From positions 258,579 through 322,578 of the forward strand of contig JAXHNJ010000001.1 of NCBI GenBank assembly GCA_034520665.1: a DNA stretch of 64,000 nt. Reading direction: 5' to 3'. The translations under genes and the position numbers were made by a program. The notes under the pieces are model-generated. The model was not told the DNA's origin, did not search any database, and saw only the letters and a program-made list of their open reading frames with translations. This document shows, piece after piece, positions 1 through 64,000 of the stretch. How positions within the stretch are numbered: the stretch's first letter is position 1; each line of letters begins with the position of its first letter. This stretch comes from Patescibacteria group bacterium. Lineage in GTDB: Bacteria > Patescibacteriota > Patescibacteriia > JAXHNJ01.

Positions 1-70
1 AATATAAGATCTAATAGAGTAAACCTAGATTTTCAAAATATTATATTATAATAATTAATCAGATAAAATT

Positions 71-439
71 ATGAACATTGAACAAAATCCAGAAAGAATT
101 CAGAAAAAAATGGAGGAAGCAAACGAGGGTGAGAAAAACGAGAGCGAAACCCAAGCTCTTTCGCCTGTTTTAAAGGAAATTAAAGACATGCCTTTAAATT
201 TTAGTGATGAAGAATTCAGAGAAGCGGCTCTTGAGGGCAAAAATGACACAGAAACTTCCCAAGAAGCTTTTGTAAGAACAGTTAAATCTCTTATTGAAGG
301 TAAAGAACCGACAGCTAATACTTGGGGCAGTATGCTTAGAATTTTAGACAGGCCGGCTATGAAAGAGCATCCAAAGCTAGATTTATTTAGAAATGCTATC
401 CATGAATTAGCTGAAAAATACGGAAAGAAGCTAAATTAG
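71..439 (+). CDS. hypothetical cassette-borne protein (122 aa)
   Basis: Intact ORF in the AT-rich island; acidic and hydrophilic; no recognisable motif. Confidence 0.35.
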   Translation: MNIEQNPERIQKKMEEANEGEKNESETQALSPVLKEIKDMPLNFSDEEFREAALEGKNDTETSQEAFVRTVKSLIEGKEPTANTWGSMLRILDRPAMKEHPKLDLFRNAIHELAEKYGKKLN

Positions 440-470
440 AAAAGAAAATATAAATTAATCTGGATGACGA

Positions 471-650
471 TTTTCAGGATTTTTTGAGAAAAGGGGAGTA
501 GGAGAAGAGGTTTTTTTATTGGTAAAAAAAATGGTAAACTATAAACAGTATCGGATTAATATAATGGTTTAATAAAACTTCGTATAATAAACAAATTTGA
601 GGTGATTATACGAAATCAATTCGTATAATTACGAGTTATCGGAAATAATT
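471..650 (+). promoter_or_regulatory. Conserved ~180-bp upstream module (Rep-L) copy 1, containing the perfect palindrome TTATACGAA-ATCAA-TTCGTATAA and -35/-10-like hexamers
   Basis: Near-identical copies at 471-650, 2820-2990, 5783-5925 and 9218-9395. Each lies immediately upstream of a + strand ORF (674, 3010, 5994, 9413). Confidence 0.6.
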
Positions 651-673
651 TTTTATAACTTAAACCAACTATT

Positions 674-1138
674 ATGAATAATCAACAAGATTTGACAATT
701 TTATTAGAAGAGACTTTTCTCAACATTAGAGTTGCAATATTATTAGAAACACCTAGCGGATTTGTTTTTGAGAAATCAAAAGACGGATATATATTTTTAT
801 TGGGCGGAAGAGTTAAATTAAATGAAACAACCCAAGAGGCAGCCTCAAGAGAAATGTTTGAAGAATTAAAATTGGAAAATATAGACATTGAGATGATTTC
901 GGTTATCGAGAATTTTTTTTCAACAGCTGATAATAAAAATATCCACGAAATTAACTTTGTTTATAAAGCAACTCTTCCGCAGTCCATTGATTTAAGTATT
1001 TTTACATCGGACAATGGCAATAACGGTTATTGTTATATTAAAATGGATAAATTTGACAAGCATGATATCAGACCAAAGATTATTAAGGAATTTCTCAAAA
1101 ACAAAAAATCATTTGTACATCTAATAACCCGCGAATAA
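674..1138 (+). CDS. hypothetical protein (154 aa)
   Basis: ORF directly downstream of Rep-L copy 1; no recognisable motif. Confidence 0.4.
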   Translation: MNNQQDLTILLEETFLNIRVAILLETPSGFVFEKSKDGYIFLLGGRVKLNETTQEAASREMFEELKLENIDIEMISVIENFFSTADNKNIHEINFVYKATLPQSIDLSIFTSDNGNNGYCYIKMDKFDKHDIRPKIIKEFLKNKKSFVHLITRE

Positions 1139-1146
1139 AAATTACA

Positions 1147-1292
1147 TCCGATAACAAAGGATATGAGGTTCAAGAAATTCGGCACAAAATATTACCCAAA
1201 GGATGCCAAATTTCTTTCTCTCAAATTTACAAAAATTCAAAATTAATATTCAAAGGTATTTTTGTAAACATCGCATATCCAGAAACGTTATA
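1147..1292 (+). repeat. attC-like imperfect palindromic cassette-boundary repeat
   Basis: 5' arm GATAACAAAGGATATGAGGTTC, inner inverted repeat TTTACAAAAAT/ATTTTTGTAAA, 3' arm CATATCCAGAAACGTTAT. Starts about 10 bp after the stop codon of the preceding ORF. Confidence 0.55.
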
Positions 1293-1378
1293 ATAAATTT
1301 TGAAATAAGCCAAAAAGCCAATGAAGCAAAAAGCCCCATTCGATAAATTAATAAACTTTAATTATTTTTATAAATAAT

Positions 1379-1996
1379 ATGGAAAAGAAAATTCAGATAT
1401 TTATTATTCATGGTGGAATGACTTTCAAAAACAAGACAGACTATTTGCATTATTTAAAAACCAGAAAAATTTTAATTGAGAAAAAAATCCGTTGGACTGA
1501 TGAATTTTTAAAAAAGAATTTAGATAATAATTTTGAAATTATCAAACCACGTATGCCTTTGCAAGATAATGCCAAATATGAAGAATGGAAAATTCATTTT
1601 GAAAGACATATTCCTTGTTTGAAGAATAACATTATATTAATCGGTTCATGCTTAGGAGGAATTTTTCTCGCAAAATACCTGTCTGAAAATAAATTTCCTA
1701 AGAAAATTCTTTCAATTTACTTAATAGCGACTCCCTTTGATGGTTCAAACAGAAAATATATCTCAGGAAAGTTTAATTTAAAATCGGACTTGTCTTTATT
1801 GGAGAAAAATTCCAAAAATCTATATCTAATGTTTTCTAAAGACGATGATGTTGTTCCAGTTTCTCATGCTGAAAAATTCAGAAAAAAACTAAAAAATGCA
1901 AATATAGTAATTTACGAAAGTAAAAATGGCCATTTCAATGTATCTGAATTTCCTGAAATAATAAAAATGATTAAAACAGATGTTAAAAAGAAGTAG
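1379..1996 (+). CDS. alpha/beta-fold hydrolase-like protein (205 aa)
   Basis: IIHGG oxyanion-hole-like motif and a GSCLGG nucleophile-elbow-like motif; family assignment uncertain. Confidence 0.4.
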   Translation: MEKKIQIFIIHGGMTFKNKTDYLHYLKTRKILIEKKIRWTDEFLKKNLDNNFEIIKPRMPLQDNAKYEEWKIHFERHIPCLKNNIILIGSCLGGIFLAKYLSENKFPKKILSIYLIATPFDGSNRKYISGKFNLKSDLSLLEKNSKNLYLMFSKDDDVVPVSHAEKFRKKLKNANIVIYESKNGHFNVSEFPEIIKMIKTDVKKK

Positions 1997-2049
1997 GTCT
2001 TCTTGCTGTTTCTCTATGACGGCTTATTTCAAAACTCTGAAATTTTTCT

Positions 2050-2598
2050 TTGGAACGTTGCACTAAATTTCAGCCCTTCGGGGAATATAACAAGGATTTA
2101 GAAGTTTCGTTCGGTTTCACCTCACTACAACCAAATTTTGCTTCCTCTATTGGTAAAAATAAGGAAGTCGGCAAAACTTCTCATACACGCGAACGTTGGC
2201 TGACATTCATTTTTATCAATATGCAAACACGTGAAGAAACAAAATCTTTTCTCGAAAAAAAATATCCAGAAATTATGAATTCTACTGGTAAAAATTGGGA
2301 TGTAAAAGATGATAAACTAAAAGAGCGGGTATTAGAAAGGTTGACTGATTATTTTCACCCGATAATTGTCAAAAACTTAAAGTCCATTGAAAATACTTTA
2401 GGAAGAGTGAATCAGCGTCGCGAGAATTTTACATTCTTATTTATAGGCGCACTTTTAGGTGTCGTAGGTGGCTTAGTTGCAAATATATTGCATGATTTAC
2501 TAATAAGATTTTCACTAAAATATTATATTATTATCGCTTCAATTATTTTTTTAGCGGTACTTTTGTCTAGTCTTTTATATATTAACTATAAAAAATAA
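2050..2598 (+). CDS. hypothetical membrane protein (182 aa)
   Basis: Two C-terminal hydrophobic helices; no catalytic motif seen. Confidence 0.35.
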   Translation: MERCTKFQPFGEYNKDLEVSFGFTSLQPNFASSIGKNKEVGKTSHTRERWLTFIFINMQTREETKSFLEKKYPEIMNSTGKNWDVKDDKLKERVLERLTDYFHPIIVKNLKSIENTLGRVNQRRENFTFLFIGALLGVVGGLVANILHDLLIRFSLKYYIIIASIIFLAVLLSSLLYINYKK

Positions 2599-2674
2599 CA
2601 TGTCTATACAAAATAACAAAATATTGAATGAATTTCTGGAATATATTAAAAAAAAGTGAACGGCAGCTAACAGC

Positions 2675-2990
2675 GTGTATGAGGTTCAAGAAAAAGTGCG
2701 TTAATAATTTGAAAGAAAACGCTACGAGGGACGCTGCGCTTTCGCTCCACTCCGCTTCGCTCCGCAAAACATCAGATATAGGCAAACCTTGCGCCAGGCC
2801 TCATTTCTTACCAAGAGGATTTTCAGGATTTTTTGAGAAAAGGGGAGTAGGAGAAAAGGTTTTTTTATGGGTAAAAAAAATGGTAAACTATAAACAGTGT
2901 CGGATTATATAATGGTTTAATAAAACTTCGTATAATAAACAAATTTGAGGTGATTATACGAAATCAATTCGTATAATAACTAGTTGTACG
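2675..2990 (+). repeat. attC-like repeat (AACAGCGTGTATGAGGTTC ... CAGATATAGGCAAACC) fused to Rep-L copy 2
   Basis: Sequence identity to the other boundary repeats. The ORF-track CDS 2628..2912 lies inside this repeat and is judged spurious. Confidence 0.55.
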
Positions 2991-3009
2991 AAATTGTTCT
3001 AATTTTCTA

Positions 3010-3249
3010 GTGGTACCTATAGATTTTGATGTGTCAGTAAACAGATACCTGTCAATAGGGTATTTAGCAAAAAAAGAAAGTGCGGAGTTGAAACATTCGT
3101 TGTGGGCATTACAAAGTCCCGAAAACCTAAAAAAACATCATAAAGTTTTTGAGGAGAAATTTGAGTACTTCCGAAAAGTAGGACATAAGGCAAATGTTAA
3201 CGCGGTGAAAGAGTGGTGGGATCAAAAACTTAAGGAATTAAAAAATTAG
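3010..3249 (+). CDS. hypothetical small protein (79 aa, GTG start)
   Basis: ORF downstream of Rep-L copy 2. Confidence 0.3.
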   Translation: MVPIDFDVSVNRYLSIGYLAKKESAELKHSLWALQSPENLKKHHKVFEEKFEYFRKVGHKANVNAVKEWWDQKLKELKN

Positions 3250-3489
3250 AACAACATCGCACAACACCAAATATCTGGCTTGAAAATTTTTCAGTTATTA
3301 GAAAAAACAAGGAGTGAAAAATTTCCGCGCCTAAATTTCGCACTTTTCCGTTTAGTGGTAATTTAGAGTATAATTAATTTAACAATATAATCAGAATATC
3401 AAAGTTTTTAGCACATAAACCAAAGCGCGAAACTTCAGATATTCGGATACGTTATACGCAATTCAGAATTTTATTTTCAAACAATCACA

Positions 3490-3966
3490 ATGATAAAAAT
3501 AATATATGCAACAATTGAAGATTATGATGACTTTCTTGATGTATTCAAGGAGATTGAAGAATATCATAGAGTAAATGCTTCTTGGAAATTTCAAAAACCT
3601 AAACCTGAATTATTTCCAAGAGATTATTTTCATAAAGTAATTGAAGATGAAAATGGTATATTTTTTTTAGCCAAGGATAATACTAAAATTGTTGGTTATT
3701 TAACAGCTTTTGAAGAAAAATCTCCTGATAGGTCCATGTTAAAACTGAGAAAATATATACAGATAGATGATTTATCTGTAAGAAGCGATTATAGAAAAAA
3801 AGGTATCGGTACTTTACTAATGGATAAACTTGAAGAATTGGCTAAAAAAAATAAAATCTATGAAGTGGAGCTTAATGTATGGTGTTTTAACAAAGGTGCA
3901 ATAAAGTTTTATGAAAATAAAGGATATGAATCATTTACTCAGAAAATGAGGAAAGTTTTAAAATAA
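3490..3966 (+). CDS. GNAT family N-acetyltransferase
   Basis: Motif A (R/Q-x-x-G-x-G/A) seen as RKKGIGTLLM, and an FYENKGY C-terminal motif typical of the GNAT fold. Confidence 0.65.
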   Translation: MIKIIYATIEDYDDFLDVFKEIEEYHRVNASWKFQKPKPELFPRDYFHKVIEDENGIFFLAKDNTKIVGYLTAFEEKSPDRSMLKLRKYIQIDDLSVRSDYRKKGIGTLLMDKLEELAKKNKIYEVELNVWCFNKGAIKFYENKGYESFTQKMRKVLK

Positions 3967-4121
3967 AATTTTGAACTTCTCGCTATCGCTCCGTTCGGCT
4001 CGCTTAACAGAAGTATATGCGGTTTGCTCGTTGCCCTTTGCTTTCCCAAATTCTTCACCACGTTTGAAATTTACCTTAAGCCCGATATTAGATCTAATTT
4101 ACAAAACAATTTTTAAATTAT

Positions 4122-4952
4122 ATGGAAAAAAATCTAGAACAATCACAATCTACTAAAAAAATGGAAAAGCCGGAAGATTGGCTGCCAGGGGGGACTGAGC
4201 AAGAACAATATCTCAAAGAACATAAGGAATGGCGGGGTTTAGAAAAACGATTAGGGCAACCGAGGATATTAAATAATGTTTATTTCCCGGAAATTTTAGC
4301 TTGGATTCAAGAAGAATTTAAAGATAATCCTGATGCTTTTTCTTATTTCGAGGCAGGCTGTGGCCACGGAAATGATTTTCGAACCATAAGAAAAGAGCTT
4401 AAGGCTAGAGGCCGCTATCTCGGCGTTGATATGAGTAAGGCAGAAATCATTCACGGGATGAAATTTTATAAAGACGCGGAGGAAGCAAGAAAATTATTTG
4501 CTCAAGGTGATCTTCGTAATTTAAGACATGTTAATATTTGGGATAGGGGAAAAAGAGATTTTTCTCAACCTGTGGAAATTAAAGATGGCGAATTTGATCT
4601 TATCTATATGGAGGCGGTGTTACACGGACTTGGTTATAGTAAAAAAACCTTTCAAGAGAAAAAGGAATCAGCCCAACAGATGCTTAATGAATTATATCGT
4701 ATTTGTAAAGCTGGAGGAAAATTTTTTGGACGAGCCTCCATATTTGGCTCCACCATTACAAAAGAAAAACAATTTGAACTTCTGCGCAAGACAAATAATT
4801 GGCGCTTCATTCCTGAAGCTGAAGAATTTAAAGAAATACTTAAAAAAGCAGGGTTTACAAATATTAAAGGGGCATTGACTCCACATGAAAAAGCAAAAGA
4901 GGATCCAAATAAAAAAGATATTCTGCGATTTTCTTTTTTAGCTGAAAAATAA
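4122..4952 (+). CDS. class I SAM-dependent methyltransferase
   Basis: Motif I EAGCGHGND, then an acidic residue at the end of beta-2 (LGVDMS). Confidence 0.6.
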   Translation: MEKNLEQSQSTKKMEKPEDWLPGGTEQEQYLKEHKEWRGLEKRLGQPRILNNVYFPEILAWIQEEFKDNPDAFSYFEAGCGHGNDFRTIRKELKARGRYLGVDMSKAEIIHGMKFYKDAEEARKLFAQGDLRNLRHVNIWDRGKRDFSQPVEIKDGEFDLIYMEAVLHGLGYSKKTFQEKKESAQQMLNELYRICKAGGKFFGRASIFGSTITKEKQFELLRKTNNWRFIPEAEEFKEILKKAGFTNIKGALTPHEKAKEDPNKKDILRFSFLAEK

Positions 4953-4985
4953 TTTTTTCAGATTAAAAAATGTATTTTGCAAACA

Positions 4986-5090
4986 GTACATAACAAGGTA
5001 TATCTGGTTTCGCTTCTCCTAAGGTTGTCCCTTGATATAAATTTAATACTTCAGATATACGCGAACGTTAATTGCAATTTAGTTTAGGAC
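4986..5090 (+). repeat. attC-like boundary repeat (ATAACAAGGTATATCTGG ... CAGATATACGCGAACGTTAAT)
   Basis: Outer arms are reverse-complementary. An identical copy sits at 8345-8449 inside the segmental duplication. Confidence 0.55.
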
Positions 5091-5134
5091 TTTCTGACAT
5101 AAAATTTATATAATACATAACCCATTTTTTTCTT

Positions 5135-5608
5135 ATGAAGTTTAGAAAATTTAAGAAGAGTGATATTAGACAGATTGCAAAAATTAAGAATTCTGTTTTT
5201 AGTAGTTTCAATAAATCAGAATATTTTGAAAAAGGAACCGTTTCAAAATATTTAAATTACACCAATTCAAAAAAGTCAGACAAAGAACTCCTTGAAGCAT
5301 TTAAGATAACTAAGGATTCTATTTTTTATGTTGCTGAAGAAAATGATAAAATTTTCGGATATATCAAAGGAAGAAAAAATAGAATCGGGAATTTGTTTGT
5401 TCTTGGTCAAAACCATAAAAAAGGGATTGGTAGAAAATTAGTTAATTTATTTGAAAAAGAAGCAGAAAAACAGAACTCTAAAGAAATTAAGATTCACTCT
5501 TCAATTTATGCAGTTCCTTTCTATCAAAAAAGGGGTTATAAGAAAACTACTGGAATTAGAAATCTTCATGGCTTGAAGATTCAACCAATGAAAAAAGTCC
5601 TAAACTAG
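5135..5608 (+). CDS. GNAT family N-acetyltransferase (paralog 1 of 2)
   Basis: HKKGIGRKLV motif A. 98% identical to the ORF at 8494..8967. Confidence 0.65.
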   Translation: MKFRKFKKSDIRQIAKIKNSVFSSFNKSEYFEKGTVSKYLNYTNSKKSDKELLEAFKITKDSIFYVAEENDKIFGYIKGRKNRIGNLFVLGQNHKKGIGRKLVNLFEKEAEKQNSKEIKIHSSIYAVPFYQKRGYKKTTGIRNLHGLKIQPMKKVLN

Positions 5609-5993
5609 ACTTCTTCGAAATTTTTTCAGAATTCCTCGACCCCGCTGCGCTCTCGCCTATGGCTCGGGGTAATTAACAGGATTTTAACGGAAAAATACTC
5701 GGCTCGCATTTTCCCAAATCGCCTACGGCAAAACTTCTCTAAATCCTGAAGTTGTGCAAGACCCCATTTCTTGCCAAGAGGATTTTCAGGATTTTTTGAG
5801 AAAAGGGGAGTAGGGGAAGAGGTTTTTTATTGGTAAAAAAAATGGTAAACTATAGACAGTATCGGATTATATAATGGTTTAATAAAACTTCGTATAATAA
5901 CGAGTTAAGTGAAATTGAGAATTTGTCCTATGAGATTTAAATGGGCACGATTTTTTCCGAAAACTTTATATCACTACATACTTTTATTAATTT

Positions 5994-6470
5994 ATGATGG
6001 ACATAATCAAAATAAGCGAAGATTTCGCAAAAAAAGAATATGCAAAGCATGATGAACTTCACCAATGGAATCATGTTGAAGATGTGATGAATGTGGCTTT
6101 GAAATTATCCGAGTTTCATCCAGAAGCAAATTTAGAAATTTTAAAACTTGCTGTTATCTTTCATGATATTAGTTATGAACAATATGAAACTCATGTTGAA
6201 GAGTCCATGAAAGTAGCAGAAAAATTTCTAAAAGAGCAGGATTATCCGGAAGATAGAATCAAGAAAGTTTTGCAAGTGATGATTTCTCATTCTGGCCCTC
6301 ACAGAAGAAAACTCGGTGAAGCAAAAATGATTGAGGGAAAAATCATTTATGATTCTGATAAATTCCATCTTGCAAAAACTAGAGAGGGATTTGAAAAATA
6401 TTTTGATAGATTTTATCTGGATGAAACTCGTGATATGATTAAAAAAACGTGCCCTGAATTCTTTAAATAA
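5994..6470 (+). CDS. HD-domain phosphohydrolase
   Basis: H...HD motif (HDELHQWNHVED ... IFHDISY). Confidence 0.55.
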   Translation: MMDIIKISEDFAKKEYAKHDELHQWNHVEDVMNVALKLSEFHPEANLEILKLAVIFHDISYEQYETHVEESMKVAEKFLKEQDYPEDRIKKVLQVMISHSGPHRRKLGEAKMIEGKIIYDSDKFHLAKTREGFEKYFDRFYLDETRDMIKKTCPEFFK

Positions 6471-6708
6471 ATGTAAACTTGACGGACAAATTCTCAACTT
6501 GCTCACTATCGTTCGCACCACGCTGCGCTCTCACTTCGTTCGACCCTCATTTAACAAGGGATAAAAGGAAAATTGCTCGGCTCGCAATTTTCCCAAATTT
6601 TCTCCACTACGTTCTGAAAACTTCTTTTATCCCTGATGTTATATGAAATAAATTTTGGCGCGCTAGAAAAAAACCTTAATAAACAAATTCCCCCTAAGTA
6701 TTATTAAC

Positions 6709-7368
6709 ATGAAAAAATCTAAACTTCTCTGGTATATTTTAACAATAGTCCCAATCGCATTATTAATTCTTGGATATATTTTTCCCTCATCATTCTTTGG
6801 AAGTCAAGAGGCAATTAGAGATTTTGTTTCTCAATTTGGAATTTTTGCCCCTCTTGCCTTCATTGTGCTTCAAATCCTGCAAGTTGTAGTAACGCCCCTT
6901 AGTCATTATACTGTTTCAATAGCGGGCGGATTTATTTTTGGAACATGGCAAGGTTTTATTTATAATTGGATTGGTAGAGTAATTGGAACAGCAATCGCTT
7001 TTTATCTTGCTCGAATTTTTGGAAGAAAAATTATTAAGCATCTTGTTAAAAAAGAAACTATCCAAAAATACGATTATATATTTGAAAAAGGAAAACTCTT
7101 ACTGTTCTTAGCATATTTCTTGCCATTGTTCCCAGATGATGAACTTTCATATCTTGCAGGACTTTCAGCAATTAGTCCAAGAATCTTTTTACCTTTAATG
7201 GCGATTGGGCATATTAGTGGAAGTTTAAGTTTAGCTTACATCGGCAACGGGATACAATCTTTCAAAGAGCCGATGTTTATAATACTCTCATTAATAACTT
7301 TAATTGGGGGAATTTGGTTTGCATGGCATTATCAAAAAGTTAAAAATAATGCTAATACCAAAGTGTAA
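6709..7368 (+). CDS. DedA/TVP38/TMEM64 family membrane protein
   Basis: Multi-TM protein with a G-x-x-x-FG...F-x-P...S-x-AG-like signature (GGFIFG ... LAGLS). Confidence 0.6.
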   Translation: MKKSKLLWYILTIVPIALLILGYIFPSSFFGSQEAIRDFVSQFGIFAPLAFIVLQILQVVVTPLSHYTVSIAGGFIFGTWQGFIYNWIGRVIGTAIAFYLARIFGRKIIKHLVKKETIQKYDYIFEKGKLLLFLAYFLPLFPDDELSYLAGLSAISPRIFLPLMAIGHISGSLSLAYIGNGIQSFKEPMFIILSLITLIGGIWFAWHYQKVKNNANTKV

Positions 7369-7627
7369 GATGCGCGCCAAAATTTATTTCACAAAACGGG
7401 CGGGCAAGGAGTTAGAAGAACAAGCTAGAAAAAATCTTAAAAGAGAATTAGCAATGTTGTCGTAAAAATTTTTCTTAACATCAACTAATACTGTGTATCT
7501 GGTTCCACAAATGAGAAATAATTGATTATTTTTTACATTCTTGGTTGCCCTTTTACAATTTTATAAAAGAGAAAGGCCGAGTCCCGCAAATCTGCGAAAC
7601 CCGGCCGAATGGATGGGGGCGGGGCTT

Positions 7628-7798
7628 TCAATACCAGCCCGCGTCTCCTGCTTCCTTAATTTGCTGCGCCTTGGTCTTTACTTCCTGAAGAGCCTTAAGC
7701 ACCTTTGGGTCGTCCTTGTACTTCTCATCGAGTTGGTTGAGGAGATACAGGATTTCCCCTGCTGCCGTGGATGCTCCTACTCCGCTAATCATATTCAT
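7628..7798 (-). CDS. small hypothetical protein (56 aa) with strong Shine-Dalgarno sequence, on a GC-rich insert
   Basis: Minus-strand ORF MNMISGVGASTAAGEILYLLNQLDEKYKDDPKVLKALQEVKTKAQQIKEAGDAGWY, preceded by GGAGGTG. Local GC about 50% against about 30% in flanks. The overlapping + strand ORF 7541..7903 looks like a translation artefact. Confidence 0.35.
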   Translation of the reverse strand: MNMISGVGASTAAGEILYLLNQLDEKYKDDPKVLKALQEVKTKAQQIKEAGDAGWY

Positions 7799-8095
7799 TG
7801 CGCACCTCCAATGTTCACGACATATTATCCTAGCAGATTATGCCCTGCCTGTCAAGCTAACAAATCTTTAAAAATTGTAAAAATCCCTAAAGTTAGGGTA
7901 TAATAATAAAGAATTTCTCATTTGTTCCACCTAAATTCTCATTTCGTATTGTGCTGGCGCTCTGCGCAATTTTATCACCTACATACACTCGTGACTTCGC
8001 ATACGCATGTCTGTTAGATGAAATAATAAAAAAATTCTTAACTATTGATAAATAATAAAATTTAACAATAATATTAACACTAGCAATACAAACTT

Positions 8096-8311
8096 ATGAA
8101 AAATTTTGAAAAAAACATTGGCCAAGGAGAAAGTTTATTAGAATTAGCCGCAAAAAAACTTAATTTAGATCCAAAAAACACCTCGTTAAATGAAGTAGAG
8201 GCAGTTATGCTTGGATTGCCAAAAGAAAGTTCCGTTTATGAGGTTGAAAAAGCAAAAGAGGATCCAAATAAAAAAGATATTCTGCGATTTTCTTTTTTAG
8301 CTGAAAAATAA
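8096..8311 (+). CDS. hypothetical protein; the last 20 aa are identical to the C-terminus of the methyltransferase at 4122..4952 (chimeric ORF at a duplication junction)
   Basis: C-terminus KAKEDPNKKDILRFSFLAEK is shared. The duplication breakpoint falls inside the ORF. Confidence 0.3.
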   Translation: MKNFEKNIGQGESLLELAAKKLNLDPKNTSLNEVEAVMLGLPKESSVYEVEKAKEDPNKKDILRFSFLAEK

Positions 8312-8493
8312 TTTTTTCAGATTAAAAAATGTATTTTGCAAACAGTACATAACAAGGTATATCTGGTTTCGCTTCTCCTAAGGTTGTCCCTTGATATAAA
8401 TTTAATACTTCAGATATACGCGAACGTTAATTGCAATTTAGTTTAGGACTTTCTGACATAAAATTTATATAATACATAACCCATTTTTTTCTT

Positions 8494-8967
8494 ATGAAGT
8501 TTAGAAAATTTAAGAAGAGTGATATTAGACAGATTGCAAAAATTAAGAATTCTGTTTTTAGTAGTTTCAATAAATCAGAATATTTTGAAAAAGGAACCGT
8601 TTCAAAATATTTAAATTACACCAATCCAAAAAAGTCAGACAAAGAACTCCTTGAAGCATTTAAGATAACTAAGGATTCTATTTTTTATGTTGCTGAAGAA
8701 AATGATAAAATTTTCGGATATATCAAAGGAAGAAAAAATAGAATCGGGAATTTGTTTGTTCTTGGTCAAAACCATAAAAAAGGGATTGGTAGAAAATTAG
8801 TTGATTTATTTGAAAAAGAAGCAGAAAAACAGAACTCTAAAGAAATTAAGATTAACTCTTCAATTTATGCAGTTCCTTTCTATCAAAAAAGGGGTTATAA
8901 GAAAACTACTGGAATTAGAAATCTTCATGGCTTGAAGATTCAACCAATGAAAAAAGTCCTAAACTAA
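8494..8967 (+). CDS. GNAT family N-acetyltransferase (paralog 2 of 2)
   Basis: Differs from 5135..5608 by three substitutions (S45P, N104D, H130N). Confidence 0.65.
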   Translation: MKFRKFKKSDIRQIAKIKNSVFSSFNKSEYFEKGTVSKYLNYTNPKKSDKELLEAFKITKDSIFYVAEENDKIFGYIKGRKNRIGNLFVLGQNHKKGIGRKLVDLFEKEAEKQNSKEIKINSSIYAVPFYQKRGYKKTTGIRNLHGLKIQPMKKVLN

Positions 8968-9007
8968 ACTTCTTCGAAATTTTTTCAGAATTCCTCGACC
9001 CCGCTGC

Positions 9008-9084
9008 CTGCCCGCCATAGTCTACGGCATCAGGCCTTGGCTCGCCCGCCTGAGTTGCTCAGGCAAGTCGGGCGGCAGGCGGGC
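9008..9084. repeat. 77-bp GC-rich palindromic insertion (REP/MITE-like) present in only one copy of the duplicated repeat
   Basis: CTGCCCGCC...GCCTGAGTTGCTCAGGC...GGCAGGCGGGC has terminal and internal inverted repeats. The paralogous position 5647/5648 is uninterrupted. Confidence 0.6.
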
Positions 9085-9412
9085 GCTCTCGCCTATGGCT
9101 CGGGGTAATTAACAGGATTTTAACGGAAAAATACTCGGCTCGCATTTTCCCAAATCGCCTACGGCAAAACTTCTCTAAATCCTGAAGTTGTGCCAAACCC
9201 CATTTTTTGCCAAGAGGATTTTCAGGATTTTTTGAAACAAGGGAAGTAGGAGAAGAGGTTTTTTTATTGGTAAAAAAAATGGTAAACTATAGACAGTGTT
9301 GGATTAATATAATGGTTTAATAAAAATTCGCATAATAAACAAATTTGAGGTGATTATACGAAATCAATTCGTATAATAACGAGTTATCGGAAATAAAAAT
9401 AGTAAAATTTTT

Positions 9413-9973
9413 ATGGGTAATAAAAAAATCTTCACAATCAGCTCTGATTTTGAATTAATTAAAAAACCAAAATGGTTAGATGGCTTTCGTATTAAGCACG
9501 ATAAACCTTTTCCATATCACGTAACTTTAAAAACATGTACATACTTTGATATTGATAATTTTAAAAATTTAAAAAAAGACTTAAGTGGTATTGTTAAAAA
9601 ATATAGCGAGATCAAGGTTATATTTAACAAACTTTTTATAAGTCGCTCTTCAAAGGGCGAATGTATTATGATAAAAGCAGATAATAATAAAAAGCTAAAT
9701 GAACTCCAGAAGGAAATTGTGAAAAAGTTTTCAAAATATGGGAATTATATAGCGAAAAAATACGAAAAATTCGAGAAAAGTTTTATTCCCCATATTACTA
9801 TCGCGCGACATCTTTCATCAGAACAATTGATAATTGCAAAAAAGGATTTAGGGAAAAAACTATTTTGTGAAGCTGTAGTCAAAGGGCTTTCTTTAATGAT
9901 AGTGGAAAATAATACTGATGAAGAATGGTTAAACCACAACAATAAAAGTTATTACAAGTTACAGAACAAATAG
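9413..9973 (+). CDS. 2H phosphoesterase superfamily protein (LigT/2'-5' RNA ligase-like)
   Basis: Two H-x-T/S-x motifs (YHVTLK and PHITIA) about 90 aa apart. Confidence 0.55.
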   Translation: MGNKKIFTISSDFELIKKPKWLDGFRIKHDKPFPYHVTLKTCTYFDIDNFKNLKKDLSGIVKKYSEIKVIFNKLFISRSSKGECIMIKADNNKKLNELQKEIVKKFSKYGNYIAKKYEKFEKSFIPHITIARHLSSEQLIIAKKDLGKKLFCEAVVKGLSLMIVENNTDEEWLNHNNKSYYKLQNK

Positions 9974-10157
9974 AATTTTACTATTTTTACCTTCCGATAA
10001 CAGCGTGTATGCGGTTCGGACTTTCCCTGAAAACCCTCTCCCATATTTTTGCTCCCGTTGGTCGCAAAAACATCGCATACGCTGGAACGTTAAGTGAAAT
10101 TGCGGAGGGGCGCCTAATACGATACTTTTTATAAGTGAGTGAATTTACAATACTATT

Positions 10158-10832
10158 ATGACAACAAAACTTCGCGAACCAGATGAAGAAAATTATGTCT
10201 TTACCGAGGGTATTGATTATTCAAAAACAGAAAAAAAATTTATCTGGGGAACTGGTGATAAAGACACTCTGGAGCTTCTGAATGATATTAAAATTCGAGG
10301 CAAGTGGCTAAACCTTGCCGCTGGTGATGGACGTTACAATTTGAATTTGTTGGAAAAAGTTAATTCAGTTGTTGCTTCAGATATTGATGAAGGTGCGCTT
10401 GGCAAATTGAAACAAAACACACCTAACGAACTAAGAGAAAAACTACAAACAGAAATTTTTGATATAACTAAACCATTTCCATTTGAAGATGAATCATTTG
10501 ACGGTGTGTTTTGCACTGGGACATTACATCTTTTTCCAACTGAAATTTTGCAGCAAATTATTTTAGAGATTGATAGAATTCTAAAATCCAATGGCAAACT
10601 GATTATAGACTTTGCAACTGACATCAAACGTATTCTGCCAGATGGCAAACTTTATATCAGAAAATCTGAACCTCAATACACTGCCGAAGAAGCCGCAAAA
10701 TTTCTCAGAGAATTATTGCACAATTATCAAATTCAAATTGTAGAATCAGAAGTTCCAGAGGAAGAAATTAAGACGCGAGGTTTTGTTTATAGATTTAGTT
10801 GTAAATTCATTTTACTAACAGCAGATAAATAA
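10158..10832 (+). CDS. class I SAM-dependent methyltransferase
   Basis: Motif I LNLAAGDGRYN, then VVASDID (acidic residue at the end of beta-2). Confidence 0.6.
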   Translation: MTTKLREPDEENYVFTEGIDYSKTEKKFIWGTGDKDTLELLNDIKIRGKWLNLAAGDGRYNLNLLEKVNSVVASDIDEGALGKLKQNTPNELREKLQTEIFDITKPFPFEDESFDGVFCTGTLHLFPTEILQQIILEIDRILKSNGKLIIDFATDIKRILPDGKLYIRKSEPQYTAEEAAKFLRELLHNYQIQIVESEVPEEEIKTRGFVYRFSCKFILLTADK

Positions 10833-11172
10833 TGACGGCGACCCCCACAACTCTCGCCAGCCCTTCGGGACGTTGCACTAAATTTTTGCCCTTCGGGACA
10901 TATAACAAGGGATATGAGGTTACGAAGTTTTGCAGACTTCTTTACTCAAATTCGCCTACGGCGAACTTCTCATAAGCCCGATGTTAAATGAAATTTTGCC
11001 TTGAAATGTGAAGTGAAAAATATTCGTGCTATTAAAAAAAGATAGTTCGTAATTTCAAAATTTATTTTATTTATCGGCAAAACTTCACTTAACACTGTGT
11101 ATCTGGTTCCGTAAAAGAGAAAAATTAAATAATTCTCTATTTTTAAAAGCCTTTTTTCAATTTTTTTACAAA

Positions 11173-11200
11173 GAAAAAACCAGTTGTTAGGGACAACTGG
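11173..11200 (-). terminator. Rho-independent terminator for the minus-strand gene 11217..11591
   Basis: Minus strand reads CCAGTTGTCCCTAACAACTGG followed by a T-run: an 8-bp stem plus TTTTTTT. Confidence 0.55.
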
Positions 11201-11216
11201 AAAACCCTTATTTTGT

Positions 11217-11591
11217 TTAGAGGACTGCGTAGTACGGCATTCCGCCAGGCAGGGCTGACCACATGGCACGCGGCATAAGGCATTTGGCCTTGCCGATCGC
11301 GGTGCCGAGTTGAAAGAGCTGGTCCATGCGTTGGTGCAGATCTGTCCACTGATTGCCATGCTTGTCGTTACAGGCATTCAAAAAGGACGTGCCGCCACCA
11401 CCGGACATCTTGAACTCGTCGGGTAATTCATCCAGTATTTCCTCAATCTCGGCCTTATGGCTTTCCAGTCTGTCGGTATGAAAACCAACATTCTGGGTTA
11501 TACCCTCGGCTTTGACATAATTGTTGGTTTCCTCATCTTCTTTGAACAGACAGTCTATGAAGATTGCATTTACGCGTTCGGGATCAATCAT
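11217..11591 (-). CDS. hypothetical protein (124 aa), compositionally foreign (higher GC), minus strand
   Basis: ORF has its own terminator and sits inside a split boundary repeat. GC about 47%. No motif recognised. Confidence 0.45.
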   Translation of the reverse strand: MIDPERVNAIFIDCLFKEDEETNNYVKAEGITQNVGFHTDRLESHKAEIEEILDELPDEFKMSGGGGTSFLNACNDKHGNQWTDLHQRMDQLFQLGTAIGKAKCLMPRAMWSALPGGMPYYAVL

Positions 11592-11907
11592 CTTCGTTCC
11601 TCCTTTGTTAAGGTTATCAGCAAAATTACTGATTATTAAGTATGGCAGATTTCTTATTTCATGTCAAGCTTGGCGACCAAAAAATTGAAAAAAGGGCTTT
11701 AATAGCTTTAATATAAGGTAAATTATTATTTTTTCTCTTTTACTTCACCCAAATTGTTCGTTCCTCGCAAATTCTCATAATCCTAACGTTATGTGAAATA
11801 GCCAGAAATTTCTTAATTATTTTTTAAGATTTTTTTGGCAATTTATTTCACGTCGAACATAACTTGTGGTATAATTTAGTCAGTTTAATTAATTAACCAA
11901 TAAAACT

Positions 11908-12207
11908 ATGTCAGAAAAATTCGAAGGCAATTTGCCACCTCAAGAGCAAAAAGAAGGTTATTCAGCAGATTTCGTAGCCAAGGTAAAAGAAGTATTTCCA
12001 GATTGGGATCGCATGAATCAAGCGCTGGAATCTGGTAGTGAGTGGGTCGGTCGTTATCTTGATGATTCGCGCGGTTTTTCAATGAAGCCAGATGAAATTG
12101 TCCAAGCTCTTGAAGGCGGCGATCAAGAAAAAGTTCTTGAGGCGGCAAGGAAAGCCAAAAAGATTGATGAGCTTTATAAAGAATGGTCTGAATCACGGGA
12201 AAAATAA
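11908..12207 (+). CDS. hypothetical acidic protein (99 aa)
   Basis: Preceded by an extended -10 promoter: TTCACG, 17 nt, TGgTATAAT at about 11850-11878. The + strand frame looks more protein-like than the overlapping minus-strand frame. Confidence 0.4.
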   Translation: MSEKFEGNLPPQEQKEGYSADFVAKVKEVFPDWDRMNQALESGSEWVGRYLDDSRGFSMKPDEIVQALEGGDQEKVLEAARKAKKIDELYKEWSESREK

Positions 12208-12256
12208 ATTGCCAAAAAATAATAATAAGGAATAGAAATTTCTGTCAACATCACAT

Positions 12257-12400
12257 AACAGCGTGTATCTGGTTCGGCAAATTTGACACAATTAGATTCA
12301 AAAGGAATGTCAAATCTACCTCTCCCAAATTTCGCAAAAAAATACTATTTTTAAAGGAATTTTTGCGAAACTTCAGATACACGCAAACGTTATACGCAAT
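12257..12400 (+). repeat. attC-like boundary repeat, the best-preserved copy
   Basis: Outer arms ATAACAGCGTGTATCTGGTTCGG ... CTTCAGATACACGCAAACGTTATACG. Two inner inverted repeats: AAATTTGACA/TGTCAAAT and TTTCGCAAAAA/TTTTTGCGAAA. Confidence 0.6.
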
Positions 12401-12589
12401 TCAAAAAATATTTTTTTTATAAGGAATTTTGACAGGCTTTTTAAAAAGGGGAATAAATTTGTTTTTTTATTAATTAGAAAGGGGTAAATGGTGTTTTCTC
12501 CGCTATCGCTCCGAAAACGATTTATTATTGGAAAAAGACAAAAAGTTTTATATACTTAAATTAGTTTTAACTTATTAAAGGATTAAAAT

Positions 12590-15337
12590 ATGAGTGAAGA
12601 ATTACTACAAAGAGGACTAACTAAAAAAGGAATTACATTCATAGATTATGAATTTTTTCCGTTACACTCAACGACCTTAAAACAATATAAAAAGTTAAAA
12701 ATAATTCCTAATAAAGATTATGATAAATATGAAATTAGAAAACCTGACGGGCTTTTAGTAGACAGAGGAAATAAATCAAAGCCGAAAGTTGTTACAGTTT
12801 TGGAATACAAAAAACCTTCTGAATTTCAAACAGATAAACAAAAAAGAGAAGCGATTGAACAATGCAATGATTTGTGTCAAGAGCTTGAAGCAAAAATAGG
12901 AATTATTACAGACGGAATTGTTACTTATTGGATAAATCCAAACCACGCAGATAAAAATAACAAATACAAAGATAGAACAACTGGGAAGAAGCGAAGTTTT
13001 TCTTATATCTTAAATGATGATAAGCAAAGATTACAAAAGAAGTTTTTCATTAAAGAGAACGATAAAAAAGATATTTCAAAATTGAATAATGAAACAAGAG
13101 AAACTTACAGATTAGTTAAAAGAATTTTAGAAGAAACAAATAATAAAAATTCTGTTTTGAAAGCAACAGAAAAAACAGACCCAACCCCTCTCGCGAGAAG
13201 TGTTTGGCAAAGTATTTACATAAGCACAAAAGATAATCCAACAGCTTGTCTTTATAATGTTGTTGAGATTTTTATCTTTAAGTTTCTGAGTGATTTAGGA
13301 GTTTTAAAAGGAGTTAATAGTTTTGATTATTTATTGAAACTTTACAAAACAGAAGATAGTAAAACAGTTTTAAAACACTATGCTAAAACTTGCAGAGAAG
13401 AAATAAGAAATTTATTTGAAGCGGGAGATGACGGGACAACAATAATTAATGGAACTATTTTTGTAAATAAAGACGGAAGCCCTGTTTTATCACAAGCGAC
13501 TTTATTTAAAGACACTATTGAAAAATATGCAAAGTTTGGAGATTTAAAAAATATTGACAAGGGATTTAAAACAAAATTGTTCGAAACATTTTTGAAGCAG
13601 AGTAAGGACAAAAGTAAGTTAGGACAATTTTTTACACCGAGAAAAGTTGTTAAGGGAATTGTTGAAATGGCTGATGTGGATAAAGCGGAATTTATATGCG
13701 ACCCATTTTGCGGTGTTGGTGGTTTTCTTTTAGAGCCATTTCAAATATCTCAAAATTTGAAAAATAAATTTATTCCAAAGAATAATGAAATAAATCCGCC
13801 TGTAAAACTTTTAGGATATGATACAGGAAGAGAAGATAACGACGAACAAAAGAGGACTATTATTTTAGCAAAGGCGAATATGCTTATTTATTTGTCTGAT
13901 TTAGTCGAAAAAAATTCTACATTAAACGAGGAATTTTCAAAAATAATAAATAATACTTTCCACTTTTTATCGGATAGTAATCTTGGAACACTAAAAGAAA
14001 CTGAAAGATTTGAAAGAAATGAGGATAAGCCTGATTTAATTATTACCAATCCTCCATATATCACAAGCGGAGTAACTACAATAAGAAAACAGATTGAGGA
14101 AGATGGTTTAACTGATTATTATAAAAATAGTGGAAAGGGAATGGAAGGTTTATGCTTAAAATGGATAATAAAAAATTTGAAAAGAAAAGGACAAGCATTT
14201 ATTGTTTTGCCAGATAGTATTTTTAATGTTTTTGCCAATAAAGTTTTAAGAGATGAAATAAAAAAGAATTGTTATATTAATTGTATTATATCTTTACCCG
14301 CAAAAACTTTCTTTAATACTCCAAAGAAAACTTATGTTTTAGGAATTACAAAAAAAGATTGTGATGAAGATGAATGTGAAAATCTTAAACAGGATTTTCC
14401 TGTATTCACTTATTTAGTTTCTAATATCGGGGAAACATTAGATATTAACCGATTCGAAATTCCTGAAAATGATTTGGATAATGCGAAGAATTTGTTTAAT
14501 CAATTTAAAGGAAGTCCAAATAATTTTCAAACAGATGACTCACGATGTAAATTACAACCTATTGAAAAATTTGAAAATGAGAAATATTGGATAATTGATA
14601 AATGGTGGAGTAAAAAAGAAAAAATAGAAATTGAAATTGAAGAAGAAGATGAAAGTTTAACTATTGATGAATTTAAAGATCAAATTGAAAAAACAAAGGA
14701 AAAATTAGGAGAATTAGAATGGGTGGCAGATAAAACAAAAGAGAGAAAATATAAAACCAAAATGATGTATGTAACGGATGATAAGATAAATAAAAATAGG
14801 AAAGAAGAAGGAATTTTTGAAGCAGAAAAAGGAAATGCAAAATACACAAAAAAATATATGCACGACCATAAAGGTGAGTTTCCTGTTTATTCTTCTCAAA
14901 CTTCTAATTTAGGCGAGATAGGAAGCATAGACACCTATGATTATGAAGAAGAATGTTTTACTTGGACAACCGATGGAACTTATGTTGGAACTGTTTTTTA
15001 TAGAAATGGTAAGTTTTCAATAACCACTCATTGCGGAATTTTAAGAGTTAAACCAGAATACAAAGATAAAGTTGATTTTGAATATTTGAATTTTATCTTA
15101 AATCAAACACTCCCTAATTATAAATTAGGTGAAGGTTCTAATAAAAGATTAGGGACTGAAAGAATGAAGGAAATTCAAATAGAAATCCCAATAAACAAAA
15201 ACGGAGAATTTGACTTAGATAAACAAAAAGAAATTGCTGAAAAGTATAAGAAAATAGAAGAAATCAAGGAAAAACTTAAAGACAATTATGAAAAGATGAT
15301 AAATTCAAAAGTTCAGATTATTGAAGCAGAAGAATAA
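12590..15337 (+). CDS. Type IIG (MmeI-like) single-chain restriction-modification enzyme: N-terminal PD-(D/E)xK nuclease, gamma-class N6-adenine methyltransferase, C-terminal target-recognition region
   Basis: N-terminal KPDGLLVD...VLEYKK matches PD...ExK. Methyltransferase motif I FFTPRKVV...DPFCGVGGFL. Motif IV ITNPPY. The 915-aa length matches MmeI architecture. Confidence 0.7.
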   Translation: MSEELLQRGLTKKGITFIDYEFFPLHSTTLKQYKKLKIIPNKDYDKYEIRKPDGLLVDRGNKSKPKVVTVLEYKKPSEFQTDKQKREAIEQCNDLCQELEAKIGIITDGIVTYWINPNHADKNNKYKDRTTGKKRSFSYILNDDKQRLQKKFFIKENDKKDISKLNNETRETYRLVKRILEETNNKNSVLKATEKTDPTPLARSVWQSIYISTKDNPTACLYNVVEIFIFKFLSDLGVLKGVNSFDYLLKLYKTEDSKTVLKHYAKTCREEIRNLFEAGDDGTTIINGTIFVNKDGSPVLSQATLFKDTIEKYAKFGDLKNIDKGFKTKLFETFLKQSKDKSKLGQFFTPRKVVKGIVEMADVDKAEFICDPFCGVGGFLLEPFQISQNLKNKFIPKNNEINPPVKLLGYDTGREDNDEQKRTIILAKANMLIYLSDLVEKNSTLNEEFSKIINNTFHFLSDSNLGTLKETERFERNEDKPDLIITNPPYITSGVTTIRKQIEEDGLTDYYKNSGKGMEGLCLKWIIKNLKRKGQAFIVLPDSIFNVFANKVLRDEIKKNCYINCIISLPAKTFFNTPKKTYVLGITKKDCDEDECENLKQDFPVFTYLVSNIGETLDINRFEIPENDLDNAKNLFNQFKGSPNNFQTDDSRCKLQPIEKFENEKYWIIDKWWSKKEKIEIEIEEEDESLTIDEFKDQIEKTKEKLGELEWVADKTKERKYKTKMMYVTDDKINKNRKEEGIFEAEKGNAKYTKKYMHDHKGEFPVYSSQTSNLGEIGSIDTYDYEEECFTWTTDGTYVGTVFYRNGKFSITTHCGILRVKPEYKDKVDFEYLNFILNQTLPNYKLGEGSNKRLGTERMKEIQIEIPINKNGEFDLDKQKEIAEKYKKIEEIKEKLKDNYEKMINSKVQIIEAEE

Positions 15338-15625
15338 ACTTTTGAATAAGGAGTTTTGAAAAATGGAATTCACCCCTAACCCCCGCCCGCCTCGCTACGC
15401 GAAGCGTTGCGGGCAGGCCTCTGCCCAAAATTCAAAACGGGAAAAATCAAATTTATAAGAATTAAAGAAAGTCTATCATGAAGAATAAGAACGAAAAATA
15501 TTTTTTGAACTCACTCCGCTTTGCTCCGCAAAACATCAAATATAGGCAAACCTTGTGCCAGACCTCATTTCTTGTCAAGAGGATTTCCAGGACTTTTTAA
15601 GAAAATGAAATTAATTTATTAAAAT

Positions 15626-16258
15626 ATGATCCTAAAAATATTATACAATAATAGGGCTAAAGAAGGTTTTAAAGAAGGTTGGGGATTTTCTTGCTTGATT
15701 GAATCTATTAAGGAAAATAAGAAAATCTTGTTTGACACTGGGGCTGACTTTGAAACTCTTAGTTTTAACGCTCAAAAACTAGGGGTAAATTTTAAAAATA
15801 TTGACAAGGTAGTTATTTCCCATGACCATGATGACCACACCGGCGGCTTGGCAGGAGTTTTAAAGGAAAATAATAAGGTAAAAGTTATCTGGCCGAAAAA
15901 TGAAAATAGTTTTAGAATTATTAGCGGTATTTTTTCAACCGGCTCTTTGAAAGCAGCCATAGACTTAAAAGAGCAGTCTTTGTTTTTGGCAACAAAGAAA
16001 GGTTTAGTCATTATAGTCGGTTGTTCTCATCCCGGAGTGGATAAAATTCTTCAAAGAGTAAAAGAGGTTAGGTCTTTAAAAAATAATAAAAAGATTTACG
16101 CTATTATTGGTGGTTTTCACGGCTTTAATAAATTAGATGAATTAGAAGGAATTGAAGTTATTGGCGCTTGCCATTGTACGTCACATAAACAAGAAATTAA
16201 GAAGAAATTTCCTGATCAGTTTAAAAAAATAAGAGCCGGTGATATAATAAAATTATAA
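15626..16258 (+). CDS. metallo-beta-lactamase-fold hydrolase
   Basis: HxHxDH motif (ISHDHDDHTGG), and downstream His and Asp residues (GFHG). Confidence 0.6.
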   Translation: MILKILYNNRAKEGFKEGWGFSCLIESIKENKKILFDTGADFETLSFNAQKLGVNFKNIDKVVISHDHDDHTGGLAGVLKENNKVKVIWPKNENSFRIISGIFSTGSLKAAIDLKEQSLFLATKKGLVIIVGCSHPGVDKILQRVKEVRSLKNNKKIYAIIGGFHGFNKLDELEGIEVIGACHCTSHKQEIKKKFPDQFKKIRAGDIIKL

Positions 16259-16370
16259 AAATAAATAATATATTTATGCCCGGCCAGTGGCTCAAGATTT
16301 GCCTTTTAAGAAAATGGAAAGAAAAGGGCCAGCTTTATAAAAATATTTTACCCAATGGAGAAAAAATAAA

Positions 16371-17099
16371 ATGCCTCAATTAAGTACCTTTACCTGGATA
16401 GCTATATTTGCCATTGGCTCAGCCGTGGTCAATGCTTTAGGTATTTACGCTATCTATAAAAATAAAAGATGGGCTGAGAAAACTAAGGCTTATTTAATGT
16501 GTTTTGCCGCCGGAGTTTTGATTTCTGTGCCTTTAATGCTGGCCTTTCCCGAGGCTGTGAATAAGAATTTCTACGCTGGCTTTGCCGCTTTGGCTGGTTT
16601 TTTGTTTATGTTTTTTAGCAATAAAGTAATTAAGGACCGGACCAAGCAGAAAACTTTGGCTTTTGGCATCACAGCCGCTGAAGGCATTGGTATTCACTCT
16701 TTTGTTGACGGGGTTATTTATACGGTCACTTTTTCGGTCAGTATTTTAGTCGGTTTTGTCTCAGGCTTGGGCTTGGTTATTCATGAATTTGCTGAAGGGG
16801 TAATTATTTTTTCCGTGCTTATAAAAGGGGGAGTGGCTAAAAAAAAGGCTGCTTTTTATGCTTTGTTAATATCGGCGCTAACTACCCCCTTAGGGGCCTT
16901 TGTTGCTTATCCTATTGTTAGTCGGTTAAATGACTCAATTTTAGGCCTTACTTTAGGCTTTATGGTCGGGGTTTTAATTTATATATCGGCGGCTCATCTT
17001 TTGCCAGAAGCCAGAGAGCATGAGAAAGTACACTCTTTTTGGGCCTTTTTAGTTGGTGTGGTTTTGGCTTTGTTTATTGTTTTTACAAAAATGGTTTAA
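16371..17099 (+). CDS. ZIP family metal cation transporter (ZupT-like)
   Basis: Eight-TM protein with HSFVDGV and HEFAEGV motifs, matching the ZIP signature H-x-x-x-E/D-G. Confidence 0.6.
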   Translation: MPQLSTFTWIAIFAIGSAVVNALGIYAIYKNKRWAEKTKAYLMCFAAGVLISVPLMLAFPEAVNKNFYAGFAALAGFLFMFFSNKVIKDRTKQKTLAFGITAAEGIGIHSFVDGVIYTVTFSVSILVGFVSGLGLVIHEFAEGVIIFSVLIKGGVAKKKAAFYALLISALTTPLGAFVAYPIVSRLNDSILGLTLGFMVGVLIYISAAHLLPEAREHEKVHSFWAFLVGVVLALFIVFTKMV

Positions 17100-17182
17100 A
17101 ATTTAATAAAAAGCATTTGATTTAAAGGGCCAAATGACCTAATATAAGTCTATTAGAGTTTTTAGAAATTAAATTATTTTTT

Positions 17183-19918
17183 ATGCCAATATTACACAAA
17201 AAAAGAATAGGATTAGGGTTCACTATGTTAATTATAGTTTTTCTATTTATCTTACTTAGTCAGAGCTTATCTTTAATCAGTGACTGGCTTTGGTTTTCCT
17301 CGGAAGGCTTTTTCACGGTTTTTTCTACTATTATTAAAACCAAAGTCTGGTTGGGGATTGCCAGCGGGCTGATTTTCTTTAGTCTTTTGAGTTTGAATTT
17401 TTATATTGCTTATCGTTTAAGCCGGGATTCTTCTTATGTATCAAGGATTAATTTTTTTAGTAAATTTGACTTGAGTAAACTCGGTTTGCGTATTTTACTG
17501 GGCCTCTCTTTAATTATCAGTACATTTGTCGGTCTGGTAGTTTCTGCTAGCTGGCTAAGTGTTTTAAAATATTTTCAAGGGGTTAGCTTTAATATAACCG
17601 ATCCGATTTTTAGCCGTGATATTTCTTTTTATTTCTTTTCCTTGCCTTTTATTAAAATTATTTTAGGTTTTTTGTTTTGGCTGGTTATTCTTTCCTTGAT
17701 TGGCGCCGCCCTGCAATACATCAGCCGGGGCCTTTTGAATATAAGCCAAAAAAGTTTTACCGTGACTAAAAAAGCCAAGGCTCATTTAAGTTTTTTAATA
17801 TTTTTAATTTTTTCTTTGATAGCCGCTCGTATTTATTATGTTAGTATGACAGACCTTCTATATAAGTCGGCCGAGCTTTTTACGGGTGGTAGTTATACAG
17901 ATATCACGGCCAGACTGCCCTTGCTTTGGGTTTTGTTCGGTTTGTCTTTATTTTGTGGACTAGTGGTTTTGTTAAATATATTTTTCCGCTGGCGCCGGTT
18001 TACCACTACAGTTATAGTTTTATTTTTAGCGGTTGGTATTTTAGGGGGGATGATTTATCCGCCTTTGGTCCAGCGGCTGGTGGTTTTACCTAATGAAATA
18101 GCTAAGGAAGAGCCTTATATAAAAAGAAATATTGAGGCCACCCAAAAAGCTTTTGCTTTGGATCGGGTGGTGGAAAGAGATTTATCCGGCGACAGCCAAC
18201 TGACTTATGATGATATTAAAAATAATGAAATGGTAATTAAAAATATTCGCCTTTGGGAAAGAGAGCCCTTGCTTGATACTCTGGGCCAGGTTCAGGAGAT
18301 CAGAACTTATTATGACTTTGTTTCAGTGGATAATGATCGCTACACAATTGACGGTGAATATCGCCAGACTATGATTTCTCCGAGAGAGCTCAACTCAAAC
18401 AGCGTCCCTTCAGATACATTTATTAATCAGCGCTTAGCCTATACTCATGGCTATGGGGCTGCTTTAACTCCAGTCAATGAAGTAACCGAAGAAGGATTGC
18501 CCCAGTTGTTTGTAAAAGATATTCCGCCGCAATCAAGCGTTGATTCTCTAAAAATAAAAAGGCCAGAAGTTTATTTTGGTGAGTTGACCAATAGCTATGT
18601 GTTTGCTAATACTGAAGCTCAGGAATTTGACTATCCCAGCGGCGAGGAAAATGTTTATGCTGATTATCAGGGTGCCGGCGGAGTGAGAGTGGATTCATTT
18701 TGGAAAAAAGCTCTTTTTGCCGCTAATTTTCGTTCGCTAAAAATTCTTTTATCAGATGATATTAATCAGGAAAGCCGAGTGCTTTACCATCGTAATATCA
18801 AAGAAAGAGTAAAAAAAGTAGCTCCTTTTTTAATGCTTGATTCAGACCCTTATATTGTAATTGATGATGAGGGCCGCTTAAAATGGATTTATGACACTTA
18901 TACTCATTCAGATAATTATCCTTACGCTCAGATGATGAATGTTCGCCAAGAAGGAAGTAGTGATTTTCCGACTTATAATAGTTTTAATTATATTCGTAAC
19001 GCGGTGAAAGTAGTCATTGACGCCTACGACGGCTCGATGAAGTTTTATATTGCTGACGCCAAGGATCCTTTAATAAAAACCTATGAAAAAATATTTCCGC
19101 GTTTATTTAAATCCATGGATCAAATGCCCGAAGGCTTAAAAGCCCATCTGCGCTATCCTGAAGATATTTTCAAGTTTCAAACCGAGCTTTATTCCGTTTA
19201 TCATATGGAAGAGCCCCAAATATTTTATAATAAGGAAGATAAGTGGGAAATTCCGCGTCTGGGCCAAAGCAGTCCGGACGACCCGATGATGCGTCATATT
19301 ATCACTAAATTACCGGAAGAAGAAAAAGAAGAATTTATCTTAATGTTGCCCTTTACTCCCAAAAACAAAGACAATATGTCTTCCTGGATGGTCGCTCGCT
19401 CAGACGGTGATCATTATGGTGAATTGGTAGTTTACCGTTTTCCCAAGCAAAAGTTAGTTTTTGGGCCTTCGCAAATTGTTAACCGTATCAATCAGGATAC
19501 TGAGATTTCCCAGCAGATATCGCTTTGGGACCAGCGAGGATCCGAAGTGATTCAGGGTAACCTTTTAGTTATTCCCATTGAAGAGTCTATTCTTTATGTT
19601 CGTCCGCTTTATATTAGAGCGGCCGGCGGCCAGATTCCCGAGCTTAAGCAAGTGATTGTGGCTTATGAAAAAAAGATTGTCATGAACCAGAATTTATCCA
19701 CGGCTCTAAAAGAAATTTTTACCGGGGAAGCAGAGAGTGAGCCGGCTGTTTCCGAAAGTACCGCGGAAACTGAAGAAACCACTACTTCAAATGAAGAATT
19801 AATTAACCAGGCTAATCAATACTACAGGGCCGCCTTGGAAGCCCAGAAACAGGGCGACTGGACAGCTTATGGCCAGCAGATTGAAAAGCTGGGCCAGGTT
19901 TTGTCCGAATTGGAATAA
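17183..19918 (+). CDS. UPF0182 family large membrane protein
   Basis: About 910 aa. N-terminal cluster of about 7 TM helices followed by a large soluble domain. The conserved NIRLWE-type segment is recognised from memory, which is weak evidence. Confidence 0.5.
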   Translation: MPILHKKRIGLGFTMLIIVFLFILLSQSLSLISDWLWFSSEGFFTVFSTIIKTKVWLGIASGLIFFSLLSLNFYIAYRLSRDSSYVSRINFFSKFDLSKLGLRILLGLSLIISTFVGLVVSASWLSVLKYFQGVSFNITDPIFSRDISFYFFSLPFIKIILGFLFWLVILSLIGAALQYISRGLLNISQKSFTVTKKAKAHLSFLIFLIFSLIAARIYYVSMTDLLYKSAELFTGGSYTDITARLPLLWVLFGLSLFCGLVVLLNIFFRWRRFTTTVIVLFLAVGILGGMIYPPLVQRLVVLPNEIAKEEPYIKRNIEATQKAFALDRVVERDLSGDSQLTYDDIKNNEMVIKNIRLWEREPLLDTLGQVQEIRTYYDFVSVDNDRYTIDGEYRQTMISPRELNSNSVPSDTFINQRLAYTHGYGAALTPVNEVTEEGLPQLFVKDIPPQSSVDSLKIKRPEVYFGELTNSYVFANTEAQEFDYPSGEENVYADYQGAGGVRVDSFWKKALFAANFRSLKILLSDDINQESRVLYHRNIKERVKKVAPFLMLDSDPYIVIDDEGRLKWIYDTYTHSDNYPYAQMMNVRQEGSSDFPTYNSFNYIRNAVKVVIDAYDGSMKFYIADAKDPLIKTYEKIFPRLFKSMDQMPEGLKAHLRYPEDIFKFQTELYSVYHMEEPQIFYNKEDKWEIPRLGQSSPDDPMMRHIITKLPEEEKEEFILMLPFTPKNKDNMSSWMVARSDGDHYGELVVYRFPKQKLVFGPSQIVNRINQDTEISQQISLWDQRGSEVIQGNLLVIPIEESILYVRPLYIRAAGGQIPELKQVIVAYEKKIVMNQNLSTALKEIFTGEAESEPAVSESTAETEETTTSNEELINQANQYYRAALEAQKQGDWTAYGQQIEKLGQVLSELE

Positions 19919-20043
19919 CAAAATAATTTTAACTTGACTTAATTTTAAACTTGTATTAAGATATTAATACGGTGGCTTCCTCAAAAAAAGATTATTTCTT
20001 TTGAGGGAGTTTTTATTTTTGTGATAAATTAATAAATTATATT

Positions 20044-20766
20044 ATGATAAATAAGAAAAACAGACCGCCTATGTATAGTTACTGCGATTATCGTTGTGAA
20101 AAATGCTGGTATTCTTGGTATAAAAAATATTGTCCCATTTATAAAAAAGACAAAAAAAGGGTTATTAAACATAAATTAGGAGGGGAGGATCCTTATGATC
20201 TAAAAAACATTTTTAAGGATATAAAAGAAGATTTTAAAAAATCTAAAAATTTATTATACAAAAATGCTAAGAAATGGGAAATTAATTTAAATAAAAAAGA
20301 TACTGTTAAGCAAATTCCAAAACCGAATTCGAATCATTTAAAATTATATTATAAAACAAAGAAATATTTTAATTTGGTTCATAATTATTTTGAAGAATGG
20401 GAAGATAAAATTATTAAGCCAAAATTAGCAGAGGAAATCGGGAATATATCTTGTTACCATTCTTTAATAGCAGTAAAATTATTTCGGACTTTGAATAGTT
20501 TATGGGAATCTAGGTTTGAGAATGAAGGAGAAAATGAAATTAGTTTAAAAGATGCTTATTATTCCGGAGAGATTGTGTTGAGAGGGATAAATATTTCCAT
20601 TAATTCCTGGAAGGAGATTTATAAGGTAATTAAAGATGATAGAATTATTGAATTTCTAGGTAGATTAAAGGCAATTGAAAAAGAAATAAAAGATAAATTT
20701 AAAATTAAAAGGATTTTAAGTTGTGAAGAAATGTATTTATCTTTGGAAAAATATTTTAATCATTAA
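20044..20766 (+). CDS. hypothetical Lys-rich protein with N-terminal Cys cluster C-x3-C-x2-C-x8-C
   Basis: YCDYRCEKCWYSWYKKYC, then KLGGEDP. Very AT-rich. First gene of a 3-gene unit with overlapping ends. Confidence 0.4.
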   Translation: MINKKNRPPMYSYCDYRCEKCWYSWYKKYCPIYKKDKKRVIKHKLGGEDPYDLKNIFKDIKEDFKKSKNLLYKNAKKWEINLNKKDTVKQIPKPNSNHLKLYYKTKKYFNLVHNYFEEWEDKIIKPKLAEEIGNISCYHSLIAVKLFRTLNSLWESRFENEGENEISLKDAYYSGEIVLRGINISINSWKEIYKVIKDDRIIEFLGRLKAIEKEIKDKFKIKRILSCEEMYLSLEKYFNH

Positions 20767-20776
20767 TTTGAAACTT

Positions 20777-21013
20777 ATGAAAAAATCAAAAAAAATTGAA
20801 AAAGATAAAGCAAATCACCATGATGGATATTTTGATGATTGTTCCATTTGCCAGGCCATGAAAAAAGCAGGGATAAAAATGAGAGATATTTCTGATGATG
20901 ATTTTTATGCTACTGAAGTAAAACCTGAAAATTTAAAGGAAATTAAAAAAGCTTTTAAAAAAGCTCAAGATAAAGGGGCTATAGTAGGGGGTGAGTGGTT
21001 TGAAGAAAAATAA
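20777..21013 (+). CDS. hypothetical small protein (78 aa) with CxxC
   Basis: Internal ATG at 20777 avoids overlap with the upstream gene. DDCSICQ motif. Confidence 0.35.
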   Translation: MKKSKKIEKDKANHHDGYFDDCSICQAMKKAGIKMRDISDDDFYATEVKPENLKEIKKAFKKAQDKGAIVGGEWFEEK

Positions 21014-21317
21014 TAAAATAAAAATTAATTGGTTGACTCGACTGTCGTTAAAATTTTGGCCAATGATGTGGATGAAGAGATTGGTACGCAAAGAAGGAAT
21101 TAACTCAGAGTATTTTGAAAAAGCTCATAACCTTTTTTCAAAAGTTGAACGCATTGACTTTTTTCCTCTTTCTTCCGGTTTAAGAGGTTTTATAATTGTT
21201 ATGAATCAAAGGACAGCCCTTTACTTTTATCAGGAAGATGATCATTTTATTTATGACGGCTATGAAGTAGGCCCTTATGAAAAAGGGAAAGTCACGATTT
21301 TTGATAAAATTAAGTAG
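20991..21317 (+). CDS. hypothetical protein (108 aa)
   Basis: Overlaps the upstream stop codon; no motif recognised. Confidence 0.35.
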   Translation: MSGLKKNNKIKINWLTRLSLKFWPMMWMKRLVRKEGINSEYFEKAHNLFSKVERIDFFPLSSGLRGFIIVMNQRTALYFYQEDDHFIYDGYEVGPYEKGKVTIFDKIK

Positions 21318-21421
21318 TTATATAATTCTTATTTTATATTAAAAATCTGCTTATATTTTTATTGACTTATTTTTTAATTTATTTTATGCTAATATCAGTA
21401 TTAATTCAGTAAATTAGCAAT

Positions 21422-22018
21422 ATGGCTAAATTAATGAATTGGCCTTATTTTAGTCAAAAATTAGACCAAAAAAAGATAAAAATATTCTCTCCCTTTGATT
21501 TAAAACGGTTATTTGGCGTGTCTGAAACCTCAATCAGATTTTTTTTGCATCGCTACACAAAAAAAGGCTATATAAAAAAATTAAAAAGGGGTTTGTATTG
21601 TTTGTCTAATCAACCGCCTAATGATTATTACTTAGCTAATAAACTATATGAACCTTCTTATATTTCTTTTGAGCAGGCTTTAAGCTATTATCATATAATA
21701 CCAGAAACTGTTTATACCATTACGTCAGCCACAAGTAAAGCAACAAGGGAATTTGAATGTTTAGGTAAAAGTTTTTATTATCATCGAGTAAAAAAATCAT
21801 TATTTTTTGGTTATAAACAGAAAATATTTTCTAACCAGATAATTTTAATGGCAAGAGCCGAAAAAGCTTTTGTGGACTATTTATATTTTGTTTCACTCAA
21901 AAAGAAAAAAATGCTGGATCGTTTTGACAAAAATAAAATTAATAAAGATAAAGTAATGAAGTTAGCTAGAGTTTATAAAAATAAAAAAATCAAAGAATTA
22001 ATTATTAAATATTTATGA
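21422..22018 (+). CDS. AbiEi-like antitoxin/transcriptional regulator (type IV toxin-antitoxin, COG5340-like)
   Basis: N-terminal winged-helix-like segment (FSPFDLKRLFGVSETSIRFFLHRYTKKGYIKKLKRGLY). Stop overlaps the start of the downstream nucleotidyltransferase (ATGA). Confidence 0.55.
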   Translation: MAKLMNWPYFSQKLDQKKIKIFSPFDLKRLFGVSETSIRFFLHRYTKKGYIKKLKRGLYCLSNQPPNDYYLANKLYEPSYISFEQALSYYHIIPETVYTITSATSKATREFECLGKSFYYHRVKKSLFFGYKQKIFSNQIILMARAEKAFVDYLYFVSLKKKKMLDRFDKNKINKDKVMKLARVYKNKKIKELIIKYL

Positions 22019-22743
22019 TAGATTATTCTAGTCTTCAGAATTTAGCCACCGAATACAAAACTACTAATCAAAATGCAGCTAGAGAATATTGCCAGCATAT
22101 TTTTTTGTCGAATCTTTATAAATTAAACTTAAGTGGGGTAGAGAATTTATTATTTAAAGGTGGCACAGCCTTGAAAATAGTCTATCAAAGTCCTAGATTT
22201 TCTGAAGATCTTGATTTCTCCTCATTTAGTTTGGATAAAAAAAATATTGAAGAAATATTTATTAATGTATTAGCGGAAATTGAGAAAAGCGGTTTTCAAA
22301 CAAAATTAACTGAAGCTAAAAAAACTAGCGGTGGATATTTAGGCAAGGCGTTTTTTTTATTTCTGGATTTTAATTTGGAAATAATGATTCAAGTACATTT
22401 TAAAAAGGAAGAAAAAATTAATGGTGATTTTCATCTAATTACCAGCGATTATTTACCAGCCTATAATTTATTAGTTTTACCCGAGAATATTTTGGTTAAT
22501 GAAAAAATAAAAGCAACCATTACACGCGGAAAACCCAGAGATTTTTATGACGTTTATTTTATCTTAAGAAAAAATTTATTAATTCCTGAAAATAAAGAAA
22601 ACCTTAAAAAGGTCTTGAACAGTTTAGAAAATTCCAAAATTAATTTTAAACAAGAATTAGGAATTTTTTTACCCAAGGATCAGCAGCAGATTATTGGTAA
22701 TTTTGAAAATGTTTTAAAAGCTGAAATAAAAAGACATTTGTAA
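22015..22743 (+). CDS. AbiEii/AbiGii family nucleotidyltransferase toxin (DUF1814)
   Basis: FKGGTALKIVYQSPRFSEDLDFS signature (GG[TS]AL ... RFSEDIDF). Confidence 0.7.
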   Translation: MIDYSSLQNLATEYKTTNQNAAREYCQHIFLSNLYKLNLSGVENLLFKGGTALKIVYQSPRFSEDLDFSSFSLDKKNIEEIFINVLAEIEKSGFQTKLTEAKKTSGGYLGKAFFLFLDFNLEIMIQVHFKKEEKINGDFHLITSDYLPAYNLLVLPENILVNEKIKATITRGKPRDFYDVYFILRKNLLIPENKENLKKVLNSLENSKINFKQELGIFLPKDQQQIIGNFENVLKAEIKRHL

Positions 22744-22897
22744 ATTTTATTTTTCTAATATTTTAAAAACTAGATAATATTTAGTGGAATTAAAGCGTTT
22801 GAAGATAGGCAAGGTTTTTTTAGGAGGGGCAAAGGTTTTAGGTAAGGCTTGGAAATGACTTCTCGTCATTTTGAGGTATTTTTGTTATAATATATTT

Positions 22898-24772
22898 ATG
22901 AAAAAATACTTATTATTGTCAGTTTTAATACTTTCATTTTTAATACCAGGTGGGGCTGGCCAGGCTCAGGAAAAGTCCTGGTTTTTTAATAAATGGGATG
23001 TCGGCATTCAAGTTAATCAGGACGCCAGTATTATGGTTCAGGAGGGTTTAACTTATAATTTTACCGGTGATTTTTCCTATATAAAAAGAAGATTACCTAA
23101 AACCAAAGGCATAAAATATGATAATATCAGTGTTTTAGAAACTGATGGCAGCCGTTTATCTGAAGACAAAGTAGAGATTGAAGAAACCTCTTCGGAGGTA
23201 ATTGTTACGGTACATTTTAATTTATCAAACACTACTCACACCTGGATTTTTGAATACACAGCTTATGGCGCGATTGGTTTTTTTGAAGATTATGATGAGC
23301 TTTACTGGAATGTAGTGGCTTTTGATCGGGAAGTGGAAATTAAAAAATCTCAAGCCACAGTTTATTTACCCCAGGAAATTGATCCTGATAATATTAAACA
23401 AAAAATTTATGTTGGGCGGTCTGATTCTAAGGAGGAAACACTGGATTACACGGCTGGTAGTAGGGAAATTAATTTTTTTGCCACTGATATTGCTCCTTAT
23501 GAAAATTTTACTATAGTTTTGGGCTGGCCTAAAAATATAGTAAAATATCCCGGTTATCTTAATATTACTTCCGAGCCAGAAAGCTCTAATATTTATATAG
23601 ACGGCCAGGCCTTGGCCAATAAAACGCCAGCTAATTTATTAATTGGCTATGATATTAATGCCGGTGAAAAGGATATTGCCGTAAAAAAATTCGGTCATAC
23701 CACAGCTAGCCAAAAAGTGAATATTGAAAAAGGAAAGGATAAAAAATTAGATTTTAATTTGGAAGCTAAAGCCTGGTATTTTTATGGCAAAAAAGCCTTT
23801 TATTTTTTAATGTATTTATATTTTGCTTCACCGGTTTTTGTCGGCCTTTACCTTTATCTTAAATGGAAAAAACATGGTAAAGATCCCAAAAGCAAAGGCA
23901 CGGTCATAGCCCAGTATGAGCCGCCGGACCATACCAGGCCGGCTGAGATGGGCACTTTAATTGATGAAAAAGCGGATTTGCATGATATTACCGCTACTAT
24001 CATTGACCTGGCCTTTCAGGGCTATATTCGTATTCACGAGGAAGAGGACAAATCACTATTTGGTAAAAAAACTGATTATACTTTTGAAAAAAGAAAAGAC
24101 TTTTTTGGCGATCAGACTCTTAAAGAATATGAACGCATGATTTTATCAAATTTATTTGGCTCAAAAAAAGAAGTTAAGTTGTCTGATTTAAAAAACAAAT
24201 TTTATAAAATGCTCAAAAAAATAAAATCTTCTCTTTATAAAGATGTCACGGCTTTGGGCTATTTTGAGAGAAATCCGGAAACAGTACGGCATAAATATCT
24301 GGTGGTTGGGGTGGTTTTTGTGGCCGCCGGCTGGATTTTATTTTTAGTGCCGGCAATTTGGGGTATACTGATAATTATTTTTGGCTTGGTTATGCCTAAG
24401 AAAACTAAAAAAGGCGTCCAGGCCAAGTGGCACGCTGATGGTTTTAAAAAGTATTTACACACAGCTGAAAGATTTCGCTTGGGCCAATTAACCCCAGAGA
24501 CTTTTGAAAAATATTTATCCTACGCCATGGTCTTTAAAGTAGAAAAGCAGTGGGCCCAGCGCTTTAAAGATATCTATAATCAGCCGCCGGATTGGTATGT
24601 TGGCCGTGGTGGAATAGAAGCTTTTGCGGTCACTAGTTTTGCCGCTAACCTTTCGGACAGTTTTAATTCAGTGGTGGCCAGTAATTTATCTTCTTCACCT
24701 TCTTCATCCTCTGGTTTTTCCGGCGGTTCGGCTGGCGGCGGCGGCGGTGGCGGCGGTGCCAGTGCTGGTTAG
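22898..24772 (+). CDS. DUF2207-like membrane protein with Gly-rich C-terminal tail
   Basis: Signal peptide, large extracytoplasmic domain, TM pairs, and the YEPPDHTRPAEMGTLIDEKADLHDITATIIDLAFQGYIRI segment. Ends GGSAGGGGGGGGASAG. Confidence 0.55.
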   Translation: MKKYLLLSVLILSFLIPGGAGQAQEKSWFFNKWDVGIQVNQDASIMVQEGLTYNFTGDFSYIKRRLPKTKGIKYDNISVLETDGSRLSEDKVEIEETSSEVIVTVHFNLSNTTHTWIFEYTAYGAIGFFEDYDELYWNVVAFDREVEIKKSQATVYLPQEIDPDNIKQKIYVGRSDSKEETLDYTAGSREINFFATDIAPYENFTIVLGWPKNIVKYPGYLNITSEPESSNIYIDGQALANKTPANLLIGYDINAGEKDIAVKKFGHTTASQKVNIEKGKDKKLDFNLEAKAWYFYGKKAFYFLMYLYFASPVFVGLYLYLKWKKHGKDPKSKGTVIAQYEPPDHTRPAEMGTLIDEKADLHDITATIIDLAFQGYIRIHEEEDKSLFGKKTDYTFEKRKDFFGDQTLKEYERMILSNLFGSKKEVKLSDLKNKFYKMLKKIKSSLYKDVTALGYFERNPETVRHKYLVVGVVFVAAGWILFLVPAIWGILIIIFGLVMPKKTKKGVQAKWHADGFKKYLHTAERFRLGQLTPETFEKYLSYAMVFKVEKQWAQRFKDIYNQPPDWYVGRGGIEAFAVTSFAANLSDSFNSVVASNLSSSPSSSSGFSGGSAGGGGGGGGASAG

Positions 24773-25394
24773 TTTTTTACAAATAAAAAAATCCCCGGCC
24801 CAAATAAACGAGGATTTACACGGTATTCTGCATATAGTAACAAATGGGGACTTTGATGTTCTTGATTTTAGGGGCCCCTAAAATATAGCAAGTGTGTACA
24901 GAATTTTGGTGTAATCTCGAATATTCGAGCCAGGTGATAGAAAAATGAACTATTTGTTATTTAGATATAATAAAACATTGAATTTTATTTGTCAAATATA
25001 TTATAAATTTTAACTAAAATTAGCTAAAAAAAATTATGGAAATGACAACTGGAAAATTTTTAATGATTGTTGTGGCTGCTCTTATTTTAGGAGTAGTTTA
25101 CTTAGGGGTTAAACAAAAGATGTTTTAACTTGGTTATTTTTTATTAAAAAAAAGTCTCCTCTCAAAAGACCCCTTATAAATAGGTTAAACTTTACATTAG
25201 CCCGCGTCGATGTATGCCTTTGGCCATAAATCCAGGATGTAAAGTTTTAAAGCCCATTTTAGAGATTTTGTGAGGAGACGTAAACTTAAAGAACTTGAAT
25301 TTTGAATACTATCATCGGTTTAAATTCTTGTCAAGTTTAAGTGGCACTTAATAATTTTTACTAATTAAGATTATACTAATATTAGCTTAAAAAA

Positions 25395-26093
25395 ATGTCA
25401 TTTTATTCATATTTAGCCTTTTTTGTCTGGTTTTTTATTTTAGTGGTTTTAAGTTTTCTTAATTCCTGGGTTTGGGCTAAAGTATTGCCAGGGTTGAAAT
25501 TCCGTTATTTTATAGCGCCGGGAGTGATGGTGCATGAGTTATCCCATGCCGTGATGTGCTTATTTATGTTAGCGCCGGTGAGAAAAATCAGTTTTTTCTC
25601 CCGCCAGGGCGGTTATGTCGAGCATGGACGCTCTCGTTTTGGTTTTTTAGGTAATACCTTAATTTCCATAGCCCCAATTTTTGGTATTAGCCTCGGTCTT
25701 TGGCTGATTATTTATTTATTTAATTTTTCTCTGGATATTAACTCAATCGATTTTGGCCTTGGGTTTAGTGATAATTTATGGGTACTTTTTAAAAGTGCCT
25801 GGCAGTTAATTAAAACAAACTGGTCAAGCTGGCCTTTCTGGATCTTTATTTATCTGGTTATTTCTTTAACCAGCAGCCTGGCGCCGTCCAAAAAAGATTT
25901 TCAAAACGCCTTTTGGGGCCTGGTTTTTATTTCTATTTTAGCTTATTTAGTTTTTTATCTCGGCCTTGGTAGCCATTATCTAGTGGATTTAATCGGCCAG
26001 TATTTAGGCTATGTCATTTCACTGGGAGTATTTTGGGGCTTAATTTCTTTAATCATTGGTTTGCCGGTTTATCTGATAAAAAAGGTATTATAA
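25395..26093 (+). CDS. polytopic membrane protein with intramembrane HExxH (possible metalloprotease-like)
   Basis: VMVHELSHAVM lies within a hydrophobic segment. Confidence 0.3.
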   Translation: MSFYSYLAFFVWFFILVVLSFLNSWVWAKVLPGLKFRYFIAPGVMVHELSHAVMCLFMLAPVRKISFFSRQGGYVEHGRSRFGFLGNTLISIAPIFGISLGLWLIIYLFNFSLDINSIDFGLGFSDNLWVLFKSAWQLIKTNWSSWPFWIFIYLVISLTSSLAPSKKDFQNAFWGLVFISILAYLVFYLGLGSHYLVDLIGQYLGYVISLGVFWGLISLIIGLPVYLIKKVL

Positions 26094-26129
26094 TTTAATA
26101 AATTAATTATAATATGTTATAATATAGGT

Positions 26130-27650
26130 ATGAATAAAAAAATAGCTATTATCTCTATTAGCGTTTTAATTATCTTGGTCGGCCTGATTATGGGCGGACT
26201 TTTTATTTTTCGGGGCAAAAATATACCGGTTTTAGGCCGAGTAGTGACTATTCCTTTGGTGGAAAAAGCCTCGGCTCAAGTGATGGATCAGATGATTAAT
26301 AAAATGAAGTCTATTGAATCCGGCTATCTAGCCTGGCAAATGGGGCTGAATATGAAAGCGGCTGAAGAGGACGACTCGTCGGCTGATAACGAAAATATTG
26401 GTCTTAAGCTGGGTTCAACTCCTTCAGATGTTGTATTAAATCTTAACCTTGGCTTTGACTTTCAGGGTGGGCAGGAAGTCCTAGCCCAAAAAGGACGCTT
26501 TGATTTAAAGGGCGGCTTAAACTATAATGGCATGGATTATAAGCTTGGCTTTGAAAGTATTTATCGGCCGGATAAAATTTATTTTCAGGCTACCCAGATT
26601 CCAGCCATTCCATTTTTTGATTTATCCAGTTTAGCTAATCAGTGGTATTATGAAGATTATGAGGATTTATCGGATGATGTGCCTTATGTAGATAATATTG
26701 ATGAAGTCAATCAAGTGGTTAACGATTTTAAGGATTCACTGGATAAACATAATTTTATTGAAGTTAAAAAAAGAATGGCTGATGAAAAAATTGATGATGT
26801 ACCTTGTTTTCATTATTTAGTTAATATTGACCCGGAAAAGCTAAAACTTTTTATAACCGAATCGGAAGATTTACTGAATAATCTTAACGAAAATGTAAAC
26901 TCACAGGCATTATTTGATGAAATGGATGAAACTATTAATAAATATACAGACATGATTAATCAAAAGGGGATTGAGGTTTGGATTGGCCAAAATGATATGA
27001 TGATGAGAAAAATAGCCGTTGATATAAGATATCAGGAGAAAGAAGCTTTAGCCAGTTATCAATATGCGGACATAAATATGAGTTTAACTTTGTCTAATGT
27101 TAACCAGCCAATTTCAGTTACTATACCCGAAGGAGCCAAACCCTTGGAAGAGTTAGAAAAGGCAGTTAATGACATGACTGGTATTTTTAATTCTAATACT
27201 TCATTGCCCAGTACTAGCCTTAATTTAAACTCAAACACAAATTCTTCTTATAATTTTAACTCTAATATTTCTCTTAATGAAAATTTGAATAATAATTTAA
27301 ACCAAAATACAAATACGAATATTAATATTAATACTAATTTAAATCTTAACCAGGACAGTGATAACGACGGCCTGACCGATATGGAGGAAATTATTTACGG
27401 CACTGACTCAAATGATCCGGACACTGACGGTGACGGCTATCAGGACGGAGCCGAAGTTGATTTAGGCTATGATCCCAACGGAGCCGGAAAACTGGATACA
27501 GATGCGGATGGGCTTTTGGACAATGAAGAGGAAATTTACGGTACTGATAAAAATAATAAAGACACAGATGGTGACGGCTATCTAGACGGAGAAGAGGTTT
27601 TGAATGGTTTTAACCCCAAAGGCGAGGGTAAGCTTTTAACTATTAATTAA
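26130..27650 (+). CDS. secreted protein with Asn-rich low-complexity linker and four thrombospondin-type-3-like Ca-binding repeats
   Basis: N-terminal signal anchor. Repeats DSDNDGLTDMEE, DTDGDGYQDGAEV, DTDADGLLDNEEE, DTDGDGYLDGEEV. Confidence 0.5.
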   Translation: MNKKIAIISISVLIILVGLIMGGLFIFRGKNIPVLGRVVTIPLVEKASAQVMDQMINKMKSIESGYLAWQMGLNMKAAEEDDSSADNENIGLKLGSTPSDVVLNLNLGFDFQGGQEVLAQKGRFDLKGGLNYNGMDYKLGFESIYRPDKIYFQATQIPAIPFFDLSSLANQWYYEDYEDLSDDVPYVDNIDEVNQVVNDFKDSLDKHNFIEVKKRMADEKIDDVPCFHYLVNIDPEKLKLFITESEDLLNNLNENVNSQALFDEMDETINKYTDMINQKGIEVWIGQNDMMMRKIAVDIRYQEKEALASYQYADINMSLTLSNVNQPISVTIPEGAKPLEELEKAVNDMTGIFNSNTSLPSTSLNLNSNTNSSYNFNSNISLNENLNNNLNQNTNTNININTNLNLNQDSDNDGLTDMEEIIYGTDSNDPDTDGDGYQDGAEVDLGYDPNGAGKLDTDADGLLDNEEEIYGTDKNNKDTDGDGYLDGEEVLNGFNPKGEGKLLTIN

Positions 27651-27660
27651 TAATAAGATT

Positions 27661-28005
27661 ATGTATCTAATTTTAAGATTAATTATCAATGCTTTAATTA
27701 TTTTGGGTATTGCTTACTATTTCCCTGGAATTAGTGTTAGCGGTTTTTATTCAGCTTTAATTATTGCTTTAGTTTTGGGTCTAGTTAATGCTTTAATTCG
27801 TCCGATTATTTTAGTCTTAACCCTGCCGGTTAATGTTTTGACCTTGGGTCTTTTTACTTTAATTATTAACGCTTTGCTTTTCTGGTTTGTCTCGACTATT
27901 GTTAAAGGCTTTGAAGTTGACGGTTTTGGCCCGGCTTTTTGGGGAGCGCTGGTCTTGAGTCTTGTTTCCTGGCTGACCAGCAGTTTTATTAAATCAATCA
28001 AATAG
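27661..28005 (+). CDS. Phage_holin_4_2 (DUF360) family membrane protein
   Basis: 114 aa with 4 TM. LIINALIILGIAYYFPGISVSGFYSALIIALVLGLVNALIRPII matches the family consensus as remembered. Confidence 0.6.
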   Translation: MYLILRLIINALIILGIAYYFPGISVSGFYSALIIALVLGLVNALIRPIILVLTLPVNVLTLGLFTLIINALLFWFVSTIVKGFEVDGFGPAFWGALVLSLVSWLTSSFIKSIK

Positions 28006-28021
28006 TTAGATAGTTTAATAT

Positions 28022-29629
28022 ATGAGTATCACGAAAATTATTTTTGAGTTAGCTGGCGGGCTGGCTCTTTTTTTGTATGGCATATTTTTGCTGAGCGAGG
28101 GTTTTCAGAAAATTGCTGGTGACCGTTTACAGAAAATTCTGGAAAAATTTACCAATCGGCCGATTAAAGGCATTGCTTCCGGAGCGGCCGTGACCGCTAT
28201 TATTCAAAGCTCCAGTATTACTACGGTCATCTTGCTTGGCTTTATTAATGCCGGCTTAATAAATTTATCTTCAGCGGCCGGAGTGATTATGGGCGCTAAT
28301 ATTGGCACTACTATTACCGCTCAGATAATATCTTTTGATTTAGAGACCTTATCTCTACCCATTATTGCCATTGGTTTTTTATTTTGGTTTATTAGCCGTA
28401 ATTTGAAGCTTAAATTTTGGGGCCAGGTTTTGCTGGGTTTGGGGCTTTTATTTCTTGGTATGAGTTTAATGTCACACGGAGTCGGGCCCCTAAAAGAAAA
28501 CACGGCTATTTTTGAATGGTTTCTTAATTTAAGCCGTCAGCCAATTTTGTTAGTCTTGATTGGAGCCGCTTTTACCGGTCTAATTCAAAGTTCTAGCGCT
28601 ACTACCGGCTTGGTTATAGTTTTTGCTAAAGAGGGTTTGATTGGCTTGGAGGGCGCTATACCTTTAATTTTAGGGGCTAATATTGGCACTTGTATTACCG
28701 TACTTTTAGCTTCGATTGGTTCGACCAAGAACGCCAAGCGTATGGCCTTGGTTCATTTAGCTTTTAATGTCTCAGGGGCTTTAATTTTTTACCTGATTTT
28801 AAGCTGGTTTATACCGCTGGTGGAAATGACGGCTTCTACCTTAGCTCGTCAGGTAGCCAACGCCCATACTATTTTTAATATAGTTTCCACTTTAATATTA
28901 ATCCCCCTGATTCCCTTGTTAATTAAGTTAGTCAAAAAAGTTATTCCGGGCCAGGAAATAAAAATGGATCATCGGACTAAATTTATTAGTAAATATTTGC
29001 TGGATACACCAAGCATTGCTTTAGGCGAAGCTTTTAAAGAAACCATGCGCATGGCAGATATTTCTCAGGATATGATGGAAAATAGCTACCAGGCTTTTTT
29101 GGATAACCAGCCTAAAAAAGTGGAAATGATAAAAAAGCAAGAAGAAGCGATTGATCATTTTTATGACAAGATAAATAATTATTGCCGCCAGCTTTCGGAA
29201 AGAAATCTTTCCCATGAAGAAACTGAAAAGCTTTCCATGATTGTCCATAATCTTACTGATATTGAGCGGGTGGCTGACCATGTTAATAACATTATCCATA
29301 TTACCAAACACAAATACAAAGGCGAAGTTAATTTTACCGCCACTTCAGTTAAAGAATTAAACGAAATGTTTGAAAAAGCCATTGAGATTTATCAAGACGC
29401 TATTTGTTCCTGGAAAAATAGTGATCAGGAACTGGCCAAAAAAGTTTTGCATGAAGAAGGGGAAATTGACGCTATGGAAAAAAGATTTCGTTTGGCTCAT
29501 ATTGCCCGACTGGAAAAAGGCGAGGCTGATCCGGCTTCGGGGGTTTCCTTTGAAAGTTTATTGGAAAATTTGGAAAGAATTGGCGATCATTCGGACAATA
29601 TTGCTTATTCAGTTATTCACGGCTTTTAA
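28022..29629 (+). CDS. Na/Pi cotransporter family protein with C-terminal PhoU-like domain
   Basis: Duplicated GANIGT(T/C)ITA/V motifs in the membrane part. Helical PhoU-like C-terminus. Confidence 0.7.
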   Translation: MSITKIIFELAGGLALFLYGIFLLSEGFQKIAGDRLQKILEKFTNRPIKGIASGAAVTAIIQSSSITTVILLGFINAGLINLSSAAGVIMGANIGTTITAQIISFDLETLSLPIIAIGFLFWFISRNLKLKFWGQVLLGLGLLFLGMSLMSHGVGPLKENTAIFEWFLNLSRQPILLVLIGAAFTGLIQSSSATTGLVIVFAKEGLIGLEGAIPLILGANIGTCITVLLASIGSTKNAKRMALVHLAFNVSGALIFYLILSWFIPLVEMTASTLARQVANAHTIFNIVSTLILIPLIPLLIKLVKKVIPGQEIKMDHRTKFISKYLLDTPSIALGEAFKETMRMADISQDMMENSYQAFLDNQPKKVEMIKKQEEAIDHFYDKINNYCRQLSERNLSHEETEKLSMIVHNLTDIERVADHVNNIIHITKHKYKGEVNFTATSVKELNEMFEKAIEIYQDAICSWKNSDQELAKKVLHEEGEIDAMEKRFRLAHIARLEKGEADPASGVSFESLLENLERIGDHSDNIAYSVIHGF

Positions 29630-29681
29630 ATTTTATTTAATAAGTGTTATTATAAATTAGTAATCATTAAATAATAATTTT

Positions 29682-29906
29682 ATGACTATTGATTTTAACG
29701 ACGATATTGTCGATCAAGACGGTTACATGAAACATTTTAGCTATAGTGAGCGTATGAAAAAACTTTATCCGATTATGAAAGAGGCTAAGCAAAAACACAA
29801 AAAAATGAAGGAAACTTTTAAGATTAACGGACGAACTATTCAGTTTATTGTGGATAAGGATGGCACTGGTGTGCTGCGCAAAAAACCAATGACGGGCTGG
29901 TTTTAG
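29682..29906 (+). CDS. hypothetical small protein
   Basis: ORF only. Confidence 0.25.
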   Translation: MTIDFNDDIVDQDGYMKHFSYSERMKKLYPIMKEAKQKHKKMKETFKINGRTIQFIVDKDGTGVLRKKPMTGWF

Positions 29907-30184
29907 GAGAATCTTAAAAGCCGTAATAGCCGTAGAGCCATAAAAGCCTTAAAACCTTATTGAATAGGGGATAGCCTCTTATTTTTAGGCTGTTTTTATT
30001 ATTTTTTTTGCCACTTGTTTAACTTTATTCATAATAAACTTATTTACAAGCCGAAGCTCCGAGCAAAGTGAGGAGCGAAGACTTGACGTTCGCCCGTTCG
30101 ACCAGGCTCAGGACGATTTAAATATTAGACATTTGTATTTATTTAATTAATTTGGCTGTAAAATAGGTATTTTTTTAATATCTA

Positions 30185-30213
30185 TTGACGTTCGCTTTTT
30201 GTTCGTGTATAAT
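30185..30213 (+). promoter_or_regulatory. lexA promoter (TTGACG, 17 nt, TATAAT) with an overlapping GTTC-N7-GTTC direct repeat, a candidate LexA operator
   Basis: ttGACGTTCgctttttGTTCgtgTATAAT lies 37 bp upstream of the lexA ATG. The direct-repeat box type is established for alphaproteobacterial LexA, so applying it here is inference. Confidence 0.35.
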
Positions 30214-30249
30214 GAATATGGTTGTGGATAATTATTAATTTTTAAATCT

Positions 30250-30861
30250 ATGGCGGAATTAACCAAAAAACAGCAAGATATACTAAATTACGTAGTCAAT
30301 TATATTCAAGACCATGAATACAGTCCTTCTTTTCAGGAAATTGGCCAGAATTTTGGCCTGTCTTCCAAAGCCACGGTTTCAGCCCATGTTCACGCCTTGA
30401 TAAAAAAAGGTTATTTAAGAAAGGTCAAGGGCTTAGCTCGGTCTTTAAACCTGACTAAAAAAGTTTATCAGCAGGGCCAGGCCGTGCAGCTGCCGCTTTT
30501 GGGCTTGATCGCCGCGGGTGAGCCAATTGAAGCTATTGAAGATAATGAAATGGTTTCTGTACCGGCCGGGGTGGTGCAGGACGCCAACTCTTATGTTTTA
30601 AAAGTAAAAGGGCAGTCCATGATTGAAGAAGGTATACTGGATGGTGATTATGTGGTAGTGGAAAGGAATTTTTATCCGCAAAACGGAGACGTGGTAGTGG
30701 CTTTGCTGGATAATGAATATGCCACCTTGAAAAAATATTTTCGTGAGAAAAACCGCATTCGCCTGCAGCCGGCTAATAAAACCATGAAACCAATTTTTGC
30801 CAAGAATCCGGCTATCCAGGGCATTGTCCGGGGCATTTACCGGGTCTTTTCTCATGCGTAA
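30250..30861 (+). CDS. lexA: LexA repressor (S24 peptidase)
   Basis: N-terminal winged helix-turn-helix. Cleavage-site region AAGEPIEA. Catalytic Ser within GQSM, and Lys further downstream. Confidence 0.85.
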   Translation: MAELTKKQQDILNYVVNYIQDHEYSPSFQEIGQNFGLSSKATVSAHVHALIKKGYLRKVKGLARSLNLTKKVYQQGQAVQLPLLGLIAAGEPIEAIEDNEMVSVPAGVVQDANSYVLKVKGQSMIEEGILDGDYVVVERNFYPQNGDVVVALLDNEYATLKKYFREKNRIRLQPANKTMKPIFAKNPAIQGIVRGIYRVFSHA

Positions 30862-30919
30862 AGGAAATATAAAGGAAACAGGAAGTGGCAAGACTGAAAA
30901 GTATTATTAATAATCTTTC

Positions 30920-31851
30920 ATGAAAAAATATAATCTTAAGAACCAAGTTCATTTCATCACTATTAATACATATAAAAAATACTGGCTTTTTAAGAAAGAA
31001 AATCTTTGCCAAATAGTAATTGATAATCTAAATTTTTACCGCCGTAAATTTAGTTTTAAATTATTGGGTTACGTAATTATGCCTAATCATCTACATTTAT
31101 TAATCCAATTAAATAAAAAATATAATGATATTTCAAAGGTAATGAGGGATTTTAAGAAATTTACAAGTGTTCAAATTATAAAGCAGTTAATAAAAGAAAA
31201 TGAAAAAGATTTACTTAAGAAATTTTCTATGACTGGAAAAATTTTTAATTATCCCTCTACTCTGGGTACTGCCCGATCCTCAGATCGGGCCGGCTTTCCA
31301 GCTGAAGGCCGAATCTGAGGATTCGGCCTACCCGACTAGTTTTAGAAAGAAGAGAAAATATTCAGTCTGGATGAATGATTTTTACGACTTTAACATCTAT
31401 TCCGAGAATCTTCTACTCTGGGTACTGCCCGATCCTCAGATCGGGCCGGCTTTCCAGCCGAATCTGAGGATTCGGCTTACCCGACTAGTTTTAGAAGGAA
31501 GAGAAAATATTCAGTCTGGATGAATGATTTTTACGATTTTAATATCTATTCCGAGAATTTTCTACTCTGGGTACTGCCCGATCCTCAGATCGGGCTAGTC
31601 TCTCGGCCGAATCTGAGGATTCGGACTACCCGACTAGTTTTAGAAAGAAAAGAAAATATTCAGTCTGGATGAATAATTTTTACGACTTTAATATCTATTC
31701 CGAGAATAAACTAGAGCAAAAACTTAATTATATTCATAATAATCCAGTCAAAGCCAAGATAGTTAAAAAACCTGAGGATTATAAATGGTCTTCTTACAGA
31801 AATTATTATTTGGATGATGATTCAATAATAGAAATTAATCAGTTATTTTAA
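30920..31851 (+). pseudogene. Disrupted IS200/IS605-type (REP-associated) tyrosine transposase gene, interrupted by three tandem 149-156-bp repeats that each carry a GC-rich double hairpin
   Basis: N-terminal part 30920..31318 has the HuH motif (MPNHLHLLIQ). C-terminal part 31669..31851 has the catalytic Tyr region (VWMNDFYDFNIY...YIHNNPVKAKIV...DYKWSSY). The 149-bp repeat is not a multiple of 3, so the frame is broken. Confidence 0.6.
31254..31707 (+). repeat. Three tandem copies (156, 149, 149 bp) of a unit made of a GC-rich palindromic element plus about 75 bp of transposase coding sequence
   Basis: Each unit has the hairpins GCCCGATCCTCAGATCGGGC and CCGAATCTGAGGATTCGG. A fourth partial copy sits at 31928-32143. 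Confidence 0.8.
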
Positions 31852-32160
31852 ATAATTTAAATTCTTAAAATATGGTATTACTAAATATTATTTCTGGGTA
31901 GGCGAAAGCCCTCGCTTTTGCCATACTTTGATGCTTAAAACATTTTCTATGACTGGCAAAATTTTTAATTATCTCTCTACTCTGGGTACTGCCCGATCCT
32001 CAGATTGGGCCGGCTTTCCAGCCGAATCTGAGGATTCGGCCTACCCGACTAGTTTTAGAAAGAAAAGAAAATATTCAGTCTGGATGAATGATTTTTACGA
32101 TTTTAATATCTATTCCGAGCATAAATTTAATAATAGAAATTAATAGACTATAAAAAAAAC

Positions 32161-32409
32161 ATGCACGAAAAAATTAACGAGCCAATAAAAGTTCTAGCTT
32201 CTTTTTTAAAAGGGCAGGTTAGTCCGCTTTCTTTTGTTTGGCAGGGCCGGCGCTATAATCCGACTAAAATTAATTTGGTTCATTCAGAGAGAAAAGGTAA
32301 AGGAAAAATTTATTATTTTTCGGTTTCCGATAATTCTAATTTTTACCGGCTGGCTTTTAATAATGAAAATCTTAACTGGCGCTTGATGGAAATATATTCG
32401 CAAAATTAA
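32161..32409 (+). CDS. hypothetical protein (82 aa)
   Basis: ORF only. Confidence 0.3.
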   Translation: MHEKINEPIKVLASFLKGQVSPLSFVWQGRRYNPTKINLVHSERKGKGKIYYFSVSDNSNFYRLAFNNENLNWRLMEIYSQN

Positions 32410-32420
32410 ATTTTTTAGAT

Positions 32421-32610
32421 AAAAAAAGACCCGGACAACAAACAGGTCTCATAATAATGAAAAGATTTGTCGTCCGGGTTCCCCACATCAAGAAAGAGAA
32501 AATATGAGGGGCAAATTTCCCGTGCCCAGCAGTTTATAGCTCGGCGAACGCCGGCTAAACACGGACGAAAATTCGCCCCCTAGCTCTCTTTCAATAAAAA
32601 TTATTTTAAA
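32421..32610 (-). ncRNA. candidate structured small RNA (about 180 nt) on the minus strand, with its own terminator
   Basis: Minus-strand Rho-independent terminator: 13-bp stem CCCGGACGACAAA/TTTGTTGTCCGGG followed by TCTTTTTTT. Upstream segment has nested long-range pairing (GAGGGGCAAATTTCC with GAAAATTCGCCCCC, and CCGTG with CACGG). A rc-TTGACA sits at about 32645. No ORF. Confidence 0.3.
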
Positions 32611-32880
32611 AAGGGCAAAGTAATTTTATACAAAATAATAATTTTGTCAAGTATTTTTTGGCTACCAAGCTTATTTTTGGCTAATATTAGTTTATTAATA
32701 TCTAAATTCTAAACAAATTTTAAATTACAATATTTTAAACTATAAATTATTTTGATTTTTCGAGAATAGAACCAAATACTTTCATAAGTTTTGTAGATTC
32801 GTTGATTAGTATATTTTTTTTCTCCCACTTGTTGATTTATAGGATTAGTTAACCTTTTTATTATCAACAAAAAGATATCT

Positions 32881-33183
32881 CAAAAATTATCTTACACATT
32901 GATATGAATAGCTATTTTGCTTCTTGTGAACAGCCCCGCACCACTTCTCTTCGGCGCTCAGAGTTGGATGCGGGACGAAGTTTAATTAATTTTATATTTT
33001 TATGACTTCGATTATCTTACATATTGACATGAACAGCTATTTTGCTTCCTGTGAGCAGCCCCGCACCAATTCCTCGTTTTACTCGGAACGATGCGGGACG
33101 AAGTTTAATTAATTTTATATTTTCATGACTTCGATTATCTTACACATTGATATGAACAGCTATTTTGCTTCTTGTGAACAGCA
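32881..33183 (+). repeat. Three tandem 122-bp repeats. Each holds the first ~55 nt of the dinB coding sequence plus an upstream GC-rich hairpin; the third copy is the functional gene start
   Basis: ATGACTTCGATTATCTTACA(C/T)ATTGA(T/C)ATGAACAGCTATTTTGCTTC recurs at 32886, 33003 and 33125. Hairpins CCCGCACC...GATGCGGG lie between copies. 122 is not a multiple of 3; the decoy ATG at 33003 opens a 38-codon frame. Confidence 0.8.
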
Positions 33184-34330
33184 AGCTAATCCTTTTTTAC
33201 GGGGTAGACCGGTCGGAGTTTGCGCTTATTTGTCAGAGCAGGGTTGTATTATTGCTTCGTCCATTGAAGCTAAAAAAAAAGGAGTGAAAACTGGCTGTCG
33301 CGTCAAGGAAGCCAAGCAGCTTTGTCCAGATATTTTTTTAATGGAAAACGAGCCGGCTAAATACCGCAGTATTACTAAAAAAATTTTCTCTATTCTAGCC
33401 GAATATACCGATAAACTAGAGCCTTACAGTATTGACGAGGCTTTTTTAGATCTCACTGGTTGGTCTAAAAACTTTAAACAAGCTAAAGAAAAAGCTAAAG
33501 AAATTAAAGATCGAATAAAGAACGAAGTCGGGGACTGGCTCAAAGCCTCGGTCGGTCTTTCTTACACCCGCTGGCTGGCCAAATTTGCTTCAGACCAGGC
33601 CGATAAAGATAGTATTTTAATAATAAAGAAAGATAATTTAGATAAATTTTTAAAAAGACCCTTAACCAGTGCTTGGGGTATTAATTACCGACTGGAGAGT
33701 AGACTAAAATCTTTGGGTATTTTTAATTTGCTCGATTTAAAAAAATATCCAGTAGCTAATCTAATGCAAGTTCTGGGTCGGCCTGGCTATTATCTCTGGG
33801 CTAATGTTAACGGTCTACCGACAGAAAAAGTAAAAAAACAAAAAGAGCCTAAATCAGTCGGTCATAGCTATTGTTTATACCAAAAATCAAAGGATATCGA
33901 TTATTTATCTTCAGTTTTGCTCAAGCTTTGCGAAAAAACCGGCCGCCGCCTGCGGCTTTTGGAAAAAGAGGCTCACTCAATCAGCTTTGGCTTAAGATTT
34001 AAAAACGGCGGCGGCCTTCATCAGGTAAAGAGAATTAAAAATGGTCTTTTTACCACCAAAAGTATTTTTCGAACTGCTTTAAAGATTATGTCAAAAATTC
34101 ATCTTTATGAAGAAGTTTCTTTTCTAGCCATATCAGTTTCGCACCTGTGGTCAATCAGCCGGCAAATGTCTCTTTTTAAAGATAATCTTAAAGAAAAAGA
34201 GATAAGCTTGGCTATGGACAAAATTAATGATCAATACGGCCAGTACTTGGTTTACTGGGGGAGTATGCACGGCACTGATAAAGTGGCCCGCGACCGCATT
34301 GGCTTTCGTAAAACTGTTAATACAAATTAA
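33125..34330 (+). CDS. dinB: DNA polymerase IV (Y-family, translesion synthesis)
   Basis: N-terminal ILHIDMNSYFASCEQ. Catalytic DE (SIDEAFLDLT). Length and organisation match DinB. Confidence 0.9.
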   Translation: MTSIILHIDMNSYFASCEQQANPFLRGRPVGVCAYLSEQGCIIASSIEAKKKGVKTGCRVKEAKQLCPDIFLMENEPAKYRSITKKIFSILAEYTDKLEPYSIDEAFLDLTGWSKNFKQAKEKAKEIKDRIKNEVGDWLKASVGLSYTRWLAKFASDQADKDSILIIKKDNLDKFLKRPLTSAWGINYRLESRLKSLGIFNLLDLKKYPVANLMQVLGRPGYYLWANVNGLPTEKVKKQKEPKSVGHSYCLYQKSKDIDYLSSVLLKLCEKTGRRLRLLEKEAHSISFGLRFKNGGGLHQVKRIKNGLFTTKSIFRTALKIMSKIHLYEEVSFLAISVSHLWSISRQMSLFKDNLKEKEISLAMDKINDQYGQYLVYWGSMHGTDKVARDRIGFRKTVNTN

Positions 34331-34432
34331 GAAGCGGGTAAACTTTAAATTAAAAAACTATCAAATAGGACATTTCTAAATAATTCAAAGTAGGACATTT
34401 CTAGCTCACCTTTACATGAGTATTATTTTTTC

Positions 34433-34460
34433 TTGACAAAAAACAAGGGAGTGATATAAT
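34433..34460 (+). promoter_or_regulatory. near-consensus sigma70-type promoter (TTGACA, 16 nt, TATAAT)
   Basis: cTTGACAaaaaacaagggagtgaTATAATtaag. The transcript would cover four GCCGTCGG-type repeats (34476, 34492, 34572, 34590), a 29-codon ORF and a terminator before ssb. Confidence 0.5.
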
Positions 34461-34637
34461 TAAGTGGTAATCAAGCCGTCGGTAACACAATAGCCGTCGG
34501 ATAAAAATAAAAAGAAAAATCAAAACATAAAAATTTGTCCATTAAAATCGGAGGAAAGAGAAAATTAGCTTAGCGCCGTCGGAATTAAGCGCCGTCGTGA
34601 TAAAGTGTGGATAAATTTACTTATTATTAAAAATATT

Positions 34638-34727
34638 ATGAATAACTTAAAAAAATTTATTATTTATATAATCACTGGTCTTATTAAAGACATTATATTT
34701 ATTAACCAAACACCTCTTAATTTATAA
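34638..34727 (+). CDS. possible 29-aa hydrophobic leader/small peptide (MNNLKKFIIYIITGLIKDIIFINQTPLNL)
   Basis: ATG ORF whose 3' end overlaps the left arm of a terminator hairpin, just upstream of ssb. Confidence 0.2.
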   Translation: MNNLKKFIIYIITGLIKDIIFINQTPLNL

Positions 34728-34747
34728 AAGAGGTGTTTTTGTTTTTT
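34709..34747 (+). terminator. Rho-independent terminator / attenuator hairpin upstream of ssb
   Basis: ACACCTCTT-aatttataa-AAGAGGTGT followed by TTTTGTTTTTT. Confidence 0.5.
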
Positions 34748-34784
34748 AAAACAAAGTTGGTGGCTTAGCAAAAAGGAAAAAAAT

Positions 34785-35183
34785 ATGGATGTAAACAAAG
34801 TAACCTTGCTGGGTAATCTAACCAAAGATCCCGGCGCCAAGAAACTTTCATCTGGTCAAACAATTTCATTTTTTGACCTGGCCACTAACTATTCCTGGAA
34901 AGACGTTAAAACTAAGCAGAAAAAGGATTCTGTGGAGTATCATCATGTCTTAGCCTGGGGTAAACTAGCTGAAATTATTAAAAAGTATCTGAAAAAAGGC
35001 TCTCGAGTCTATTTAGAAGGCCGTTTGCAGCATAAGTCCTGGAAAGACAAAAAAGGTAATTTTCAAAACAAGACTAATGTGGTGACTGATAACCTGATTA
35101 TGCTCGGTCATAACGGCAAGAAAGGAGCTGAAATGACTAAAGAAGACATTGATGTTGATGAAATAAAAGTGGATGAAGATTAA
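34785..35183 (+). CDS. ssb: single-stranded DNA-binding protein
   Basis: OB-fold pattern VNKVTLLGNLTKDP ... HHVLAWGKLAE ... GSRVYLEGRLQHKSW, and an acidic C-terminal tail DIDVDEIKVDED. Confidence 0.8.
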   Translation: MDVNKVTLLGNLTKDPGAKKLSSGQTISFFDLATNYSWKDVKTKQKKDSVEYHHVLAWGKLAEIIKKYLKKGSRVYLEGRLQHKSWKDKKGNFQNKTNVVTDNLIMLGHNGKKGAEMTKEDIDVDEIKVDED

Positions 35184-35433
35184 ATTTATACGGGTCTGAT
35201 GATTTATCATCGGACCTCCACTTCTGCACACATTGGGGCGATAAGCATTTTGCTCTTAAAAAATTAACAAATTAAGTTTAAGCCACCAAAATTTGTCTAT
35301 AAAAATGTTTATTTGATTTTCCGTGTGTGCGGAGGTGGGGGGACGTTAGAGACATTATACATAATCTAAAAAATAATTAGCCGGCCTATGTTTGGCCACA
35401 AATCGCTCTTTAAACCTTATAAGGAGGTGTAAA

Positions 35434-35604
35434 ATGGGAAAGAAGATAAAGCATGTTCCTGAAAATCTACTCGAGCAGGCAACTAATGATACCATGGGTG
35501 TTTCCAAAGATAACCGCGGTTATTGGAAGGGAACAAACACTGATACTGGTAAGACTGCCACTGGTAAATCAGCTGAAGAGATTAGCGATAAACTCGATGA
35601 TTAA
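35434..35604 (+). CDS. hypothetical small hydrophilic protein (56 aa)
   Basis: Strong SD AAGGAGGTG, 5 nt before the ATG at 35434. The ORF-track start at 35392 is probably too far upstream. Confidence 0.35.
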   Translation: MGKKIKHVPENLLEQATNDTMGVSKDNRGYWKGTNTDTGKTATGKSAEEISDKLDD

Positions 35605-35729
35605 TTCATTTCCTAGTTCCGGGCAGTTATTATTTTTTTAATTGCTGCTCGGACATTTTTTTAAAATAGTAATTTTAGTATTTTGTAGATTAACGTTTTT
35701 TATGCGTAATCTCTATCTTTTTTAAAAAT

Positions 35730-36239
35730 ATGACTAAAATACTATACGAACCCAAAAAAGACTTAAAAAATTGGCTAAGAATAAAAGATAAATATCCAGA
35801 AAGTTTTACAATTACAAAGCATTATCCTTTTGATAAAGATATTATTTTAAAAAAAGAAAATTTTAGGAAAATTTTATCTTCCATTAGCAAAACTAAAACA
35901 AAGTACTTTAATATTCAGGCAAAAATAATAAAAAAAACTTGGCAGACTAGAGAAGATAAAATTATTAATAAAATTACTGATTATTTAAGTTTTCCTTTTA
36001 GTAAAATTGATTTTAAAGCTAATTTAACCACAGCTTATTTAATGCCTTATGATTATAAAGATAAATGGTTTATGATTCCCACTCACAAAGGCATTGAAGA
36101 TCAGATTCTATGTTTAATTCACGAACTTTTTCATTTATATCAGGTTAAAAAAAATCCAAATATGAACGAGGTAAAAAAAGAAAAAGAAGTAAAAGATTTT
36201 TTAAAAAATATTAGAAAAAGTGATCATTTCAAAAAATAA
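35730..36239 (+). CDS. hypothetical protein (169 aa)
   Basis: ORF; contains HELFH. Confidence 0.3.
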   Translation: MTKILYEPKKDLKNWLRIKDKYPESFTITKHYPFDKDIILKKENFRKILSSISKTKTKYFNIQAKIIKKTWQTREDKIINKITDYLSFPFSKIDFKANLTTAYLMPYDYKDKWFMIPTHKGIEDQILCLIHELFHLYQVKKNPNMNEVKKEKEVKDFLKNIRKSDHFKK

Positions 36240-36624
36240 AAAAGAGGAAAGTGGCTATACAATCCTCAGCCTTTACGGCTCCACAATTCCTCAGGGGTTA
36301 TGAGCCCCTACTATTCGAGTTTTTCTCCTTATAGGAATTGTTTTAGGTGGTTAAAAATACCTATTGGGTGAGTTAGAAAGCTGTCTGCACCTTTCTAATC
36401 TAACAAAGATTTATAAGCCACTTTCCATCTGGTTGTTCAAAGTGCCATTATTAATTTATATTTTTTGACTTATGTTGTCAAGTATAATTGAGGAGGTGAT
36501 ATCTTTGAACAAAAAAGACTATCTTATATTGATAGTCAATAAATTTCCTAGCTTGGGTAAGTATCTGTCTATTTACCCAAGCCAAATCATGAACCTTAGC
36601 TCTTTGAAAAGGAGGTGAAAAAAG

Positions 36625-37194
36625 ATGAGACGCTTTATTTCACTTCTCATGGTTGGCTTGTTGTCATTTACTATGATGGCTAGTATCAGTTGCGAGCGGA
36701 GCGAGACGTCGGTGGAGGCGAAGTCAGATAAAGAGAGAAAAAAAGTTTCCATCCACTATGTAGGTAATGAAAGCCATGAAGATGTTTTAGCCAGTATTAG
36801 GAAAACAGAAAAATTGACTGGACATACTTTTTCCGATGAACAAAAAACTAAAATGCTGCAAGATTTCAGAGATTTTCAGTCAAAAAATAATCCTCAATCT
36901 TCTAAGCTTGCTACCAGTGTTATTACAGCCTACACTTGTTATTATGTCTATAATGGAGATAAAGATCTCAAACTTGAATTCAAGTGGTGGGCCGGACATC
37001 CTCGTTCTTATTACTTTACTACACCGAACTGGACTCTTTACTGGCTAATTAAAGTCTGTTATGGAGGAAATATTTTGAGCTGGACTTGGATGGAAGGTGG
37101 ATACCAGAGAGTATCAGCTATTGTTGGGTCTTGCGTCTATCTTCCTTTAGGTTCTTCTTTTGTCCGTTCTTATCTATGGCTTGTTTATTATTAG
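36625..37194 (+). CDS. secreted/lipoprotein paralog A (Trp/Tyr/Cys-rich C-terminal domain)
   Basis: Signal peptide MRRFISLLMVGLL with Cys at about 22 (SISC). The upstream 85 bp (hairpin, GGAGGTG) is identical to that of the gene at 37574. Confidence 0.45.
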   Translation: MRRFISLLMVGLLSFTMMASISCERSETSVEAKSDKERKKVSIHYVGNESHEDVLASIRKTEKLTGHTFSDEQKTKMLQDFRDFQSKNNPQSSKLATSVITAYTCYYVYNGDKDLKLEFKWWAGHPRSYYFTTPNWTLYWLIKVCYGGNILSWTWMEGGYQRVSAIVGSCVYLPLGSSFVRSYLWLVYY

Positions 37195-37260
37195 CCTTTG
37201 TGTTAGGTAGCTTCTACTTTTACAAAAGTCAGGAGCTACCTAAATTATAATTACTCTATT

Positions 37261-37485
37261 ATGTATATTATCAATATATCTCTTAAAAAATTTATAATAA
37301 TAATTGGATCGTACATTCTTATTGGTATAATATTAAGTTTTATTTTTAAAGATGATCAGGCCAATAATTATTTTGATTTGTTAATTAACCAATTGCCATC
37401 AAGTTTACCAACTCTTTTAGTATATTTATTAGCTCGCTTTTTATACATATTATTTTGGCCAATAGGTATTTTGAGTTTTATATAA
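37261..37485 (+). CDS. small two-TM membrane protein (74 aa)
   Basis: Hydrophobic ORF immediately downstream of paralog A. Confidence 0.35.
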   Translation: MYIINISLKKFIIIIGSYILIGIILSFIFKDDQANNYFDLLINQLPSSLPTLLVYLLARFLYILFWPIGILSFI

Positions 37486-37573
37486 AGAATAAATCCGCGG
37501 TTTGGGTAATTTTCTGTCTATTTACCCAAGCCAAATCATGAACCTTAGCTCTTTGAAAAGGAGGTGAAAAAAG

Positions 37574-38185
37574 ATGAGACGCTTTATTTCACTTCTCATG
37601 GTTGGCTTGTTAGTTTTTATAACTACGGCCAGTGTAAGTTGTGATCGGACGGAAACTCCAGTGAAGGCAAAAAATGATAAGACTGATATTTATCAGGACG
37701 AAGATTTTGTCTCACAGCTTGAAGAAATTCAGCTCTACATGAGTTGGGTGGATAAAGTAGAGCCTTATGTTACGCGCCATCAGGATATGACTTATTCAGT
37801 GGATTGGTCCGGATTTTACACCAGTATTAATAAAAATAACCTGACTAGTCAGGATAAAAAAATACTGGAAGATCTTGAAAAATCTGTGCCTATTGCCAAT
37901 GAAAATATTCTGAATAGCAGTAATAAAGCCCTGCCAAATTCTACGCAGTCTATTTACGAAGTTTGGTACTGGTGGGGTAAAAAGCTCTGCTTTACTGGTG
38001 ATGATGCTGTTTACTGGAGTACTGGCTTTGCTAATGCCGGCTGGGTTATTAATAAACTCGGTGTGCCTGGTGTAGTATTAGGCGCTTATATTGGCTGGGC
38101 CCAAATATTAACCTACCAGTGTGGTGGTTTTTGTCTGGTTAGTTCTTGGCTTTATCCGGCTGCTGTCTGGGTTTATTGCCCGTAA
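37574..38185 (+). CDS. secreted/lipoprotein paralog B (Trp/Gly/Cys-rich C-terminal domain)
   Basis: Same leader and signal peptide as 36625. The mature region has diverged. Confidence 0.45.
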   Translation: MRRFISLLMVGLLVFITTASVSCDRTETPVKAKNDKTDIYQDEDFVSQLEEIQLYMSWVDKVEPYVTRHQDMTYSVDWSGFYTSINKNNLTSQDKKILEDLEKSVPIANENILNSSNKALPNSTQSIYEVWYWWGKKLCFTGDDAVYWSTGFANAGWVINKLGVPGVVLGAYIGWAQILTYQCGGFCLVSSWLYPAAVWVYCP

Positions 38186-38264
38186 AACAACACGGGGGGA
38201 GAAAAAGAAAATTATTTTTCTTCCCCCAATTTTTTAAAATTTATTATTTAGATATAATAAAATT

Positions 38265-38741
38265 ATGGATTATAAAATAATTTCTCTTATTAGCTTTCTA
38301 TTTATTGCCTTAGCTTCAATTTTTTATGGTTTCTATAAAATTAAAAAGGAAAAAGTTTTAAAGAAACCAGTTTTAGCCTTTTTATATTTAATACAAATTA
38401 TAATTTTTGTTGTTTTTATCTATATAGTGACTAAGAGGTATTTGGGTGGCTCGAATTTAACTAATAATAATTTTTTCTTTAAATTTGGACCTTTATTAAT
38501 AATTATTCCAGCCGGGCTTTTTGATTTATACAAAGCTTTTAGCAAGAGTAAAAAAATATTTTATTGGCATCTGTTGGCTTATTTAGTCCTATTAGTTTTT
38601 ATGTCACTGCTTTATTTAAACTTTAATTTAGCTATCTGGCAGGTACAGGTGATGTTTTGTATTACTTTAGTTTTAATTGTTTTTGTGGCTTATAAAGCTA
38701 ATAAGGCTGAACAAGAACACAAAAAAAAGTCAAGAAAATAA
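38265..38741 (+). CDS. polytopic membrane protein (158 aa, about 5 TM)
   Basis: Hydrophobic ORF downstream of paralog B. Confidence 0.4.
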   Translation: MDYKIISLISFLFIALASIFYGFYKIKKEKVLKKPVLAFLYLIQIIIFVVFIYIVTKRYLGGSNLTNNNFFFKFGPLLIIIPAGLFDLYKAFSKSKKIFYWHLLAYLVLLVFMSLLYLNFNLAIWQVQVMFCITLVLIVFVAYKANKAEQEHKKKSRK

Positions 38742-38781
38742 ATAAATTGTTCTTTTAACTTCCAAAAAAAGGAGGTCGCCT

Positions 38782-38829
38782 ATGAAACAAAATAGGTTTG
38801 TCTGGACCACGTTAGTCGTGGCCAATTAA
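38782..38829 (+). CDS. 15-codon leader peptide ORF (MKQNRFVWTTLVVAN), followed at 38834-38898 by a 17-bp-stem hairpin
   Basis: Strong SD GGAGGTCGCC. A paralogous leader MKQNRLTRAMINMAD lies at 40488-40535. The large hairpin TTCGGTATTAAGTACAG/CTGTACTTAGTTACCGAA is conserved in both copies. Confidence 0.35.
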   Translation: MKQNRFVWTTLVVAN

Positions 38830-38935
38830 TTCGTTTCGGTATTAAGTACAGCTCATCTTAAGTTTTTACATCTGTCTGCCTGTACTTAGTTACCGAAAAA
38901 CTTGTTTGTTCTTTGAAAGAAAGAAGGTAACAAAA

Positions 38936-39697
38936 ATGTTAGGCAAGATTTCGGTTTTTACGGTATTAATTCTTTTTGCCAGTTTCTTTTTCCTGCCTGC
39001 CTGCGATACCTTTGATGGGGATTCCGAGAATCCAGTGGGGGTAAATGAGGAAGAAGGTTCTTCTGAAAATCCAAAACCAGAAACCCTGGATTTTCCGGCA
39101 AGCCAATGGAATGAAAATGTAACTCATTCTGATGGTGACTCCATTACTGTTGAAGGGTCAAAAATGGCTGAGCAAAGAAAAATGCTTACTGGAGTCGGCC
39201 AGTATAATTCTTTTCCTTGGAGTTGGCACCTGCCTTTCAGAGGTTGTTGGTATATGACCTGTGGTTATGGTTGTGGCTATCACCAAGGTAATGATTATTA
39301 TTCAACAGATTGGGCTGTAGGAGGAAATCCTTGCGGCTATGAAGTTCTGGCTCCCGGGGCTGGTTGGGTGCTTTGGGCTGGATATAAATCCGGTTATGGA
39401 TATACGGTTTTAATTGAAGCTGGTCCAACAGGCCAGAGTAACGGAAATCGTTATATCTATCGTGTAGCCCACTTGAGTCGCATTGAAGTAGTGCCTGGCT
39501 GGTGGCTTCCCCGAGGATGGAGAATTGGAAGACATGGAAATACTGGAAATTCTACAAATTGTCATATTCATTGGACTGTTTATCGCGGACGTTATGCTGG
39601 GTATGGCAATGTTTATGGGTCCAGTTTTCCGCCCAGTTGGAGTTCAGGAGTTGATGGCTTTAATGGAAATTATGGAAGGTGGTGTTCAAAACAGTAG
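38936..39697 (+). CDS. M23 family metallopeptidase lipoprotein (LytM/lysostaphin-like peptidoglycan hydrolase)
   Basis: Lipobox LPAC. HxxxD motif (YHQGNDY). HxH motif in GNTGNSTNCHIHWTV. Confidence 0.7.
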   Translation: MLGKISVFTVLILFASFFFLPACDTFDGDSENPVGVNEEEGSSENPKPETLDFPASQWNENVTHSDGDSITVEGSKMAEQRKMLTGVGQYNSFPWSWHLPFRGCWYMTCGYGCGYHQGNDYYSTDWAVGGNPCGYEVLAPGAGWVLWAGYKSGYGYTVLIEAGPTGQSNGNRYIYRVAHLSRIEVVPGWWLPRGWRIGRHGNTGNSTNCHIHWTVYRGRYAGYGNVYGSSFPPSWSSGVDGFNGNYGRWCSKQ

Positions 39698-39788
39698 AGG
39701 ACATTTTTGGGTGGAAAGAATACTTAATAAGTATTCTTTCCACCCTTTCTATTTTTTTTAATTAATTAATAAATTATATATAAATCCT

Positions 39789-40448
39789 ATGAAAAAAACA
39801 TCTATTATCTATCTAATTATTATTTTATTAGTAGCCACTATTTTTGGATACTTATTTTTTATTCGAAGTAAAACTAGTGTAAATGATGACAAAATTATTA
39901 TTACGAATAAATCAAATAATAATAATATTAATAAAGTTTTAACAAATCAAAATACATATTTTAATAAAAAACTTGGTTTTAGGGTAGCGCTTCCGAGCTC
40001 TATAAATTTTTGGCAAGAGCAAGAAGGAACTCTTTCTCATCGAAATACTCAAAAAGAAGACCGAGTTACATTTTTATTAAATAATACATCCGGGGATGAT
40101 TATTTTCTTGAGGATCCTTTTTGGGTTGTAGTTCATGTATTAAATTCTCAAGATAAAAATGCTGTTCAATGGGCTGAGTCTGGTATTGATGCTCCGAGAA
40201 TATTAGAAGGATATGGTGAGCTTTCAAAAATTGTTGAAAGTAAAACTATTAAAATAAATAGTATAGAATGTATTGAACAAATTGAAAAAAGCGGAGAAGA
40301 AGCAACTACTTCCGCCTATCAGAAAATAATTTATTGCGTTAATAATAGCAGAATTTATGTAATTGAGGGTTATTCAAAATCAAAAGATGATTTTATGCTT
40401 TATAATGAAATATTTGCTAAATTTGTAGAAAATTTTGAATTTATATAA
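39789..40448 (+). CDS. hypothetical secreted protein (signal anchor)
   Basis: N-terminal TM; no motif recognised. Confidence 0.35.
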   Translation: MKKTSIIYLIIILLVATIFGYLFFIRSKTSVNDDKIIITNKSNNNNINKVLTNQNTYFNKKLGFRVALPSSINFWQEQEGTLSHRNTQKEDRVTFLLNNTSGDDYFLEDPFWVVVHVLNSQDKNAVQWAESGIDAPRILEGYGELSKIVESKTIKINSIECIEQIEKSGEEATTSAYQKIIYCVNNSRIYVIEGYSKSKDDFMLYNEIFAKFVENFEFI

Positions 40449-40641
40449 ATATATGATTCTTCGGATATTATAAAAAGGAGGTGGCCTATGAAACAAAATA
40501 GGTTAACACGAGCCATGATAAACATGGCCGATTAATTCATTTCGGTATTAAGTACAGCTCATCTTAAGTTTTTACATCTGTCTGCCTGTATTTAGTTACC
40601 GAAAAACTTGTTTGTTCTTTGAAAGAAAGAAGGTAACTAAA

Positions 40642-40824
40642 ATGTTAGGCAAGATTTCGGTTTTTACGGTATTAATTCTTTTTGCCAGTTTCTTTTTCCT
40701 GCCTGCCTGCGATACCTTTGATGGCGATTCGGAGAATCCGGTGGGGGTGACTTCACAGGACACGGAGATTTCCCATCAAGACGATCCTGGAATCAGTGAT
40801 TCTGGGGAAGAGACGGGAGAATAA
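40642..40824 (+). CDS. truncated paralog of the M23 lipoprotein: same signal peptide and lipobox, then a short acidic tail
   Basis: First about 45 aa identical to 38936..; shares the upstream leader-peptide/hairpin module. Confidence 0.4.
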   Translation: MLGKISVFTVLILFASFFFLPACDTFDGDSENPVGVTSQDTEISHQDDPGISDSGEETGE

Positions 40825-40860
40825 GAAGTTCTTATCTCCCTCAATTTTTTTACTAAAATT

Positions 40861-41610
40861 ATGCCTTATCCCCATCTTAAATTTCGTAAGAATGCTAAAA
40901 AAGATTTTGAGAGTCTTTGTCTTTTTGTGGATGAAGCGAAATATAGTGAGGGTAGAAACTTAAACTGGGCTGTATTTGAAAAATATCCTCACTTAAAAAA
41001 ATATTTTAATATAAATAAAGACTATAAAATAAAGAATCAGAAAATGTTGCAAAATTTTATTAAACAGAATTATCAAAGTAGAGGCAAGGGTATGGATAAA
41101 GCTTTGAAAAAACATAAAAGAAACTGGCAAAAAGTAGCCCCTAATTTTTTCTTTTTGGTTGATGAGATTTTTAAAAAACGCGAATGGCCTCAAGGAAAAT
41201 ATATTGCTTATGGTACCATCTGGCATCTCTATCCTCGTTATTTAGAAGATAAAACTTTCCAAATTCCTTTTTGGCATTCTAAAGCTAAATATATCTTAGT
41301 AGTAATAGCTCATGAATTGTTGCATTTTATGTTTTATGATTATTTTTATAAGAGGTTAGCAAAATATCATTCTCGTCGATATAATTTTTTTGTTTGGCAT
41401 ATTTCTGAAGTTTTTAATAATCTAATACAAAATTCATCAGCCTGGCTGAATTGTTTTAAAATGAGGTCGCTAATTTATCCCCAGCACAAGAAAATCGTAA
41501 ACCATATTAAGTCTACTTTAGACAAAAAAAGTGAATGGAATCTTGATGATTTGGTAGATCTAATTATTAAGGAAGTAAAAAAAGAATTTAATAAAAAAAA
41601 CATAAATTAG
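40861..41610 (+). CDS. hypothetical protein with HExxH motif (possible zinc metallopeptidase)
   Basis: VIAHELLHFMFYD. Confidence 0.3.
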   Translation: MPYPHLKFRKNAKKDFESLCLFVDEAKYSEGRNLNWAVFEKYPHLKKYFNINKDYKIKNQKMLQNFIKQNYQSRGKGMDKALKKHKRNWQKVAPNFFFLVDEIFKKREWPQGKYIAYGTIWHLYPRYLEDKTFQIPFWHSKAKYILVVIAHELLHFMFYDYFYKRLAKYHSRRYNFFVWHISEVFNNLIQNSSAWLNCFKMRSLIYPQHKKIVNHIKSTLDKKSEWNLDDLVDLIIKEVKKEFNKKNIN

Positions 41611-42053
41611 TCAAAACCCCACAACTTCGTCCAAAAACCAAACAATTTACCCGACCCAACCACCAAAAACCTTCACCTATTGACCAAAAACCAAACAATC
41701 AACCCAACCTAACCACCCCCACCTCTTCCATTGTCTTTTTTCCCAATATATGCTATAATAAAGACACAAAATAAAAATAAATAAACAATATTGTGTTTTT
41801 AGTTATTAAGCTAAATTTTAATATAATTAACAGGGGCGCTTTTCATTATACCTAGCGCTTTTTTTGTTATAAATATAATTTGGAAAAAATGAGTATACAT
41901 ATTTTATCTTTAATTTAAAATTATTAACAGTAGGCTAGAGTTAAATTTTAGTTTGTATATCTTCTCTTATCTAATAGAGAAGTTAAATAAATCATCATTT
42001 TTTTTGGCTGGGGTTTACTAGTTATATTGTTTTTAAGAAATAAATAATGATAG

Positions 42054-43367
42054 ATGACATATAAATTATTACATTTTTTATTATCTCCGATATTTAAAAA
42101 TTGGATTAAATCTGTAAAGGGTATAGAAAATATTCCGAAAAGAGGTGGAGTTATAATTGCTCTAAATCATAAAAGTTTTTTTGATTTTTTGTGTTTTACT
42201 GCTATTTGTCCTAGGGAAATAAATTTTCTGGCGGCTGAAAAGTTTTTTAAAAGTAAACTATGGTTTCCTTTAATGAAATTAACCAATCAGATAAGAGTCA
42301 ACCGGGATCAAAAGGATAAAGCCGATGTTTACAAAAAAGTTCTTAGGGTTTTGGAAGAAGGAAAAATATTAGGAATATTTCCAGAAGGAACAAGATCCCG
42401 TAGTGGTAAAATTCAAAAAGCATATCCTGGAGTTGCTAAAATAGCTTTTTTGTCAAAGGTTCCCGTCATTCCAGTTGGTATAAAAGGTACTTTTAATATT
42501 TTACCTCCACATAGAAAAATTCCCAGATTGAAAAAATGTACGATTAAAATTGGTGAGCCAGTATACTTCAATAAGTTCTATAATAGAATAAAAACTGGCT
42601 CTTTATTTAGAAATATTTCGCATTTTTTGATGCATAATATAAGTGATTTGAGTAAAGAAGATTACAATCATTTTATTAGAAGAAATTTTTCTTTTTTAAA
42701 AAAAAGCTCATCTAAAAACGTAGTTTTCTTTGATGTAGATAATGTCTTAATAAAAGGCCAAAGTTATAGGCTATTTATAAATTATTTATTTAAAAATAAA
42801 TTTATTTCTTTTGCGGATTATATTTATACAAATTTTTTATTTTTTATTTATGATTTAGGTATTATAAAAAATTCTGATTGGTTTAGGGAGAAACAATTTT
42901 TCGTACTAAAAAAAATTCATATAAAAAAAATTAAAAAAAATTTAAAAAATTATTTAAAAATAATTAAAGATAGAATATTTAAAGAAGCTTTGAAAGAAAT
43001 TAAGGTACACAAAAAAAATGGCGATATTATAGTGTTGTTTTCTACAAACGTTAAGGATATTATTAAGCCATTAGTGGAGATGGTAGATGCGGATTTATTA
43101 GTTGCTACGGAGTTAAGTCTAAGGGGCGGCTATTATACAGGGAAAATTATTGGCTATTCGCCTCATGGTGACAGAAAAGTTTCAGTGGTACAAAATTTTA
43201 TTAAAAAACATGATTTTGATCTAAGAAATATTTATGCTTATGCGGATCATATTACGGATTTAGATTTATTAGAATTTGTCAGATATCCAAATGTAGTAAA
43301 TCCTGATAAAAGATTAAAAAGAATAGCTAAAAAAAGAGATTGGAATATACATAATTGGTTTAATTAA
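42054..43367 (+). CDS. 1-acyl-sn-glycerol-3-phosphate acyltransferase (PlsC-like) fused to a C-terminal HAD-IB hydrolase-like domain
   Basis: NHKSFFDF (HxxxxD) and FPEGTRS acyltransferase motifs. C-terminal VVFFDVDNVL (DxDx[TV]) HAD motif I. Confidence 0.65.
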   Translation: MTYKLLHFLLSPIFKNWIKSVKGIENIPKRGGVIIALNHKSFFDFLCFTAICPREINFLAAEKFFKSKLWFPLMKLTNQIRVNRDQKDKADVYKKVLRVLEEGKILGIFPEGTRSRSGKIQKAYPGVAKIAFLSKVPVIPVGIKGTFNILPPHRKIPRLKKCTIKIGEPVYFNKFYNRIKTGSLFRNISHFLMHNISDLSKEDYNHFIRRNFSFLKKSSSKNVVFFDVDNVLIKGQSYRLFINYLFKNKFISFADYIYTNFLFFIYDLGIIKNSDWFREKQFFVLKKIHIKKIKKNLKNYLKIIKDRIFKEALKEIKVHKKNGDIIVLFSTNVKDIIKPLVEMVDADLLVATELSLRGGYYTGKIIGYSPHGDRKVSVVQNFIKKHDFDLRNIYAYADHITDLDLLEFVRYPNVVNPDKRLKRIAKKRDWNIHNWFN

Positions 43368-43373
43368 AATATT

Positions 43374-44054
43374 ATGAATAAAAATAGAATTTTTCCGAAA
43401 AAATTAGTGGTTCTTTTTGATGTCGATAAAACATTATTTGATGAACAAACACAAAAGCTTTTTATTAAATTTTTATATAAAAAAGGTAAAATTAGTCCAT
43501 TTAAATTAATAAAATTATTATTAACCTTCTTTCTTTACAAATTACATCTTTTGCCTTTTGTGGGTAATATTAGAGAAAAAGCTTTTGAAATTACAAAAGG
43601 ATGGAATATTCAAGAAATTGAAAATTTATCAAAAGAATTTTTTAATAAAATATTACTTGATCATTTAATTAATAAATCTAAGGAAGAGATTATAAAACAT
43701 AAAAAAAAGGGTAATATCGTTGTATTATTTTCTACATCCTGGGATATGATTATTAAACCGATTAAAGAATATTTAAAAACAGATTACCAAATTTCAACGG
43801 AAATTGAATGCAAAGAAAATATTTTTACCGGTAAGATAAAAGGTAAGGCTGTATATGGTTTAGATAAAGTAAAAATAATTAAAAAGTTTTTAAAAAATAA
43901 TAATTTAGATAAAAATAAAATTATAGCATACGCCGATCATATATCTGATTATAATTTGCTCAGATTTGTTGATGTCCCTATAGTAGTTAATCCCGACTAT
44001 AAATTAAAGAAAATTGCAGAAAAAAATAATTGGTTAATAAATAATTGGAAATAA
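43374..44054 (+). CDS. HAD-IB superfamily hydrolase
   Basis: VVLFDVDKTL motif I. Paralogous to the C-terminal domain of the upstream gene (AYADHI[ST]D). Confidence 0.55.
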   Translation: MNKNRIFPKKLVVLFDVDKTLFDEQTQKLFIKFLYKKGKISPFKLIKLLLTFFLYKLHLLPFVGNIREKAFEITKGWNIQEIENLSKEFFNKILLDHLINKSKEEIIKHKKKGNIVVLFSTSWDMIIKPIKEYLKTDYQISTEIECKENIFTGKIKGKAVYGLDKVKIIKKFLKNNNLDKNKIIAYADHISDYNLLRFVDVPIVVNPDYKLKKIAEKNNWLINNWK

Positions 44055-44057
44055 ATA

Positions 44058-46808
44058 ATGAATCTTAATTTATTTGCAATCTCAACTCTTCTAACTGGTA
44101 TTCTAAGTTTAGTATTAATTATATTTATTTTTGTTTCGAGAAAACGTTCTAAATTAACGAACATATGGATTCTAGTTAGTGCATGTGTATGTTTATGGAG
44201 TTTAGGGCTATTTGTTGTTTCTTCGGTTGAGAATGAACTAATAGCAGAAATTGCTCAAATAGTATTAGATTTTTCAGCTATTTTTATACCTGTCTTCTTT
44301 TTATATTTTGTTATACATCTTGTTGGTTGGGGTGATAAATACCGAAAGTTATTTAGAATTCTATTTGTTTTTTTTACATTTTTTGGTTTATTTAGTTTAA
44401 CCCCTTGGTTTAAAATTGGGGTAGAAAACAAGCCCCCTTTTCAATATTGGGTAAAAGTTGGAGATTTCTATTTATTATTTCCAATATTTTTTATTATAAT
44501 GGCTGCTATATCTATAATAATATTATTAAAATCATATAAAAAGACCTCGGGTTTAAAGAGACAGCAAATTAAATATGTATTAATCTGTGCTCTAATAGGT
44601 TTTGTGGGTGGTGCTACTAATTTTTTACCGCAATATTTGCCATTGTATCCTTATGGAAATTTTCTGGTAGTTTCATATGTTTTCATAATTGCCTATTCTA
44701 TAATACGTCATAGGCTCCTCGATCTTCGTCTAGTTGTCTCCCGCTCCATTATCTACTTTTTCTTGGTTCTATTTGTAGCGGCTATGTTTACTGGTGTTAC
44801 TTTTTTAACTGGTCACTTATTTGAAGAAGTCTTGGGGGTTAATACCTTTTTAGTTACTTTGGGCGTTTCTATTTTTATTGTTGCTTTTCTTGATCCGATT
44901 AAGCGCTGGCTGTCTAAGGCCACTGACCGGGTCTTTTTTAAGGCTAAGATTGAATATCCTGAACTTACCCGCAAACTTTCCCAGATTTTGGCGACTGAGA
45001 TTGAAATTGATGATTTAATTGAAAAGTTTTCCAAGAAATTGGCCCAGGGACTGAAAATAGAAAAGTCTGTTTTGGTTTTAGAGGATAAAGGAATTTTTCA
45101 TGTCCGAAAAATCGGTCATCCTCATACTAAACCCCTGGAGATGGATCAGAATAATCCTCTTATTAAATATCTAAGCCGGCACGACGAGATTATTATAACT
45201 GAAGAATTGCAAAGAAAAACCGAAGACGAAGCAAAAGTTAAAAAGAAAAAAGAGCTGAAAAAATCTCTAAATGAACTGAAAAAAATTAAAGCGGCGGCTG
45301 TGGTACCGATTAAAACTCAGGAAAAGCTGAACGCGGTTTTAGTGTTGGGAGCCAAGCTCTCGGGCGATGTCTTTAACCGCGAGGAAATAAGCTTGATTGA
45401 AGTGCTTTCGCCGCAGGTAGCCAGCGCTATTGAAAAGTCAAAGCTGTATGAAGAAGTTAAGTCTTTTTCTGAAACTTTGCAGCAGAAAGTGGAAGAGGCT
45501 ACTCAGGAACTTTCCGAGCGTAACCGCTTTTTAATCTCTTTGCAAAAAGTGACTAATATGATTACCCGCTCGCTAGACTTGAAAAAAGTAACTCAGAATA
45601 TTGTTAATTCTATCTCTGAAGAGCTGGGTTATATTGGCGGGCTCTTACTCTTTTTAGACCAAAAGAAAAAAGTGATTTATCCGGCGGCCATTACCGAAGC
45701 TAAACTGACCAATCAGGCCTTAAAGCTTTTACCAAAAAAAATGCAAGCATACTCAACCCCGATTAATAAAGACAAAACTCTGGATGGAATGGCTATTAAA
45801 GAGGCTCAGATAAAGTTTGGGTCCGGTTTTCAAGAATTTATCTCCCCGCCAGTGCCTAAAGCTGCCTGTCTGGGCATGAATAAACTTTTGGGCGTAAAAA
45901 CTATTGTGGCTGTGCCGATTTTTTCGGAAGATGACGTCATCGGTGTCATTGATTTTGTTACCAAAAAAAAGAGAGAAGATATTTCTAAAAAGGAATTAGA
46001 AGCCATGAGATCTCTGGCTGACCAGACCGGTATTGTTTCCCGTAATTTACGGCTATTTGAGCAAATTCAAAAAACTAATAAAGAGCTGGAAGAAGCTAAT
46101 GAACGGCTTAAGCAGTTGGATGAAGCCAAGACCGAATTTGTTTCTATTGCTTCCCACCAACTGCGCACGCCCATGACCAGTATCAAGGGTTATTTATCTA
46201 TGTTAACGGCTGGTGACTTTGGCAAACTTAAACCTGAACATAATAAGCTTTTAAAACAGCTTCTGGATGAGTCCGAGCGAATGATTCGTCTGATTAATCA
46301 GTTTTTAAATGTTTCTAAAATTGAAGCCGGTAAGTTTGAATTATCCAAAAACAAAATTAAGCTTGAGGAGATGGTGGCTAAATTAGTTGATGAACTAAAA
46401 AAGCCAGCTGAGGAAAAAGGTCTTAAACTTATTTACAAAAAACCCAAGAAAAAAATGCCTCAGGTAATGGCTGATTCAGATAAAATAAGCGAAATAATTT
46501 TAAATCTAATTGATAACGCTATAAAATATACTGAAAAAGGTAAAATAGTGGTCAATCTGGAAAAAGAAAAAGATAATATTAAGTTTTCAGTTAAAGACAC
46601 TGGCGTTGGTATTGCTCCGAAAGAGGCTAAAAATCTTTTTGGCAAGTTTTCGCGGGGGCCGGGAATTGCTAAGATTCAGCCGGACGGTTCAGGCTTGGGT
46701 TTATTTATTTCTAAAAATGTGGTCGAAGGTCATCACGGGAAAATTTGGGTGGAAAGTGAAGGCAAAGGTAAAGGCAGTCAATTTTGCTTTCTGTTGCCGA
46801 TTAAGTAA
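44058..46808 (+). CDS. sensor histidine kinase (multi-TM N-terminus, GAF-like domains, HisKA, HATPase_c)
   Basis: H-box FVSIASHQLRTPMTSIKGY. N, G1 and G2 boxes (LIDNAIKYT, DTGVGI, GSGLGL). Confidence 0.85.
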   Translation: MNLNLFAISTLLTGILSLVLIIFIFVSRKRSKLTNIWILVSACVCLWSLGLFVVSSVENELIAEIAQIVLDFSAIFIPVFFLYFVIHLVGWGDKYRKLFRILFVFFTFFGLFSLTPWFKIGVENKPPFQYWVKVGDFYLLFPIFFIIMAAISIIILLKSYKKTSGLKRQQIKYVLICALIGFVGGATNFLPQYLPLYPYGNFLVVSYVFIIAYSIIRHRLLDLRLVVSRSIIYFFLVLFVAAMFTGVTFLTGHLFEEVLGVNTFLVTLGVSIFIVAFLDPIKRWLSKATDRVFFKAKIEYPELTRKLSQILATEIEIDDLIEKFSKKLAQGLKIEKSVLVLEDKGIFHVRKIGHPHTKPLEMDQNNPLIKYLSRHDEIIITEELQRKTEDEAKVKKKKELKKSLNELKKIKAAAVVPIKTQEKLNAVLVLGAKLSGDVFNREEISLIEVLSPQVASAIEKSKLYEEVKSFSETLQQKVEEATQELSERNRFLISLQKVTNMITRSLDLKKVTQNIVNSISEELGYIGGLLLFLDQKKKVIYPAAITEAKLTNQALKLLPKKMQAYSTPINKDKTLDGMAIKEAQIKFGSGFQEFISPPVPKAACLGMNKLLGVKTIVAVPIFSEDDVIGVIDFVTKKKREDISKKELEAMRSLADQTGIVSRNLRLFEQIQKTNKELEEANERLKQLDEAKTEFVSIASHQLRTPMTSIKGYLSMLTAGDFGKLKPEHNKLLKQLLDESERMIRLINQFLNVSKIEAGKFELSKNKIKLEEMVAKLVDELKKPAEEKGLKLIYKKPKKKMPQVMADSDKISEIILNLIDNAIKYTEKGKIVVNLEKEKDNIKFSVKDTGVGIAPKEAKNLFGKFSRGPGIAKIQPDGSGLGLFISKNVVEGHHGKIWVESEGKGKGSQFCFLLPIK

Positions 46809-46914
46809 TAAGGACATTGGACCATGGACATAAGGACAATGAGGCTGAGGACTAATGAAATTAAAACTTCTTTATGTCAGATGTCTATGGTCTAAGGTCT
46901 TTAGATCAAAAAAA

Positions 46915-47334
46915 ATGAAACAAACCAAAAAATTCCTGTTGGTTGAGGACGAAGATTTAACCAGGCAAATGTATGAAGATGCTTTTAAAAAGAAGTACTA
47001 TTATTTATATTCAGTTAAAAATAAAAAAAAAGCTTTAAAAAAAATCAAAGAAATTAAACCGGGGGTGGTTATTTTGGATCTTTTGATTCCAGAAGAAAAA
47101 GAAAAGCTGGGTCCGCTGGATCTGCGCACACCAGTCGGGTTGGATATTTTAAAAACGATTAGAAAAGATAAGGATTTACCAAAAACCAAAGTAGTCGTTT
47201 TAACGGCTCTGGATAATGAGCAAATCAAAATGACTGCTCAGGCGGCCGGAGCTGACGGTTATTTTATCAAAACTGCTATGACTCCGGACGAATTTGCTGA
47301 TAAAGTAATTAAACTGGCGGAAGCTGAAAATTAG
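46915..47334 (+). CDS. response regulator, receiver domain only
   Basis: LLVEDE acidic pocket, phospho-acceptor Asp in VVILDL, conserved T and K (VLTALD ... YFIKT). ATG at 46915 preferred to the track start. Confidence 0.7.
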   Translation: MKQTKKFLLVEDEDLTRQMYEDAFKKKYYYLYSVKNKKKALKKIKEIKPGVVILDLLIPEEKEKLGPLDLRTPVGLDILKTIRKDKDLPKTKVVVLTALDNEQIKMTAQAAGADGYFIKTAMTPDEFADKVIKLAEAEN

Positions 47335-47512
47335 GTGTCTAATTGATAATTTTTAAATAAAAAATAACTAGTATCTTTTTTTAGGATTGCTTTTATTTCA
47401 CCATTTCGACCGAGGACGCTAGGACGAGTGGAGAAATCCTTTTATATTCTATAATTAAAGGATCTCTCGATTTTGCTCGAGATGGTAATAATTTGTAAAA
47501 CCGGGCAAAATA

Positions 47513-48499
47513 TTGTATAATAAGTTTAATATGAAGCTACAAGATATATACCGGCTTATCAAGGGATTAGAGAAAAAATACCAGATTTTTGCCCCGCAGG
47601 AAATTGATAACCGTCTTTTATTTGAAGAGCTAAAAAACCCTAAAGATTTTGATTACTCCGGCAAAATTCCGGAGAATTCTTTTAAACATATTCTTTTTCC
47701 AGATGGTCATGTTTTGTATGAATATGAGGGTACTAAAATAAAGCCAGTTAAATACAAATCACCAGACCTGGCTTTATTAGGTATGACTATTTTTGATATG
47801 AAGGCACTGGATTTTCTTAAACACGCCCTGGAAAAAGACCCTTATTTTCAGGCCCGAATCAGAAAAATGGTTGTTATTGGCCAGTCATACGTGCCTGAGA
47901 AAGGAGATTTTGCTGACGAAATTGAAAAAAATTACGAAGATAATGTTTTAGAGCACATTCAGTTTGATATTTTTATAAAGAGAGTGAATAAAGACAGATT
48001 CAAGCTTTACACCGGTTCGCAGAAGGGTCAGAAAATATTGGAATTTTTAGGGCTTGAGGACTATGAACATATTCAGTATCGCAGTCTGCTTTGTCATCTT
48101 GAGCCGGCCCAAACTAATAAAGAAAATATTATTAAAACTAAAGGTAAAAAAGTTTGGCAGACATGGGGCGACAAATGCCTTGGCTGTACCAAGTGTACGG
48201 TTAGTTGCCCGACCTGTTATTGTTATCAGCTTGAGCACGTGCCGACCGGTGAAAATAAAGGCAAAGTAGTGCGCCGCTGGTCCAGTTGTTTTATGGAAGA
48301 GTTTTCTGAAATTGCCGGCGGCCAGGTTTTCTTAGAAACCACCGGCGATAAAATTTATAACTGGTATTATCATAAACATGTACGTAATCATGATGAGCTT
48401 TGTATTGTCGGCTGCACAGGCTGCGGCCGTTGTGATAAGGTCTGCCCGGCTGGTATTAAACGCCTGGATGTTTTAAATTCATTGAAAAAAAATGAATAA
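47513..48499 (+). CDS. NiFe hydrogenase group 3b-associated iron-sulfur subunit (sulfhydrogenase beta-like, two 4Fe-4S motifs)
   Basis: CLGCTKCTVSCP and CTGCGRCDKVCP. Promoter TTGTAA, 17 nt, TATAAT at about 47483-47511. Confidence 0.55.
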   Translation: MYNKFNMKLQDIYRLIKGLEKKYQIFAPQEIDNRLLFEELKNPKDFDYSGKIPENSFKHILFPDGHVLYEYEGTKIKPVKYKSPDLALLGMTIFDMKALDFLKHALEKDPYFQARIRKMVVIGQSYVPEKGDFADEIEKNYEDNVLEHIQFDIFIKRVNKDRFKLYTGSQKGQKILEFLGLEDYEHIQYRSLLCHLEPAQTNKENIIKTKGKKVWQTWGDKCLGCTKCTVSCPTCYCYQLEHVPTGENKGKVVRRWSSCFMEEFSEIAGGQVFLETTGDKIYNWYYHKHVRNHDELCIVGCTGCGRCDKVCPAGIKRLDVLNSLKKNE

Positions 48500-48884
48500 T
48501 ATTGCCGGTGTAATAATTAAAAAGAATAATAAATATTTATTAGTTCAAGAAAAAAAGAAGAAAGTTTACGGTTTATGGAATTGGCCAGCGGGGCACATTG
48601 AAGAAGGAGAGACTCCGCAAGAAACGGCTATTCGTGAAACTAAAGAGGAAACCGGATATAAAGTAAAATTGATAAAAGAGATTAAAGATATTAAAACCAA
48701 AAAGAATATTAAAGCTTATCTCTATCAAGGAAAAATAACTGGAGGAAAAGAAGATTATCCAAAAAATGAAATATTGAAAATTAAATGGTTAGACAAAAAG
48801 GATATTGAAGAGATGAAAGATAAGCTAAGGCACTCGTGGGTATTAGAAGGCCTCAATAAATTAGAAAAATCTATTGGTAATTAA
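48492..48884 (+). CDS. NUDIX hydrolase
   Basis: Nudix box GHIEEGETPQETAIRETKEETG. Confidence 0.7.
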   Translation: MNNIAGVIIKKNNKYLLVQEKKKKVYGLWNWPAGHIEEGETPQETAIRETKEETGYKVKLIKEIKDIKTKKNIKAYLYQGKITGGKEDYPKNEILKIKWLDKKDIEEMKDKLRHSWVLEGLNKLEKSIGN

Positions 48885-48913
48885 AAATAATTGTTTACAA
48901 ACAAATAATTAAT

Positions 48914-49744
48914 ATGAAGAATTTATTTATACCCCAAGAAGTGAAAGTTCTAAAAGTAGAAAAAGATTCTATTGATACTAAGTTATTTACACTAGCTTTC
49001 GCTGATAAAAAGCAGCCAAAAGACTTTTCTTTTGAGCACGGTCAGTTTATGATGTTTGGTTTGCCTGGGTCTGGCGAGGCCGCTTTTGATATTTGCTCGG
49101 GTTCCAAAAATAATGAAAAGTTTTTTCAGCTCAACGTACGTCTAGTCGGTAAAGTAACTAAAAAATTACATGAACTAAAAAAGGGTGATCGGGCTTGGGT
49201 CCGGGGACCGTTTGGTCGGGGCTTTCCGCTCAATAAAATTAAAAATAGGAATTTACTGCTCATTGGCGGCGGCTGCGGCAGTGTCACTTTGCGCTCCCTT
49301 ATTTTAGACCATCTGGACGGCCGGTTAAATCCGAAAAATAAAGTACAGGTTTTTTACGGCTGTCAGAATCAAAAGACTTTGCAGTTTACCGATGAATATA
49401 AGGATTGGCAAAAGAAAGTTGATTTAAATATTATTTTGGAAAAACCGAAAAAATCATGGTCTGGCGATAAAGGTTTGATAACCAACCTTTTTAAGAAAAA
49501 AGAGGTGGTGCCTGTTCCGGTGGCCATAATTTGTGGACCGCCGGTTATGTATAAGTTTGTTATTGCTGAGTTAAAGAAGCTGAATATTAAAGACGAAGAT
49601 ATTTATGTTTCTCTAGAACGGCGTATGTCCTGCGGCACCGGCACTTGTCAGCATTGCGCTATTGGCTCTAAGTATGTTTGCCAGGACGGACCGGTCTTTT
49701 CTTTGTCAGAAATTGGTGACAATTATATGATGGACGCTTATTAG
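48914..49744 (+). CDS. hydrogenase gamma-like FAD/NAD(P)-binding subunit with C-terminal 2Fe-2S (PyrK/HydG-like)
   Basis: GPFGRGF and LLIGGGCG nucleotide-binding motifs. C-terminal CGTGTCQHC...C cluster. Confidence 0.6.
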   Translation: MKNLFIPQEVKVLKVEKDSIDTKLFTLAFADKKQPKDFSFEHGQFMMFGLPGSGEAAFDICSGSKNNEKFFQLNVRLVGKVTKKLHELKKGDRAWVRGPFGRGFPLNKIKNRNLLLIGGGCGSVTLRSLILDHLDGRLNPKNKVQVFYGCQNQKTLQFTDEYKDWQKKVDLNIILEKPKKSWSGDKGLITNLFKKKEVVPVPVAIICGPPVMYKFVIAELKKLNIKDEDIYVSLERRMSCGTGTCQHCAIGSKYVCQDGPVFSLSEIGDNYMMDAY

Positions 49745-49834
49745 AGAATGTATAATGTAAAATCTATAATTTATAATTTTCAGAATGATAAAGATCATTA
49801 TTAATTATACATTTTAAATTGTAAATTAAAAATC

Positions 49835-50041
49835 GTGTGCTTTTCAATCCCCGGAAAAATTAAATCAAAAAAAGGAAAAAATATTTTTATTGAATACGAT
49901 TTTGGTTTGAAAAAAGTAAAAAATTCTCTATGCCCGGTAAAAAAAGGGGACTGGGTCTTAGTCCAGTCAGATATCATTGTCAAAAAAATAAAAGCTGATC
50001 AAGCTAAAGAAATATTATCTTTAATTGGCTTATCAAATTAA
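49835..50041 (+). CDS. hypC: hydrogenase maturation factor HypC/HupF
   Basis: N-terminal MCFSIPGKI (canonical MC[LI][AG][IV]P); about 70 aa. Confidence 0.7.
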   Translation: MCFSIPGKIKSKKGKNIFIEYDFGLKKVKNSLCPVKKGDWVLVQSDIIVKKIKADQAKEILSLIGLSN

Positions 50042-50103
50042 TCGAGAGGCCAAGCAATCAATATATTAAGTTATTAAGAAAATAATTAATTTAAAATAAT
50101 TTT

Positions 50104-51021
50104 ATGAAAAAAGGATATTTATTAGTCAGTTTAACCGCTTTAATTTCCGGATTTTCAATTTATTTGAGCAAATTCGGACTGAGTGTGGTAAACCCTTATA
50201 TTTTTACCACTTTTAAAAATGTAGTGGTGGCTTTTTTCCTGCTTAGTTTAATTTTACTTTTTAGAAAATGGTCAAAAATAAAGGCTTTGAATAGAAAGCA
50301 AGTATTTAAACTTATATTAGTCGGTTTGATAGGCGGTAGTTTGCCTTTTCTTTTGTTCTTTAAAGGATTGACTCTTACTTCAGCCGTTCACGGCTCTTTT
50401 ATTCATAAAACTATGTTTGTCTGGGCCGGTCTTTTAGCCGTGATATTTTTAAAAGAAAAGATCAACAAAAAATTATTTTTTGGCATTATCTTTTTGCTTT
50501 TAGGTACTGCTCTGGTGATGCAAATAAATCCCAGCCCCTTAAATCTGGGTGACGCTATGATTGGCCTGGCAGTATTATTCTGGGCTGGCGAGCAAGTTTT
50601 AGCCAAGCATTTATTAAAAAATATTTCTTCACTAATTGTTGGATGGGGCCGGATGTTTTTTGGCTCACTTTTACTCATTTTATTTTTATGGGGAAGAGGA
50701 GAAATTTCTTACTTAACCCAGATAAATTCTAGTCAATTAATCTGGACTTTAGTAACTGCTGGCTTGCTTTTGTTTTATGTTTTAAGTTGGTACGCCGGCC
50801 TAAAAAGACTGCCGGTTAGCACTGCTTGTTGCTTTTTAGCTTTGGGGGCTCCGGTGACTTTATTGCTTTCACTTATTTTTGAACAAAAAGTAATCAGTTT
50901 AGAACAAATCTTTGGACTGTCTTTAATCTTTTTAGCCTTTATATTAATTATTGATATTAGAAAAATAATTAGTTCATCAAAAATAAAAAATGTCTCAAAA
51001 AGGATTGAAACTAGCGGTTAA
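50104..51021 (+). CDS. EamA/DMT superfamily transporter
   Basis: About 10 TM in two repeated halves. Confidence 0.5.
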   Translation: MKKGYLLVSLTALISGFSIYLSKFGLSVVNPYIFTTFKNVVVAFFLLSLILLFRKWSKIKALNRKQVFKLILVGLIGGSLPFLLFFKGLTLTSAVHGSFIHKTMFVWAGLLAVIFLKEKINKKLFFGIIFLLLGTALVMQINPSPLNLGDAMIGLAVLFWAGEQVLAKHLLKNISSLIVGWGRMFFGSLLLILFLWGRGEISYLTQINSSQLIWTLVTAGLLLFYVLSWYAGLKRLPVSTACCFLALGAPVTLLLSLIFEQKVISLEQIFGLSLIFLAFILIIDIRKIISSSKIKNVSKRIETSG

Positions 51022-51727
51022 ATATTCATATCGGCCCTTTATCCTCGGCTTTTGCGGCCCGCAAAAAAATCAGTATCATAAAATTCTCACTAATTATCTT
51101 TTAGGTGCGAAAGTTAAAAATGAGGCTATTGAAGCCATATTGCATCAATTTGTCGGCGCCTTTCCTTATTATGTTTTAATTGCCTGGAAAAATAATATTA
51201 AAGATGTTTTTGATCATCGGGTAGTTGAAGCTTATTGGCTGGGTAATTCACTCTTGTATAAGGTAAAACGGCAGGATATTGGAGTCATGATAATTACTTA
51301 TTTTCTGCGCCTGGGCTGGATAGATATGAAACGAGCTAAAGAAATTATTAGCTCTATGCCCCAAGGAGTTAAACCGCATCACACTTTTCACGTCTTTTTT
51401 ATGGGTTCGGTCACTGACACGATCCAAATAAAAGGTCGGGCGATTGACCGATGCCGTATTGGCTGGGGAGAAGTGACACAAGTAAAAAAGGAAAAATTAA
51501 TGATCAAAGCTAATTCTTTAAGTAGTAAATCAAAACTGCGCCTGCAAGCTAAAGAAAAATTTCAATTACCTTATGAAACTAATTTTACCCAAAAAATTAA
51601 AAAAGGAGATAGAGTGACTTATCACTGGGGTATGGTCGTAGATAAAATTAATAAGCGTCAGAAAAAAAATTTAGAAAAATACACTAAACTTAATTTAAAA
51701 CTTTATAATGCCAGTCAAAAAAAATAA
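50990..51727 (+). CDS. hypothetical protein inside the hydrogenase cluster
   Basis: ORF only. Confidence 0.3.
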   Translation: MSQKGLKLAVKYSYRPFILGFCGPQKNQYHKILTNYLLGAKVKNEAIEAILHQFVGAFPYYVLIAWKNNIKDVFDHRVVEAYWLGNSLLYKVKRQDIGVMIITYFLRLGWIDMKRAKEIISSMPQGVKPHHTFHVFFMGSVTDTIQIKGRAIDRCRIGWGEVTQVKKEKLMIKANSLSSKSKLRLQAKEKFQLPYETNFTQKIKKGDRVTYHWGMVVDKINKRQKKNLEKYTKLNLKLYNASQKK

Positions 51728-52466
51728 AAAAATATTATCCATAATTTCTTTAACCTGCTGTGAAGGCTGTCAGTTTGCTATTTTAGATCTAGGTGAGAAA
51801 ATGTTGAAGCTTTTTAAGCACTATGATGTCAGAGAATTTCATTTGATACAAGATGATAAAAAAGCCAAAGCAGTTGATGTGATTATAGTCGAAGGCACGC
51901 CGATCACTAAAGAAAATTTTAAGAAATTAAAAAAAGCCCGTCAGAAAGCCAAGTATTTAATTGCTCTGGGCTCCTGCGCTCATTTGGGTGGTATCCAGCA
52001 GATAAAAAATTACGGGGATAAAAAAAAGCACCTGGATTACGTTTATGATAAGCCGGCCGGTATTAATAATCCTGAGATAAAGCCGATTAGTCATTTTGTG
52101 AAGGTTGATTTTACTATACCGGGCTGTCCGATTAACAATAAAGAATTTTTAAGAGTGATGTATGACTTAGCTCAGGACAAAATCCCTCACATTGAAGACA
52201 AGGCGGTTTGCTGGGAGTGTCAGCTGCGCGGCAATGAATGTCTCTTGCAAAAAGGCCTGCCTTGCTATGGTCCGGTTTCTCTGGGCGGCTGCCAAGCGGT
52301 TTGCCCGACACACGGCTTTCCCTGTTACGCCTGTAGAGGTCCCATTAAAAAGCCTAATGTTAAGTCTTTGCGCCAAATATTTAAAAAACACGGATTGGAA
52401 AAAGATTTTGAAATTTTGATGCAGGAGTTTGGCGCGGCCGATGAAATATTAAAAAAAGAAAAATAA
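51708..52466 (+). CDS. NiFe hydrogenase small subunit (group 3b delta-like)
   Basis: Proximal-cluster Cys pattern LTCCEGCQ ... GSCA ... GCP. NuoB-like fold signature. Confidence 0.7.
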   Translation: MPVKKNKKILSIISLTCCEGCQFAILDLGEKMLKLFKHYDVREFHLIQDDKKAKAVDVIIVEGTPITKENFKKLKKARQKAKYLIALGSCAHLGGIQQIKNYGDKKKHLDYVYDKPAGINNPEIKPISHFVKVDFTIPGCPINNKEFLRVMYDLAQDKIPHIEDKAVCWECQLRGNECLLQKGLPCYGPVSLGGCQAVCPTHGFPCYACRGPIKKPNVKSLRQIFKKHGLEKDFEILMQEFGAADEILKKEK

Positions 52467-52496
52467 TTGATATAATTTATTATTAAATTTAAAATT

Positions 52497-52922
52497 ATGG
52501 AAAAAAAATCACATCAGGAAATTATAAATTTCCTTAAAAGTCAAAAAAATCTTTATCTTATGTGGATGATTGTACTGGTAGCTGAAATAGCCGCTTTGCT
52601 TTACACTGTCATCAATCTGATAGCTGTATTATCGGCTGGATCAGGCGAATTTAGTCAATCAGCTATTGGTTTTTCTATGGTCATCATTTCTTTTGCTTTG
52701 GTTATTCTGCTTTCAATAGTTATAATCTGGGGGATTTATAAAGTAGAGAAGTGGGTAATTTGGCTTTGGGTAGTTTCTCTAATAATTAGTTTAGGCTCTT
52801 TTGACTGGACTTGGGTTATACATTTAGCTTTGTTTCTAATTTATTATAAAGTGGTAAAAGAAGTTAATAAATTTAAAGAAACAGAAAAAAGTCCCACATA
52901 TAAAGAGTCAGCTGTTGAATAG
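52497..52922 (+). CDS. hypothetical membrane protein (141 aa)
   Basis: Four hydrophobic helices. Confidence 0.3.
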   Translation: MEKKSHQEIINFLKSQKNLYLMWMIVLVAEIAALLYTVINLIAVLSAGSGEFSQSAIGFSMVIISFALVILLSIVIIWGIYKVEKWVIWLWVVSLIISLGSFDWTWVIHLALFLIYYKVVKEVNKFKETEKSPTYKESAVE

Positions 52923-52944
52923 ACATTTTTTTAAAGATTAATTT

Positions 52945-54195
52945 ATGCGTATAAAAATAAATCACATATCAAAAATAGAAGGACACGCCGGATTTGAAGC
53001 TGAGCTTTATTCCGGCCGGATCAAAAATGCTTTAGTCGAAACTAAAGAAGGAGCCCGTCTGGTGGAAAGTATATTGCGAGGGCGGGACTATCACGAAGCT
53101 TTTGTGGTCACGCAGAGAATCTGCGGGGTTTGTCCAGTGGTTCATAATCTGACCGCTATTAAAGCCATGGAAAATGCTTTAGGTGTGAAAATATCTGCCC
53201 CTAACAAACTTTTAAGAAAAGTGTTGGAAAACGGACAGATTATTCAAAGCCACGCCTTGCACGCTTATTTTATGGCCGTTGGCGATTATTTTGGTTTAGA
53301 CAGTGCTTTGGATCTGGTTAAAAAATTTCCGGAAATTTCTCAAAAAGCTTTAAAAGTTAGAGAGTTGGGCAATAAAAGCATTGATTATATTGGCGGACGG
53401 ACCATTCATCCTTTAAGGACTAAAGTTGGCGGTTTTACTAAGTTGCCGGATCAGGAAAAACTTGAGTGGATTATTGATAATACCAGTCAAGCTATTGAAA
53501 CTGCTTTAAAAATTGTTGAGCTTTATAAAAAAATAAAATTTCCAGAATTTGAAAGAAAGACAGAATTTCTTGCTTTAAAAAACTCCGAGGAATACGCTAT
53601 TTATGAGGGTCATATTGCCACTACTGATGGCCTAAATATTCCAGTTGAAAAGTTTGAGCATAATATTAAAGAAATACAAATTCCTTATCAGATGGCTAAG
53701 CGGGCTCAGTATAAAGGAAAGCCGTACATGGTTGGAGCCATAGCCCGGATGCATTTGTCAAAAAATAAACTGCGGCCAAAAGCTAAAAAATTAATTAAAG
53801 AATTACCTAAATTTCCCATTTATAATAATTTTTACAATCTTTTTTGCCAGGCCATTGAAATGGTACATTTGCTTGAAGATAGCCAAATTCGTCTGAAAAA
53901 ATATTTGAAAATGAAATCAGGTAAAGCTTCGGTTGATTTTAAAGTAAAAAACGGCCAGGGAGTCGGTTCAGTAGAAGCTCCGCGCGGTACTTTATACCAT
54001 TATTATGAATTAGATAAGCAGGGTAAGATAAAGAATTGTAACATTATTACCCCGACCGTACAGATGCTATCTAACCTGGAAGCGGACTTGGCTCAATGGA
54101 TACCGGCCATGAAATATAAAAAGATTGAAAAAGAAGAAAAAATAAAAATGCTAATCAGAGCCTATGATCCCTGTATTACCTGCGCTACTCATTAA
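52945..54195 (+). CDS. NiFe hydrogenase large subunit (group 3b alpha-like)
   Basis: N-terminal RICGVCPVVH (RxCGxCxxxH). C-terminal DPCITCATH (DPCxxCxxH) Ni-Fe ligands. Confidence 0.85.
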   Translation: MRIKINHISKIEGHAGFEAELYSGRIKNALVETKEGARLVESILRGRDYHEAFVVTQRICGVCPVVHNLTAIKAMENALGVKISAPNKLLRKVLENGQIIQSHALHAYFMAVGDYFGLDSALDLVKKFPEISQKALKVRELGNKSIDYIGGRTIHPLRTKVGGFTKLPDQEKLEWIIDNTSQAIETALKIVELYKKIKFPEFERKTEFLALKNSEEYAIYEGHIATTDGLNIPVEKFEHNIKEIQIPYQMAKRAQYKGKPYMVGAIARMHLSKNKLRPKAKKLIKELPKFPIYNNFYNLFCQAIEMVHLLEDSQIRLKKYLKMKSGKASVDFKVKNGQGVGSVEAPRGTLYHYYELDKQGKIKNCNIITPTVQMLSNLEADLAQWIPAMKYKKIEKEEKIKMLIRAYDPCITCATH

Positions 54196-54302
54196 TCGTC
54201 GCTATCGCTAACGCTAGTTTGATCGCTTAGCTCGTTTAAATCGTTAAAAGCGTAAATTTTTAAAAAAATAATTATAAATTATAAATTAAACATTATAGAC
54301 AC

Positions 54303-54566
54303 ATGCATGATTTAATGGTGGCTAAACAAATTTACGAACTTATTGTTCGCTATTCTCACCGCAATAAGTTTACTCAGGTCAAGAAGGTGGATATTGAAGT
54401 CGGTCAGGTCAAGCACGAAGATCATTTTGATGATATTGAACCGAAGAACTTAAAAAAGAATATTAAAATGATGGCAGAAGACCCGGAAACTAAAGGTATG
54501 GAAATTGAAGTTAAAAAAGTTAAGGGCCGTGGATACCGACTGGTCTCTATTGAAGGCGATAAATAG
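54303..54566 (+). CDS. HypA-like N-terminal (Ni-binding) domain protein lacking the Zn-ribbon
   Basis: Starts MHDLMVAKQIYELI (HypA starts MHE...). No Cys residues, so the C-terminal CxxC...CxxC zinc site of HypA is absent. Confidence 0.35.
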   Translation: MHDLMVAKQIYELIVRYSHRNKFTQVKKVDIEVGQVKHEDHFDDIEPKNLKKNIKMMAEDPETKGMEIEVKKVKGRGYRLVSIEGDK

Positions 54567-54654
54567 TATTTGACAAATAGTTAATTATTATTTAAGTTAA
54601 AATACTTAAAATTAATTTTTTGTTCTTTTAAGTTTCAGCACGAGGAGGTGTCTG

Positions 54655-55242
54655 ATGAAACGCTGTTTTGTGATAATGTTGGCGGTGATAATTTTAGTAC
54701 CGCTTTCAGTGAAAGCTGAAAAACCGGCTATGGGTCAGTGGGGCTTTACTTATGGCGTTTTCAACAACAATTTTGCCTGCCGTCAAGGGTTGAATGATTT
54801 TCACGTAATGGGAGCCCAATTCTATTTTCCAGTTAACCGGTATGTGGCTTTTGGTCCGAGCGGACTTTATAACGGTGTAGATTCTAGCTGGCCAGAGCTT
54901 TCCCATACGGATGGCTTGAATGTTGATTATTGGCAAACTAGCCTGGATATAAAAATATCCACTTTTCCCTATAAGTTGATTAATCCATTTCTTATTTTTC
55001 ATCTGGGAGCTTACGATCTGGCTCTGGAAAATGAGGGTTTATCAAATATTCAGGTTAATGAGGGCACTCATACTTTTATGGCCGGTACTTTCGGCGTTGA
55101 ATTTTCGTTGGATCAGTTTGTCTTGGGAGCCCGGGCTACGGCTATGACTTTTGAAAAAATAAAATTTGGAGTAAATCCAGGCACAGAAACAGATATAAAT
55201 GTGATTTATCAAGCTTTTCTAGGTTTTCATTATAAGCTTTGA
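54655..55242 (+). CDS. hypothetical secreted protein
   Basis: Signal peptide; Gly/aromatic-rich. SD GAGGAGGTG. Confidence 0.35.
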   Translation: MKRCFVIMLAVIILVPLSVKAEKPAMGQWGFTYGVFNNNFACRQGLNDFHVMGAQFYFPVNRYVAFGPSGLYNGVDSSWPELSHTDGLNVDYWQTSLDIKISTFPYKLINPFLIFHLGAYDLALENEGLSNIQVNEGTHTFMAGTFGVEFSLDQFVLGARATAMTFEKIKFGVNPGTETDINVIYQAFLGFHYKL

Positions 55243-55302
55243 TTTTTTCCTGCTTTCTTCTACTACCCCTGCTTTTTTGAGTAGGGGTTTTTTATTTTAA
55301 TA

Positions 55303-56400
55303 ATTATAAAACGCGGAGATAAATTTTTTACTTACGCAAAAATAAACATCTCTATCCGCGTAGCTGGAGATTTATCTCCAGATTCATCTTTTAAAGCCTA
55401 TTAATTTTTCTTTTAGTCTCATCATTCCGATAATAATTACGATAACCTGAATATTTATAATCTTTGGGGTTTTTAAAGCTTTTATAAAAGACTCTATTAT
55501 TTTATCCGCGAGAAGAACTGGTCCCCAGACCGGTTCTGACAATATATTTAATAAGCTCAGACTTCTTGGTAAATTAGAGATTTAATAATCTATTTTGCTC
55601 GAGAAGGTTGGATCTCCTGATCCAACCGAATAAGGTGACGCGGATCAGAAGATCCGCGCTTCTCGGGTAATTTTAAGGGCTTCCTTGGCAGTTTGTTTTA
55701 TACTAGGTAGTTTCCAATGGCTTTTTTATTCCAAACCCACCACCAAAACCTTACTAGCTGCTATAACCATAACCAATTAGCAAAAAAGAGGGTTTTGGGC
55801 CGAGCCGCTAGTTTGGTTATTAGGCTGAGTCAATGGTTTTTTATTCCAAACCCACAACCAAAACCTTACTAGCTGCTATAACCATAACTAATTAGCAAAA
55901 CATAAATCGCCGGATAAATCCGGCGCCAGGCTATTAAATAATATAAAATATAATTTGGTGCAACATTCATATGGCGATATTTTAAAAAAGGTTTTTTCGC
56001 GAGAAGAACTGGTCCCCAGACCGGTTCTGGCAATATATTTACTAAGCTCAGACTTCTCGGTAAATTAGAGATTTAATAATCTATTTTTCTCGAGAAGGTT
56101 GGATCTCCTGATCCAACCGAATAAGGTGACGCGGATCAGGAGATCCGCGCTTCTCGGGTAATTTTAAGGGCTTCCTTGCCAGCTTGTTTTATACTAGGTA
56201 GATGCGGTGCGGGCCATGACCCGCCTCTAGGCCTGGTTCATTAATATTAAAAATAAATTTAAACAAAAGCATAATATTTGAATATTTAATATATAGCGGA
56301 AATAAAGATTCCCGCCTAGGCGATTTTATTTAAACGCGAAAATAAATCTTTTGCCTACGCCAAAACAAACATCTTTACCACGTCGGTGGAGATTTATCTC
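55303..56400. repeat. about 1.1-kb non-coding nested direct-repeat region: R1 – A(207 bp) – B(70 bp) – B' – A' – R1'
   Basis: A 55504-55710 and A' 55996-56201 are more than 95% identical with multiple hairpins. B 55727-55795 and B' 55833-55905 are CA-rich. R1 55303-55392 and R1' 56330-56400 contain the GGAGATTTATCTCC palindrome. Confidence 0.8.
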
Positions 56401-56677
56401 TTTTTTAGGAAGAGTAAGGATTTTCACTGTAATATAGACAAAGATGGAAAGCTTGCTTGCCAAGCCTCTCTTTAGGTCACTACTTCAGAGGGTAAAATTC
56501 GCCCCAAATTATGAAAGGAAAATAGCTTACCGGCTATGATCTAAGAGCATATAAACAGAAAATCTTGCCTTCAAGCCGTAGTTTCCCGTAGGGAGGCAAG
56601 GCTTGACAGAATTAATATTTTGTGTAAAATAATAATTAATTAGTTTTTAGCGTTCTTTATAAAAAAGAGTTTTTATT

Positions 56678-57001
56678 ATGATAAAATCATCAGCAAAAAT
56701 TGGTAAAGATTGTATTGAAATAATAAATACTGATTTCGCTGGATTGGAAATTAATCTTAACCCCCAAAAAACAACAATTGGAAAATCCATTAAAAATAAT
56801 ATATGTTTAGATGATCCTTTGATTTCTGATAAACAGGCTGTTATTTTTCGGAAAAACAGAATTTTCTATTTGGAAGTTATTAATTTTGAAAATAAAGTTT
56901 TTGTTAATAATAATGTAGTTGATAAAAAATATTTATTAGCAAACGGAGATATAATTAAAATTGGTAAATTTGAATTATTATTTAAATCAATTTTTTCTTA
57001 G
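56678..57001 (+). CDS. FHA domain protein
   Basis: TIGKS ... ISDKQAVI ... GDIIKIG core FHA pattern. Confidence 0.6.
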   Translation: MIKSSAKIGKDCIEIINTDFAGLEINLNPQKTTIGKSIKNNICLDDPLISDKQAVIFRKNRIFYLEVINFENKVFVNNNVVDKKYLLANGDIIKIGKFELLFKSIFS

Positions 57002-57084
57002 TTGTTAAATTGAAAGGAGGAAGAATGATTTTTATACGGGAGACATCCCCGTAAAGGTCACACGGGCCTAATTAGTACCTTATT

Positions 57085-57119
57085 GCCCTGAAATAAATAA
57101 TTTCAGGGCAATTTTTTTA
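57085..57119 (+). terminator. Rho-independent terminator
   Basis: GCCCTGAAA-taaataa-TTTCAGGGC followed by AATTTTTTT. Confidence 0.55.
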
Positions 57120-57159
57120 TTTTTCTAATATAATAAAATATGTTATAATAAATTCTATT

Positions 57160-58320
57160 ATGAGGCTAAAAACTTTTTCAAAAGCCAAGGTAAAAAACAA
57201 AAAAGTAATACTGCGCTGCGGTTTTGATGTGCCTTTTAGCAAAAAGGGAAAAATAGAAGACGATACCCGCATTAAACAAAGCCTGCCGACGATTAAATAT
57301 TTAATTAAAAATAAAGCCAAAGTAATTATAATTAGTCATAATGGCCGTCCTGGGGGAAAGTATGTTAAAAGGTTATCTATGGATGAGATTGGGCAAAAAC
57401 TTTCAAAATTTTTAAGAAAAAAAGTAAAAAAACTGGATGATTGTGTTGGCAGTAAAGTTAAAGAAAAAGTGGCTAAAATGAAGCCGGGGTCCGTAATTTT
57501 GCTGGAAAATCTAAGGTTTCACCAAGGAGAAAAAAATAAAGACCCGAAATTTATCCAAGCTCTGGTTGATTTAGGGGAAATTTATATAAATGATGCTTTT
57601 GCTAATTCTCATCGTGATCATGCTTCTATGTTTGGCATCACTCATTATTTGCCTAGTTATGCGGGTTTGTTAGTGAAAAAAGAAATTAATTTTTTACAAA
57701 AGTTTATAAAAAAACCAAAAAAGCCGTTTGTGGCTATTGTTGGCGGAGCAAAAATTTCCAGCAAATTAAAAGCCGTGGTTAGCTTATTTAAAAAAACAGA
57801 CGCCTTGCTTTTGGGCGGGGCTTTGGCTAACACTATTTTAAAGGCTAAAGGGCTTCAGGTCGGTCAGTCTTTGATTGAGGATAATATGATCAAAAAAGTA
57901 AAAAAAATGAAATTAACTGATATCCGGCTAAAAATTCCCGTGGATGTAGTGGTAGCCAGAGGCAAAAAAGCTTATCAAAGGCCGGTCGGAGGAGTAGATG
58001 AGCAGGAAAAAATTTATGATATTGGTCAAGACACTATTACTTTGTATAAAGAAATAATAAAAAAAGCCGGGCAAGTGGTCTGGGCCGGACCAATGGGATT
58101 TTTTGAGGATAAACGTTTTCAAAAAGGCAGTTACGCCATAGCCCAGGCTATAAGTCGAAGTTCGGCGGTTTCTCTGGTCGGTGGGGGAGACACTCTGGAT
58201 GTATTAAATGAATTAAATTTAAAAAATAAAATCAGTCATATTTCTACTGGCGGCGGGGCCATGCTGGAATTTTTAACCAAAGGCACTTTGCCGGCTTTAA
58301 AACCATTAATTAAAAAATAA
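57160..58320 (+). CDS. pgk: phosphoglycerate kinase
   Basis: N-terminal substrate-binding basic patch, and C-terminal GGGDT...STGGGA signature. Confidence 0.9.
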   Translation: MRLKTFSKAKVKNKKVILRCGFDVPFSKKGKIEDDTRIKQSLPTIKYLIKNKAKVIIISHNGRPGGKYVKRLSMDEIGQKLSKFLRKKVKKLDDCVGSKVKEKVAKMKPGSVILLENLRFHQGEKNKDPKFIQALVDLGEIYINDAFANSHRDHASMFGITHYLPSYAGLLVKKEINFLQKFIKKPKKPFVAIVGGAKISSKLKAVVSLFKKTDALLLGGALANTILKAKGLQVGQSLIEDNMIKKVKKMKLTDIRLKIPVDVVVARGKKAYQRPVGGVDEQEKIYDIGQDTITLYKEIIKKAGQVVWAGPMGFFEDKRFQKGSYAIAQAISRSSAVSLVGGGDTLDVLNELNLKNKISHISTGGGAMLEFLTKGTLPALKPLIKK

Positions 58321-58321
58321 T

Positions 58322-59578
58322 ATGAACCCAATAAAAAATATCAAAGCTATAGAAATTCTTGATTCACGGGGTAATCCGACCGTGCAGACAAAAATAACTT
58401 TAAAAAACGGAGTTTCAGCTAAAGCTTCAGTGCCCTCCGGGGCTTCTACTGGCGAGCACGAAGCGCATGAATTAAGAGACCAGGATCAAGAAAGATATAA
58501 TGGTCTGGGTGTATTAAAAGCTGTTGATAATGTTAATAAAATAATGGCTAAAAAATTAAAGAACCAAGATGTCTCCAAACAAAAAGAAATTGATAAAAGA
58601 TTGATTGAGCTTGATAACACTAAAAATAAATCAAAACTGGGGGCTAACGCTATTTTGTCAGTTTCTTTGGCTTGTGCCCGGGCTGGTGCCAAAGTCAAGG
58701 GTCAGCCATTGTATAAATATATTAGAGAAACCTATAATTTTAAAAAGAAAAAGAGATTTCCCATACCCATGATGAATATTTTTAATGGCGGTAAGCACGC
58801 TGATACCAATCTGGATTTTCAGGAGTTTATGATTGTGCCGGTTTTAGAAAAAAATATCGATGATAAAATAAGAGTCGGAGCCGAGATTTTTCACGTCTTA
58901 GGCCAGATATTACGGGAAAAAGGTTATGATACTGATGTCGGTAATGAAGGCGGGTATGCTCCGGATATTGATCATACTATCGATGCCTTGGATATGATTA
59001 TGACGGCTATTAAAAGAGCTGGTTATGAACCGGGGCGTGATGTATTTTTAGCCACTGATGTTGGAGCTTCTATTTTGTATGATCAGAAAAAGAAAGAGTA
59101 TATTTTTAAGCTGGATAATTCCTCTTTAAGTTCTGATCAGCTGATTGAGCTTTACTCTACCTGGCTGAAAAAATACCCCTTTATTTCTATAGAAGACGGC
59201 TTGGATGAAGATGATTTTTCCGGCTGGCAGAAAATGAATCATGAACTGGGAGATAAGGTGATGTTGGTAGGAGACGATCTTTTTGTCACTAATATAAAGA
59301 GATTAGAAAAAGGTATTAAAGAAAAACTAGCCAATGCTATTTTAATCAAGCCTAATCAAATCGGCACTTTATCAGAAACAATTGACTGTATAAATTTAGC
59401 CCAAAAAAATAAATTTAAAATTAATGTTTCCCACCGTTCCGGTGAAACCAATGACGATTTTATTAGTGATCTGGCTTTTGCTTGTGGGGCTGATTTTATC
59501 AAAGCTGGAGCTCCTTCTCGGGGAGAGAGATTGGCTAAATATAATCGTTTACTAGAAATCTATGAACAGGAAAAATAA
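58322..59578 (+). CDS. eno: enolase
   Basis: ILDSRGNPTVQ N-terminal signature and SHRSGETNDDFISDLAF C-terminal signature. Confidence 0.95.
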   Translation: MNPIKNIKAIEILDSRGNPTVQTKITLKNGVSAKASVPSGASTGEHEAHELRDQDQERYNGLGVLKAVDNVNKIMAKKLKNQDVSKQKEIDKRLIELDNTKNKSKLGANAILSVSLACARAGAKVKGQPLYKYIRETYNFKKKKRFPIPMMNIFNGGKHADTNLDFQEFMIVPVLEKNIDDKIRVGAEIFHVLGQILREKGYDTDVGNEGGYAPDIDHTIDALDMIMTAIKRAGYEPGRDVFLATDVGASILYDQKKKEYIFKLDNSSLSSDQLIELYSTWLKKYPFISIEDGLDEDDFSGWQKMNHELGDKVMLVGDDLFVTNIKRLEKGIKEKLANAILIKPNQIGTLSETIDCINLAQKNKFKINVSHRSGETNDDFISDLAFACGADFIKAGAPSRGERLAKYNRLLEIYEQEK

Positions 59579-61127
59579 TAAAAAACCGACTCTTCTGGTA
59601 ATTTTAGACGGACTGGGTCTGGCGCCGCCAGGACCAGGTAATGCTTTTCATTTGGCTAAAACACCCTTTATCGATTCTTTGTTTAAAGAATATCCCAACA
59701 CTCAGCTCAAGGCCTCGGGTACTTCAGTCGGCCTGCCTCATGGCCAGCACGGCAATTCTGAAGCCGGGCATATGAATATTGGCTCCGGTCGGGTGGTTTT
59801 GCAGGACTCAGTTAAGATTACTAATTCTATTGAGAACAAATCATTTTTTGAAAACGCGGCCTTTTTAGAAAGTATTAAGCATGTTAAAAAGCATAACTCT
59901 TCCCTTCATATTATGGGCTTGATTTCGCGCACCCAAAGCCCTCATATGGATCCCAATCACTTAGAAGCCCTGATTAAACTTTGTCATCAAAAAAAAGTTA
60001 AAAAAGTTTATTGCCATTTTTTTACTGACGGACGTGATTCTCCGCAGTTTGCTGCTTTGGAAATAATAAAGAAAATAAAAAAGAAATTAAAACCAAATCA
60101 GAAAATAGCTACTTTAGCCGGGCGTTATTACTTAAATCGGAAAAAAGACTGGCCAGTGACGGAAAAAATTTATAACACCTTAGTATTGGGAGAAGATGAC
60201 CTGTTTGATAATTCAGTCAAAGCCATTGTTCATAATTATAATCAAAGGCACACTGATGAATTTATTCAGCCGACTATAATCGCTAAAAATAATAAAGAAA
60301 AAATGGATTCAAGAATTGATGATAATGACTCGGTAATTTTTTATAATTTGAGGTCTGACCGGGCTCGTCAACTGACCAAGCCTTTTGTTCAGGACAAATT
60401 TAGAAAAATGAATCCAGGAGCTTTCAAAAGAAAAAAAATATTAAAAAATATTCGTTTTGTGGCTATGACCAATTTTGGTCCGGATTTGCCCGGAGTTTTA
60501 ACCGCTTATCCGGCTGAATCTTTAAACATGACTTTACCCCTGACTTTAACTCATCTACAACAGCTTTATTTAACTGAGACGGAAAAATATGCTCATCTCA
60601 CTTATTTCTTCAATGGGGGTCACAATGCCCCGATCGGTGGTGAAGAAAGGGAAGTTATTAATTCACCGAGCGTGCGAAATTATAAGGAAACACCTAAAAT
60701 GAGTTCGCCTAAAATATTAAACCGTATTTTGGAAGTTTTAGAGAAAGACAAGTATCATTTTATCTCGGTTAATTTCTGTAATCCGGATATGATTGGGCAT
60801 ACTGGTAAATTAAAAGCGGGTATAAAGGCTATGGAATATCTGGACGGATGTTTGAAAAAGCTTGTGATAGCTGTTTTAAACAAGAATGGCACATTATTTA
60901 TAACAGCTGATCATGGTAATATTGAGAAAATGACCGATCTCGAAACTGGTGAAGTCAATACGGAGCACACTTCTAATCCAGTACCTTTTATTATGGTTAA
61001 TAAAAATTCCAATAAATATAAGTTTGATAAAAGTGGAGTTTTGGGTAATATTGCTCCGACCATCCTAAAATTTTTAGATATTAATAAACCTCAAGAAATG
61101 ACTAAAAAATCTCTATGCCAGTTTTAA
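59562..61127 (+). CDS. gpmI: 2,3-bisphosphoglycerate-independent phosphoglycerate mutase (copy 1)
   Basis: VILDGLGL, GNSEAGHMNIG (catalytic Ser), ADHGN. Confidence 0.9.
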   Translation: MNRKNNKKPTLLVILDGLGLAPPGPGNAFHLAKTPFIDSLFKEYPNTQLKASGTSVGLPHGQHGNSEAGHMNIGSGRVVLQDSVKITNSIENKSFFENAAFLESIKHVKKHNSSLHIMGLISRTQSPHMDPNHLEALIKLCHQKKVKKVYCHFFTDGRDSPQFAALEIIKKIKKKLKPNQKIATLAGRYYLNRKKDWPVTEKIYNTLVLGEDDLFDNSVKAIVHNYNQRHTDEFIQPTIIAKNNKEKMDSRIDDNDSVIFYNLRSDRARQLTKPFVQDKFRKMNPGAFKRKKILKNIRFVAMTNFGPDLPGVLTAYPAESLNMTLPLTLTHLQQLYLTETEKYAHLTYFFNGGHNAPIGGEEREVINSPSVRNYKETPKMSSPKILNRILEVLEKDKYHFISVNFCNPDMIGHTGKLKAGIKAMEYLDGCLKKLVIAVLNKNGTLFITADHGNIEKMTDLETGEVNTEHTSNPVPFIMVNKNSNKYKFDKSGVLGNIAPTILKFLDINKPQEMTKKSLCQF

Positions 61128-62710
61128 AAAACAGACCAGTCATGTTAGTTATTTTAGACGGCTGGGGTATAGCTCCGCCTTCAAGAGCTAATGCTATTAG
61201 CCAAGCTAAAACTCCGGTTATGGATAAAGTTTTAGCTACTTATCCGGCTTTAACTTTGCAGGCTAGTGGTGAGTCAGTTGGCTTGCCCTGGGGAGAAATG
61301 GGTAATTCAGAAGTCGGTCATATGAATATCGGGGCTGGTAAGATTATTTATCAGGATTTACCACGGATAAATAAAGCCATTATAGATAAAACTTTTTTTC
61401 AAAATAAAGCTTTTTTAAAAGCTAGTAAAAAAGTAAAAGAAAATAATTCTAAATTACATATAATGGGCTTGGTTTCTACTGGTAGTGTTCACAGTTCCTT
61501 GGACCACCTTTTTTCTTTACTGGAATTTTGCCAAAAAGAAAAAATTAATCAAGTATTTATACACTGCTTTTTAGATGGCCGTGATACACCGCCGGATTCA
61601 GGCAAAAATTTTATTAGTAAACTTCAAGCCAAGATAAAGGAACTAAAAGTAGGGAAAATTGCCAGTCTGTCCGGACGCTTTTATGCTATGGACCGTGATA
61701 ATCGCTGGGATCGTACAGCCAAAGCTTATGAGGCCATAGTCAAAGGAAAATCTGAAAAAATGGGTGCCGATCCCATGAAAATGCTGGATCAATCTTATAA
61801 AAATAGTGTTTATGATGAGGAATTTGTTCCCAGTGTGATTACTCAGTCTGGCCAACCTATAGCTACGGTTGATAATAAAGACGCGGTTATTTATTTTAAT
61901 TTCCGTTCTGATCGGGCCAGACAACTGACTAAAGCTTTTGTTTTACCGGGTTTTGAGAAGTTTAAAAGAGGAAAATATCTTAAGGATCTTTGTTTTGTCT
62001 GTATGACTGAATACGAAGATAATTTGCCTGTTGAAGTGGCTTTTCCGCCCGAAGAAATTAAAAATCCCTTGGGTAAAATTATTTCTGATCATAAATTAAA
62101 GCAATTGCACGCGGCTGAAACCGAAAAGTATGCTCATGTTACCTTTTTTATAAATGGAGAAAGAGAGGAGCCCTTTTTTGGTGAAGAAAGAATATTAATT
62201 CCTTCGCCCAAGGTATCATCTTATGACCAGAAACCGGAAATGTCCTGTGAAAAATTAACCAAGGAATTGATTAAAGCTATAGAAAGTGAAAAATATGATT
62301 TTTGTGTGGTTAATTATGCTAATCCGGATATGGTCGGCCATACTGGTAATTTTCCAGCCATAATTAAGGCTATAGAAGCTATTGACGAATGTTTAGGCCA
62401 TTTAATTGACAGCTTATTAAATGTAAACGGAGTAATGGTTATTATTGCTGATCACGGTAATGCTGAGGAAAAAATAGATTTGCAAACTGGCTTTATTATA
62501 AAAGAACACTCTACTAATCCCGTCCCCTTTATTCTTATTGGTAATGAGTGGGAAAATCATCCCACTTCATTAGCTTTAGGCCATGATTTAAGCTCACTAA
62601 CACCAAGCGGGCTTTTATCTGATGTGGCTCCGACTGTTTTAGCTTTAATTGGTCTGGAAAAACCAGATGACATGACTGGGCAGAATTTACTTAAATATAT
62701 TAAAAATTAA
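61115..62710 (+). CDS. gpmI: 2,3-bisphosphoglycerate-independent phosphoglycerate mutase (copy 2, tandem paralog)
   Basis: VILDGWGI, GNSEVGHMNIG, ADHGN. Roughly 40% identical to copy 1 by eye. Confidence 0.9.
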   Translation: MPVLKNRPVMLVILDGWGIAPPSRANAISQAKTPVMDKVLATYPALTLQASGESVGLPWGEMGNSEVGHMNIGAGKIIYQDLPRINKAIIDKTFFQNKAFLKASKKVKENNSKLHIMGLVSTGSVHSSLDHLFSLLEFCQKEKINQVFIHCFLDGRDTPPDSGKNFISKLQAKIKELKVGKIASLSGRFYAMDRDNRWDRTAKAYEAIVKGKSEKMGADPMKMLDQSYKNSVYDEEFVPSVITQSGQPIATVDNKDAVIYFNFRSDRARQLTKAFVLPGFEKFKRGKYLKDLCFVCMTEYEDNLPVEVAFPPEEIKNPLGKIISDHKLKQLHAAETEKYAHVTFFINGEREEPFFGEERILIPSPKVSSYDQKPEMSCEKLTKELIKAIESEKYDFCVVNYANPDMVGHTGNFPAIIKAIEAIDECLGHLIDSLLNVNGVMVIIADHGNAEEKIDLQTGFIIKEHSTNPVPFILIGNEWENHPTSLALGHDLSSLTPSGLLSDVAPTVLALIGLEKPDDMTGQNLLKYIKN

Positions 62711-62722
62711 AATAGCAAATTT

Positions 62723-63718
62723 ATGAAAAAATACGATGTCGTTTCCATTGGTGGAGCTACTCGTGATATAATATTTTATACTGATCAGGGTGAAGTTATT
62801 TCTACGCCGCAGGATTTAACGCGTCAGAAAATGATCAGTTTTGAATACGGCGCTAAATTAATTTCTCGGGAAGTAAGATTTGGCACTGGTGGGGGCGGTT
62901 GTAATACGGCGGTCTGCTTGTCTCGCCTGGGACTAAAGACAGCTAACTTTGTGGCCATTGGACAAGACACTGAAGGAGAAAGAATTTCAGCTACTTTAAA
63001 AGAAGAAGGGGTGGAAACTAAGTTTATTGAAACCAAAAAAGAAGTTGGCACTGGTTTTTCTCTGCTAGTGATTGATGAAAAAAGCAAGGAACATGTCGCT
63101 TTTCTTTATCGTGGAGCCAATGATAAATTAGAGTTAAAAAATGATTTAGAAAAAGTTAATACTGATTGGTTTTATATGTCTTCTCTTTCTGGCAAAAATT
63201 GGCCGATGATTTCTGATAAAGTTATCCAACGTATTAAAGGAGACGGCTGCCACTTAGCCTGGAACCCGGGAGAAACTCAGCTTCAGGCCGGTATGAAAGC
63301 CATTAAAGATTTACTGGCTTATACCAAGGTGTTAATTCTTAATAAAGATGAATCTATTGAGCTGGTTTTAGAAAATAAAGGGAAAATTAAAGATATAAAG
63401 AAACCAGAAATTTTACTCAAAGAAATACAAAGCTGGGGACCGGATATTTTTGTACTAACTGATGGACGAGAAGGATCATACGCCTATGATGGTCAAAAGA
63501 TTTATTTTTCAGAAATTTTAGATACTAAAGTTATGGACACCACTGGCGCTGGGGACTGTTTTGGTTCCAGTTTTGTAGCTGGCTTAGAAATGTTTAAAGG
63601 AGATATTGATAAATCAATTAAGCTGGGTATTTATAACACTTCATCTCTGGTTACTAAGCCCGGCGCTCAAAACGGACTCTTATACAAAAAAGATTTAAAA
63701 AAATATTATAAAAATTAA
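62723..63718 (+). CDS. PfkB family carbohydrate kinase (ribokinase-like)
   Basis: N-terminal GGA(T)RD-type motif and C-terminal DTTGAGDCF anion-hole motif. Confidence 0.8.
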   Translation: MKKYDVVSIGGATRDIIFYTDQGEVISTPQDLTRQKMISFEYGAKLISREVRFGTGGGGCNTAVCLSRLGLKTANFVAIGQDTEGERISATLKEEGVETKFIETKKEVGTGFSLLVIDEKSKEHVAFLYRGANDKLELKNDLEKVNTDWFYMSSLSGKNWPMISDKVIQRIKGDGCHLAWNPGETQLQAGMKAIKDLLAYTKVLILNKDESIELVLENKGKIKDIKKPEILLKEIQSWGPDIFVLTDGREGSYAYDGQKIYFSEILDTKVMDTTGAGDCFGSSFVAGLEMFKGDIDKSIKLGIYNTSSLVTKPGAQNGLLYKKDLKKYYKN

Positions 63719-63733
63719 AGAAAGGATATTATT

Positions 63734-64000
63734 ATGTCAAAAGATTCAAACACAGACGAGGCTACCGAAGCCTTGTTAAAAGAAGAAAAATTATACAAGC
63801 CTTCAGAAGAAGTTAAAAAGTTGGCTAATGTTAAAGATTATGAAGCAGTAGTAAAAAAAGCGTCAGAAGATTATGAGGGTTTTTGGGCCGAAGCCGCCCA
63901 AGAATTAGATTGGTATAAAGAATGGGACGAAGTTTTGGATGAAAGCAAAAAACCTTTTTATAAATGGTTTAAAGGCGGTCAGATTAATATTTTTCATAAT
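63734..64000 (+). CDS. acs: acetyl-CoA synthetase (AMP-forming), N-terminal fragment; continues past the window
   Basis: SEDYEGFWAEAAQELDWYKEWDEVLDESKKPFYKWFKGGQINIFHN matches the conserved Acs N-terminus. Confidence 0.7.
   Translation, partial: MSKDSNTDEATEALLKEEKLYKPSEEVKKLANVKDYEAVVKKASEDYEGFWAEAAQELDWYKEWDEVLDESKKPFYKWFKGGQINIFHN

Follow-up and report, generated by a model that had tools for sequence, protein, structure and literature searches.

A RAYT pseudogene with tandem copies of its in-frame REP dimer between lexA and dinB in a Patescibacteria genome

In a 64-kb stretch of a Patescibacteria genome (the window, meaning the whole stretch of DNA analyzed), the gene located between lexA and dinB is, by its profile scores and closest fold, a RAYT (REP-associated tyrosine transposase), an HUH/Y1 enzyme. 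The copy in the window is a pseudogene, its frame destroyed by a 7-bp insertion and by 149-bp units that each combine a palindromic REP dimer (H) with a piece of transposase coding sequence (B). H is an inherited, translated, in-frame part of this RAYT clade rather than a fresh disruptive insertion, and the amplification of the array is itself ordinary decay. The locus is probably a degenerating REPtron (RAYT plus REP hairpins) in which the REP dimer and its coding flank were amplified passively and without regulatory purpose. The features of the locus are the following, with coordinates in the window:

30250..30861, + strand: lexA, left neighbor (Pfam LexA_DNA_bind, Peptidase_S24)
30920..31252, + strand: RAYT segment A, codons 1-111 (Pfam Y1_Tnp; HUH motif inside)
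31257..31339, core 31264-31333, + strand: H1 REP dimer, with a 7-bp insertion (CTGAAGG) in its spacer
31340..31409, + strand: B1, coding segment (F)RKKRKYSVWMNDFYDFNIYSEN, in a frame that is no longer that of segment A
31413..31488, core 31420-31482, + strand: H2 REP dimer, spacer variant a (CCGGCTTTCCAG)
31489..31558, + strand: B2, second copy of the coding segment (RRKRKY..), from the repeat search and four-way alignment
31562..31637, core 31569-31631, + strand: H3 REP dimer, spacer variant b (CTAGTCTCTCGG), the orthologue type
31638..31851, + strand: B3 and segment C, the RAYT 3' portion; catalytic Tyr codon inside, stop at 31849-31851
31896..31922, + strand: solo GTAG-type REP of another sequence class, GGGTAG-GCGAAAGC-CCTC-GCTTTTGC-C, 45 nt past the RAYT stop
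31934..32144, H4 core 31984-32046, + strand: copy 4, a gene fragment: A' (39 nt), H4, B4 and the gene 3' end (~20 nt)
32161..32409, + strand: conserved 82-aa ORF, right neighbor of the RAYT locus, syntenic in locus L130
32886..33182, + strand: second tandem array, at the dinB 5' end, 2.4 units of T+E
55394..56201, - strand: second RAYT-derived locus, more decayed, P0045-like

The RAYT gene and its broken frame

We reconstructed the protein from segments A, H, B and C and scored it against NCBIfam profiles. It reached 117.6 bits on the RAYT model NF047646 (cutoff 80), on which the orthologue P0003 scored 117.2 bits, and 31.7 bits on the IS200 model NF033573, under the cutoff of 55. The only PDB sequence match for the RAYT was 4ER8, and the AlphaFold model of P0003 (pLDDT 85) had 4er8_A as its best Foldseek match (E 9.6e-9). 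A reading made from the sequence alone had described an HUH tyrosine-transposase gene, which these scores support, the enzyme being of the RAYT kind. RAYTs carry two specific motifs, a conserved N-terminal Thr and NP(L/V)(R/K)xG beside the catalytic Tyr (Nunvar et al. 2010, PMC2817692). The Thr corresponds to T14, invariant in our alignment; for the second motif the window gene has NPVKAK (K for G), the family consensus being NPVRAG.

The HUH motif (HLH, residues 57-59, at 31088-31096) lies upstream of the array and the catalytic Tyr codon (31729-31731, ..LNYIHNNPV) downstream of it; both columns are invariant or nearly so in the alignments, and in the window the two motifs fall on separate ORFs. 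The actual ORF of segment A comprises 132 aa, stops at 31318, scores 71.8 bits on NF047646 and is identical to P0004 (MDZ7798274.1), while B3 and segment C are readable only as a 60-aa ORF from 31669 (44.2 bits, profile positions 107-146). Since both ORFs score below the cutoff of 80, we classified the window copy as a RAYT pseudogene. The gene carries three lesions. Two are extra H+B units, which break the frame because their length of 149 bp is not divisible by 3; the third is the 7-bp insertion within H1, which shifts the frame into a TGA at 31316-31318. An alternative genetic code with TGA as a sense codon was rejected, as that frame then runs into a TAG and the orthologues are read without recoding.

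The REP dimer H and its inheritance

The H core is 63 nt long (about 75 nt, or 25 codons, with its inverted flanks) and forms a head-to-head dimer of GTAG-type REP hairpins, each with a GGGTA(G/C) head, an 8-bp stem and a 4-nt loop, the heads facing outward. The right unit, on the bottom strand, reads GGGTAG-GCCGAATC-CTCA-GATTCGGC in every copy and orthologue; the left unit reads GGGTAC-TG-CCCGATC-CTCA-GATCGGG, its fourth head base (C) deviating from GTAG. The GGGTAG start is also found in the solo REP at 31896, which shares 96.7% identity over 30 nt with the left REP of the in-frame dimer of locus L131, and in the REPs of L004, L006 and L131. GTAG-type REPs have been described as hairpins that carry GTAG, or a degenerate form of it, at the terminus, with stems of 6-13 bp and short loops, and that belong to a family with head-to-head dimers, G-T pairs and complementary stem changes whose members are repeated, dispersed in the genome and mostly intergenic (Di Nocera et al. 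2013, PMC3733652).

H folds strongly (RNA MFE of -36 to -44 kcal/mol, z of -4.7 to -6.5 against shuffles). Its REP/REPIN architecture upholds the earlier description of a GC-rich element of REP type. The MFE fold is a single long hairpin, yet several of its pairs are broken in 3-4 of 10 sequences, whereas the local hairpins are intact across sequences: pairing amounts to 98.6% for the two hairpins plus outer stem and 92.1% for the long hairpin, with pair 9-26 of the two-hairpin structure forming a compensatory series of CG (4), UG (2) and UA (4). A covariance model trained on H matched two untrained elements in the second RAYT remnant, where a 210-nt segment is duplicated at 491-bp spacing and where double hairpins at 55601-55664 and 56092-56155 have the three-helix architecture of H. 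Compared with H, this second family keeps 21 of 21 pairs standard, 8 of which are changed on both sides and none broken.

Run over the whole 64-kb window with filters off, the covariance model found no H-like element outside the two RAYT-derived loci, whereas classical REP/RAYT systems are defined by a dispersed REP population. The left half of H (26 nt) occurs 4 times in the window (0.00 expected) and the right half (20 nt) 4 times on the + strand, with one additional weak cross-match. Beyond the window, a metagenome scan for H matched only L129, scans of viral contigs for H and for the solo REP gave no match, and a 16-mer scan of genome contigs returned chance matches in GC-rich genomes apart from the L004 genome. 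Units of the GGGTA(G/C) hairpin form are confined to RAYT loci in the window and in 11 related loci. In the window, L004, L005, L008 and L129, no REP precedes the start codon; the dimer is inside the reading frame and the stop is closely followed by another REP or dimer, which departs from the canonical flanking arrangement.

Intact orthologues at five loci (208-231 aa) translate H in frame as about 25 residues without stops. P0001, P0002 and P0003 (62-65% identical, 209-231 aa) are open through H, as is the 208-aa ORF of L129, and at this loop the more distant homologue of L131 (46% identical) has another GTAG REP dimer, likewise in frame. The idea that a recent hairpin insertion interrupts the gene is therefore not supported, as P0001, P0002, P0003 and L129 translate H and the breakage in the window comes from the 7-bp insertion and the two 149-bp units. 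An intron, a bypassed segment or an untranslated insert was likewise rejected on the in-frame, stop-free H of the five intact homologues. In the P0003 model, pLDDT is <50 for the residues that H encodes and >90 for the flanking strands, and 4ER8 has only ~6 residues at this position; H is accordingly predicted to encode a disordered loop that separates the HUH half from the strand and helix bearing the catalytic Tyr. The intact paralogue that the sequence-only reading had proposed to look for was found as P0045, on the same contig, 43% identical and with a different hairpin sequence.

Relatives and paralogues also show rearrangement endpoints at H in several independent alleles. L008 has lost B and C in a deletion that abuts the right end of H. 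Two tandem H copies are present in L004, and L129 has a second, identical H three nt past the stop codon. P0241 consists of A, H, B and a partial H fused to an NAD(P)H-hydrate dehydratase and occurs twice in the same MAG, under two accessions on a 698,002-bp contig that appears, by adjacent accession numbers, to belong to that MAG. The genome thus holds at least 3 RAYT copies, P0004 (the window) and P0241 twice, with a common N-terminal sequence. In L004 and L005, the RAYT sits in a conserved operon-like context (101-aa ORF, RAYT, Carb_kinase). The identical pair of copies in L129 is the one observation pointing to H as a sequence that may replicate as a REPIN unit.

The array, its neighborhood and its origin

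Tandem Repeats Finder reported the array at 31256..31707 (period 149, 3.0 copies, 92% matches, score 745), one of 3 tandem repeats scoring ≥80 in the 64 kb, 2 of which are in this locus. A repeat search of the window retrieved 4 in-register copies at 31263, 31412, 31561 and 31976. Together with a four-way alignment, these searches recover what had been read from the sequence, that is three tandem units of 156, 149 and 149 bp, each made of H followed by 70-74 bp of B, and a fourth partial copy. The first unit is longer because CTGAAGG is inserted in its H spacer (+7 bp). The excess over a native gene amounts to two H+B units plus 7 bp, one H and one B being native. In the four-way alignment, copy 4 adds 39 nt of the upstream coding segment (..KTFSMTGKIFNY) and ~20 nt of the gene 3' end, with a reading frame open through H4; it is what an internal deletion of ~110 bp has left of an older ~415-bp duplication. 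We rejected a DGR-like template/variable pair for copy 4, as the differences are not adenine-specific and copy 4 is a truncated gene fragment; the immediate neighbors of the RAYT locus are lexA, the 82-aa ORF and dinB. An integron attC or CRISPR-like array, considered on the anatomy only, was set aside, since all the "cassettes" are the same stretch of the host gene.

The units are distinguishable from one another by the 7-bp indel, by SNPs and by the spacer, which is shared by units 1, 2 and copy 4 and differs at 7/12 positions in unit 3, the stems being identical. H3 is 92-94% identical to H of L008 and L129, the other units 79-85%. That every unit ends with the same coding segment was only partly correct: B is repeated, but the encoded peptides differ (RRK in unit 2, MNNFYD in unit 3, SEH in copy 4), with the non-synonymous changes K to R, D to N and N to H. 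The B|H junctions come in two distinct sequences, GAGAAT|CTTCTAC and GAGAAT|TTTCTAC.

The number of units is that of a single assembly, and fewer units, or a single H-B unit, would be present if reads of strain variants or of paralogous RAYTs had been threaded into the array. At least 3 near-identical RAYT copies exist in the MAG, the B|H junction of P0241 could supply such k-mers, the differences between units are concentrated in the spacer, as could be true of strain variants, and the short-read Logan contigs of SRR26473340 break around the locus, none spanning the array. We nevertheless regard an assembly artefact as highly unlikely. Each unit has its own diagnostic differences and there are two distinct B|H junctions; the 3 independent Logan contigs match the window at 100% identity, and two (L003 and L002) begin or end inside the repeated segments, as real repeats predict; and H is duplicated independently in relatives (two tandem copies in L004, two copies in L129). 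The 455,760-bp contig, in a genome of ~1.15 Mb (two contigs, assumed to be one MAG), also suggests reads that span 1-kb repeats.

Under the passive account that we favor for the array, an older ~415 bp duplication would have left the fourth copy, internally deleted. An illegitimate tandem duplication of H+B, joined at 2 nt of microhomology (..AT|C..) and favored by a replication fork that stalls or slips on the strong palindrome, would have been followed by unequal sister-strand recombination between the 149-bp repeats and by exchange with paralogous copies. The same passive process may lie behind REP/BIME clusters reiterated with flanking DNA in other bacteria, and the number of tandem BIMEs differs among E. 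coli strains (PMC3333891). We infer that the amplification arose passively. It fits the earlier suggestion of a REP element inserted in its own transposase gene and then amplified as far as local amplification goes; the recent insertion does not stand, H being native in the orthologues. Several observations speak against this account, among them the lack of H-like elements outside RAYT-derived loci in the 64 kb, a unit count taken from one assembly, and the dinB array described below. The array is a mosaic, and a simple recent triplication does not yield the unit-3 spacer; one has to suppose a series of separate events or an exchange with other copies. The genome also holds at least 3 RAYT copies, unlike typical RAYTs, which are found in one copy per genome (Bertels et al. 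2017).

Amplification and deletion could instead have been catalyzed by a RAYT acting on its own internal REP dimer, with units added or removed as in the Ton-Hoang model for BIMEs. The transposase would recognize the GTAG hairpin in single-stranded DNA, make a cut close to it and move strands from one sister or tandem copy to another. E. coli TnpAREP cuts ssDNA in vitro at CT up to >400 nt from a functional GTAG-bearing BIME, and its strand transfer is able to build tandem BIME copies (PMC3333891). Breakpoints fall in or beside H in four independent alleles, the duplications of the second RAYT remnant are bounded by the same kind of double hairpin, P0045 provides an intact RAYT on the same contig, and a mosaic of spacer variants is compatible with an exchange of strands among differing copies. 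Against this, the B|H junctions are not at a C|T step joining parental sequences, and no C|T cleavage signature like that of E. coli TnpAREP was found at the array junctions. Recombination between direct H copies, of the kind present in L129, accounts for the flush deletion of L008 just as well, P0045 is the only intact paralogue and its divergent sequence is tied to a different hairpin, and the hairpin of the dinB array lacks a GTAG head. We consider catalysis by the RAYT possible but rather unlikely.

dinB itself lies at 33125..34330, and the position of the locus between lexA and dinB, noticed from the sequence, was confirmed for both genes by Pfam. In L130, lexA is directly followed by the 82-aa ORF, without a RAYT; this ORF had no Pfam or NCBIfam match. 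In the dinB array, T is 48 nt long (codons 4-19) and E is a 45-47-nt hairpin followed by a 30-nt AT-rich tail with a new ATG. The dinB array resembles the RAYT array in form, not in sequence. Its hairpin reads CGT-CCCGCA.. on the bottom strand and has a G+C-rich stem (6+2 bp), a variable 22-24-nt interior and a folding no better than that of shuffles (z of -1.1 and -1.25). As CGTC-type REPs were defined by a CGTC tag, an 8-9-bp stem starting with A-T pairs and a 4-5-nt loop, we rejected this assignment on the stem, the interior and the fold. An array of flank plus an unrelated hairpin only 1 kb away may point to a process that acts on the whole locus or is driven by an enzyme, which is not a specific prediction of passive slippage.

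A functional array, whether through programmed frameshift or bypass yielding a full-length RAYT, through phase variation in the number of units, or as a structured RNA or attenuator regulating the SOS-linked gene, is in our judgment extremely improbable. The RAYT follows lexA in three genomes (here, L008 and L129) with no terminator-like site between them, and the hairpins are very stable, with G-U intermediates tolerated on the sense strand. However, three separate frame breaks would require recoding, the orthologues translate one H in frame, the alleles of relatives are truncated in unrelated ways, and the B copies gather the non-synonymous changes given above. There was also no Rfam match in the window at gathering thresholds or in 29900-33300 at E up to 1, on which a known structured RNA or ribozyme was rejected. 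Because the gene has no continuous frame, its pieces score below the cutoff and related alleles are truncated differently at H, the locus reflects decay and not design, and the self-regulatory arrangement once suggested for it is not borne out.

A broader reading, which we hold to be unlikely, is that this Patescibacteria RAYT clade keeps its cognate REP dimer deliberately in frame and that arrays, flush deletions and fusions are footprints of self-targeting. The sequence classes of H, L131 and P0045 would then differ because the REP dimer co-evolves with the protein at one permissive loop. Gene and substrate would form a compact co-inherited unit behind lexA, probably expressed when single-stranded DNA is abundant, and the system would be self-limiting, since the enzyme acts on its own gene.

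Significance and comparison with known systems

To our knowledge, the small genomes of Patescibacteria (CPR) are not known for REP-type repeats; the locus extends REP/RAYT systems to this group, for which they appear to be new. The conservation of a REP dimer within a RAYT reading frame also appears to be new: in the RAYT/REP literature consulted we did not find a RAYT carrying its own in-frame REP dimer at a conserved loop in several sequence classes, the arrangement displayed here. The allele series (intact, amplified, deleted flush with H, fused to a neighbor) offers material for studying how RAYTs process REPs in vivo. The locus further explains the fragmented "transposase" ORFs and the chimeric 442-aa "NAD(P)H-hydrate dehydratase" annotated in the MAG, and is flagged as a site of assembly breaks or possible misjoins.

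The locus is most readily compared with REPtrons (RAYT/TnpAREP, for example E. coli YafM, PDB 4ER8). It shares with them the HUH motif, the Tyr and the N-terminal Thr, a reconstructed protein that passes the NF047646 RAYT equivalog with 4ER8 as the closest fold, the GTAG-type head with an 8-bp stem, short loop and head-to-head dimer, a REP just 3' of the gene, and hairpins that vary together with the protein between paralogues. It differs in that the 5'-side REP dimer is inside the ORF and translated instead of upstream of the gene, in the absence of dispersed REPs in the 64 kb, in its multi-copy gene, in its Patescibacteria host and in NPVKAK replacing NP(L/V)(R/K)xG. IS200/IS605 elements have in common with it the Y1 HUH fold, the recognition of hairpins by the enzyme and several gene copies in the genome; here, however, the IS200 model falls short (31.7 vs 55), tnpB is absent, no left- and right-end hairpins bracket the whole gene, and L004 and L005 have an operon-like context.

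REPINs (Bertels and Rainey 2011, PMC3116915) likewise combine two inverted REPs, a short spacer and an association with RAYTs, and H can, like them, fold as one long hairpin (MFE ~-41 kcal/mol), but its variation favors two local hairpins plus an outer stem and H is known from RAYT loci. Intragenic REPs (PMC3733652) and Rickettsia palindromic elements resemble H as in-ORF palindromic dimers that keep the frame and encode 20-30 residues in a surface loop. Many of their known hosts are DNA repair or replication genes, and here a hairpin array is found in dinB; the host gene of H is, in contrast, the RAYT itself, and the position is conserved across homologues with different REPs (H, L131 and P0045 types), which is unreported for other decorated genes.

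Both in-frame intragenic REPs and REP dimers tandemly reiterated with flanking DNA have already been described (PMC3733652; PMC3333891). The array shares with such tandem BIME/REP clusters the head-to-tail arrangement of REP dimer plus flanking DNA, a spacer more variable than the stems and a copy number that is expected to vary. It differs in having only three units and in its co-amplified flank, which consists of 70-74 nt of transposase coding sequence, so that amplification inactivates the gene.

A RAYT gene in the lexA-dinB interval

When the coding segments A, B and C of the interrupted gene were joined, the product matched Pfam Y1_Tnp, and the reconstructed protein scored 117.6 bits on the NCBIfam equivalog "REP-associated tyrosine transposase" (RAYT; cutoff 80) against only 31.7 on the IS200 model (cutoff 55). 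Its sole PDB sequence match was 4ER8 (E. coli TnpAREP bound to a REP hairpin), and the AlphaFold model of the orthologue P0003 (mean pLDDT 85) gave 4er8_A as best Foldseek match. The HuH tyrosine transposase named by the sequence-only reading is thereby upheld, as is its location between lexA and dinB, both confirmed by Pfam. P0004 (MDZ7798274.1), a protein annotated in a "Patescibacteria group bacterium" MAG on a contig of 455,760 bp, has the same sequence as the ORF at 30920..31318. In its catalytic motifs, its profile score and its fold the gene agrees with RAYTs; at the motif NP(L/V)(R/K)xG it has NPVKAK, flanking by two inverted REPs is not seen in its canonical form, and the gene is not single copy in its genome.

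L130, a relative whose DinB is 72% identical, carries lexA, an 82-aa ORF, dinB and SSB and no RAYT, so that the RAYT locus is a lineage-specific occupant of the interval. No terminator-like site was found between lexA and the window RAYT, and their co-transcription would be plausible. Upstream of lexA, 30170..30231 (+) is 89% identical to L130, with flanking genes at only ~72%, and the region's best promoter-like site (TTGACG-17-TATAAT) lies there; a direct repeat GTTCG-N6-GTTCG between its hexamers could be an atypical LexA operator, and GTTCGCCCGTTCG at 30096-30108, inside a G+C-rich segment (30050-30116), resembles it. From the 82-aa ORF to dinB, 32440..32590 (+) comprises ~150 nt of non-coding, locally high-G+C sequence with paired segments (e.g. 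GACCCGGACAAC../..GTCGTCCGGGTT), and it matched no Rfam family at E values as high as 1. Almost every ORF of at least 90 aa in the window is on the + strand, and cumulative GC skew increases over 29-35 kb.

Within the gene, Tandem Repeats Finder reported 3.0 copies of period 149 at 31256..31707 (92% matches, score 745); two of the three tandem repeats scoring 80 or more in the whole window fall within the 2.3-kb stretch that holds this array. A repeat search of the window retrieved four in-register copies (at 31263, 31412, 31561 and 31976), and both halves of the GC-rich element occur four times each on the + strand (0.00 expected from shuffles) and, one weak cross-match of the right half aside, nowhere else in the 64 kb. 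A four-way alignment gave the order A-H1-B1-H2-B2-H3-B3-C, and these three analyses agree with the earlier description of three tandem hairpin-plus-coding units and a fourth displaced copy. The parts are as follows:

30920-31252, + strand: segment A, holding the HUH motif
~75 nt: H, a palindromic element
70-74 nt: segment B, encoding (F)RKKRKYSVWMNDFYDFNIYSEN
31708-31851, + strand: segment C (..LNYIHNNPV.. with the catalytic Tyr)
31934-32144: copy 4, made of A (39 nt), then H, then B, then ~20 nt of the gene's 3' end

Unit 1 is longer by 7 bp because CTGAAGG is inserted in its spacer. The spacer CCGGCTTTCCAG is common to units 1, 2 and copy 4, and unit 3 has CTAGTCTCTCGG, a type also found in orthologues and in P0241, a RAYT-related protein. 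The array is thus a mosaic, and copy 4 implies an earlier duplication of ~415 bp and a later deletion of ~110 bp. That the array was created during assembly is very unlikely, since its units carry their own distinguishing differences and Logan contigs are 100% identical to the window, two of them (L003 and L002, from run SRR26473340) beginning or ending inside repeated segments.

The hairpin H as a REP dimer and as a translated segment

Each half of H combines a GGGTA head with a stem of 8 bp and a loop of 4 nt, and the heads point outward (top strand, GGGTAC-TG-CCCGATC-CTCA-GATCGGG; right half on the bottom strand, GGGTAG-GCCGAATC-CTCA-GATTCGGC). GTAG-type REPs paired head to head have this architecture (Di Nocera et al., PMC3733652), as does a REPIN. 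In a scan of the window and eleven related loci, GGGTA(G/C) + hairpin units were confined to RAYT loci, including REPs directly 3' of the L004 and L006 genes; a solitary REP (GGGTAGGCGAAAGCCCTCGCTTTTGCC, 31896-31922, +) lies 45 nt past the window gene. H folds at -36 to -44 kcal/mol (z -4.7 to -6.5). For ten H sequences, drawn from six genomes, a model of two hairpins with an outer stem gave 98.6% pairing and a CG/UG/UA series at one pair, and a single long hairpin gave 92.1% pairing and breaks exactly at the variable positions. Since variation falls in the loops and spacer and not in the stems, what is conserved is the structure of the nucleic acid.

Over the window, with filters off, a covariance model of H recovered all four H copies and two untrained matches on the minus strand, 55601-55664 (34.3 bits) and 56092-56155 (31.2 bits). 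In these, every one of the 21 pairs is a standard one, and 8 differ from H on both sides, which is good evidence for the three-helix structure. No Rfam family matches H, and none, tRNA included, reached its gathering score in the 64 kb. The untrained elements sit in a second, more decayed locus:

55394..56201, - strand: RAYT-derived, P0045-like, with only ~36 C-terminal codons left

Here a 210-nt segment is duplicated (491-bp spacing, 96% identical), with a further 64-nt pair between the copies. Each 210-nt copy holds a double hairpin of the same three-helix architecture as H (outer stem GAGAA/TTCTC) and a second palindrome, which is translated as ..PRPELSKYIARTGLGTGSSPS.. in P0045, the intact paralogue on the window's contig. 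Elsewhere in the window, one and the same G+C-rich hairpin, distinct in place from these (5626..5681; 8986..9118, +), follows two paralogous 157-aa ORFs (5135..5608 and 8494..8967), and in the latter hairpin a further G+C-rich palindrome of ~77 nt is nested in the loop (MFE -68 kcal/mol for a 181-nt stretch). In this A+T-rich genome, G+C-rich hairpins seem to attract the insertion of further hairpins.

The peptide encoded by H (..STLGTVRSSDR..LPAESKDSAYP..) is in frame in the closest full-length homologues, P0001 (231 aa), P0002 (220 aa) and P0003 (209 aa), which are 62-65% identical, and their DNA has the same palindrome. Scanning for H retrieved the metagenome contig L129, where lexA precedes an intact RAYT of 208 aa that holds one H in frame, and a second, identical H lies 3 nt past the stop codon. 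L004 has two tandem H copies without duplicated coding sequence. The RAYT of L131 shares only 46% identity with the window gene and has, in frame in the same loop, a GTAG REP dimer of another sequence; the left REP of that dimer (2285..2314), from a different sample, is 96.7% identical over 30 nt to the solitary REP at 31896, one REP sequence class being extragenic in the window lineage and intragenic in that of L131. P0045 has a different palindrome-encoded insertion again, ~10 residues upstream of the H position. The H-encoded residues of the P0003 model have pLDDT <50 between elements >90, and 4ER8 has only ~6 residues there, which places H in a permissive surface loop. H is a native, translated part of this RAYT clade, and the suggestion that a REP-type element had inserted into its own transposase gene is not supported as it stands, the segment being in frame in P0001, P0002, P0003 and L129.

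Decay, amplification and rearrangement

With CTGAAGG in H1 the frame moves and runs into TGA at 31316-31318, and every extra 149-bp unit displaces it once more; of the B copies only B3 still continues into C, which can be read as a 60-aa ORF. Bit scores of the pieces, 71.8 and 44.2, are both under the family cutoff, and the B copies carry amino-acid replacements (K to R, D to N, N to H). The window copy is a pseudogene, and the self-regulatory arrangement considered earlier, like any functional or recoding role, finds no support and is very unlikely.

In-frame intragenic REP dimers encode 20-30 residues, often in repair genes (PMC3733652), REP dimers repeated in tandem along with flanking DNA are likewise on record (PMC3733652), and tandem BIME number varies between strains (PMC3333891). 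The window array is an instance of this known tandem REP/BIME amplification; here the flank amplified together with the hairpin belongs to the coding sequence of the transposase itself. We consider that it probably formed passively. An illegitimate duplication, at a 2-nt microhomology (..AT|C..) and close to a palindrome that stalls replication, would have come first, with unequal recombination and exchange with paralogous copies thereafter. TnpAREP cleaves at CT and transfers strands in vitro, and a model for tandem amplification has been proposed (PMC3333891); action of the RAYT on its own REP dimer would agree with the clustering of breakpoints at H and with the mosaic spacers, but a C|T junction signature was looked for and not found, and we hold this route to be rather unlikely. 

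A second array, formally similar, lies at the dinB 5' end and bears on the mechanism of the first:

32886..33182, + strand: period 123-125, 2.4 units, each of T (48 nt, dinB codons 4-19) + E (a 45-47-nt G+C-rich hairpin, then a 30-nt AT-rich tail supplying a new ATG ACT TCG)

By comparison with L130, the first T keeps the ancestral upstream region, with ATC as start codon where L130 has ATG, and all five differences among the three T copies are synonymous. The E hairpin interior differs strongly between units, with tail conserved and stems identical. E is neither a GTAG nor a CGTC REP, and no further copy was found in the window or in the related loci compared.

Several alleles, the window array among them, have rearrangements that end at H. 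In L008, lexA is followed by A-H and directly by a gene for Carb_kinase (NAD(P)H-hydrate dehydratase), the deletion of B and C being flush with the right end of H; this allele would be the expected recombination product of two direct H copies arranged as in L129. P0241 (442 aa; two accessions of identical sequence, MDZ7799049.1 and MDZ7799070.1, from a contig of 698,002 bp, apparently part of the same MAG as the window) consists of A-H-B and a partial, out-of-frame H fused to the dehydratase, and is a chimera despite its annotation as NAD(P)H-hydrate dehydratase. Its two copies bring this RAYT to at least three in the genome, if the contig is so assigned, and mean that the B|H junction is not confined to the window. 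In L004 and L005 the same RAYT has a 101-aa ORF on one side and Carb_kinase on the other, and from the adjacency in these loci and L008, RAYT copies mark rearrangement points in these genomes.

Comparison with known systems

A full-text literature search found no paper naming RAYT or REPIN together with Patescibacteria, nor, in the RAYT/REP literature searched, any mention of REP dimers within the reading frame of a RAYT; Di Nocera et al. (PMC3733652) noted only REPs overlapping RAYT gene ends. Amplification and pseudogene state by themselves are ordinary decay. REP families form dispersed populations, whereas the H matches in the 64-kb window lie in two RAYT-derived loci. The locus works like a REPtron (RAYT + GTAG REPs), resembles an RPE in the in-frame palindrome of its RAYT, and resembles BIMEs in the tandem amplification of its array.

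Follow-up and report, generated by a model that had tools for sequence, protein, structure and literature searches.

A repeated dinB 5' stub and GC-rich hairpin in front of the DNA polymerase IV gene of a Patescibacteria genome: a possible protein-less cassette

In the stretch of 64,000 nucleotides analysed here (referred to below as the window), the gene of the Y-family DNA polymerase IV, dinB, is preceded by two partial copies of its own 5' end, each of them followed by a GC-rich hairpin and an AT-rich tail. At about even confidence, we interpret this array as a small, protein-less and dinB-specific stub-hairpin cassette that would be gained, multiplied and lost by homologous recombination via the conserved first 60 nt of the gene, dinB being expressed from the last ATG. 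With the same balance of belief and doubt we take the array to be the footprint of such a cassette and not a purpose-built decoy.

The repeats were identified by TRF as a single array (32886-33182; period 123, 2.4 copies, 86% matches). The order of the elements in 32877-33182 is stub 1, hairpin 1, AT-rich tail, stub 2, hairpin 2, tail and dinB (33125-34330), which corresponds to A-B-A-B-A (A being the dinB 5' segment) and not to three B-A units. The preliminary description of three tandem 122-bp units was therefore right about the array itself and wrong about its structure, the spacing between successive starts being 125 and 123 nt because hairpin 1 is longer by 2 nt. The 58-nt dinB 5' segment that had been attributed to each unit is complete in stub 2 (33002-33059, forward strand; dinB codons 1-19 plus one nucleotide) and in the live copy (33125-33182), while only 49 nt of it (32886-32934) are found in the first copy, which lacks ATG ACT TCG. 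This first copy, stub 1 (32877-32934, forward; ATC TCA AAA ATT ATC ... GAA CAG C), is the relic of the ancestral dinB start in which the initiation codon has been lost (ATG to ATC) and codons 4-19 encode the same amino acids as in DinB. The third copy alone extends into a 401-aa ORF (Pfam IMS and IMS_C), as had been stated, and this is the sole complete dinB (33125-34330, forward). The two GC-rich hairpins (hairpin 1, 32935-32974; hairpin 2, 33060-33097; both forward, CCCGCACC ... GATGCGGG, CCCGCA..TGCGGG) have a common stem base and different interiors, that of hairpin 1 containing the motif TTCTCTTCGGCGCTCAGAGT. Each is followed by the linker ACGAAG and an AT-rich tail (tail 1, TTTAATTAATTTTATATTTTT, 32975-33001; tail 2, 33098-33124; both forward), and the two tails are ~98% identical. 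The same hairpin and spacer had been said to precede each upstream copy; the two hairpins do share their base, but there is neither hairpin nor spacer 5' of stub 1. Nor is the array a clean tandem triplication of a translation-initiation region, copy 1 having no start codon.

The genomic context is that of an SOS gene, as had been proposed, because dinB is normally found in a lexA-orf82-dinB operon, the usual arrangement in these bacteria. In the window the start of this operon, with the operator-like sequence GTTCGCTTTTTGTTC, the lexA promoter and lexA itself, is located at 30190-30861 (forward), and is followed by orf82 (32161-32409, forward), a conserved small gene with no Pfam family. In most relatives orf82 lies immediately 5' of dinB, and in the window 467 nt are inserted between orf82 and stub 1. 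In the carrier loci dinB is uncoupled from the lexA-orf82-dinB arrangement and stands behind one or two upstream ORFs (uORFs) and hairpins. A LexA operator within the repeats was considered and discarded, since neither GAAC-N4-GTTC nor the motif of the lexA promoter, GTTC-N7-GTTC (a putative operator), is present in them. A further tandem array (3 x 149 nt) is located 1.2 kb upstream in the window.

The same architecture, with one or two stubs, was found at 9 of ~160 related Patescibacteria dinB loci, and ~94% of the relatives have no stub at all. The carriers are scattered, and the nearest DinB relatives of every one of them lack the insert. Only two junctions are used. In class I (L014, L090, L008, L111, L077 and L011) the insert begins after the GAC of H-I-D, which is followed by CC(C)G, and the stub comprises codons 1-9, while in class II (the window and L149 with two units each, L085 with one, and L091) it begins after the GARCARC of E-Q, followed by CCCGCA, and the stub corresponds to codons 1-19 in the window. 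Decaying remnants were detected in L096/L142 and L127. Conservation across carriers extends to the base of the hairpin (CCCCG...CGGGG) and to the C.AAG linker; the 5-bp base is kept in 10 out of 10 hairpins, with CG/GC double changes in L008 and L111, and all of them fold. The tail TAATTTTATATTTT(T/C)ATG is common to the window, L085 and the native orf82-dinB spacer of L091. As to copy-number phase variation, suggested in the preliminary description, the number of upstream stubs does vary among relatives (0, 1 or 2; the window genome comes from one sample), but the copies are not near-identical as slippage needs. Repeat-number phase variation is not supported in the window, with its 2.4 units, 86% identity, unrelated hairpin interiors and the different 5' end of stub 1.

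The way in which stubs and live genes differ gives a glimpse of where the stubs come from. Between them there are 66 nucleotide differences, 54 of which fall at codon position 3, and 51 of the codon differences are synonymous against 4 non-synonymous (p = 7e-16). The copies differ at up to 25% of positions, almost purely by synonymous changes that include a TCG/AGT serine switch between the stub and the live copy of L149. Divergence that is nearly restricted to third positions indicates that each stub either functioned as a dinB start until recently or derives from such a start. In the window, stub 1 differs from the live gene by one synonymous change (48 of 49 nt identical) and stub 2 by four, sharing CAT..TCC TGT GAG with the live copy of L085. 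The live gene is a mosaic, its first 18 nt being those of stub 2 and its codons 7-19 those of stub 1. At its beginning stub 1 agrees with the native L085 start (ATG TCA AAA...), which is directly 3' of orf82; the L085 sequence, ATG TCA AAA ATT ATT TTG CAC ATT GAT ATG AAT, begins six nucleotides past the orf82 stop.

Two loci are informative as to the arrival of the insert. L014 is 92-93% identical at the nucleotide level to L102/L103, close relatives that preserve an empty site, being shorter by exactly 75 nt; replacement of the whole L014 gene by a foreign dinB was rejected, since the gene body is as close to L102 as the flanks are. In L077 the module carries CGG GGC AAG (R-G-K) and ACGAATTCTTAT, and the gene of L077 itself has CGC GGA CTG and ATG AAC TCA TAT; the tails of L077 and L008 are almost the same, with DinB proteins only 35% identical. 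Comparison of these sequences shows the insert to be of foreign origin in at least one lineage (L077). Taken together, the divergence at synonymous sites, the scattered occurrence, the presence of foreign sequence in L077 and the remnants in decay point to displaced, once-functional 5' ends joined to a hairpin insert that would be spreading horizontally.

The unit can be described as a dinB 5' stub followed by the GC-rich hairpin, the C.AAG linker and the AT-rich tail that ends at the ATG of the next copy, the last copy being the live gene and the upstream copies displaced starts. A unit would be gained when stub-hairpin DNA aligns out of register with the resident dinB via the almost invariant first ~60 nt of the gene (H-I-D-M-N-S-Y-F-A-S-V/C-E-Q-Q-A-N-P), the source of this DNA being a sister chromosome or, where uptake has occurred, a different strain or lineage; units would be lost by recombination between adjacent copies. 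Such turnover would explain the perfect DinB N-terminus of stubs that are heavily diverged at synonymous sites, the mosaic live copy (5' part from stub 2 and 3' part from stub 1) and the presence of 0, 1 or 2 stubs in different genomes. Homology-facilitated, out-of-register recombination after natural transformation yields tandem duplications, and the dinB arrays resemble its products in their short conserved anchor and in mosaic repeats whose number rises and falls. Unlike random recombination scars, they carry the same non-coding hairpin, linker and tail each time, conserved across very distant hosts.

Integrating elements offer another parallel. SXT/R391 integrates in the 5' end of prfC, such elements rebuilding the end of their target gene, and the ICESt1/CIME arrays arise by tandem accretion. 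As in these systems, the dinB insert lies between direct repeats of a conserved gene end; it supplies a new start and leaves the gene intact, and repeated events lead, as in ICESt1/CIME, to a repeat-insert-repeat-insert-repeat order. In contrast to them, the dinB insert is only 48-67 nt long, non-coding and without an integrase nearby (ten loci, 3-4 kb), its repeats have mosaic or variable boundaries with no fixed crossover core, and there are many synonymous differences between repeats. Within 3-4 kb of the ten carrier loci, no protein family besides DinB, orf82 and LexA was common to all, nor any common recombinase, integrase or transposase. A literature search on duplications that restore a start retrieved nothing relevant. 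A link to viruses was also considered, but a 15-mer taken from the tail of class I matched IMG/VR sequences at chance level only, and no viral relative of dinB turned up.

Several observations weigh against the cassette reading. Both the recombination in shifted register and the DNA uptake are postulated steps, and the left homology arms (27-58 nt) are short for RecA. The use of two fixed junctions across lineages 35-83% identical could reflect a site-specific process. The conserved base, linker and tail, together with the compensatory changes, argue for a function, which would be superfluous in a passive scar. The hairpins are biased towards the minus strand, which is the more stable in about 10 of 11 (for hairpin 2 as RNA, -25.4 kcal/mol, z -4.6, against -15.0 on the plus strand), and the model leaves this bias unexplained. 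The class I insert looks assembled from rearranged dinB pieces, its 3' arm and linker corresponding to the codons L-R-G-K, its tail to M-N-S-Y and its 5' arm to an inverted copy, which hints at an origin by template switching. The equivalent idea for class II, that the tail is a decayed version of dinB codons 20-27, was dropped as the similarity was not above that of shuffled sequences. Finally, the middle unit of the window is known from one assembly.

A bolder version of the cassette reading, which we consider doubtful, is that of a new kind of selfish or semi-domesticated mini-element that has no enzyme of its own, uses the near-invariant 5' coding sequence of dinB as its address and spreads among distant Patescibacteria by uptake and out-of-register homologous recombination. 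The host gene would be spared because each insertion leaves a complete start downstream, and the hairpin might favour its own recombination or else serve as a leader for reinitiation, re-tuning Pol IV expression outside the LexA operon. Should the cassette reading prove correct, a conserved coding sequence could itself be the homing address of a protein-less insert, and candidate-phyla bacteria, presumed to rely on DNA uptake to a large extent, would be swapping sub-gene cassettes over deep phylogenetic distances, with a bearing on the expression of an SOS mutator polymerase in these organisms.

The translation signals around the stubs lead to the most likely of the rival explanations, a functional leader. 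As had been anticipated, the upstream copies open short ORFs, which terminate at the next start or shortly before it. The first, uORF 1 (32904-33005, forward; 33 codons), runs from an internal ATG of stub 1 through hairpin 1 and its stop overlaps the ATG of stub 2 (ATGA). The second, uORF 2 (33002-33112, forward), covers stub 2 and hairpin 2 and its first 19 codons are those of DinB; it had been described as a 38-codon ORF ending before the real start, which it does, with a TAA 12 nt 5' of the dinB ATG, its length being 36 codons. Stop codons are present in all three frames across tail 1 if the ATGA overlap at 33002 is counted. The dinB ATG, from which translation would start, is not preceded by a Shine-Dalgarno sequence, and ribosomes that begin on a stub would traverse the hairpin and stop 12 nt before the next ATG or overlapping it, so that the stubs may act as uORFs that pass ribosomes on by termination-reinitiation. 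The leader explanation holds that translation of the stub uORF melts the hairpin and feeds the dinB ATG in this way, or that the hairpin blocks read-through, in either case making Pol IV output independent of the lexA-orf82 operon.

We regard this as unlikely, even if some of the evidence is suggestive. The uORFs do exist, their stops fall between -12 and +1 of the next ATG in 5 of 5 class II units, the hairpin base is preserved through compensatory change and the dinB ATG is devoid of a Shine-Dalgarno sequence. The two hairpins of L149 are unlike in sequence and yet have the same length (30 nt) and the same in-frame GAC TAA stop, and in the window each start is inside a 7-bp stem (CGAAGUU/GACUUCG). 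However, this stem was not found in L085 or L149 and is specific to the window, the stops in class I are spread between -35 and +20, and the stops in all frames of the AT-rich tail have a ~20% probability of arising by chance (an estimate from base composition). Stub 1 of the window has no ATG, the L085 stub is interrupted by a 51-nt insert and carries a Cys-to-Arg change, ~94% of the relatives do without the structure, the remnants of L096 and L127 are decaying, and a leader peptide would have no need for the exact N-terminus of DinB. The same balance appears in the comparison with known leader peptides and translational coupling, where short ORFs also end at or just before the main start with a hairpin between, but where the uORF does not copy the N-terminus of the regulated gene; in the dinB loci, moreover, the first stub can be startless and the class I geometry is not conserved. 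No conserved alternative RNA pairing was found across the relatives compared, no Rfam family was assigned to the hairpins or the leader at the gathering and E-value thresholds, and a promoter scan revealed no sigma-70-like site in the tails and one weak site 5' of stub 1. The products of uORF 1 and uORF 2 have no record in the other assemblies searched. Nothing points to a ribosome or regulator sponge, another role that had been proposed, and copy 1 has no start codon.

Rather improbable, in our view, is the reading of the hairpin as a mobile palindromic element (REP, MITE or IS200-type end) that an HUH/Y1 or other transposase moves on single-stranded DNA, the dinB duplication being a by-product of insertion or of flanking DNA carried along. 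The likeness to REP, REPIN and MITE sequences is real: the genome is AT-rich, and the palindrome is short, imperfect, GC-rich, maintained by compensatory change and better formed on one strand, with the left end fixed at the junction and a variable right boundary. A Y1_Tnp (RAYT-like) gene is found 1.3 kb upstream in the window and also in L035. There is also a motif common to hairpin interiors and another small GC-rich insert, the interior of hairpin 1 being related to the 51-nt insert of the L085 stub (p = 0.0005) and three hairpin interiors being related to one another. Unlike those elements, the dinB hairpin has no copies dispersed through the 64 kb of the window or through 1.1 Mb of related loci (which represent part of each genome), and it sits in the coding-derived sequence of one gene. 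CCCGCA..TGCGGG hairpins match twice in the 64 kb (expected 0.01), these being the two described, and a search for CCCGCA-N8-38-TGCGGG in 164 loci retrieved only L014, L002 (the window locus) and one chance match within a gene in L054. Assignment of the interior to a dispersed TTCG..GCTCA family was rejected, the loose motif not being enriched. Besides, the RAYT-like gene of the window is broken, a repeat having split it, and the hairpins inside that gene have sequences unrelated to those at dinB; no transposase is common to the carrier loci, no known target-site duplication resembles the duplications of 27-58 nt that start at the ATG, and mosaic boundaries lie inside the repeats.

Local tandem duplication of the promoter-proximal region by slippage or unequal crossing-over, independent in each lineage, neutral and slowly decaying, is disfavoured as the origin of the array and, we think, very unlikely. 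It would fit the tandem layout, the other array upstream and the identical stretches, 40 nt in the copies of L091 and 48/49 nt in stub 1 and the live gene of the window. Against it, the number of units (2.4) is not whole, the region upstream of stub 1 and its codons 1-3 differ, the hairpin interiors differ next to nearly identical tails, and the copies diverge almost solely at synonymous sites. The same base, linker and junctions, in addition, recur in lineages 35-60% identical, and the L077 module does not match the gene of L077.

It is highly improbable that the assembler built three copies by joining strain variants of a locus that has two. The window genome is present in one sample only (SRR26473340), and the independent Logan unitigs of this sample, of short k, break inside the shared 34-nt tail: L002 extends from orf82 across copy 1 and hairpin 1 and reaches into the tail, and L001 begins 31 nt 5' of the dinB ATG, inside tail 2. 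Stub 2, however, has variants of its own (CAT, GAC, TCC and GAG), with a tail on its left and the unique interior of hairpin 2 on its right, from which we infer that any genome with stub 2 must contain three copies or more. Three are likewise present in L149, which comes from a different study, and two in eight other loci; such triple and double versions in unrelated assemblies (L149, L085, L091 and others) indicate that the architecture is biological.

Programmed translational bypassing, known from T4 gene 60 and the mitochondrial 'byp' GC-hairpin inserts, with take-off at the last stub codon, landing on the same codon of the next copy and stubs that would be true coding sequence, can hardly be credited: the DinB amino-acid sequence is kept in the stubs, the GC-rich hairpin begins right after the last stub codon and identical landing codons recur downstream, but a start codon is missing from stub 1 of the window, the stub of L085 is broken up, every live copy retains an ATG of its own and the entire N-terminus (dispensable under bypassing), the gaps of 75-123 nt are far longer than the 50 nt of gene 60, and the take-off codon is not directly followed by a stop.

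Two other kinds of array were compared with the dinB units and set aside. Integron attC sites have the R''/R' core sites RYYYAAC ... GTTRRRY and depend on intI, while the dinB hairpin ends in CCCCG ... CGGGG-C.AAG and no integrase was found (ten loci, 3-4 kb). TIGR or CRISPR guide arrays are made up of short units (~36 nt) in which edge and loop repeats are conserved and spacers measure 8-9 nt, beside a Tas or Cas gene (PMC12045711). The dinB units, of 123-125 nt, are mostly gene sequence and have no Rfam match, and a TIGR or CRISPR guide array was accordingly rejected. In annotation, the stubs of these loci are easily mistaken for small genes or for the actual dinB start.

The repeated start of dinB, the gene of the Y-family DNA polymerase IV (Pol IV), is a real array: TRF and a reading of 32500-33600 give one tandem array at 32886-33182 (period 123, 2.4 copies, 86% matches). 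The details of the preliminary description needed five corrections. The first displaced copy of the dinB start (stub 1, 32877-32934), described there as a full start copy, reads ATC TCA AAA ATT ATC TTA CAC ATT GAT ATG AAT AGC TAT TTT GCT TCT TGT GAA CAG C and contains no ATG ACT TCG. It is followed by hairpin 1 (32935-32974), a linker and tail (32975-33001, ACGAAG plus TTTAATTAATTTTATATTTTT), stub 2 (33002-33059, ATG ACT TCG ATT ATC ... GAG CAG C), hairpin 2 (33060-33097), tail 2 (33098-33124) and the complete (live) gene, a 401-codon ORF at 33125-34330 that encodes a Y-family polymerase (Pfam IMS at 6e-44, plus IMS_C). No hairpin precedes stub 1, and the layout is A-B-A-B-A rather than a hairpin ahead of each copy; the spacings are 125 and 123 nt instead of 122 bp; the two hairpins, described as the same, have only their stem base in common; and the stub 2 ORF is 36 and not 38 codons long, the first 19 being those of DinB, and stops 12 nt short of the dinB ATG. 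Another ORF opens at the ATG inside stub 1 and ends in an ATGA overlap with the stub 2 ATG, and the last ATG, that of dinB, has no Shine-Dalgarno sequence. In the 64 kb, the pattern CCCGCA-N8-38-TGCGGG has just two sites, both in the array, against 0.01 expected.

Among 160 related dinB loci that we fetched (some redundant), nine have a dinB 5' stub, then a GC-rich insert and then the complete gene, and just two junctions are in use across these carriers. Class II, with GARCARC|CCCGCA as its junction, as in the window, includes L085 (DinB 83% identical to the window's, one stub), L149 (56% identical, two stubs, with hairpins both of 30 nt that differ in sequence) and L091, where the filler is a different GC-rich sequence. 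In class I (L014, L090, L008, L111, L077 and L011) the junction follows the GAC of H-I-D, ten codons nearer the start. The inserts measure 48-67 nt and have no coding content. In both classes (C)CCCG opens the hairpin right at the junction, CGGG(G/A) closes it, and the C.AAG linker comes next. All hairpins fold, a stem base of 5 bp is retained in 10 of the 10 aligned (L008 and L111 show CG<->GC double changes), and the inner stems are lineage-specific in sequence yet still paired, e.g. UUCC/GGAA in the window vs UUUU/AAAA in L085. The minus-strand fold is the more stable in about ten of eleven (hairpin 2: -25.4 vs -15.0 kcal/mol). The conservation and co-variation of hairpin base, linker and tail suggest a function. 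Remnants were also found, either of the 3' arm, linker and tail only (L096/L142) or of the tail only (L127), so modules also decay. The array matches no Rfam family, and its identification as a TIGR or CRISPR array was rejected.

A way to look into the origin of the stubs is to compare them with live genes. Six bases after orf82 (the 82-codon gene usually directly upstream of dinB), L085 reads ATG TCA AAA ATT ATT TTG CAC ATT GAT ATG AAT, and the match of stub 1 to this native start indicates that stub 1 is a former native start that has lost its ATG. The L085 stub has itself gained a GC-rich insert of 51 nt and, in addition, a change from Cys to Arg. Twelve stubs differ from their own live copies at 66 nt, distributed as 8, 4 and 54 over codon positions 1, 2 and 3, and the codon differences comprise 51 synonymous and 4 non-synonymous ones (binomial p = 7e-16). 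The L149 copies encode an unchanged peptide with half of their codons different, a TCG/AGT serine switch included. Since the divergence is nearly all synonymous, each stub must, on this sequence comparison, have been a working dinB start for nearly all of its divergence time, or have been copied from one. The structure is recurrent, specific to one SOS gene and marked by an unusually clean selection signature.

The distribution of carriers is scattered: for none of them do the closest relatives by DinB have the module. L014 is 92-93% identical in nucleotides to L102/L103 over flanks and gene, and exactly 75 nt are missing in the latter two. The DinB of L077 is just 35% identical to that of L008, while the two loci have nearly identical linkers and tails. 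The module of L077 has CGG GGC AAG plus ACGAATTCTTAT and its own gene CGC GGA CTG plus ATG AAC TCA TAT, a mismatch that makes the module a foreign one in this host. Beyond the window, the tail TAATTTTATATTTT(T/C)ATG is present in L085 and as the native orf82-dinB spacer of L091. The copies are mosaics. The first 18 nt of the window live copy (ATG ACT TCG ATT ATC TTA) equal stub 2 and the next 40 nt equal stub 1 bar one base; CAT...TCC TGT GAG is common to stub 2 and the L085 live copy; the L091 copies are identical over the last 40 nt, with six differences in the first 18; and in L014 the downstream copy has 1 mismatch in 27 to the empty-site relative and the upstream copy 4, two of its three private variants being also found in the L090 stub. 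Internal boundaries that vary in this way are expected from crossovers inside a repeated segment and not from a fixed-core recombinase.

Our preferred reading, held with no more than middling confidence, is that the array was left by a stub-and-hairpin cassette specific to dinB, which homologous recombination through the first 60 nt of the gene, an almost invariant segment, would add, multiply and remove. The donor might be the sister chromosome, or else incoming DNA of another strain or lineage. With each gain the previous start would be pushed upstream and the gene left intact, a crossover between neighbouring copies would remove one unit, and dinB would be translated from the last ATG, with the stubs behaving as uORFs. 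Each of the five class II units has its stub ORF stop within -12 to +1 of the next ATG, which makes termination-reinitiation plausible. The sequences establish the anatomy, its recurrence, the selection signature, the patchy distribution and the foreign origin, while the route of recombination, the uptake of DNA and the effect on expression are inferred. The earlier proposal of copy-number variation holds in part, with one or two stubs among related loci and an empty site in L102/L103. The nearest functional analogues are integrating elements such as SXT in prfC, which rebuild the end of the target gene and form tandem accretion arrays; unlike these, the dinB insert is 48-67 nt, non-coding, and has neither integrase nor fixed core. 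We would file the array as a gene-end-restoring insertion combined with repeat turnover driven by homologous recombination. Recombination leaves unaccounted the conserved hairpin base, linker and tail, the minus-strand bias, the use of only two junctions, the seemingly dinB-derived class I insert and the kinship of two hairpin interiors with an insert in L085.

A true regulatory leader is possible but unlikely. The conserved hairpin and the uORF geometry fit it, and the earlier uORF idea is borne out in part (the decoy or sponge reading is unsupported). Against a leader, stub 1 has no start, the L085 stub is disrupted, class I stops are scattered, no conserved alternative pairing was found and the remnants are decaying.

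The fixed left end and the strand bias of the hairpin would also fit a transposable palindrome moved by an HUH enzyme. This is rather improbable, considering that the duplications are long and begin at the ATG, that the available DNA of the window and related loci shows no dispersal of the hairpin, and that ten carrier loci share within 3-4 kb no protein family besides DinB, orf82 and LexA, hence no enzyme; the structure is apparently mobile without one. Like REP and MITE elements, the hairpin is a GC-rich palindrome, but it lacks their defining dispersal.

As to the source of the class I insert, its 3' arm and linker, (T)TGCGGGGCAAGC, equal native L-R-G-K codons (exact match in L012, L110 and L140), the 5' arm is an inverted copy of that sequence, and the following ATGAATTCTTAT equals native M-N-S-Y codons just past the junction. 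The insert looks assembled from pieces of dinB itself, which hints that it arose within a dinB fragment, by template switching or by formation of a quasi-palindrome. The 51-nt L085 insert is related to two hairpin interiors, those of hairpin 1 and of L077. Small GC-rich inserts of the TTCGAC..GCTCAGG type recur at window 30097-30115, L085 352-402 (within the stub, in frame, no flank duplication), L091 3058-3081 and upstream of dinB in L098.

Independent local tandem duplication is improbable, with an insert common to several lineages and divergence that is synonymous only; neutral decay after such a duplication is ruled out by the latter. An assembly artefact is very unlikely. The window genome is present in a single sample (exact-protein look-ups), where independent Logan unitigs end exactly where a 31-mer graph must branch, one (L002) reaching from orf82 across stub 1 and hairpin 1 into the shared tail and another (L001) beginning 31 nt ahead of the dinB ATG. 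The middle unit had no separate record in look-ups in other assemblies. Stub 2 has private variants and sits between a tail and the unique interior of hairpin 2, from which any genome with stub 2 should hold at least three copies, and unrelated assemblies show the same architecture. Gene 60-type bypassing can practically be discarded, as stub 1 lacks a start and every live copy retains a complete N-terminus.

The host is a Patescibacteria (CPR) bacterium, since every DinB relative belongs to that group. Upstream of the array are lexA (30250-30861), with an operator-like direct repeat, GTTCGCTTTTTGTTC, at 30190-30204 in its promoter, a broken Y1_Tnp (RAYT-like) gene and orf82 (32161-32409, 82 codons, no Pfam family). 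In most of the 160 relatives orf82 lies immediately before dinB, abutting or frequently overlapping its start, and GTTC-N7-GTTC is found on the dinB strand 1-3 kb upstream in 66 of 164 loci, indicating that a lexA-orf82-dinB operon is the usual arrangement. We regard orf82 as a conserved, uncharacterised partner of Pol IV in Patescibacteria, and GTTC-N7-GTTC, which lies directly before dinB in L052 and L062, as a candidate LexA operator of this group; the Saccharibacteria/Doudnabacteria loci L072-L076 have a GAAC-N4-GTTC box instead. L052 also has a 1.1-kb insert (2868-4010) with a 198-codon ORF of unknown function; on one side of it is a partial copy of the dinB start, 36 nt long, and on the other the real start, where an operator-like CTGTTCTATTTTTGTTCT is kept directly before the ATG. 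The 467-nt interval between orf82 and stub 1, absent from L085 where orf82 abuts the old dinB start, holds a possible small RNA gene on the minus strand (about 32650 to 32420), with a near-consensus promoter (TTGACA-16-TAAAAT, 11/12), a structured body rich in GC (GGGGGCGAATTTTCGTCCGTG...CACGGGAAATTTGCCCC), a hairpin that resembles a terminator and has a T7 run, and no match to an Rfam family.

Other repeats are present in the window. The Y1_Tnp gene (30920-31851) is cut into four ORFs by three 149-nt tandem repeats (31256-31707), each with a GC-rich double hairpin (CCCGATCCTCAGATCGGG ... CCGAATCTGAGGATTCGG) and 39 nt of coding sequence, and a second partial copy lies at 31934-32143. The intact ortholog (L035, 1025-1627) also has a double hairpin at this position, in frame and different in sequence yet self-complementary; this is a structured, REPIN-like element kept inside the transposase ORF. 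Positions 1-16000 are dense in dispersed repeats, in families of 30-300 nt (e.g. 4886-5185 equals 8245-8544 at 100%), with GC-rich structured islands such as 8986-9111 and 15365-15434, and a C/A-rich 53-nt tandem repeat (2 copies, 79% matches) is located at 41612-41717.

Follow-up and report, generated by a model that had tools for sequence, protein, structure and literature searches.

Polymorphic toxin systems combine a constant trafficking module with a variable C-terminal toxin, a cognate immunity gene and displaced orphan remnants. In the case of the M23 bacteriolysins, such as lysostaphin and zoocin A, immunity consists of a cell-wall modification of the FemABX type. Patescibacteria (CPR) are tiny-celled bacteria; little is known about how they interact with their host cells, feed on them or compete around them, and the majority of their surface proteins lack annotation. 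SitA of Myxococcus is a toxin with a type II (lipobox) signal and a conserved N-terminus placed before unrelated C-terminal domains, which can be recognised as nucleases or tRNases with a cytoplasmic site of action; the SitI immunity proteins are soluble (SUKH-type and similar) and, in this diderm, SitA is delivered by outer-membrane exchange (TraAB) (PMC5562445, PMC8546572).

Here we analysed a 64-kb stretch of a Patescibacteria chromosome (hereafter, the window), which contains a strain-variable island of ~6 kb (about 35.7-41.6 kb). The island is flanked on one side by SOS genes (lexA, dinB and ssb, with a Y1_Tnp gene among them) and on the other side by a block with acyltransferase/HAD and GAF histidine kinase genes, and the same gene neighbourhood is found in the related locus L003. 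Four copies of a leader element are present in the window, all within the island (36.48-40.65 kb), and each of them leads into a lipoprotein signal peptide fused to unrelated cargo, namely the A domain, the B domain, an M23 peptidase and a remnant that is cut short (Table 1). We interpreted these units as lipoprotein effector cassettes that recombine, are regulated together and have membrane partners, a reading to which we give an even chance of being right and in which the effector and immunity functions are putative. According to it, the products would be lipid-anchored extracytoplasmic effectors acting on the cell envelope, either of a host or of a competitor, and the small conserved membrane proteins, of 74 aa in the case of A and of 158 aa in that of B, would serve as protection or as partners.

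Table 1. Position of the leader copies, genes and hairpins of the island in the window
Feature	Position	Strand	Remarks
Zincin-like HExxH protein, 169 aa, cytoplasmic	35730..36239	+	left island edge
Leader copy 1, full length	36484..36624	+	fold z = -3.8; nhmmer E = 3e-19
Gene A, 189-aa probable lipoprotein (Cys23), small unannotated family	36625..37194	+	
Hairpin between gene A and the 74-aa gene, then TATAAT-like sequence	37206..37240	+	read from sequence
74-aa membrane protein, hydrophobic, 2 TM	37261..37485	+	conserved downstream partner of A-family genes
Leader copy 2, 3' part only	37490..37573	+	P2 37500-37531, P3 37549-37563; nhmmer E = 2e-11
Gene B, 203-aa probable lipoprotein (Cys23), five-member family	37574..38185	+	
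Terminator-like hairpin and T-run after gene B	38194..38227	+	
158-aa polytopic membrane protein, hydrophobic, about 4-5 TM	38265..38741	+	
Leader copy 3, full length	38766..38935	+	nhmmer E = 5e-36
M23 peptidase lipoprotein	38936..39697	+	second conserved signal peptide/linker type (MLGKISVFTV...CDTFDGDSENPVGV)
219-aa protein, N-terminal TM anchor	39789..40448	+	follows M23 gene
Leader copy 4, full length	40472..40641	+	nhmmer E = 1.5e-32
Lipoprotein ORF, signal peptide and linker only	40642..40824	+	truncated
Zincin-like HExxH protein, 249 aa, distant paralogue of the 169-aa protein	40861..41610	+	right island edge

The longest exact repeat between the regions of genes A and B is 99 nt in length (36564-36662 = 37513-37611, offset 949) and is made of the last 61 nt before the ATG and the first 38 nt of the CDS, so that the two proteins start with 13 identical residues (MRRFISLLMVGLL), as an earlier, sequence-only reading of this DNA had reported for the first 13 codons. 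The same reading described the 85 bp upstream of both genes as identical, which is overstated: the two copies agree at 75/85 positions, at 70/72 in the last 72 nt and at 60/60 in the last 60 nt, and upstream of the hairpin copy B consists of the 3' end of the 74-aa gene and not of leader. The hairpin itself, CTTGGGTAA...TTACCCAAG, was found in both copies (36551-36582 and 37500-37531) with small differences, precisely at two mid-hairpin positions (36561 and 36563) and at the first stem base, which is C in one copy and T in the other, with a G-U pair as the result. At 36663 the identity drops sharply from 100% to about 65%. The 99-nt tract with its sharp edges shows that the A and B leaders were homogenised by gene conversion in this genome.

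Beyond this tract the two proteins have little in common. In the comparison of A with B, only residues 1-36 were aligned by BLASTP and only residues 1-69 by hhalign between the two family profiles; the alignable part corresponds to the signal peptide and about 13 mature residues, and with the signal peptides removed hhalign gave no match (probability 0.45%). By these alignments A and B are two separate families, each with relatives elsewhere, and not the paralogues they had been taken for. The C-terminal parts are rich in W/Y/G/C, as previously noticed (34% in A and 37% in B, versus 4-8% in the N-terminal parts), and contain a short common motif, W-x2-K-x-C-[YF]-x-G, which is non-significant.

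Both proteins are probably lipoproteins (SPase II substrates), having a positive n-region, a hydrophobic h-region and a lipobox Cys, with a non-canonical Ser at position -3. Precisely, the signal peptide reads MRR-FISLLMVGLLSFTMMA-SIS-C23 in A and ends with ...TTA-SVS-C23 in B. Of the 14 aligned A-family sequences with an N-terminus, 13 have a Cys where the hydrophobic region ends, and the lipoboxes are mostly canonical (L/V-x-G/A-C); in the B family the lipobox Cys is conserved in four of the five members, the fifth having IAPAC. A double-glycine leader is absent from both proteins, and neither a C39-ABC exporter nor any other ABC exporter was found among the scanned window ORFs. The locus is hence not organised as a class II bacteriocin operon, and the bacteriocin-like interpretation of its layout is not supported, the signal peptides being of the lipoprotein type and no dedicated exporter lying nearby.

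The A family is represented by 14 cluster representatives among 1.84 billion proteins and its most conserved region is the C-terminus. Protein A itself is 100% identical to a protein of a MAG recorded as 'Patescibacteria group bacterium'. For A, AF2 predicted with confidence an alpha/beta fold (pLDDT 86.9), with no Foldseek match with E below 0.03 against PDB and BFVD. For B the model is only moderately confident (pLDDT 66) and consists of a helical N-domain and a small Cys-stapled sheet bearing a hydrophobic helical hairpin; the predicted architectures of the two mature domains are hence different, and B gave no Foldseek match in the same databases. No match was obtained for either protein in Pfam, NCBIfam, PADLOC and PHROGs, where only sub-threshold noise was seen, or among PDB sequences. 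Neither A nor B contains a toxin, an enzyme or a pore-forming domain that family and structure searches could recognise, and a toxin or lytic domain is recognisable only in the neighbouring cassettes (M23, C39_2). The mature parts also match no ordinary lipoprotein or substrate-binding family, a match that would have spoken against the earlier interpretation. In the organism of the distant A-family locus L021, a PEP-CTERM motif protein adjoins the A homologue; a CHAP-like motif in the 756-aa neighbour of this homologue was not confirmed by Pfam and was discarded.

The small hydrophobic ORFs noticed downstream of A and B (2 TM in the 74-aa protein, about 4-5 TM in the 158-aa protein) are co-conserved with them in related loci. 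The 74-aa gene follows an A-family gene in the window, in L003 and in L008; in L004 and L020 only the start of a 74-aa-type ORF precedes the contig end, and the distant A-family loci L021 and L022 are without it. A hairpin at the same position as the one between gene A and the 74-aa gene, with a different sequence, is present in L003, L004, L008 and L020. In L001 and L002 gene A is absent and the 74-aa gene is retained, 12 nt after the zincin-like gene. As regards B, a gene of the 158-aa type follows the B-family gene in the window, in L001 (159 aa, 72% identity) and in L006 (102 aa, 38% identity, E = 1e-14). The 158-aa protein of the window thus shares 72% identity with its L001 counterpart, as do the flanks, whereas B is only about 40% identical at the amino acid level; the 158-aa protein therefore does not behave as an allele-specific immunity protein. 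In L001 the B allele carries two extra small TM genes that are absent from the window.

We considered as leader the structured element of 90-170 nt that precedes the lipoprotein genes. In copy 1 it contains an SD-like GGAGGTG (at about 36492-36498), a hairpin P1 (36517-36537), the long hairpin P2 already described, with the tip ATCTGTCT, and a hairpin P3 in which CTCTTT (36600-36605) pairs with AAGGAG (36609-36614), covering the ribosome-binding site; in addition, an outer helix pairs the ATG with an upstream TCAT. The stop codon of the 74-aa gene is followed at once by the start of copy 2. In copy 3 the P2 arms are entirely different and ATCTGTCT is kept; across 277 nt copies 3 and 4 have an identity of 93%. 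The window, together with L001, L002, L003, L004 and L006, yielded nine full and three partial copies; the orientation is constant, immediately 5' of the lipoprotein start codon in every copy, and the genes behind them are A-like, B-like, M23, C39_2 and a 250-aa lipoprotein. The constant regulatory and export module before unrelated cargo, which had been recognised for A and B, is supported and extends to the M23 peptidase and, in the relatives, to a C39-like peptidase and another domain; lipoproteins with M23 or C39-like peptidase domains stand behind the leader in the window and in four other metagenomic loci. Scans of sequence collections yielded no further true copies: the exact P2 pattern returned only the already known contig among genome contigs and, among metagenome contigs, 10 matches, all apparently due to chance and located in unrelated sequence.

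The P1 helix is maintained with five different sequences and the P2 helix with three variants and one wholly different 15-bp version. From a MAFFT alignment, RNAalifold retrieved both P1 and P3, in which 3 pairs have changed on both sides, and the fold z-scores of the leaders range from -1.9 to -5.1. In this small sample of nine full copies the helices are, by covariation in the alignment, kept by compensatory changes. The 64-kb window gave no match at the gathering threshold with the 4227 families of Rfam 15, and no match to the leader appeared at E up to 5 within 36300-41000. The 5' SD-like sequence of the leader is accompanied by an ATG, and the short ORFs starting from this site vary in length and sequence among the copies or run into the gene, so we do not interpret them as a conserved leader peptide. 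We also dropped the idea of a LexA box, prompted by the lexA/dinB/ssb genes adjoining the island; no palindrome common to the leader and the lexA/dinB upstream regions was seen.

From about a dozen leader copies, belonging to five or six lineages, we infer that the leader is a cis-acting RNA. As a mechanism we propose that its 3' hairpins would occlude the Shine-Dalgarno sequence and the AUG, so that translation would be off by default, and that translation would be released by a trigger recognising the conserved P2 tip (AUCUGUCU). The cassettes would all be co-regulated in this way through the common leader.

To evaluate the exchange of cargo we considered the DNA identity of the flanks and of the B cargo in the same pairs of loci. 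Between L001 and L002 the flanks are 97-100% identical and the B cargo 67%; between the window and L002 the flanks are 79-89% identical and the B cargo 94%. The sequence of L002 extends as far as the B stop codon. These alignments show a B cargo replaced between near-identical strains and shared between diverged ones, the mature part of B behaving, on this measure, as an exchangeable allele and the conserved leader with the signal peptide as a crossover anchor. The peptidase-type cargo also changes with the strain, being M23 in the window and C39_2 plus a 250-aa domain in L001, and each of these three genes has its own, different TM-anchored neighbour; in the window the 219-aa protein may be the partner of the M23 cassette. 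Some strains have gene A and others do not. The truncated ORF at the end of the series is homologous over ~145 nt to the 5' end of the 250-aa gene of L001 and then diverges, and on this homology it is a cassette remnant without cargo.

Part of these observations would also be explained if A and B were ordinary envelope lipoproteins (adhesins, receptors or wall-remodelling scaffolds) with membrane partners and without any antagonism, the leader co-regulating them with the cell's own M23 hydrolase and the allele swaps being due to phage or host-recognition pressure. In its favour, the searches revealed no toxin domain in either protein, the 158-aa partner does not vary along with the B allele and the island lies in a conserved chromosomal neighbourhood; moreover, allele exchange is also seen in surface proteins, and M23 peptidases are commonly housekeeping enzymes. 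We regard this explanation as possible but doubtful, because an enzyme cargo that differs between close strains behind the same leader and signal peptide, a truncated cassette remnant and the loss of gene A with its membrane partner kept are the pattern expected of dispensable conflict cassettes and not of core envelope machinery. The element could instead act as DNA, as a recombination or mobility site at the cassette boundaries (integron-attC-like or MITE-like) working through single-stranded DNA hairpins, the translational control being incidental. Although it does coincide with the cassette boundaries, its hairpins have unpaired or bulged bases and a gene for an IS200-type Y1 transposase, a class acting on hairpin DNA, lies 5 kb upstream in the window and is also present in L003, this is quite improbable for an element that invariably points the same way and directly precedes the start codon of a lipoprotein gene, that holds the Shine-Dalgarno sequence in its 3' end and pairs with it and with the AUG, and that occurs only four times in the 64 kb, never outside the island; conserved sequences undergoing ordinary homologous recombination can account for the exchange, and no integrase was found among the window ORFs scanned.

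The model of the sequence-only reading, namely the tandem duplication of one secreted-protein gene followed by fast divergence of the mature domain, is suggested by the identical leader and first 13 codons, by the W/Y/G/C-rich C-termini of both proteins and by their non-significant common motif. We consider it very improbable: the mature domains do not match at the profile level (probability 0.45%), the predicted architectures differ, A and B each have relatives elsewhere with their own signal peptides and leaders, and the abrupt change in identity at 36663 (from 100% to about 65%) fits a conversion tract. It is scarcely credible, finally, that a diversity-generating retroelement (DGR) acts on A and B, with the W/Y/G-rich C-termini as its variable regions. 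DGRs are common in CPR genomes and a bAvd-like gene (PF05635/PF22296) adjoins the A-like gene in L003, but the 64-kb window contains no template-repeat-like copy of either C-terminal coding region, for which reason we rejected this candidate; the scanned ORFs include no reverse transcriptase, and in the A family it is the C-terminus that is conserved best, contrary to what is expected of a variable region.

The reading as co-regulated effector cassettes can be extended to a bolder one, which we consider unlikely, namely a polymorphic effector system of the Sec/lipoprotein type that would serve in conflicts of an epibiont with its host or with another epibiont. In this case a new class of cis-regulatory RNA would switch on recombining surface-lipoprotein effectors, A and B would be new folds that attack the envelope or insert into the membrane, and the membrane neighbours would provide immunity. 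If the effector/immunity reading is true, the island would represent a polymorphic effector system in minimal form, built on lipoprotein export, in an organism whose genome is much reduced. The locus presents two small protein families without sequence match in the libraries searched, located in an island that resembles a conflict locus, and for the A family a confident predicted fold that has no Foldseek match in PDB or BFVD. It also presents a compact leader outside Rfam, which apparently co-regulates A and B with peptidoglycan peptidases, and evidence, taken directly from the sequences, that strains swap cargo with a conserved leader and signal peptide as the handle.

Compared with polymorphic toxin systems, the island has in common a constant 5' module with variable cargo, recombinational replacement, a truncated remnant and peptidase cargo (M23, C39-like) in sister cassettes. 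Its constant part, however, is a leader RNA with a signal peptide and a short linker in place of a long delivery domain, the system involves no T5, T6 or T7 secretion apparatus, and the putative immunity gene of B does not co-vary with the allele. As for the class III M23 bacteriolysins (lysostaphin, zoocin A), the island encodes a secreted M23 peptidase behind the same leader type, but this likeness applies to the neighbouring cassette and not to A or B, and the known wall-modifying immunity of the FemABX type is not seen in the island. With SitA/SitI the island shares the lipobox signal, the constant N-terminus and the unrelated C-termini, a downstream gene proposed to be protective and the presence of several, strain-variable cassettes per genome; the likeness is architectural only, since SitA has recognisable nuclease or tRNase domains whereas A and B have no recognisable toxin domain, and SitI is soluble whereas the neighbours in the island are small polytopic membrane proteins. 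We know of no structured RNA leader common to SitA cassettes. Leaders that sequester the Shine-Dalgarno sequence are described among translational riboswitches and RNA thermometers; compared with these, the leader of the island matches none of the 4227 Rfam families and carries in addition a 5' SD-like sequence with an ATG, but like them it is a 5' leader of several hairpins, the last of which pairs with the Shine-Dalgarno sequence and the start codon, and its structure is kept by compensatory changes.

Genes A and B, two probable lipoprotein genes that share a 5′ leader, are in a chromosome segment of low GC content (~33%) whose genes are almost entirely on the + strand. These two ORFs, and the two membrane-protein ORFs following them in what the sequence-only reading had considered a bacteriocin/immunity-like layout, were all confirmed in the ORF calls. 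The product of gene A is 100% identical to a hypothetical protein encoded on a 455,760-nt contig of a Patescibacteria MAG. In A and B the N-terminal signal segment was the sole TM-type segment (simple hydropathy scan). Judging from sequence comparisons, the architecture is modular, with a conserved export module placed before variable mature domains (the cargo) and a membrane-protein gene adjacent to them.

Features of the window (TM segments from a simple hydropathy scan)
Feature	Position	Strand	Description
Gene A	36625-37194	+	ORF, 189 aa
74-aa ORF	37261-37485	+	2 TM segments
Gene B	37574-38185	+	ORF, 203 aa
158-aa ORF	38265-38741	+	~4-5 TM segments
Leader copy 1	36484-36624		upstream of A; full
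Leader copy 2	37490-37573		upstream of B; 3′ part only
Leader copy 3	38766-38935		upstream of M23 peptidase lipoprotein; full
Leader copy 4	40472-40641		upstream of truncated lipoprotein ORF; full
277-nt repeat	38766-39042, 40472-40748		93% identity
HExxH protein, left	35730-36239		169 aa
HExxH protein, right	40861-41610		249 aa
dinB/ssb element	34425-34620		conserved, non-coding
lexA - Y1_Tnp - dinB - ssb	30250-35183		directly 5′ of the island
IS200-like Y1 transposase gene	30920-31318
Tandem array	31256-31707		149 nt x 3
Tandem array	32886-33182		123 nt x 2.4
Fused type I R-M methylase + specificity protein	12590-15337
AbiEi/AbiEii toxin-antitoxin pair	21422-22743
Holin-family (Phage_holin_4_2) protein	27661-28005

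The 85 bp upstream of the two genes had been described as identical. The shared repeat is real in its core and far beyond chance, and its length was overstated, because 75 of the 85 positions were identical and the perfect run covered 61 nt upstream. This run of 99 nt (36564-36662 = 37513-37611, offset 949 nt) continues for 38 nt into the coding sequences, so that the first 13 codons encode identical residues, as claimed. The similarity reaches back through the hairpin to ~36551, the A and B copies being mismatched at two mid-hairpin positions (36561, 36563) and at one stem position, where a C-to-T change makes a G-U pair; past 36663 the identity falls sharply to ~65% and is gone by ~36731. 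After codon 13, the signal peptide of A (SFTMMAS) resembles those of the A-family members P0004, P0006 and P0019, and the signal peptide of B those of its own orthologues. The 99-nt tract is most readily explained by gene conversion within this genome, between two leaders that are homologous.

Four copies of the leader were found in the window by nhmmer, every one within the island, i.e. the strain-variable lipoprotein region at ~35.7-41.6 kb. Among the other contig loci used for comparison (L numbers), homologous leaders were also present 5′ of A-like genes in L003 and L004, of a B-like gene in L006, of an M23 lipoprotein in L003 and, in L001, of a Peptidase_C39_2-like lipoprotein and of a 250-aa lipoprotein. 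In L007, L008 and L020, the genes of distant family members are preceded by leaders that have diverged further, beyond the reach of nhmmer, and that are recognisable by the shared 5′ motif (GGAG..GCCTATGA / AAGGAGGCACA). All full copies have a common fold, consisting of an SD-like GGAGGTG with ATG, hairpin P1, a TTAATTC linker, a long hairpin P2 with ATCTGTCT at its tip and a terminal hairpin (P3) that adjoins the real Shine-Dalgarno sequence, with fold z-scores from -1.9 to -5.1. The changes are compensatory: the P1 helix is maintained in five sequence versions and P2 occurs as GGGTAA/TTACCC, GGGCAA/TTGCC and GGGTGA/TTACC and, before the peptidase genes, as a 15-bp stem unrelated to these. 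RNAalifold, run on a MAFFT alignment, recovered P1 and P3; Rfam gave no match to the leader. The Shine-Dalgarno AAGGAG of copies 1 and 2 is paired with CUCUUU, and the AUG is paired in an outer helix; as modelled, this is the layout that a translation-off switch would have.

Synteny with the window, in the order dinB-ssb-small ORF-zincin-like gene-74-aa gene-leader-B, was seen in two metagenomic contigs, L001 and L002. Between these two contigs the DNA identity was 97-100% in flanks, leader and signal peptide vs 67% in the B mature domain; between the window and L002 it was 79-89% in the flanks vs 94% in the B mature domain. These per-segment identities show that lineages have swapped the B cargo, the conserved leader and signal peptide forming the 5′ junction of the swap. 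The variant B allele of L001 is accompanied by two further genes, for small TM proteins of 90 aa and 71 aa, with no window counterpart. Presence/absence polymorphism was observed as well, L001 and L002 being without gene A and its full leader, with the 74-aa gene 12 nt after the zincin-like gene. The second leader/signal-peptide type is found with M23 and a 219-aa TM-anchored protein in the window, and with C39_2 and a 197-aa protein, and the 250-aa and a 164-aa protein, in L001; the copy 4 ORF is a remnant retaining only ~145 nt of the 250-aa gene. The 277-nt repeat comprises leader, a different lipoprotein signal peptide and a linker (…CDTFDGDSENPVGV), fused in the window to the M23 peptidase and the truncated ORF, and in L001 to the C39_2-like and 250-aa domains.

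The membrane-protein genes are co-conserved with their neighbours. The 74-aa gene or a homologue follows the A-family gene in the window, in L003 (product of 76 aa, 46% identical) and in L008 (A 38% identical; the gene caller had missed the ORF). In L004 and L020 the contig ends after the first part of such an ORF, and the gene is missing at two distant A-family loci, L021 and L022. At the first five loci a hairpin, constant in position and differing in sequence, separates A from the 74-aa-type gene, and a TATAAT-like sequence, read from sequence, then follows. Homologues of the 158-aa protein are 3′ of B-family genes in L001 (72% identity) and L006 (38%, E = 1e-14), with a divergence that does not parallel that of B.

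The proposed paralogy of A and B did not hold beyond the export module: the BLASTP alignment was limited to residues 1-36, profile-profile comparison of the families aligned residues 1-69 alone, and with signal peptides removed there was no match (probability 0.45%). The W/Y/G/C-rich C-termini were confirmed (34% in A, 37% in B), and this common richness is compositional. The A family has just 14 members (~180-210 aa) among 1.84 billion representatives searched exhaustively with HMMER. Relatives of A at ~56% identity (P0004 and P0005), each having a signal peptide of its own, are encoded on other contigs of Patescibacteria type; B has four known relatives only. Of the 14 A-family sequences in the alignment that include an N-terminus, 13 have a Cys at the end of the hydrophobic signal segment, the lipobox being mostly canonical, and the B family is similar; A and B are probably lipoproteins, not released peptides. 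Pfam, NCBIfam, PADLOC and PHROGs gave no significant match for A, B or the two membrane proteins. The AlphaFold2 model of A (15-sequence alignment) was confident and alpha/beta (pLDDT 86.9). In that of B (pLDDT 66) the N-domain, which is helical, was modelled with confidence; confidence was lower for the C-terminus, where a small sheet bears a hydrophobic helical hairpin flanked by the conserved motifs CFTG and GGFCL. Foldseek found nothing with E <0.03 or TM-score >0.3 for either model vs PDB or for A vs BFVD, and PDB sequence-profile searches with A and B were empty.

The original observation was thus real and in part wrongly described. Its bacteriocin/polymorphic-toxin-like interpretation withstood both checks, the mature domains matching no ordinary lipoprotein or substrate-binding family and the membrane genes being co-conserved, and the strain comparisons add support to it; it stays a candidate reading, and neither A nor B should be assigned to a known toxin or bacteriocin family. 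The leader would act as an RNA switch, the products would be envelope-directed effectors of an epibiotic bacterium, and the membrane proteins would protect the producer or serve as partners. The main rival takes A and B to be lipoproteins of the surface or envelope with no antagonistic role, kept variable by diversifying selection. It is less likely that the leader works at the DNA level. So is simple duplication and divergence of A and B, which share the export module, against which stands the lack of a match between their mature-domain profiles, and so is the possibility that they are DGR targets, no DGR components being seen in the window.

As regards the surroundings, the lexA-ssb order is conserved in L003 (407-5402), a diverged Patescibacteria MAG (GCA_043812155.1), and thus the island adjoins an SOS-type gene cluster; no operator motif common to this cluster and the leader was identified. 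L003 also has two 23S_rRNA_IVP/bAvd-like four-helix-bundle genes (5704-6105 and 11030-11443), one directly 5′ of the A-like leader. The dinB/ssb element, located between these two genes, has relatives at L007 250-450 and L020 1-175, directly 5′ of B-like and A-like leaders. It carries a promoter-like TTGACA...TATAAT and a perfect DnaA-box-like TGTGGATAA, and GCCGTCG is repeated in it four times (the window has 6 vs ~1 expected). It has no Rfam match and may represent a regulatory region or encode an sRNA. Of the tandem arrays, the 123-nt one duplicates the dinB start (~55 nt) and, along with it, a hairpin rich in GC (CCCCGCACC...GATGCGGG); the 149-nt one overlaps or follows the transposase gene. 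The two cytoplasmic HExxH (zincin-like) proteins flanking the island are paralogous to each other, although distantly so (26% identity, E = 9e-4), the left gene being conserved in L001 and L002.

Although there is no sequence homology, A and B have no recognisable toxin domain, and envelope and delivery route differ, the closest architectural analogue known to us is represented by the SitA/SitI lipoprotein toxins of myxobacteria, in which a lipobox signal and a conserved N-terminal part precede unrelated C-terminal toxin domains, with an immunity gene downstream (PMC5562445).
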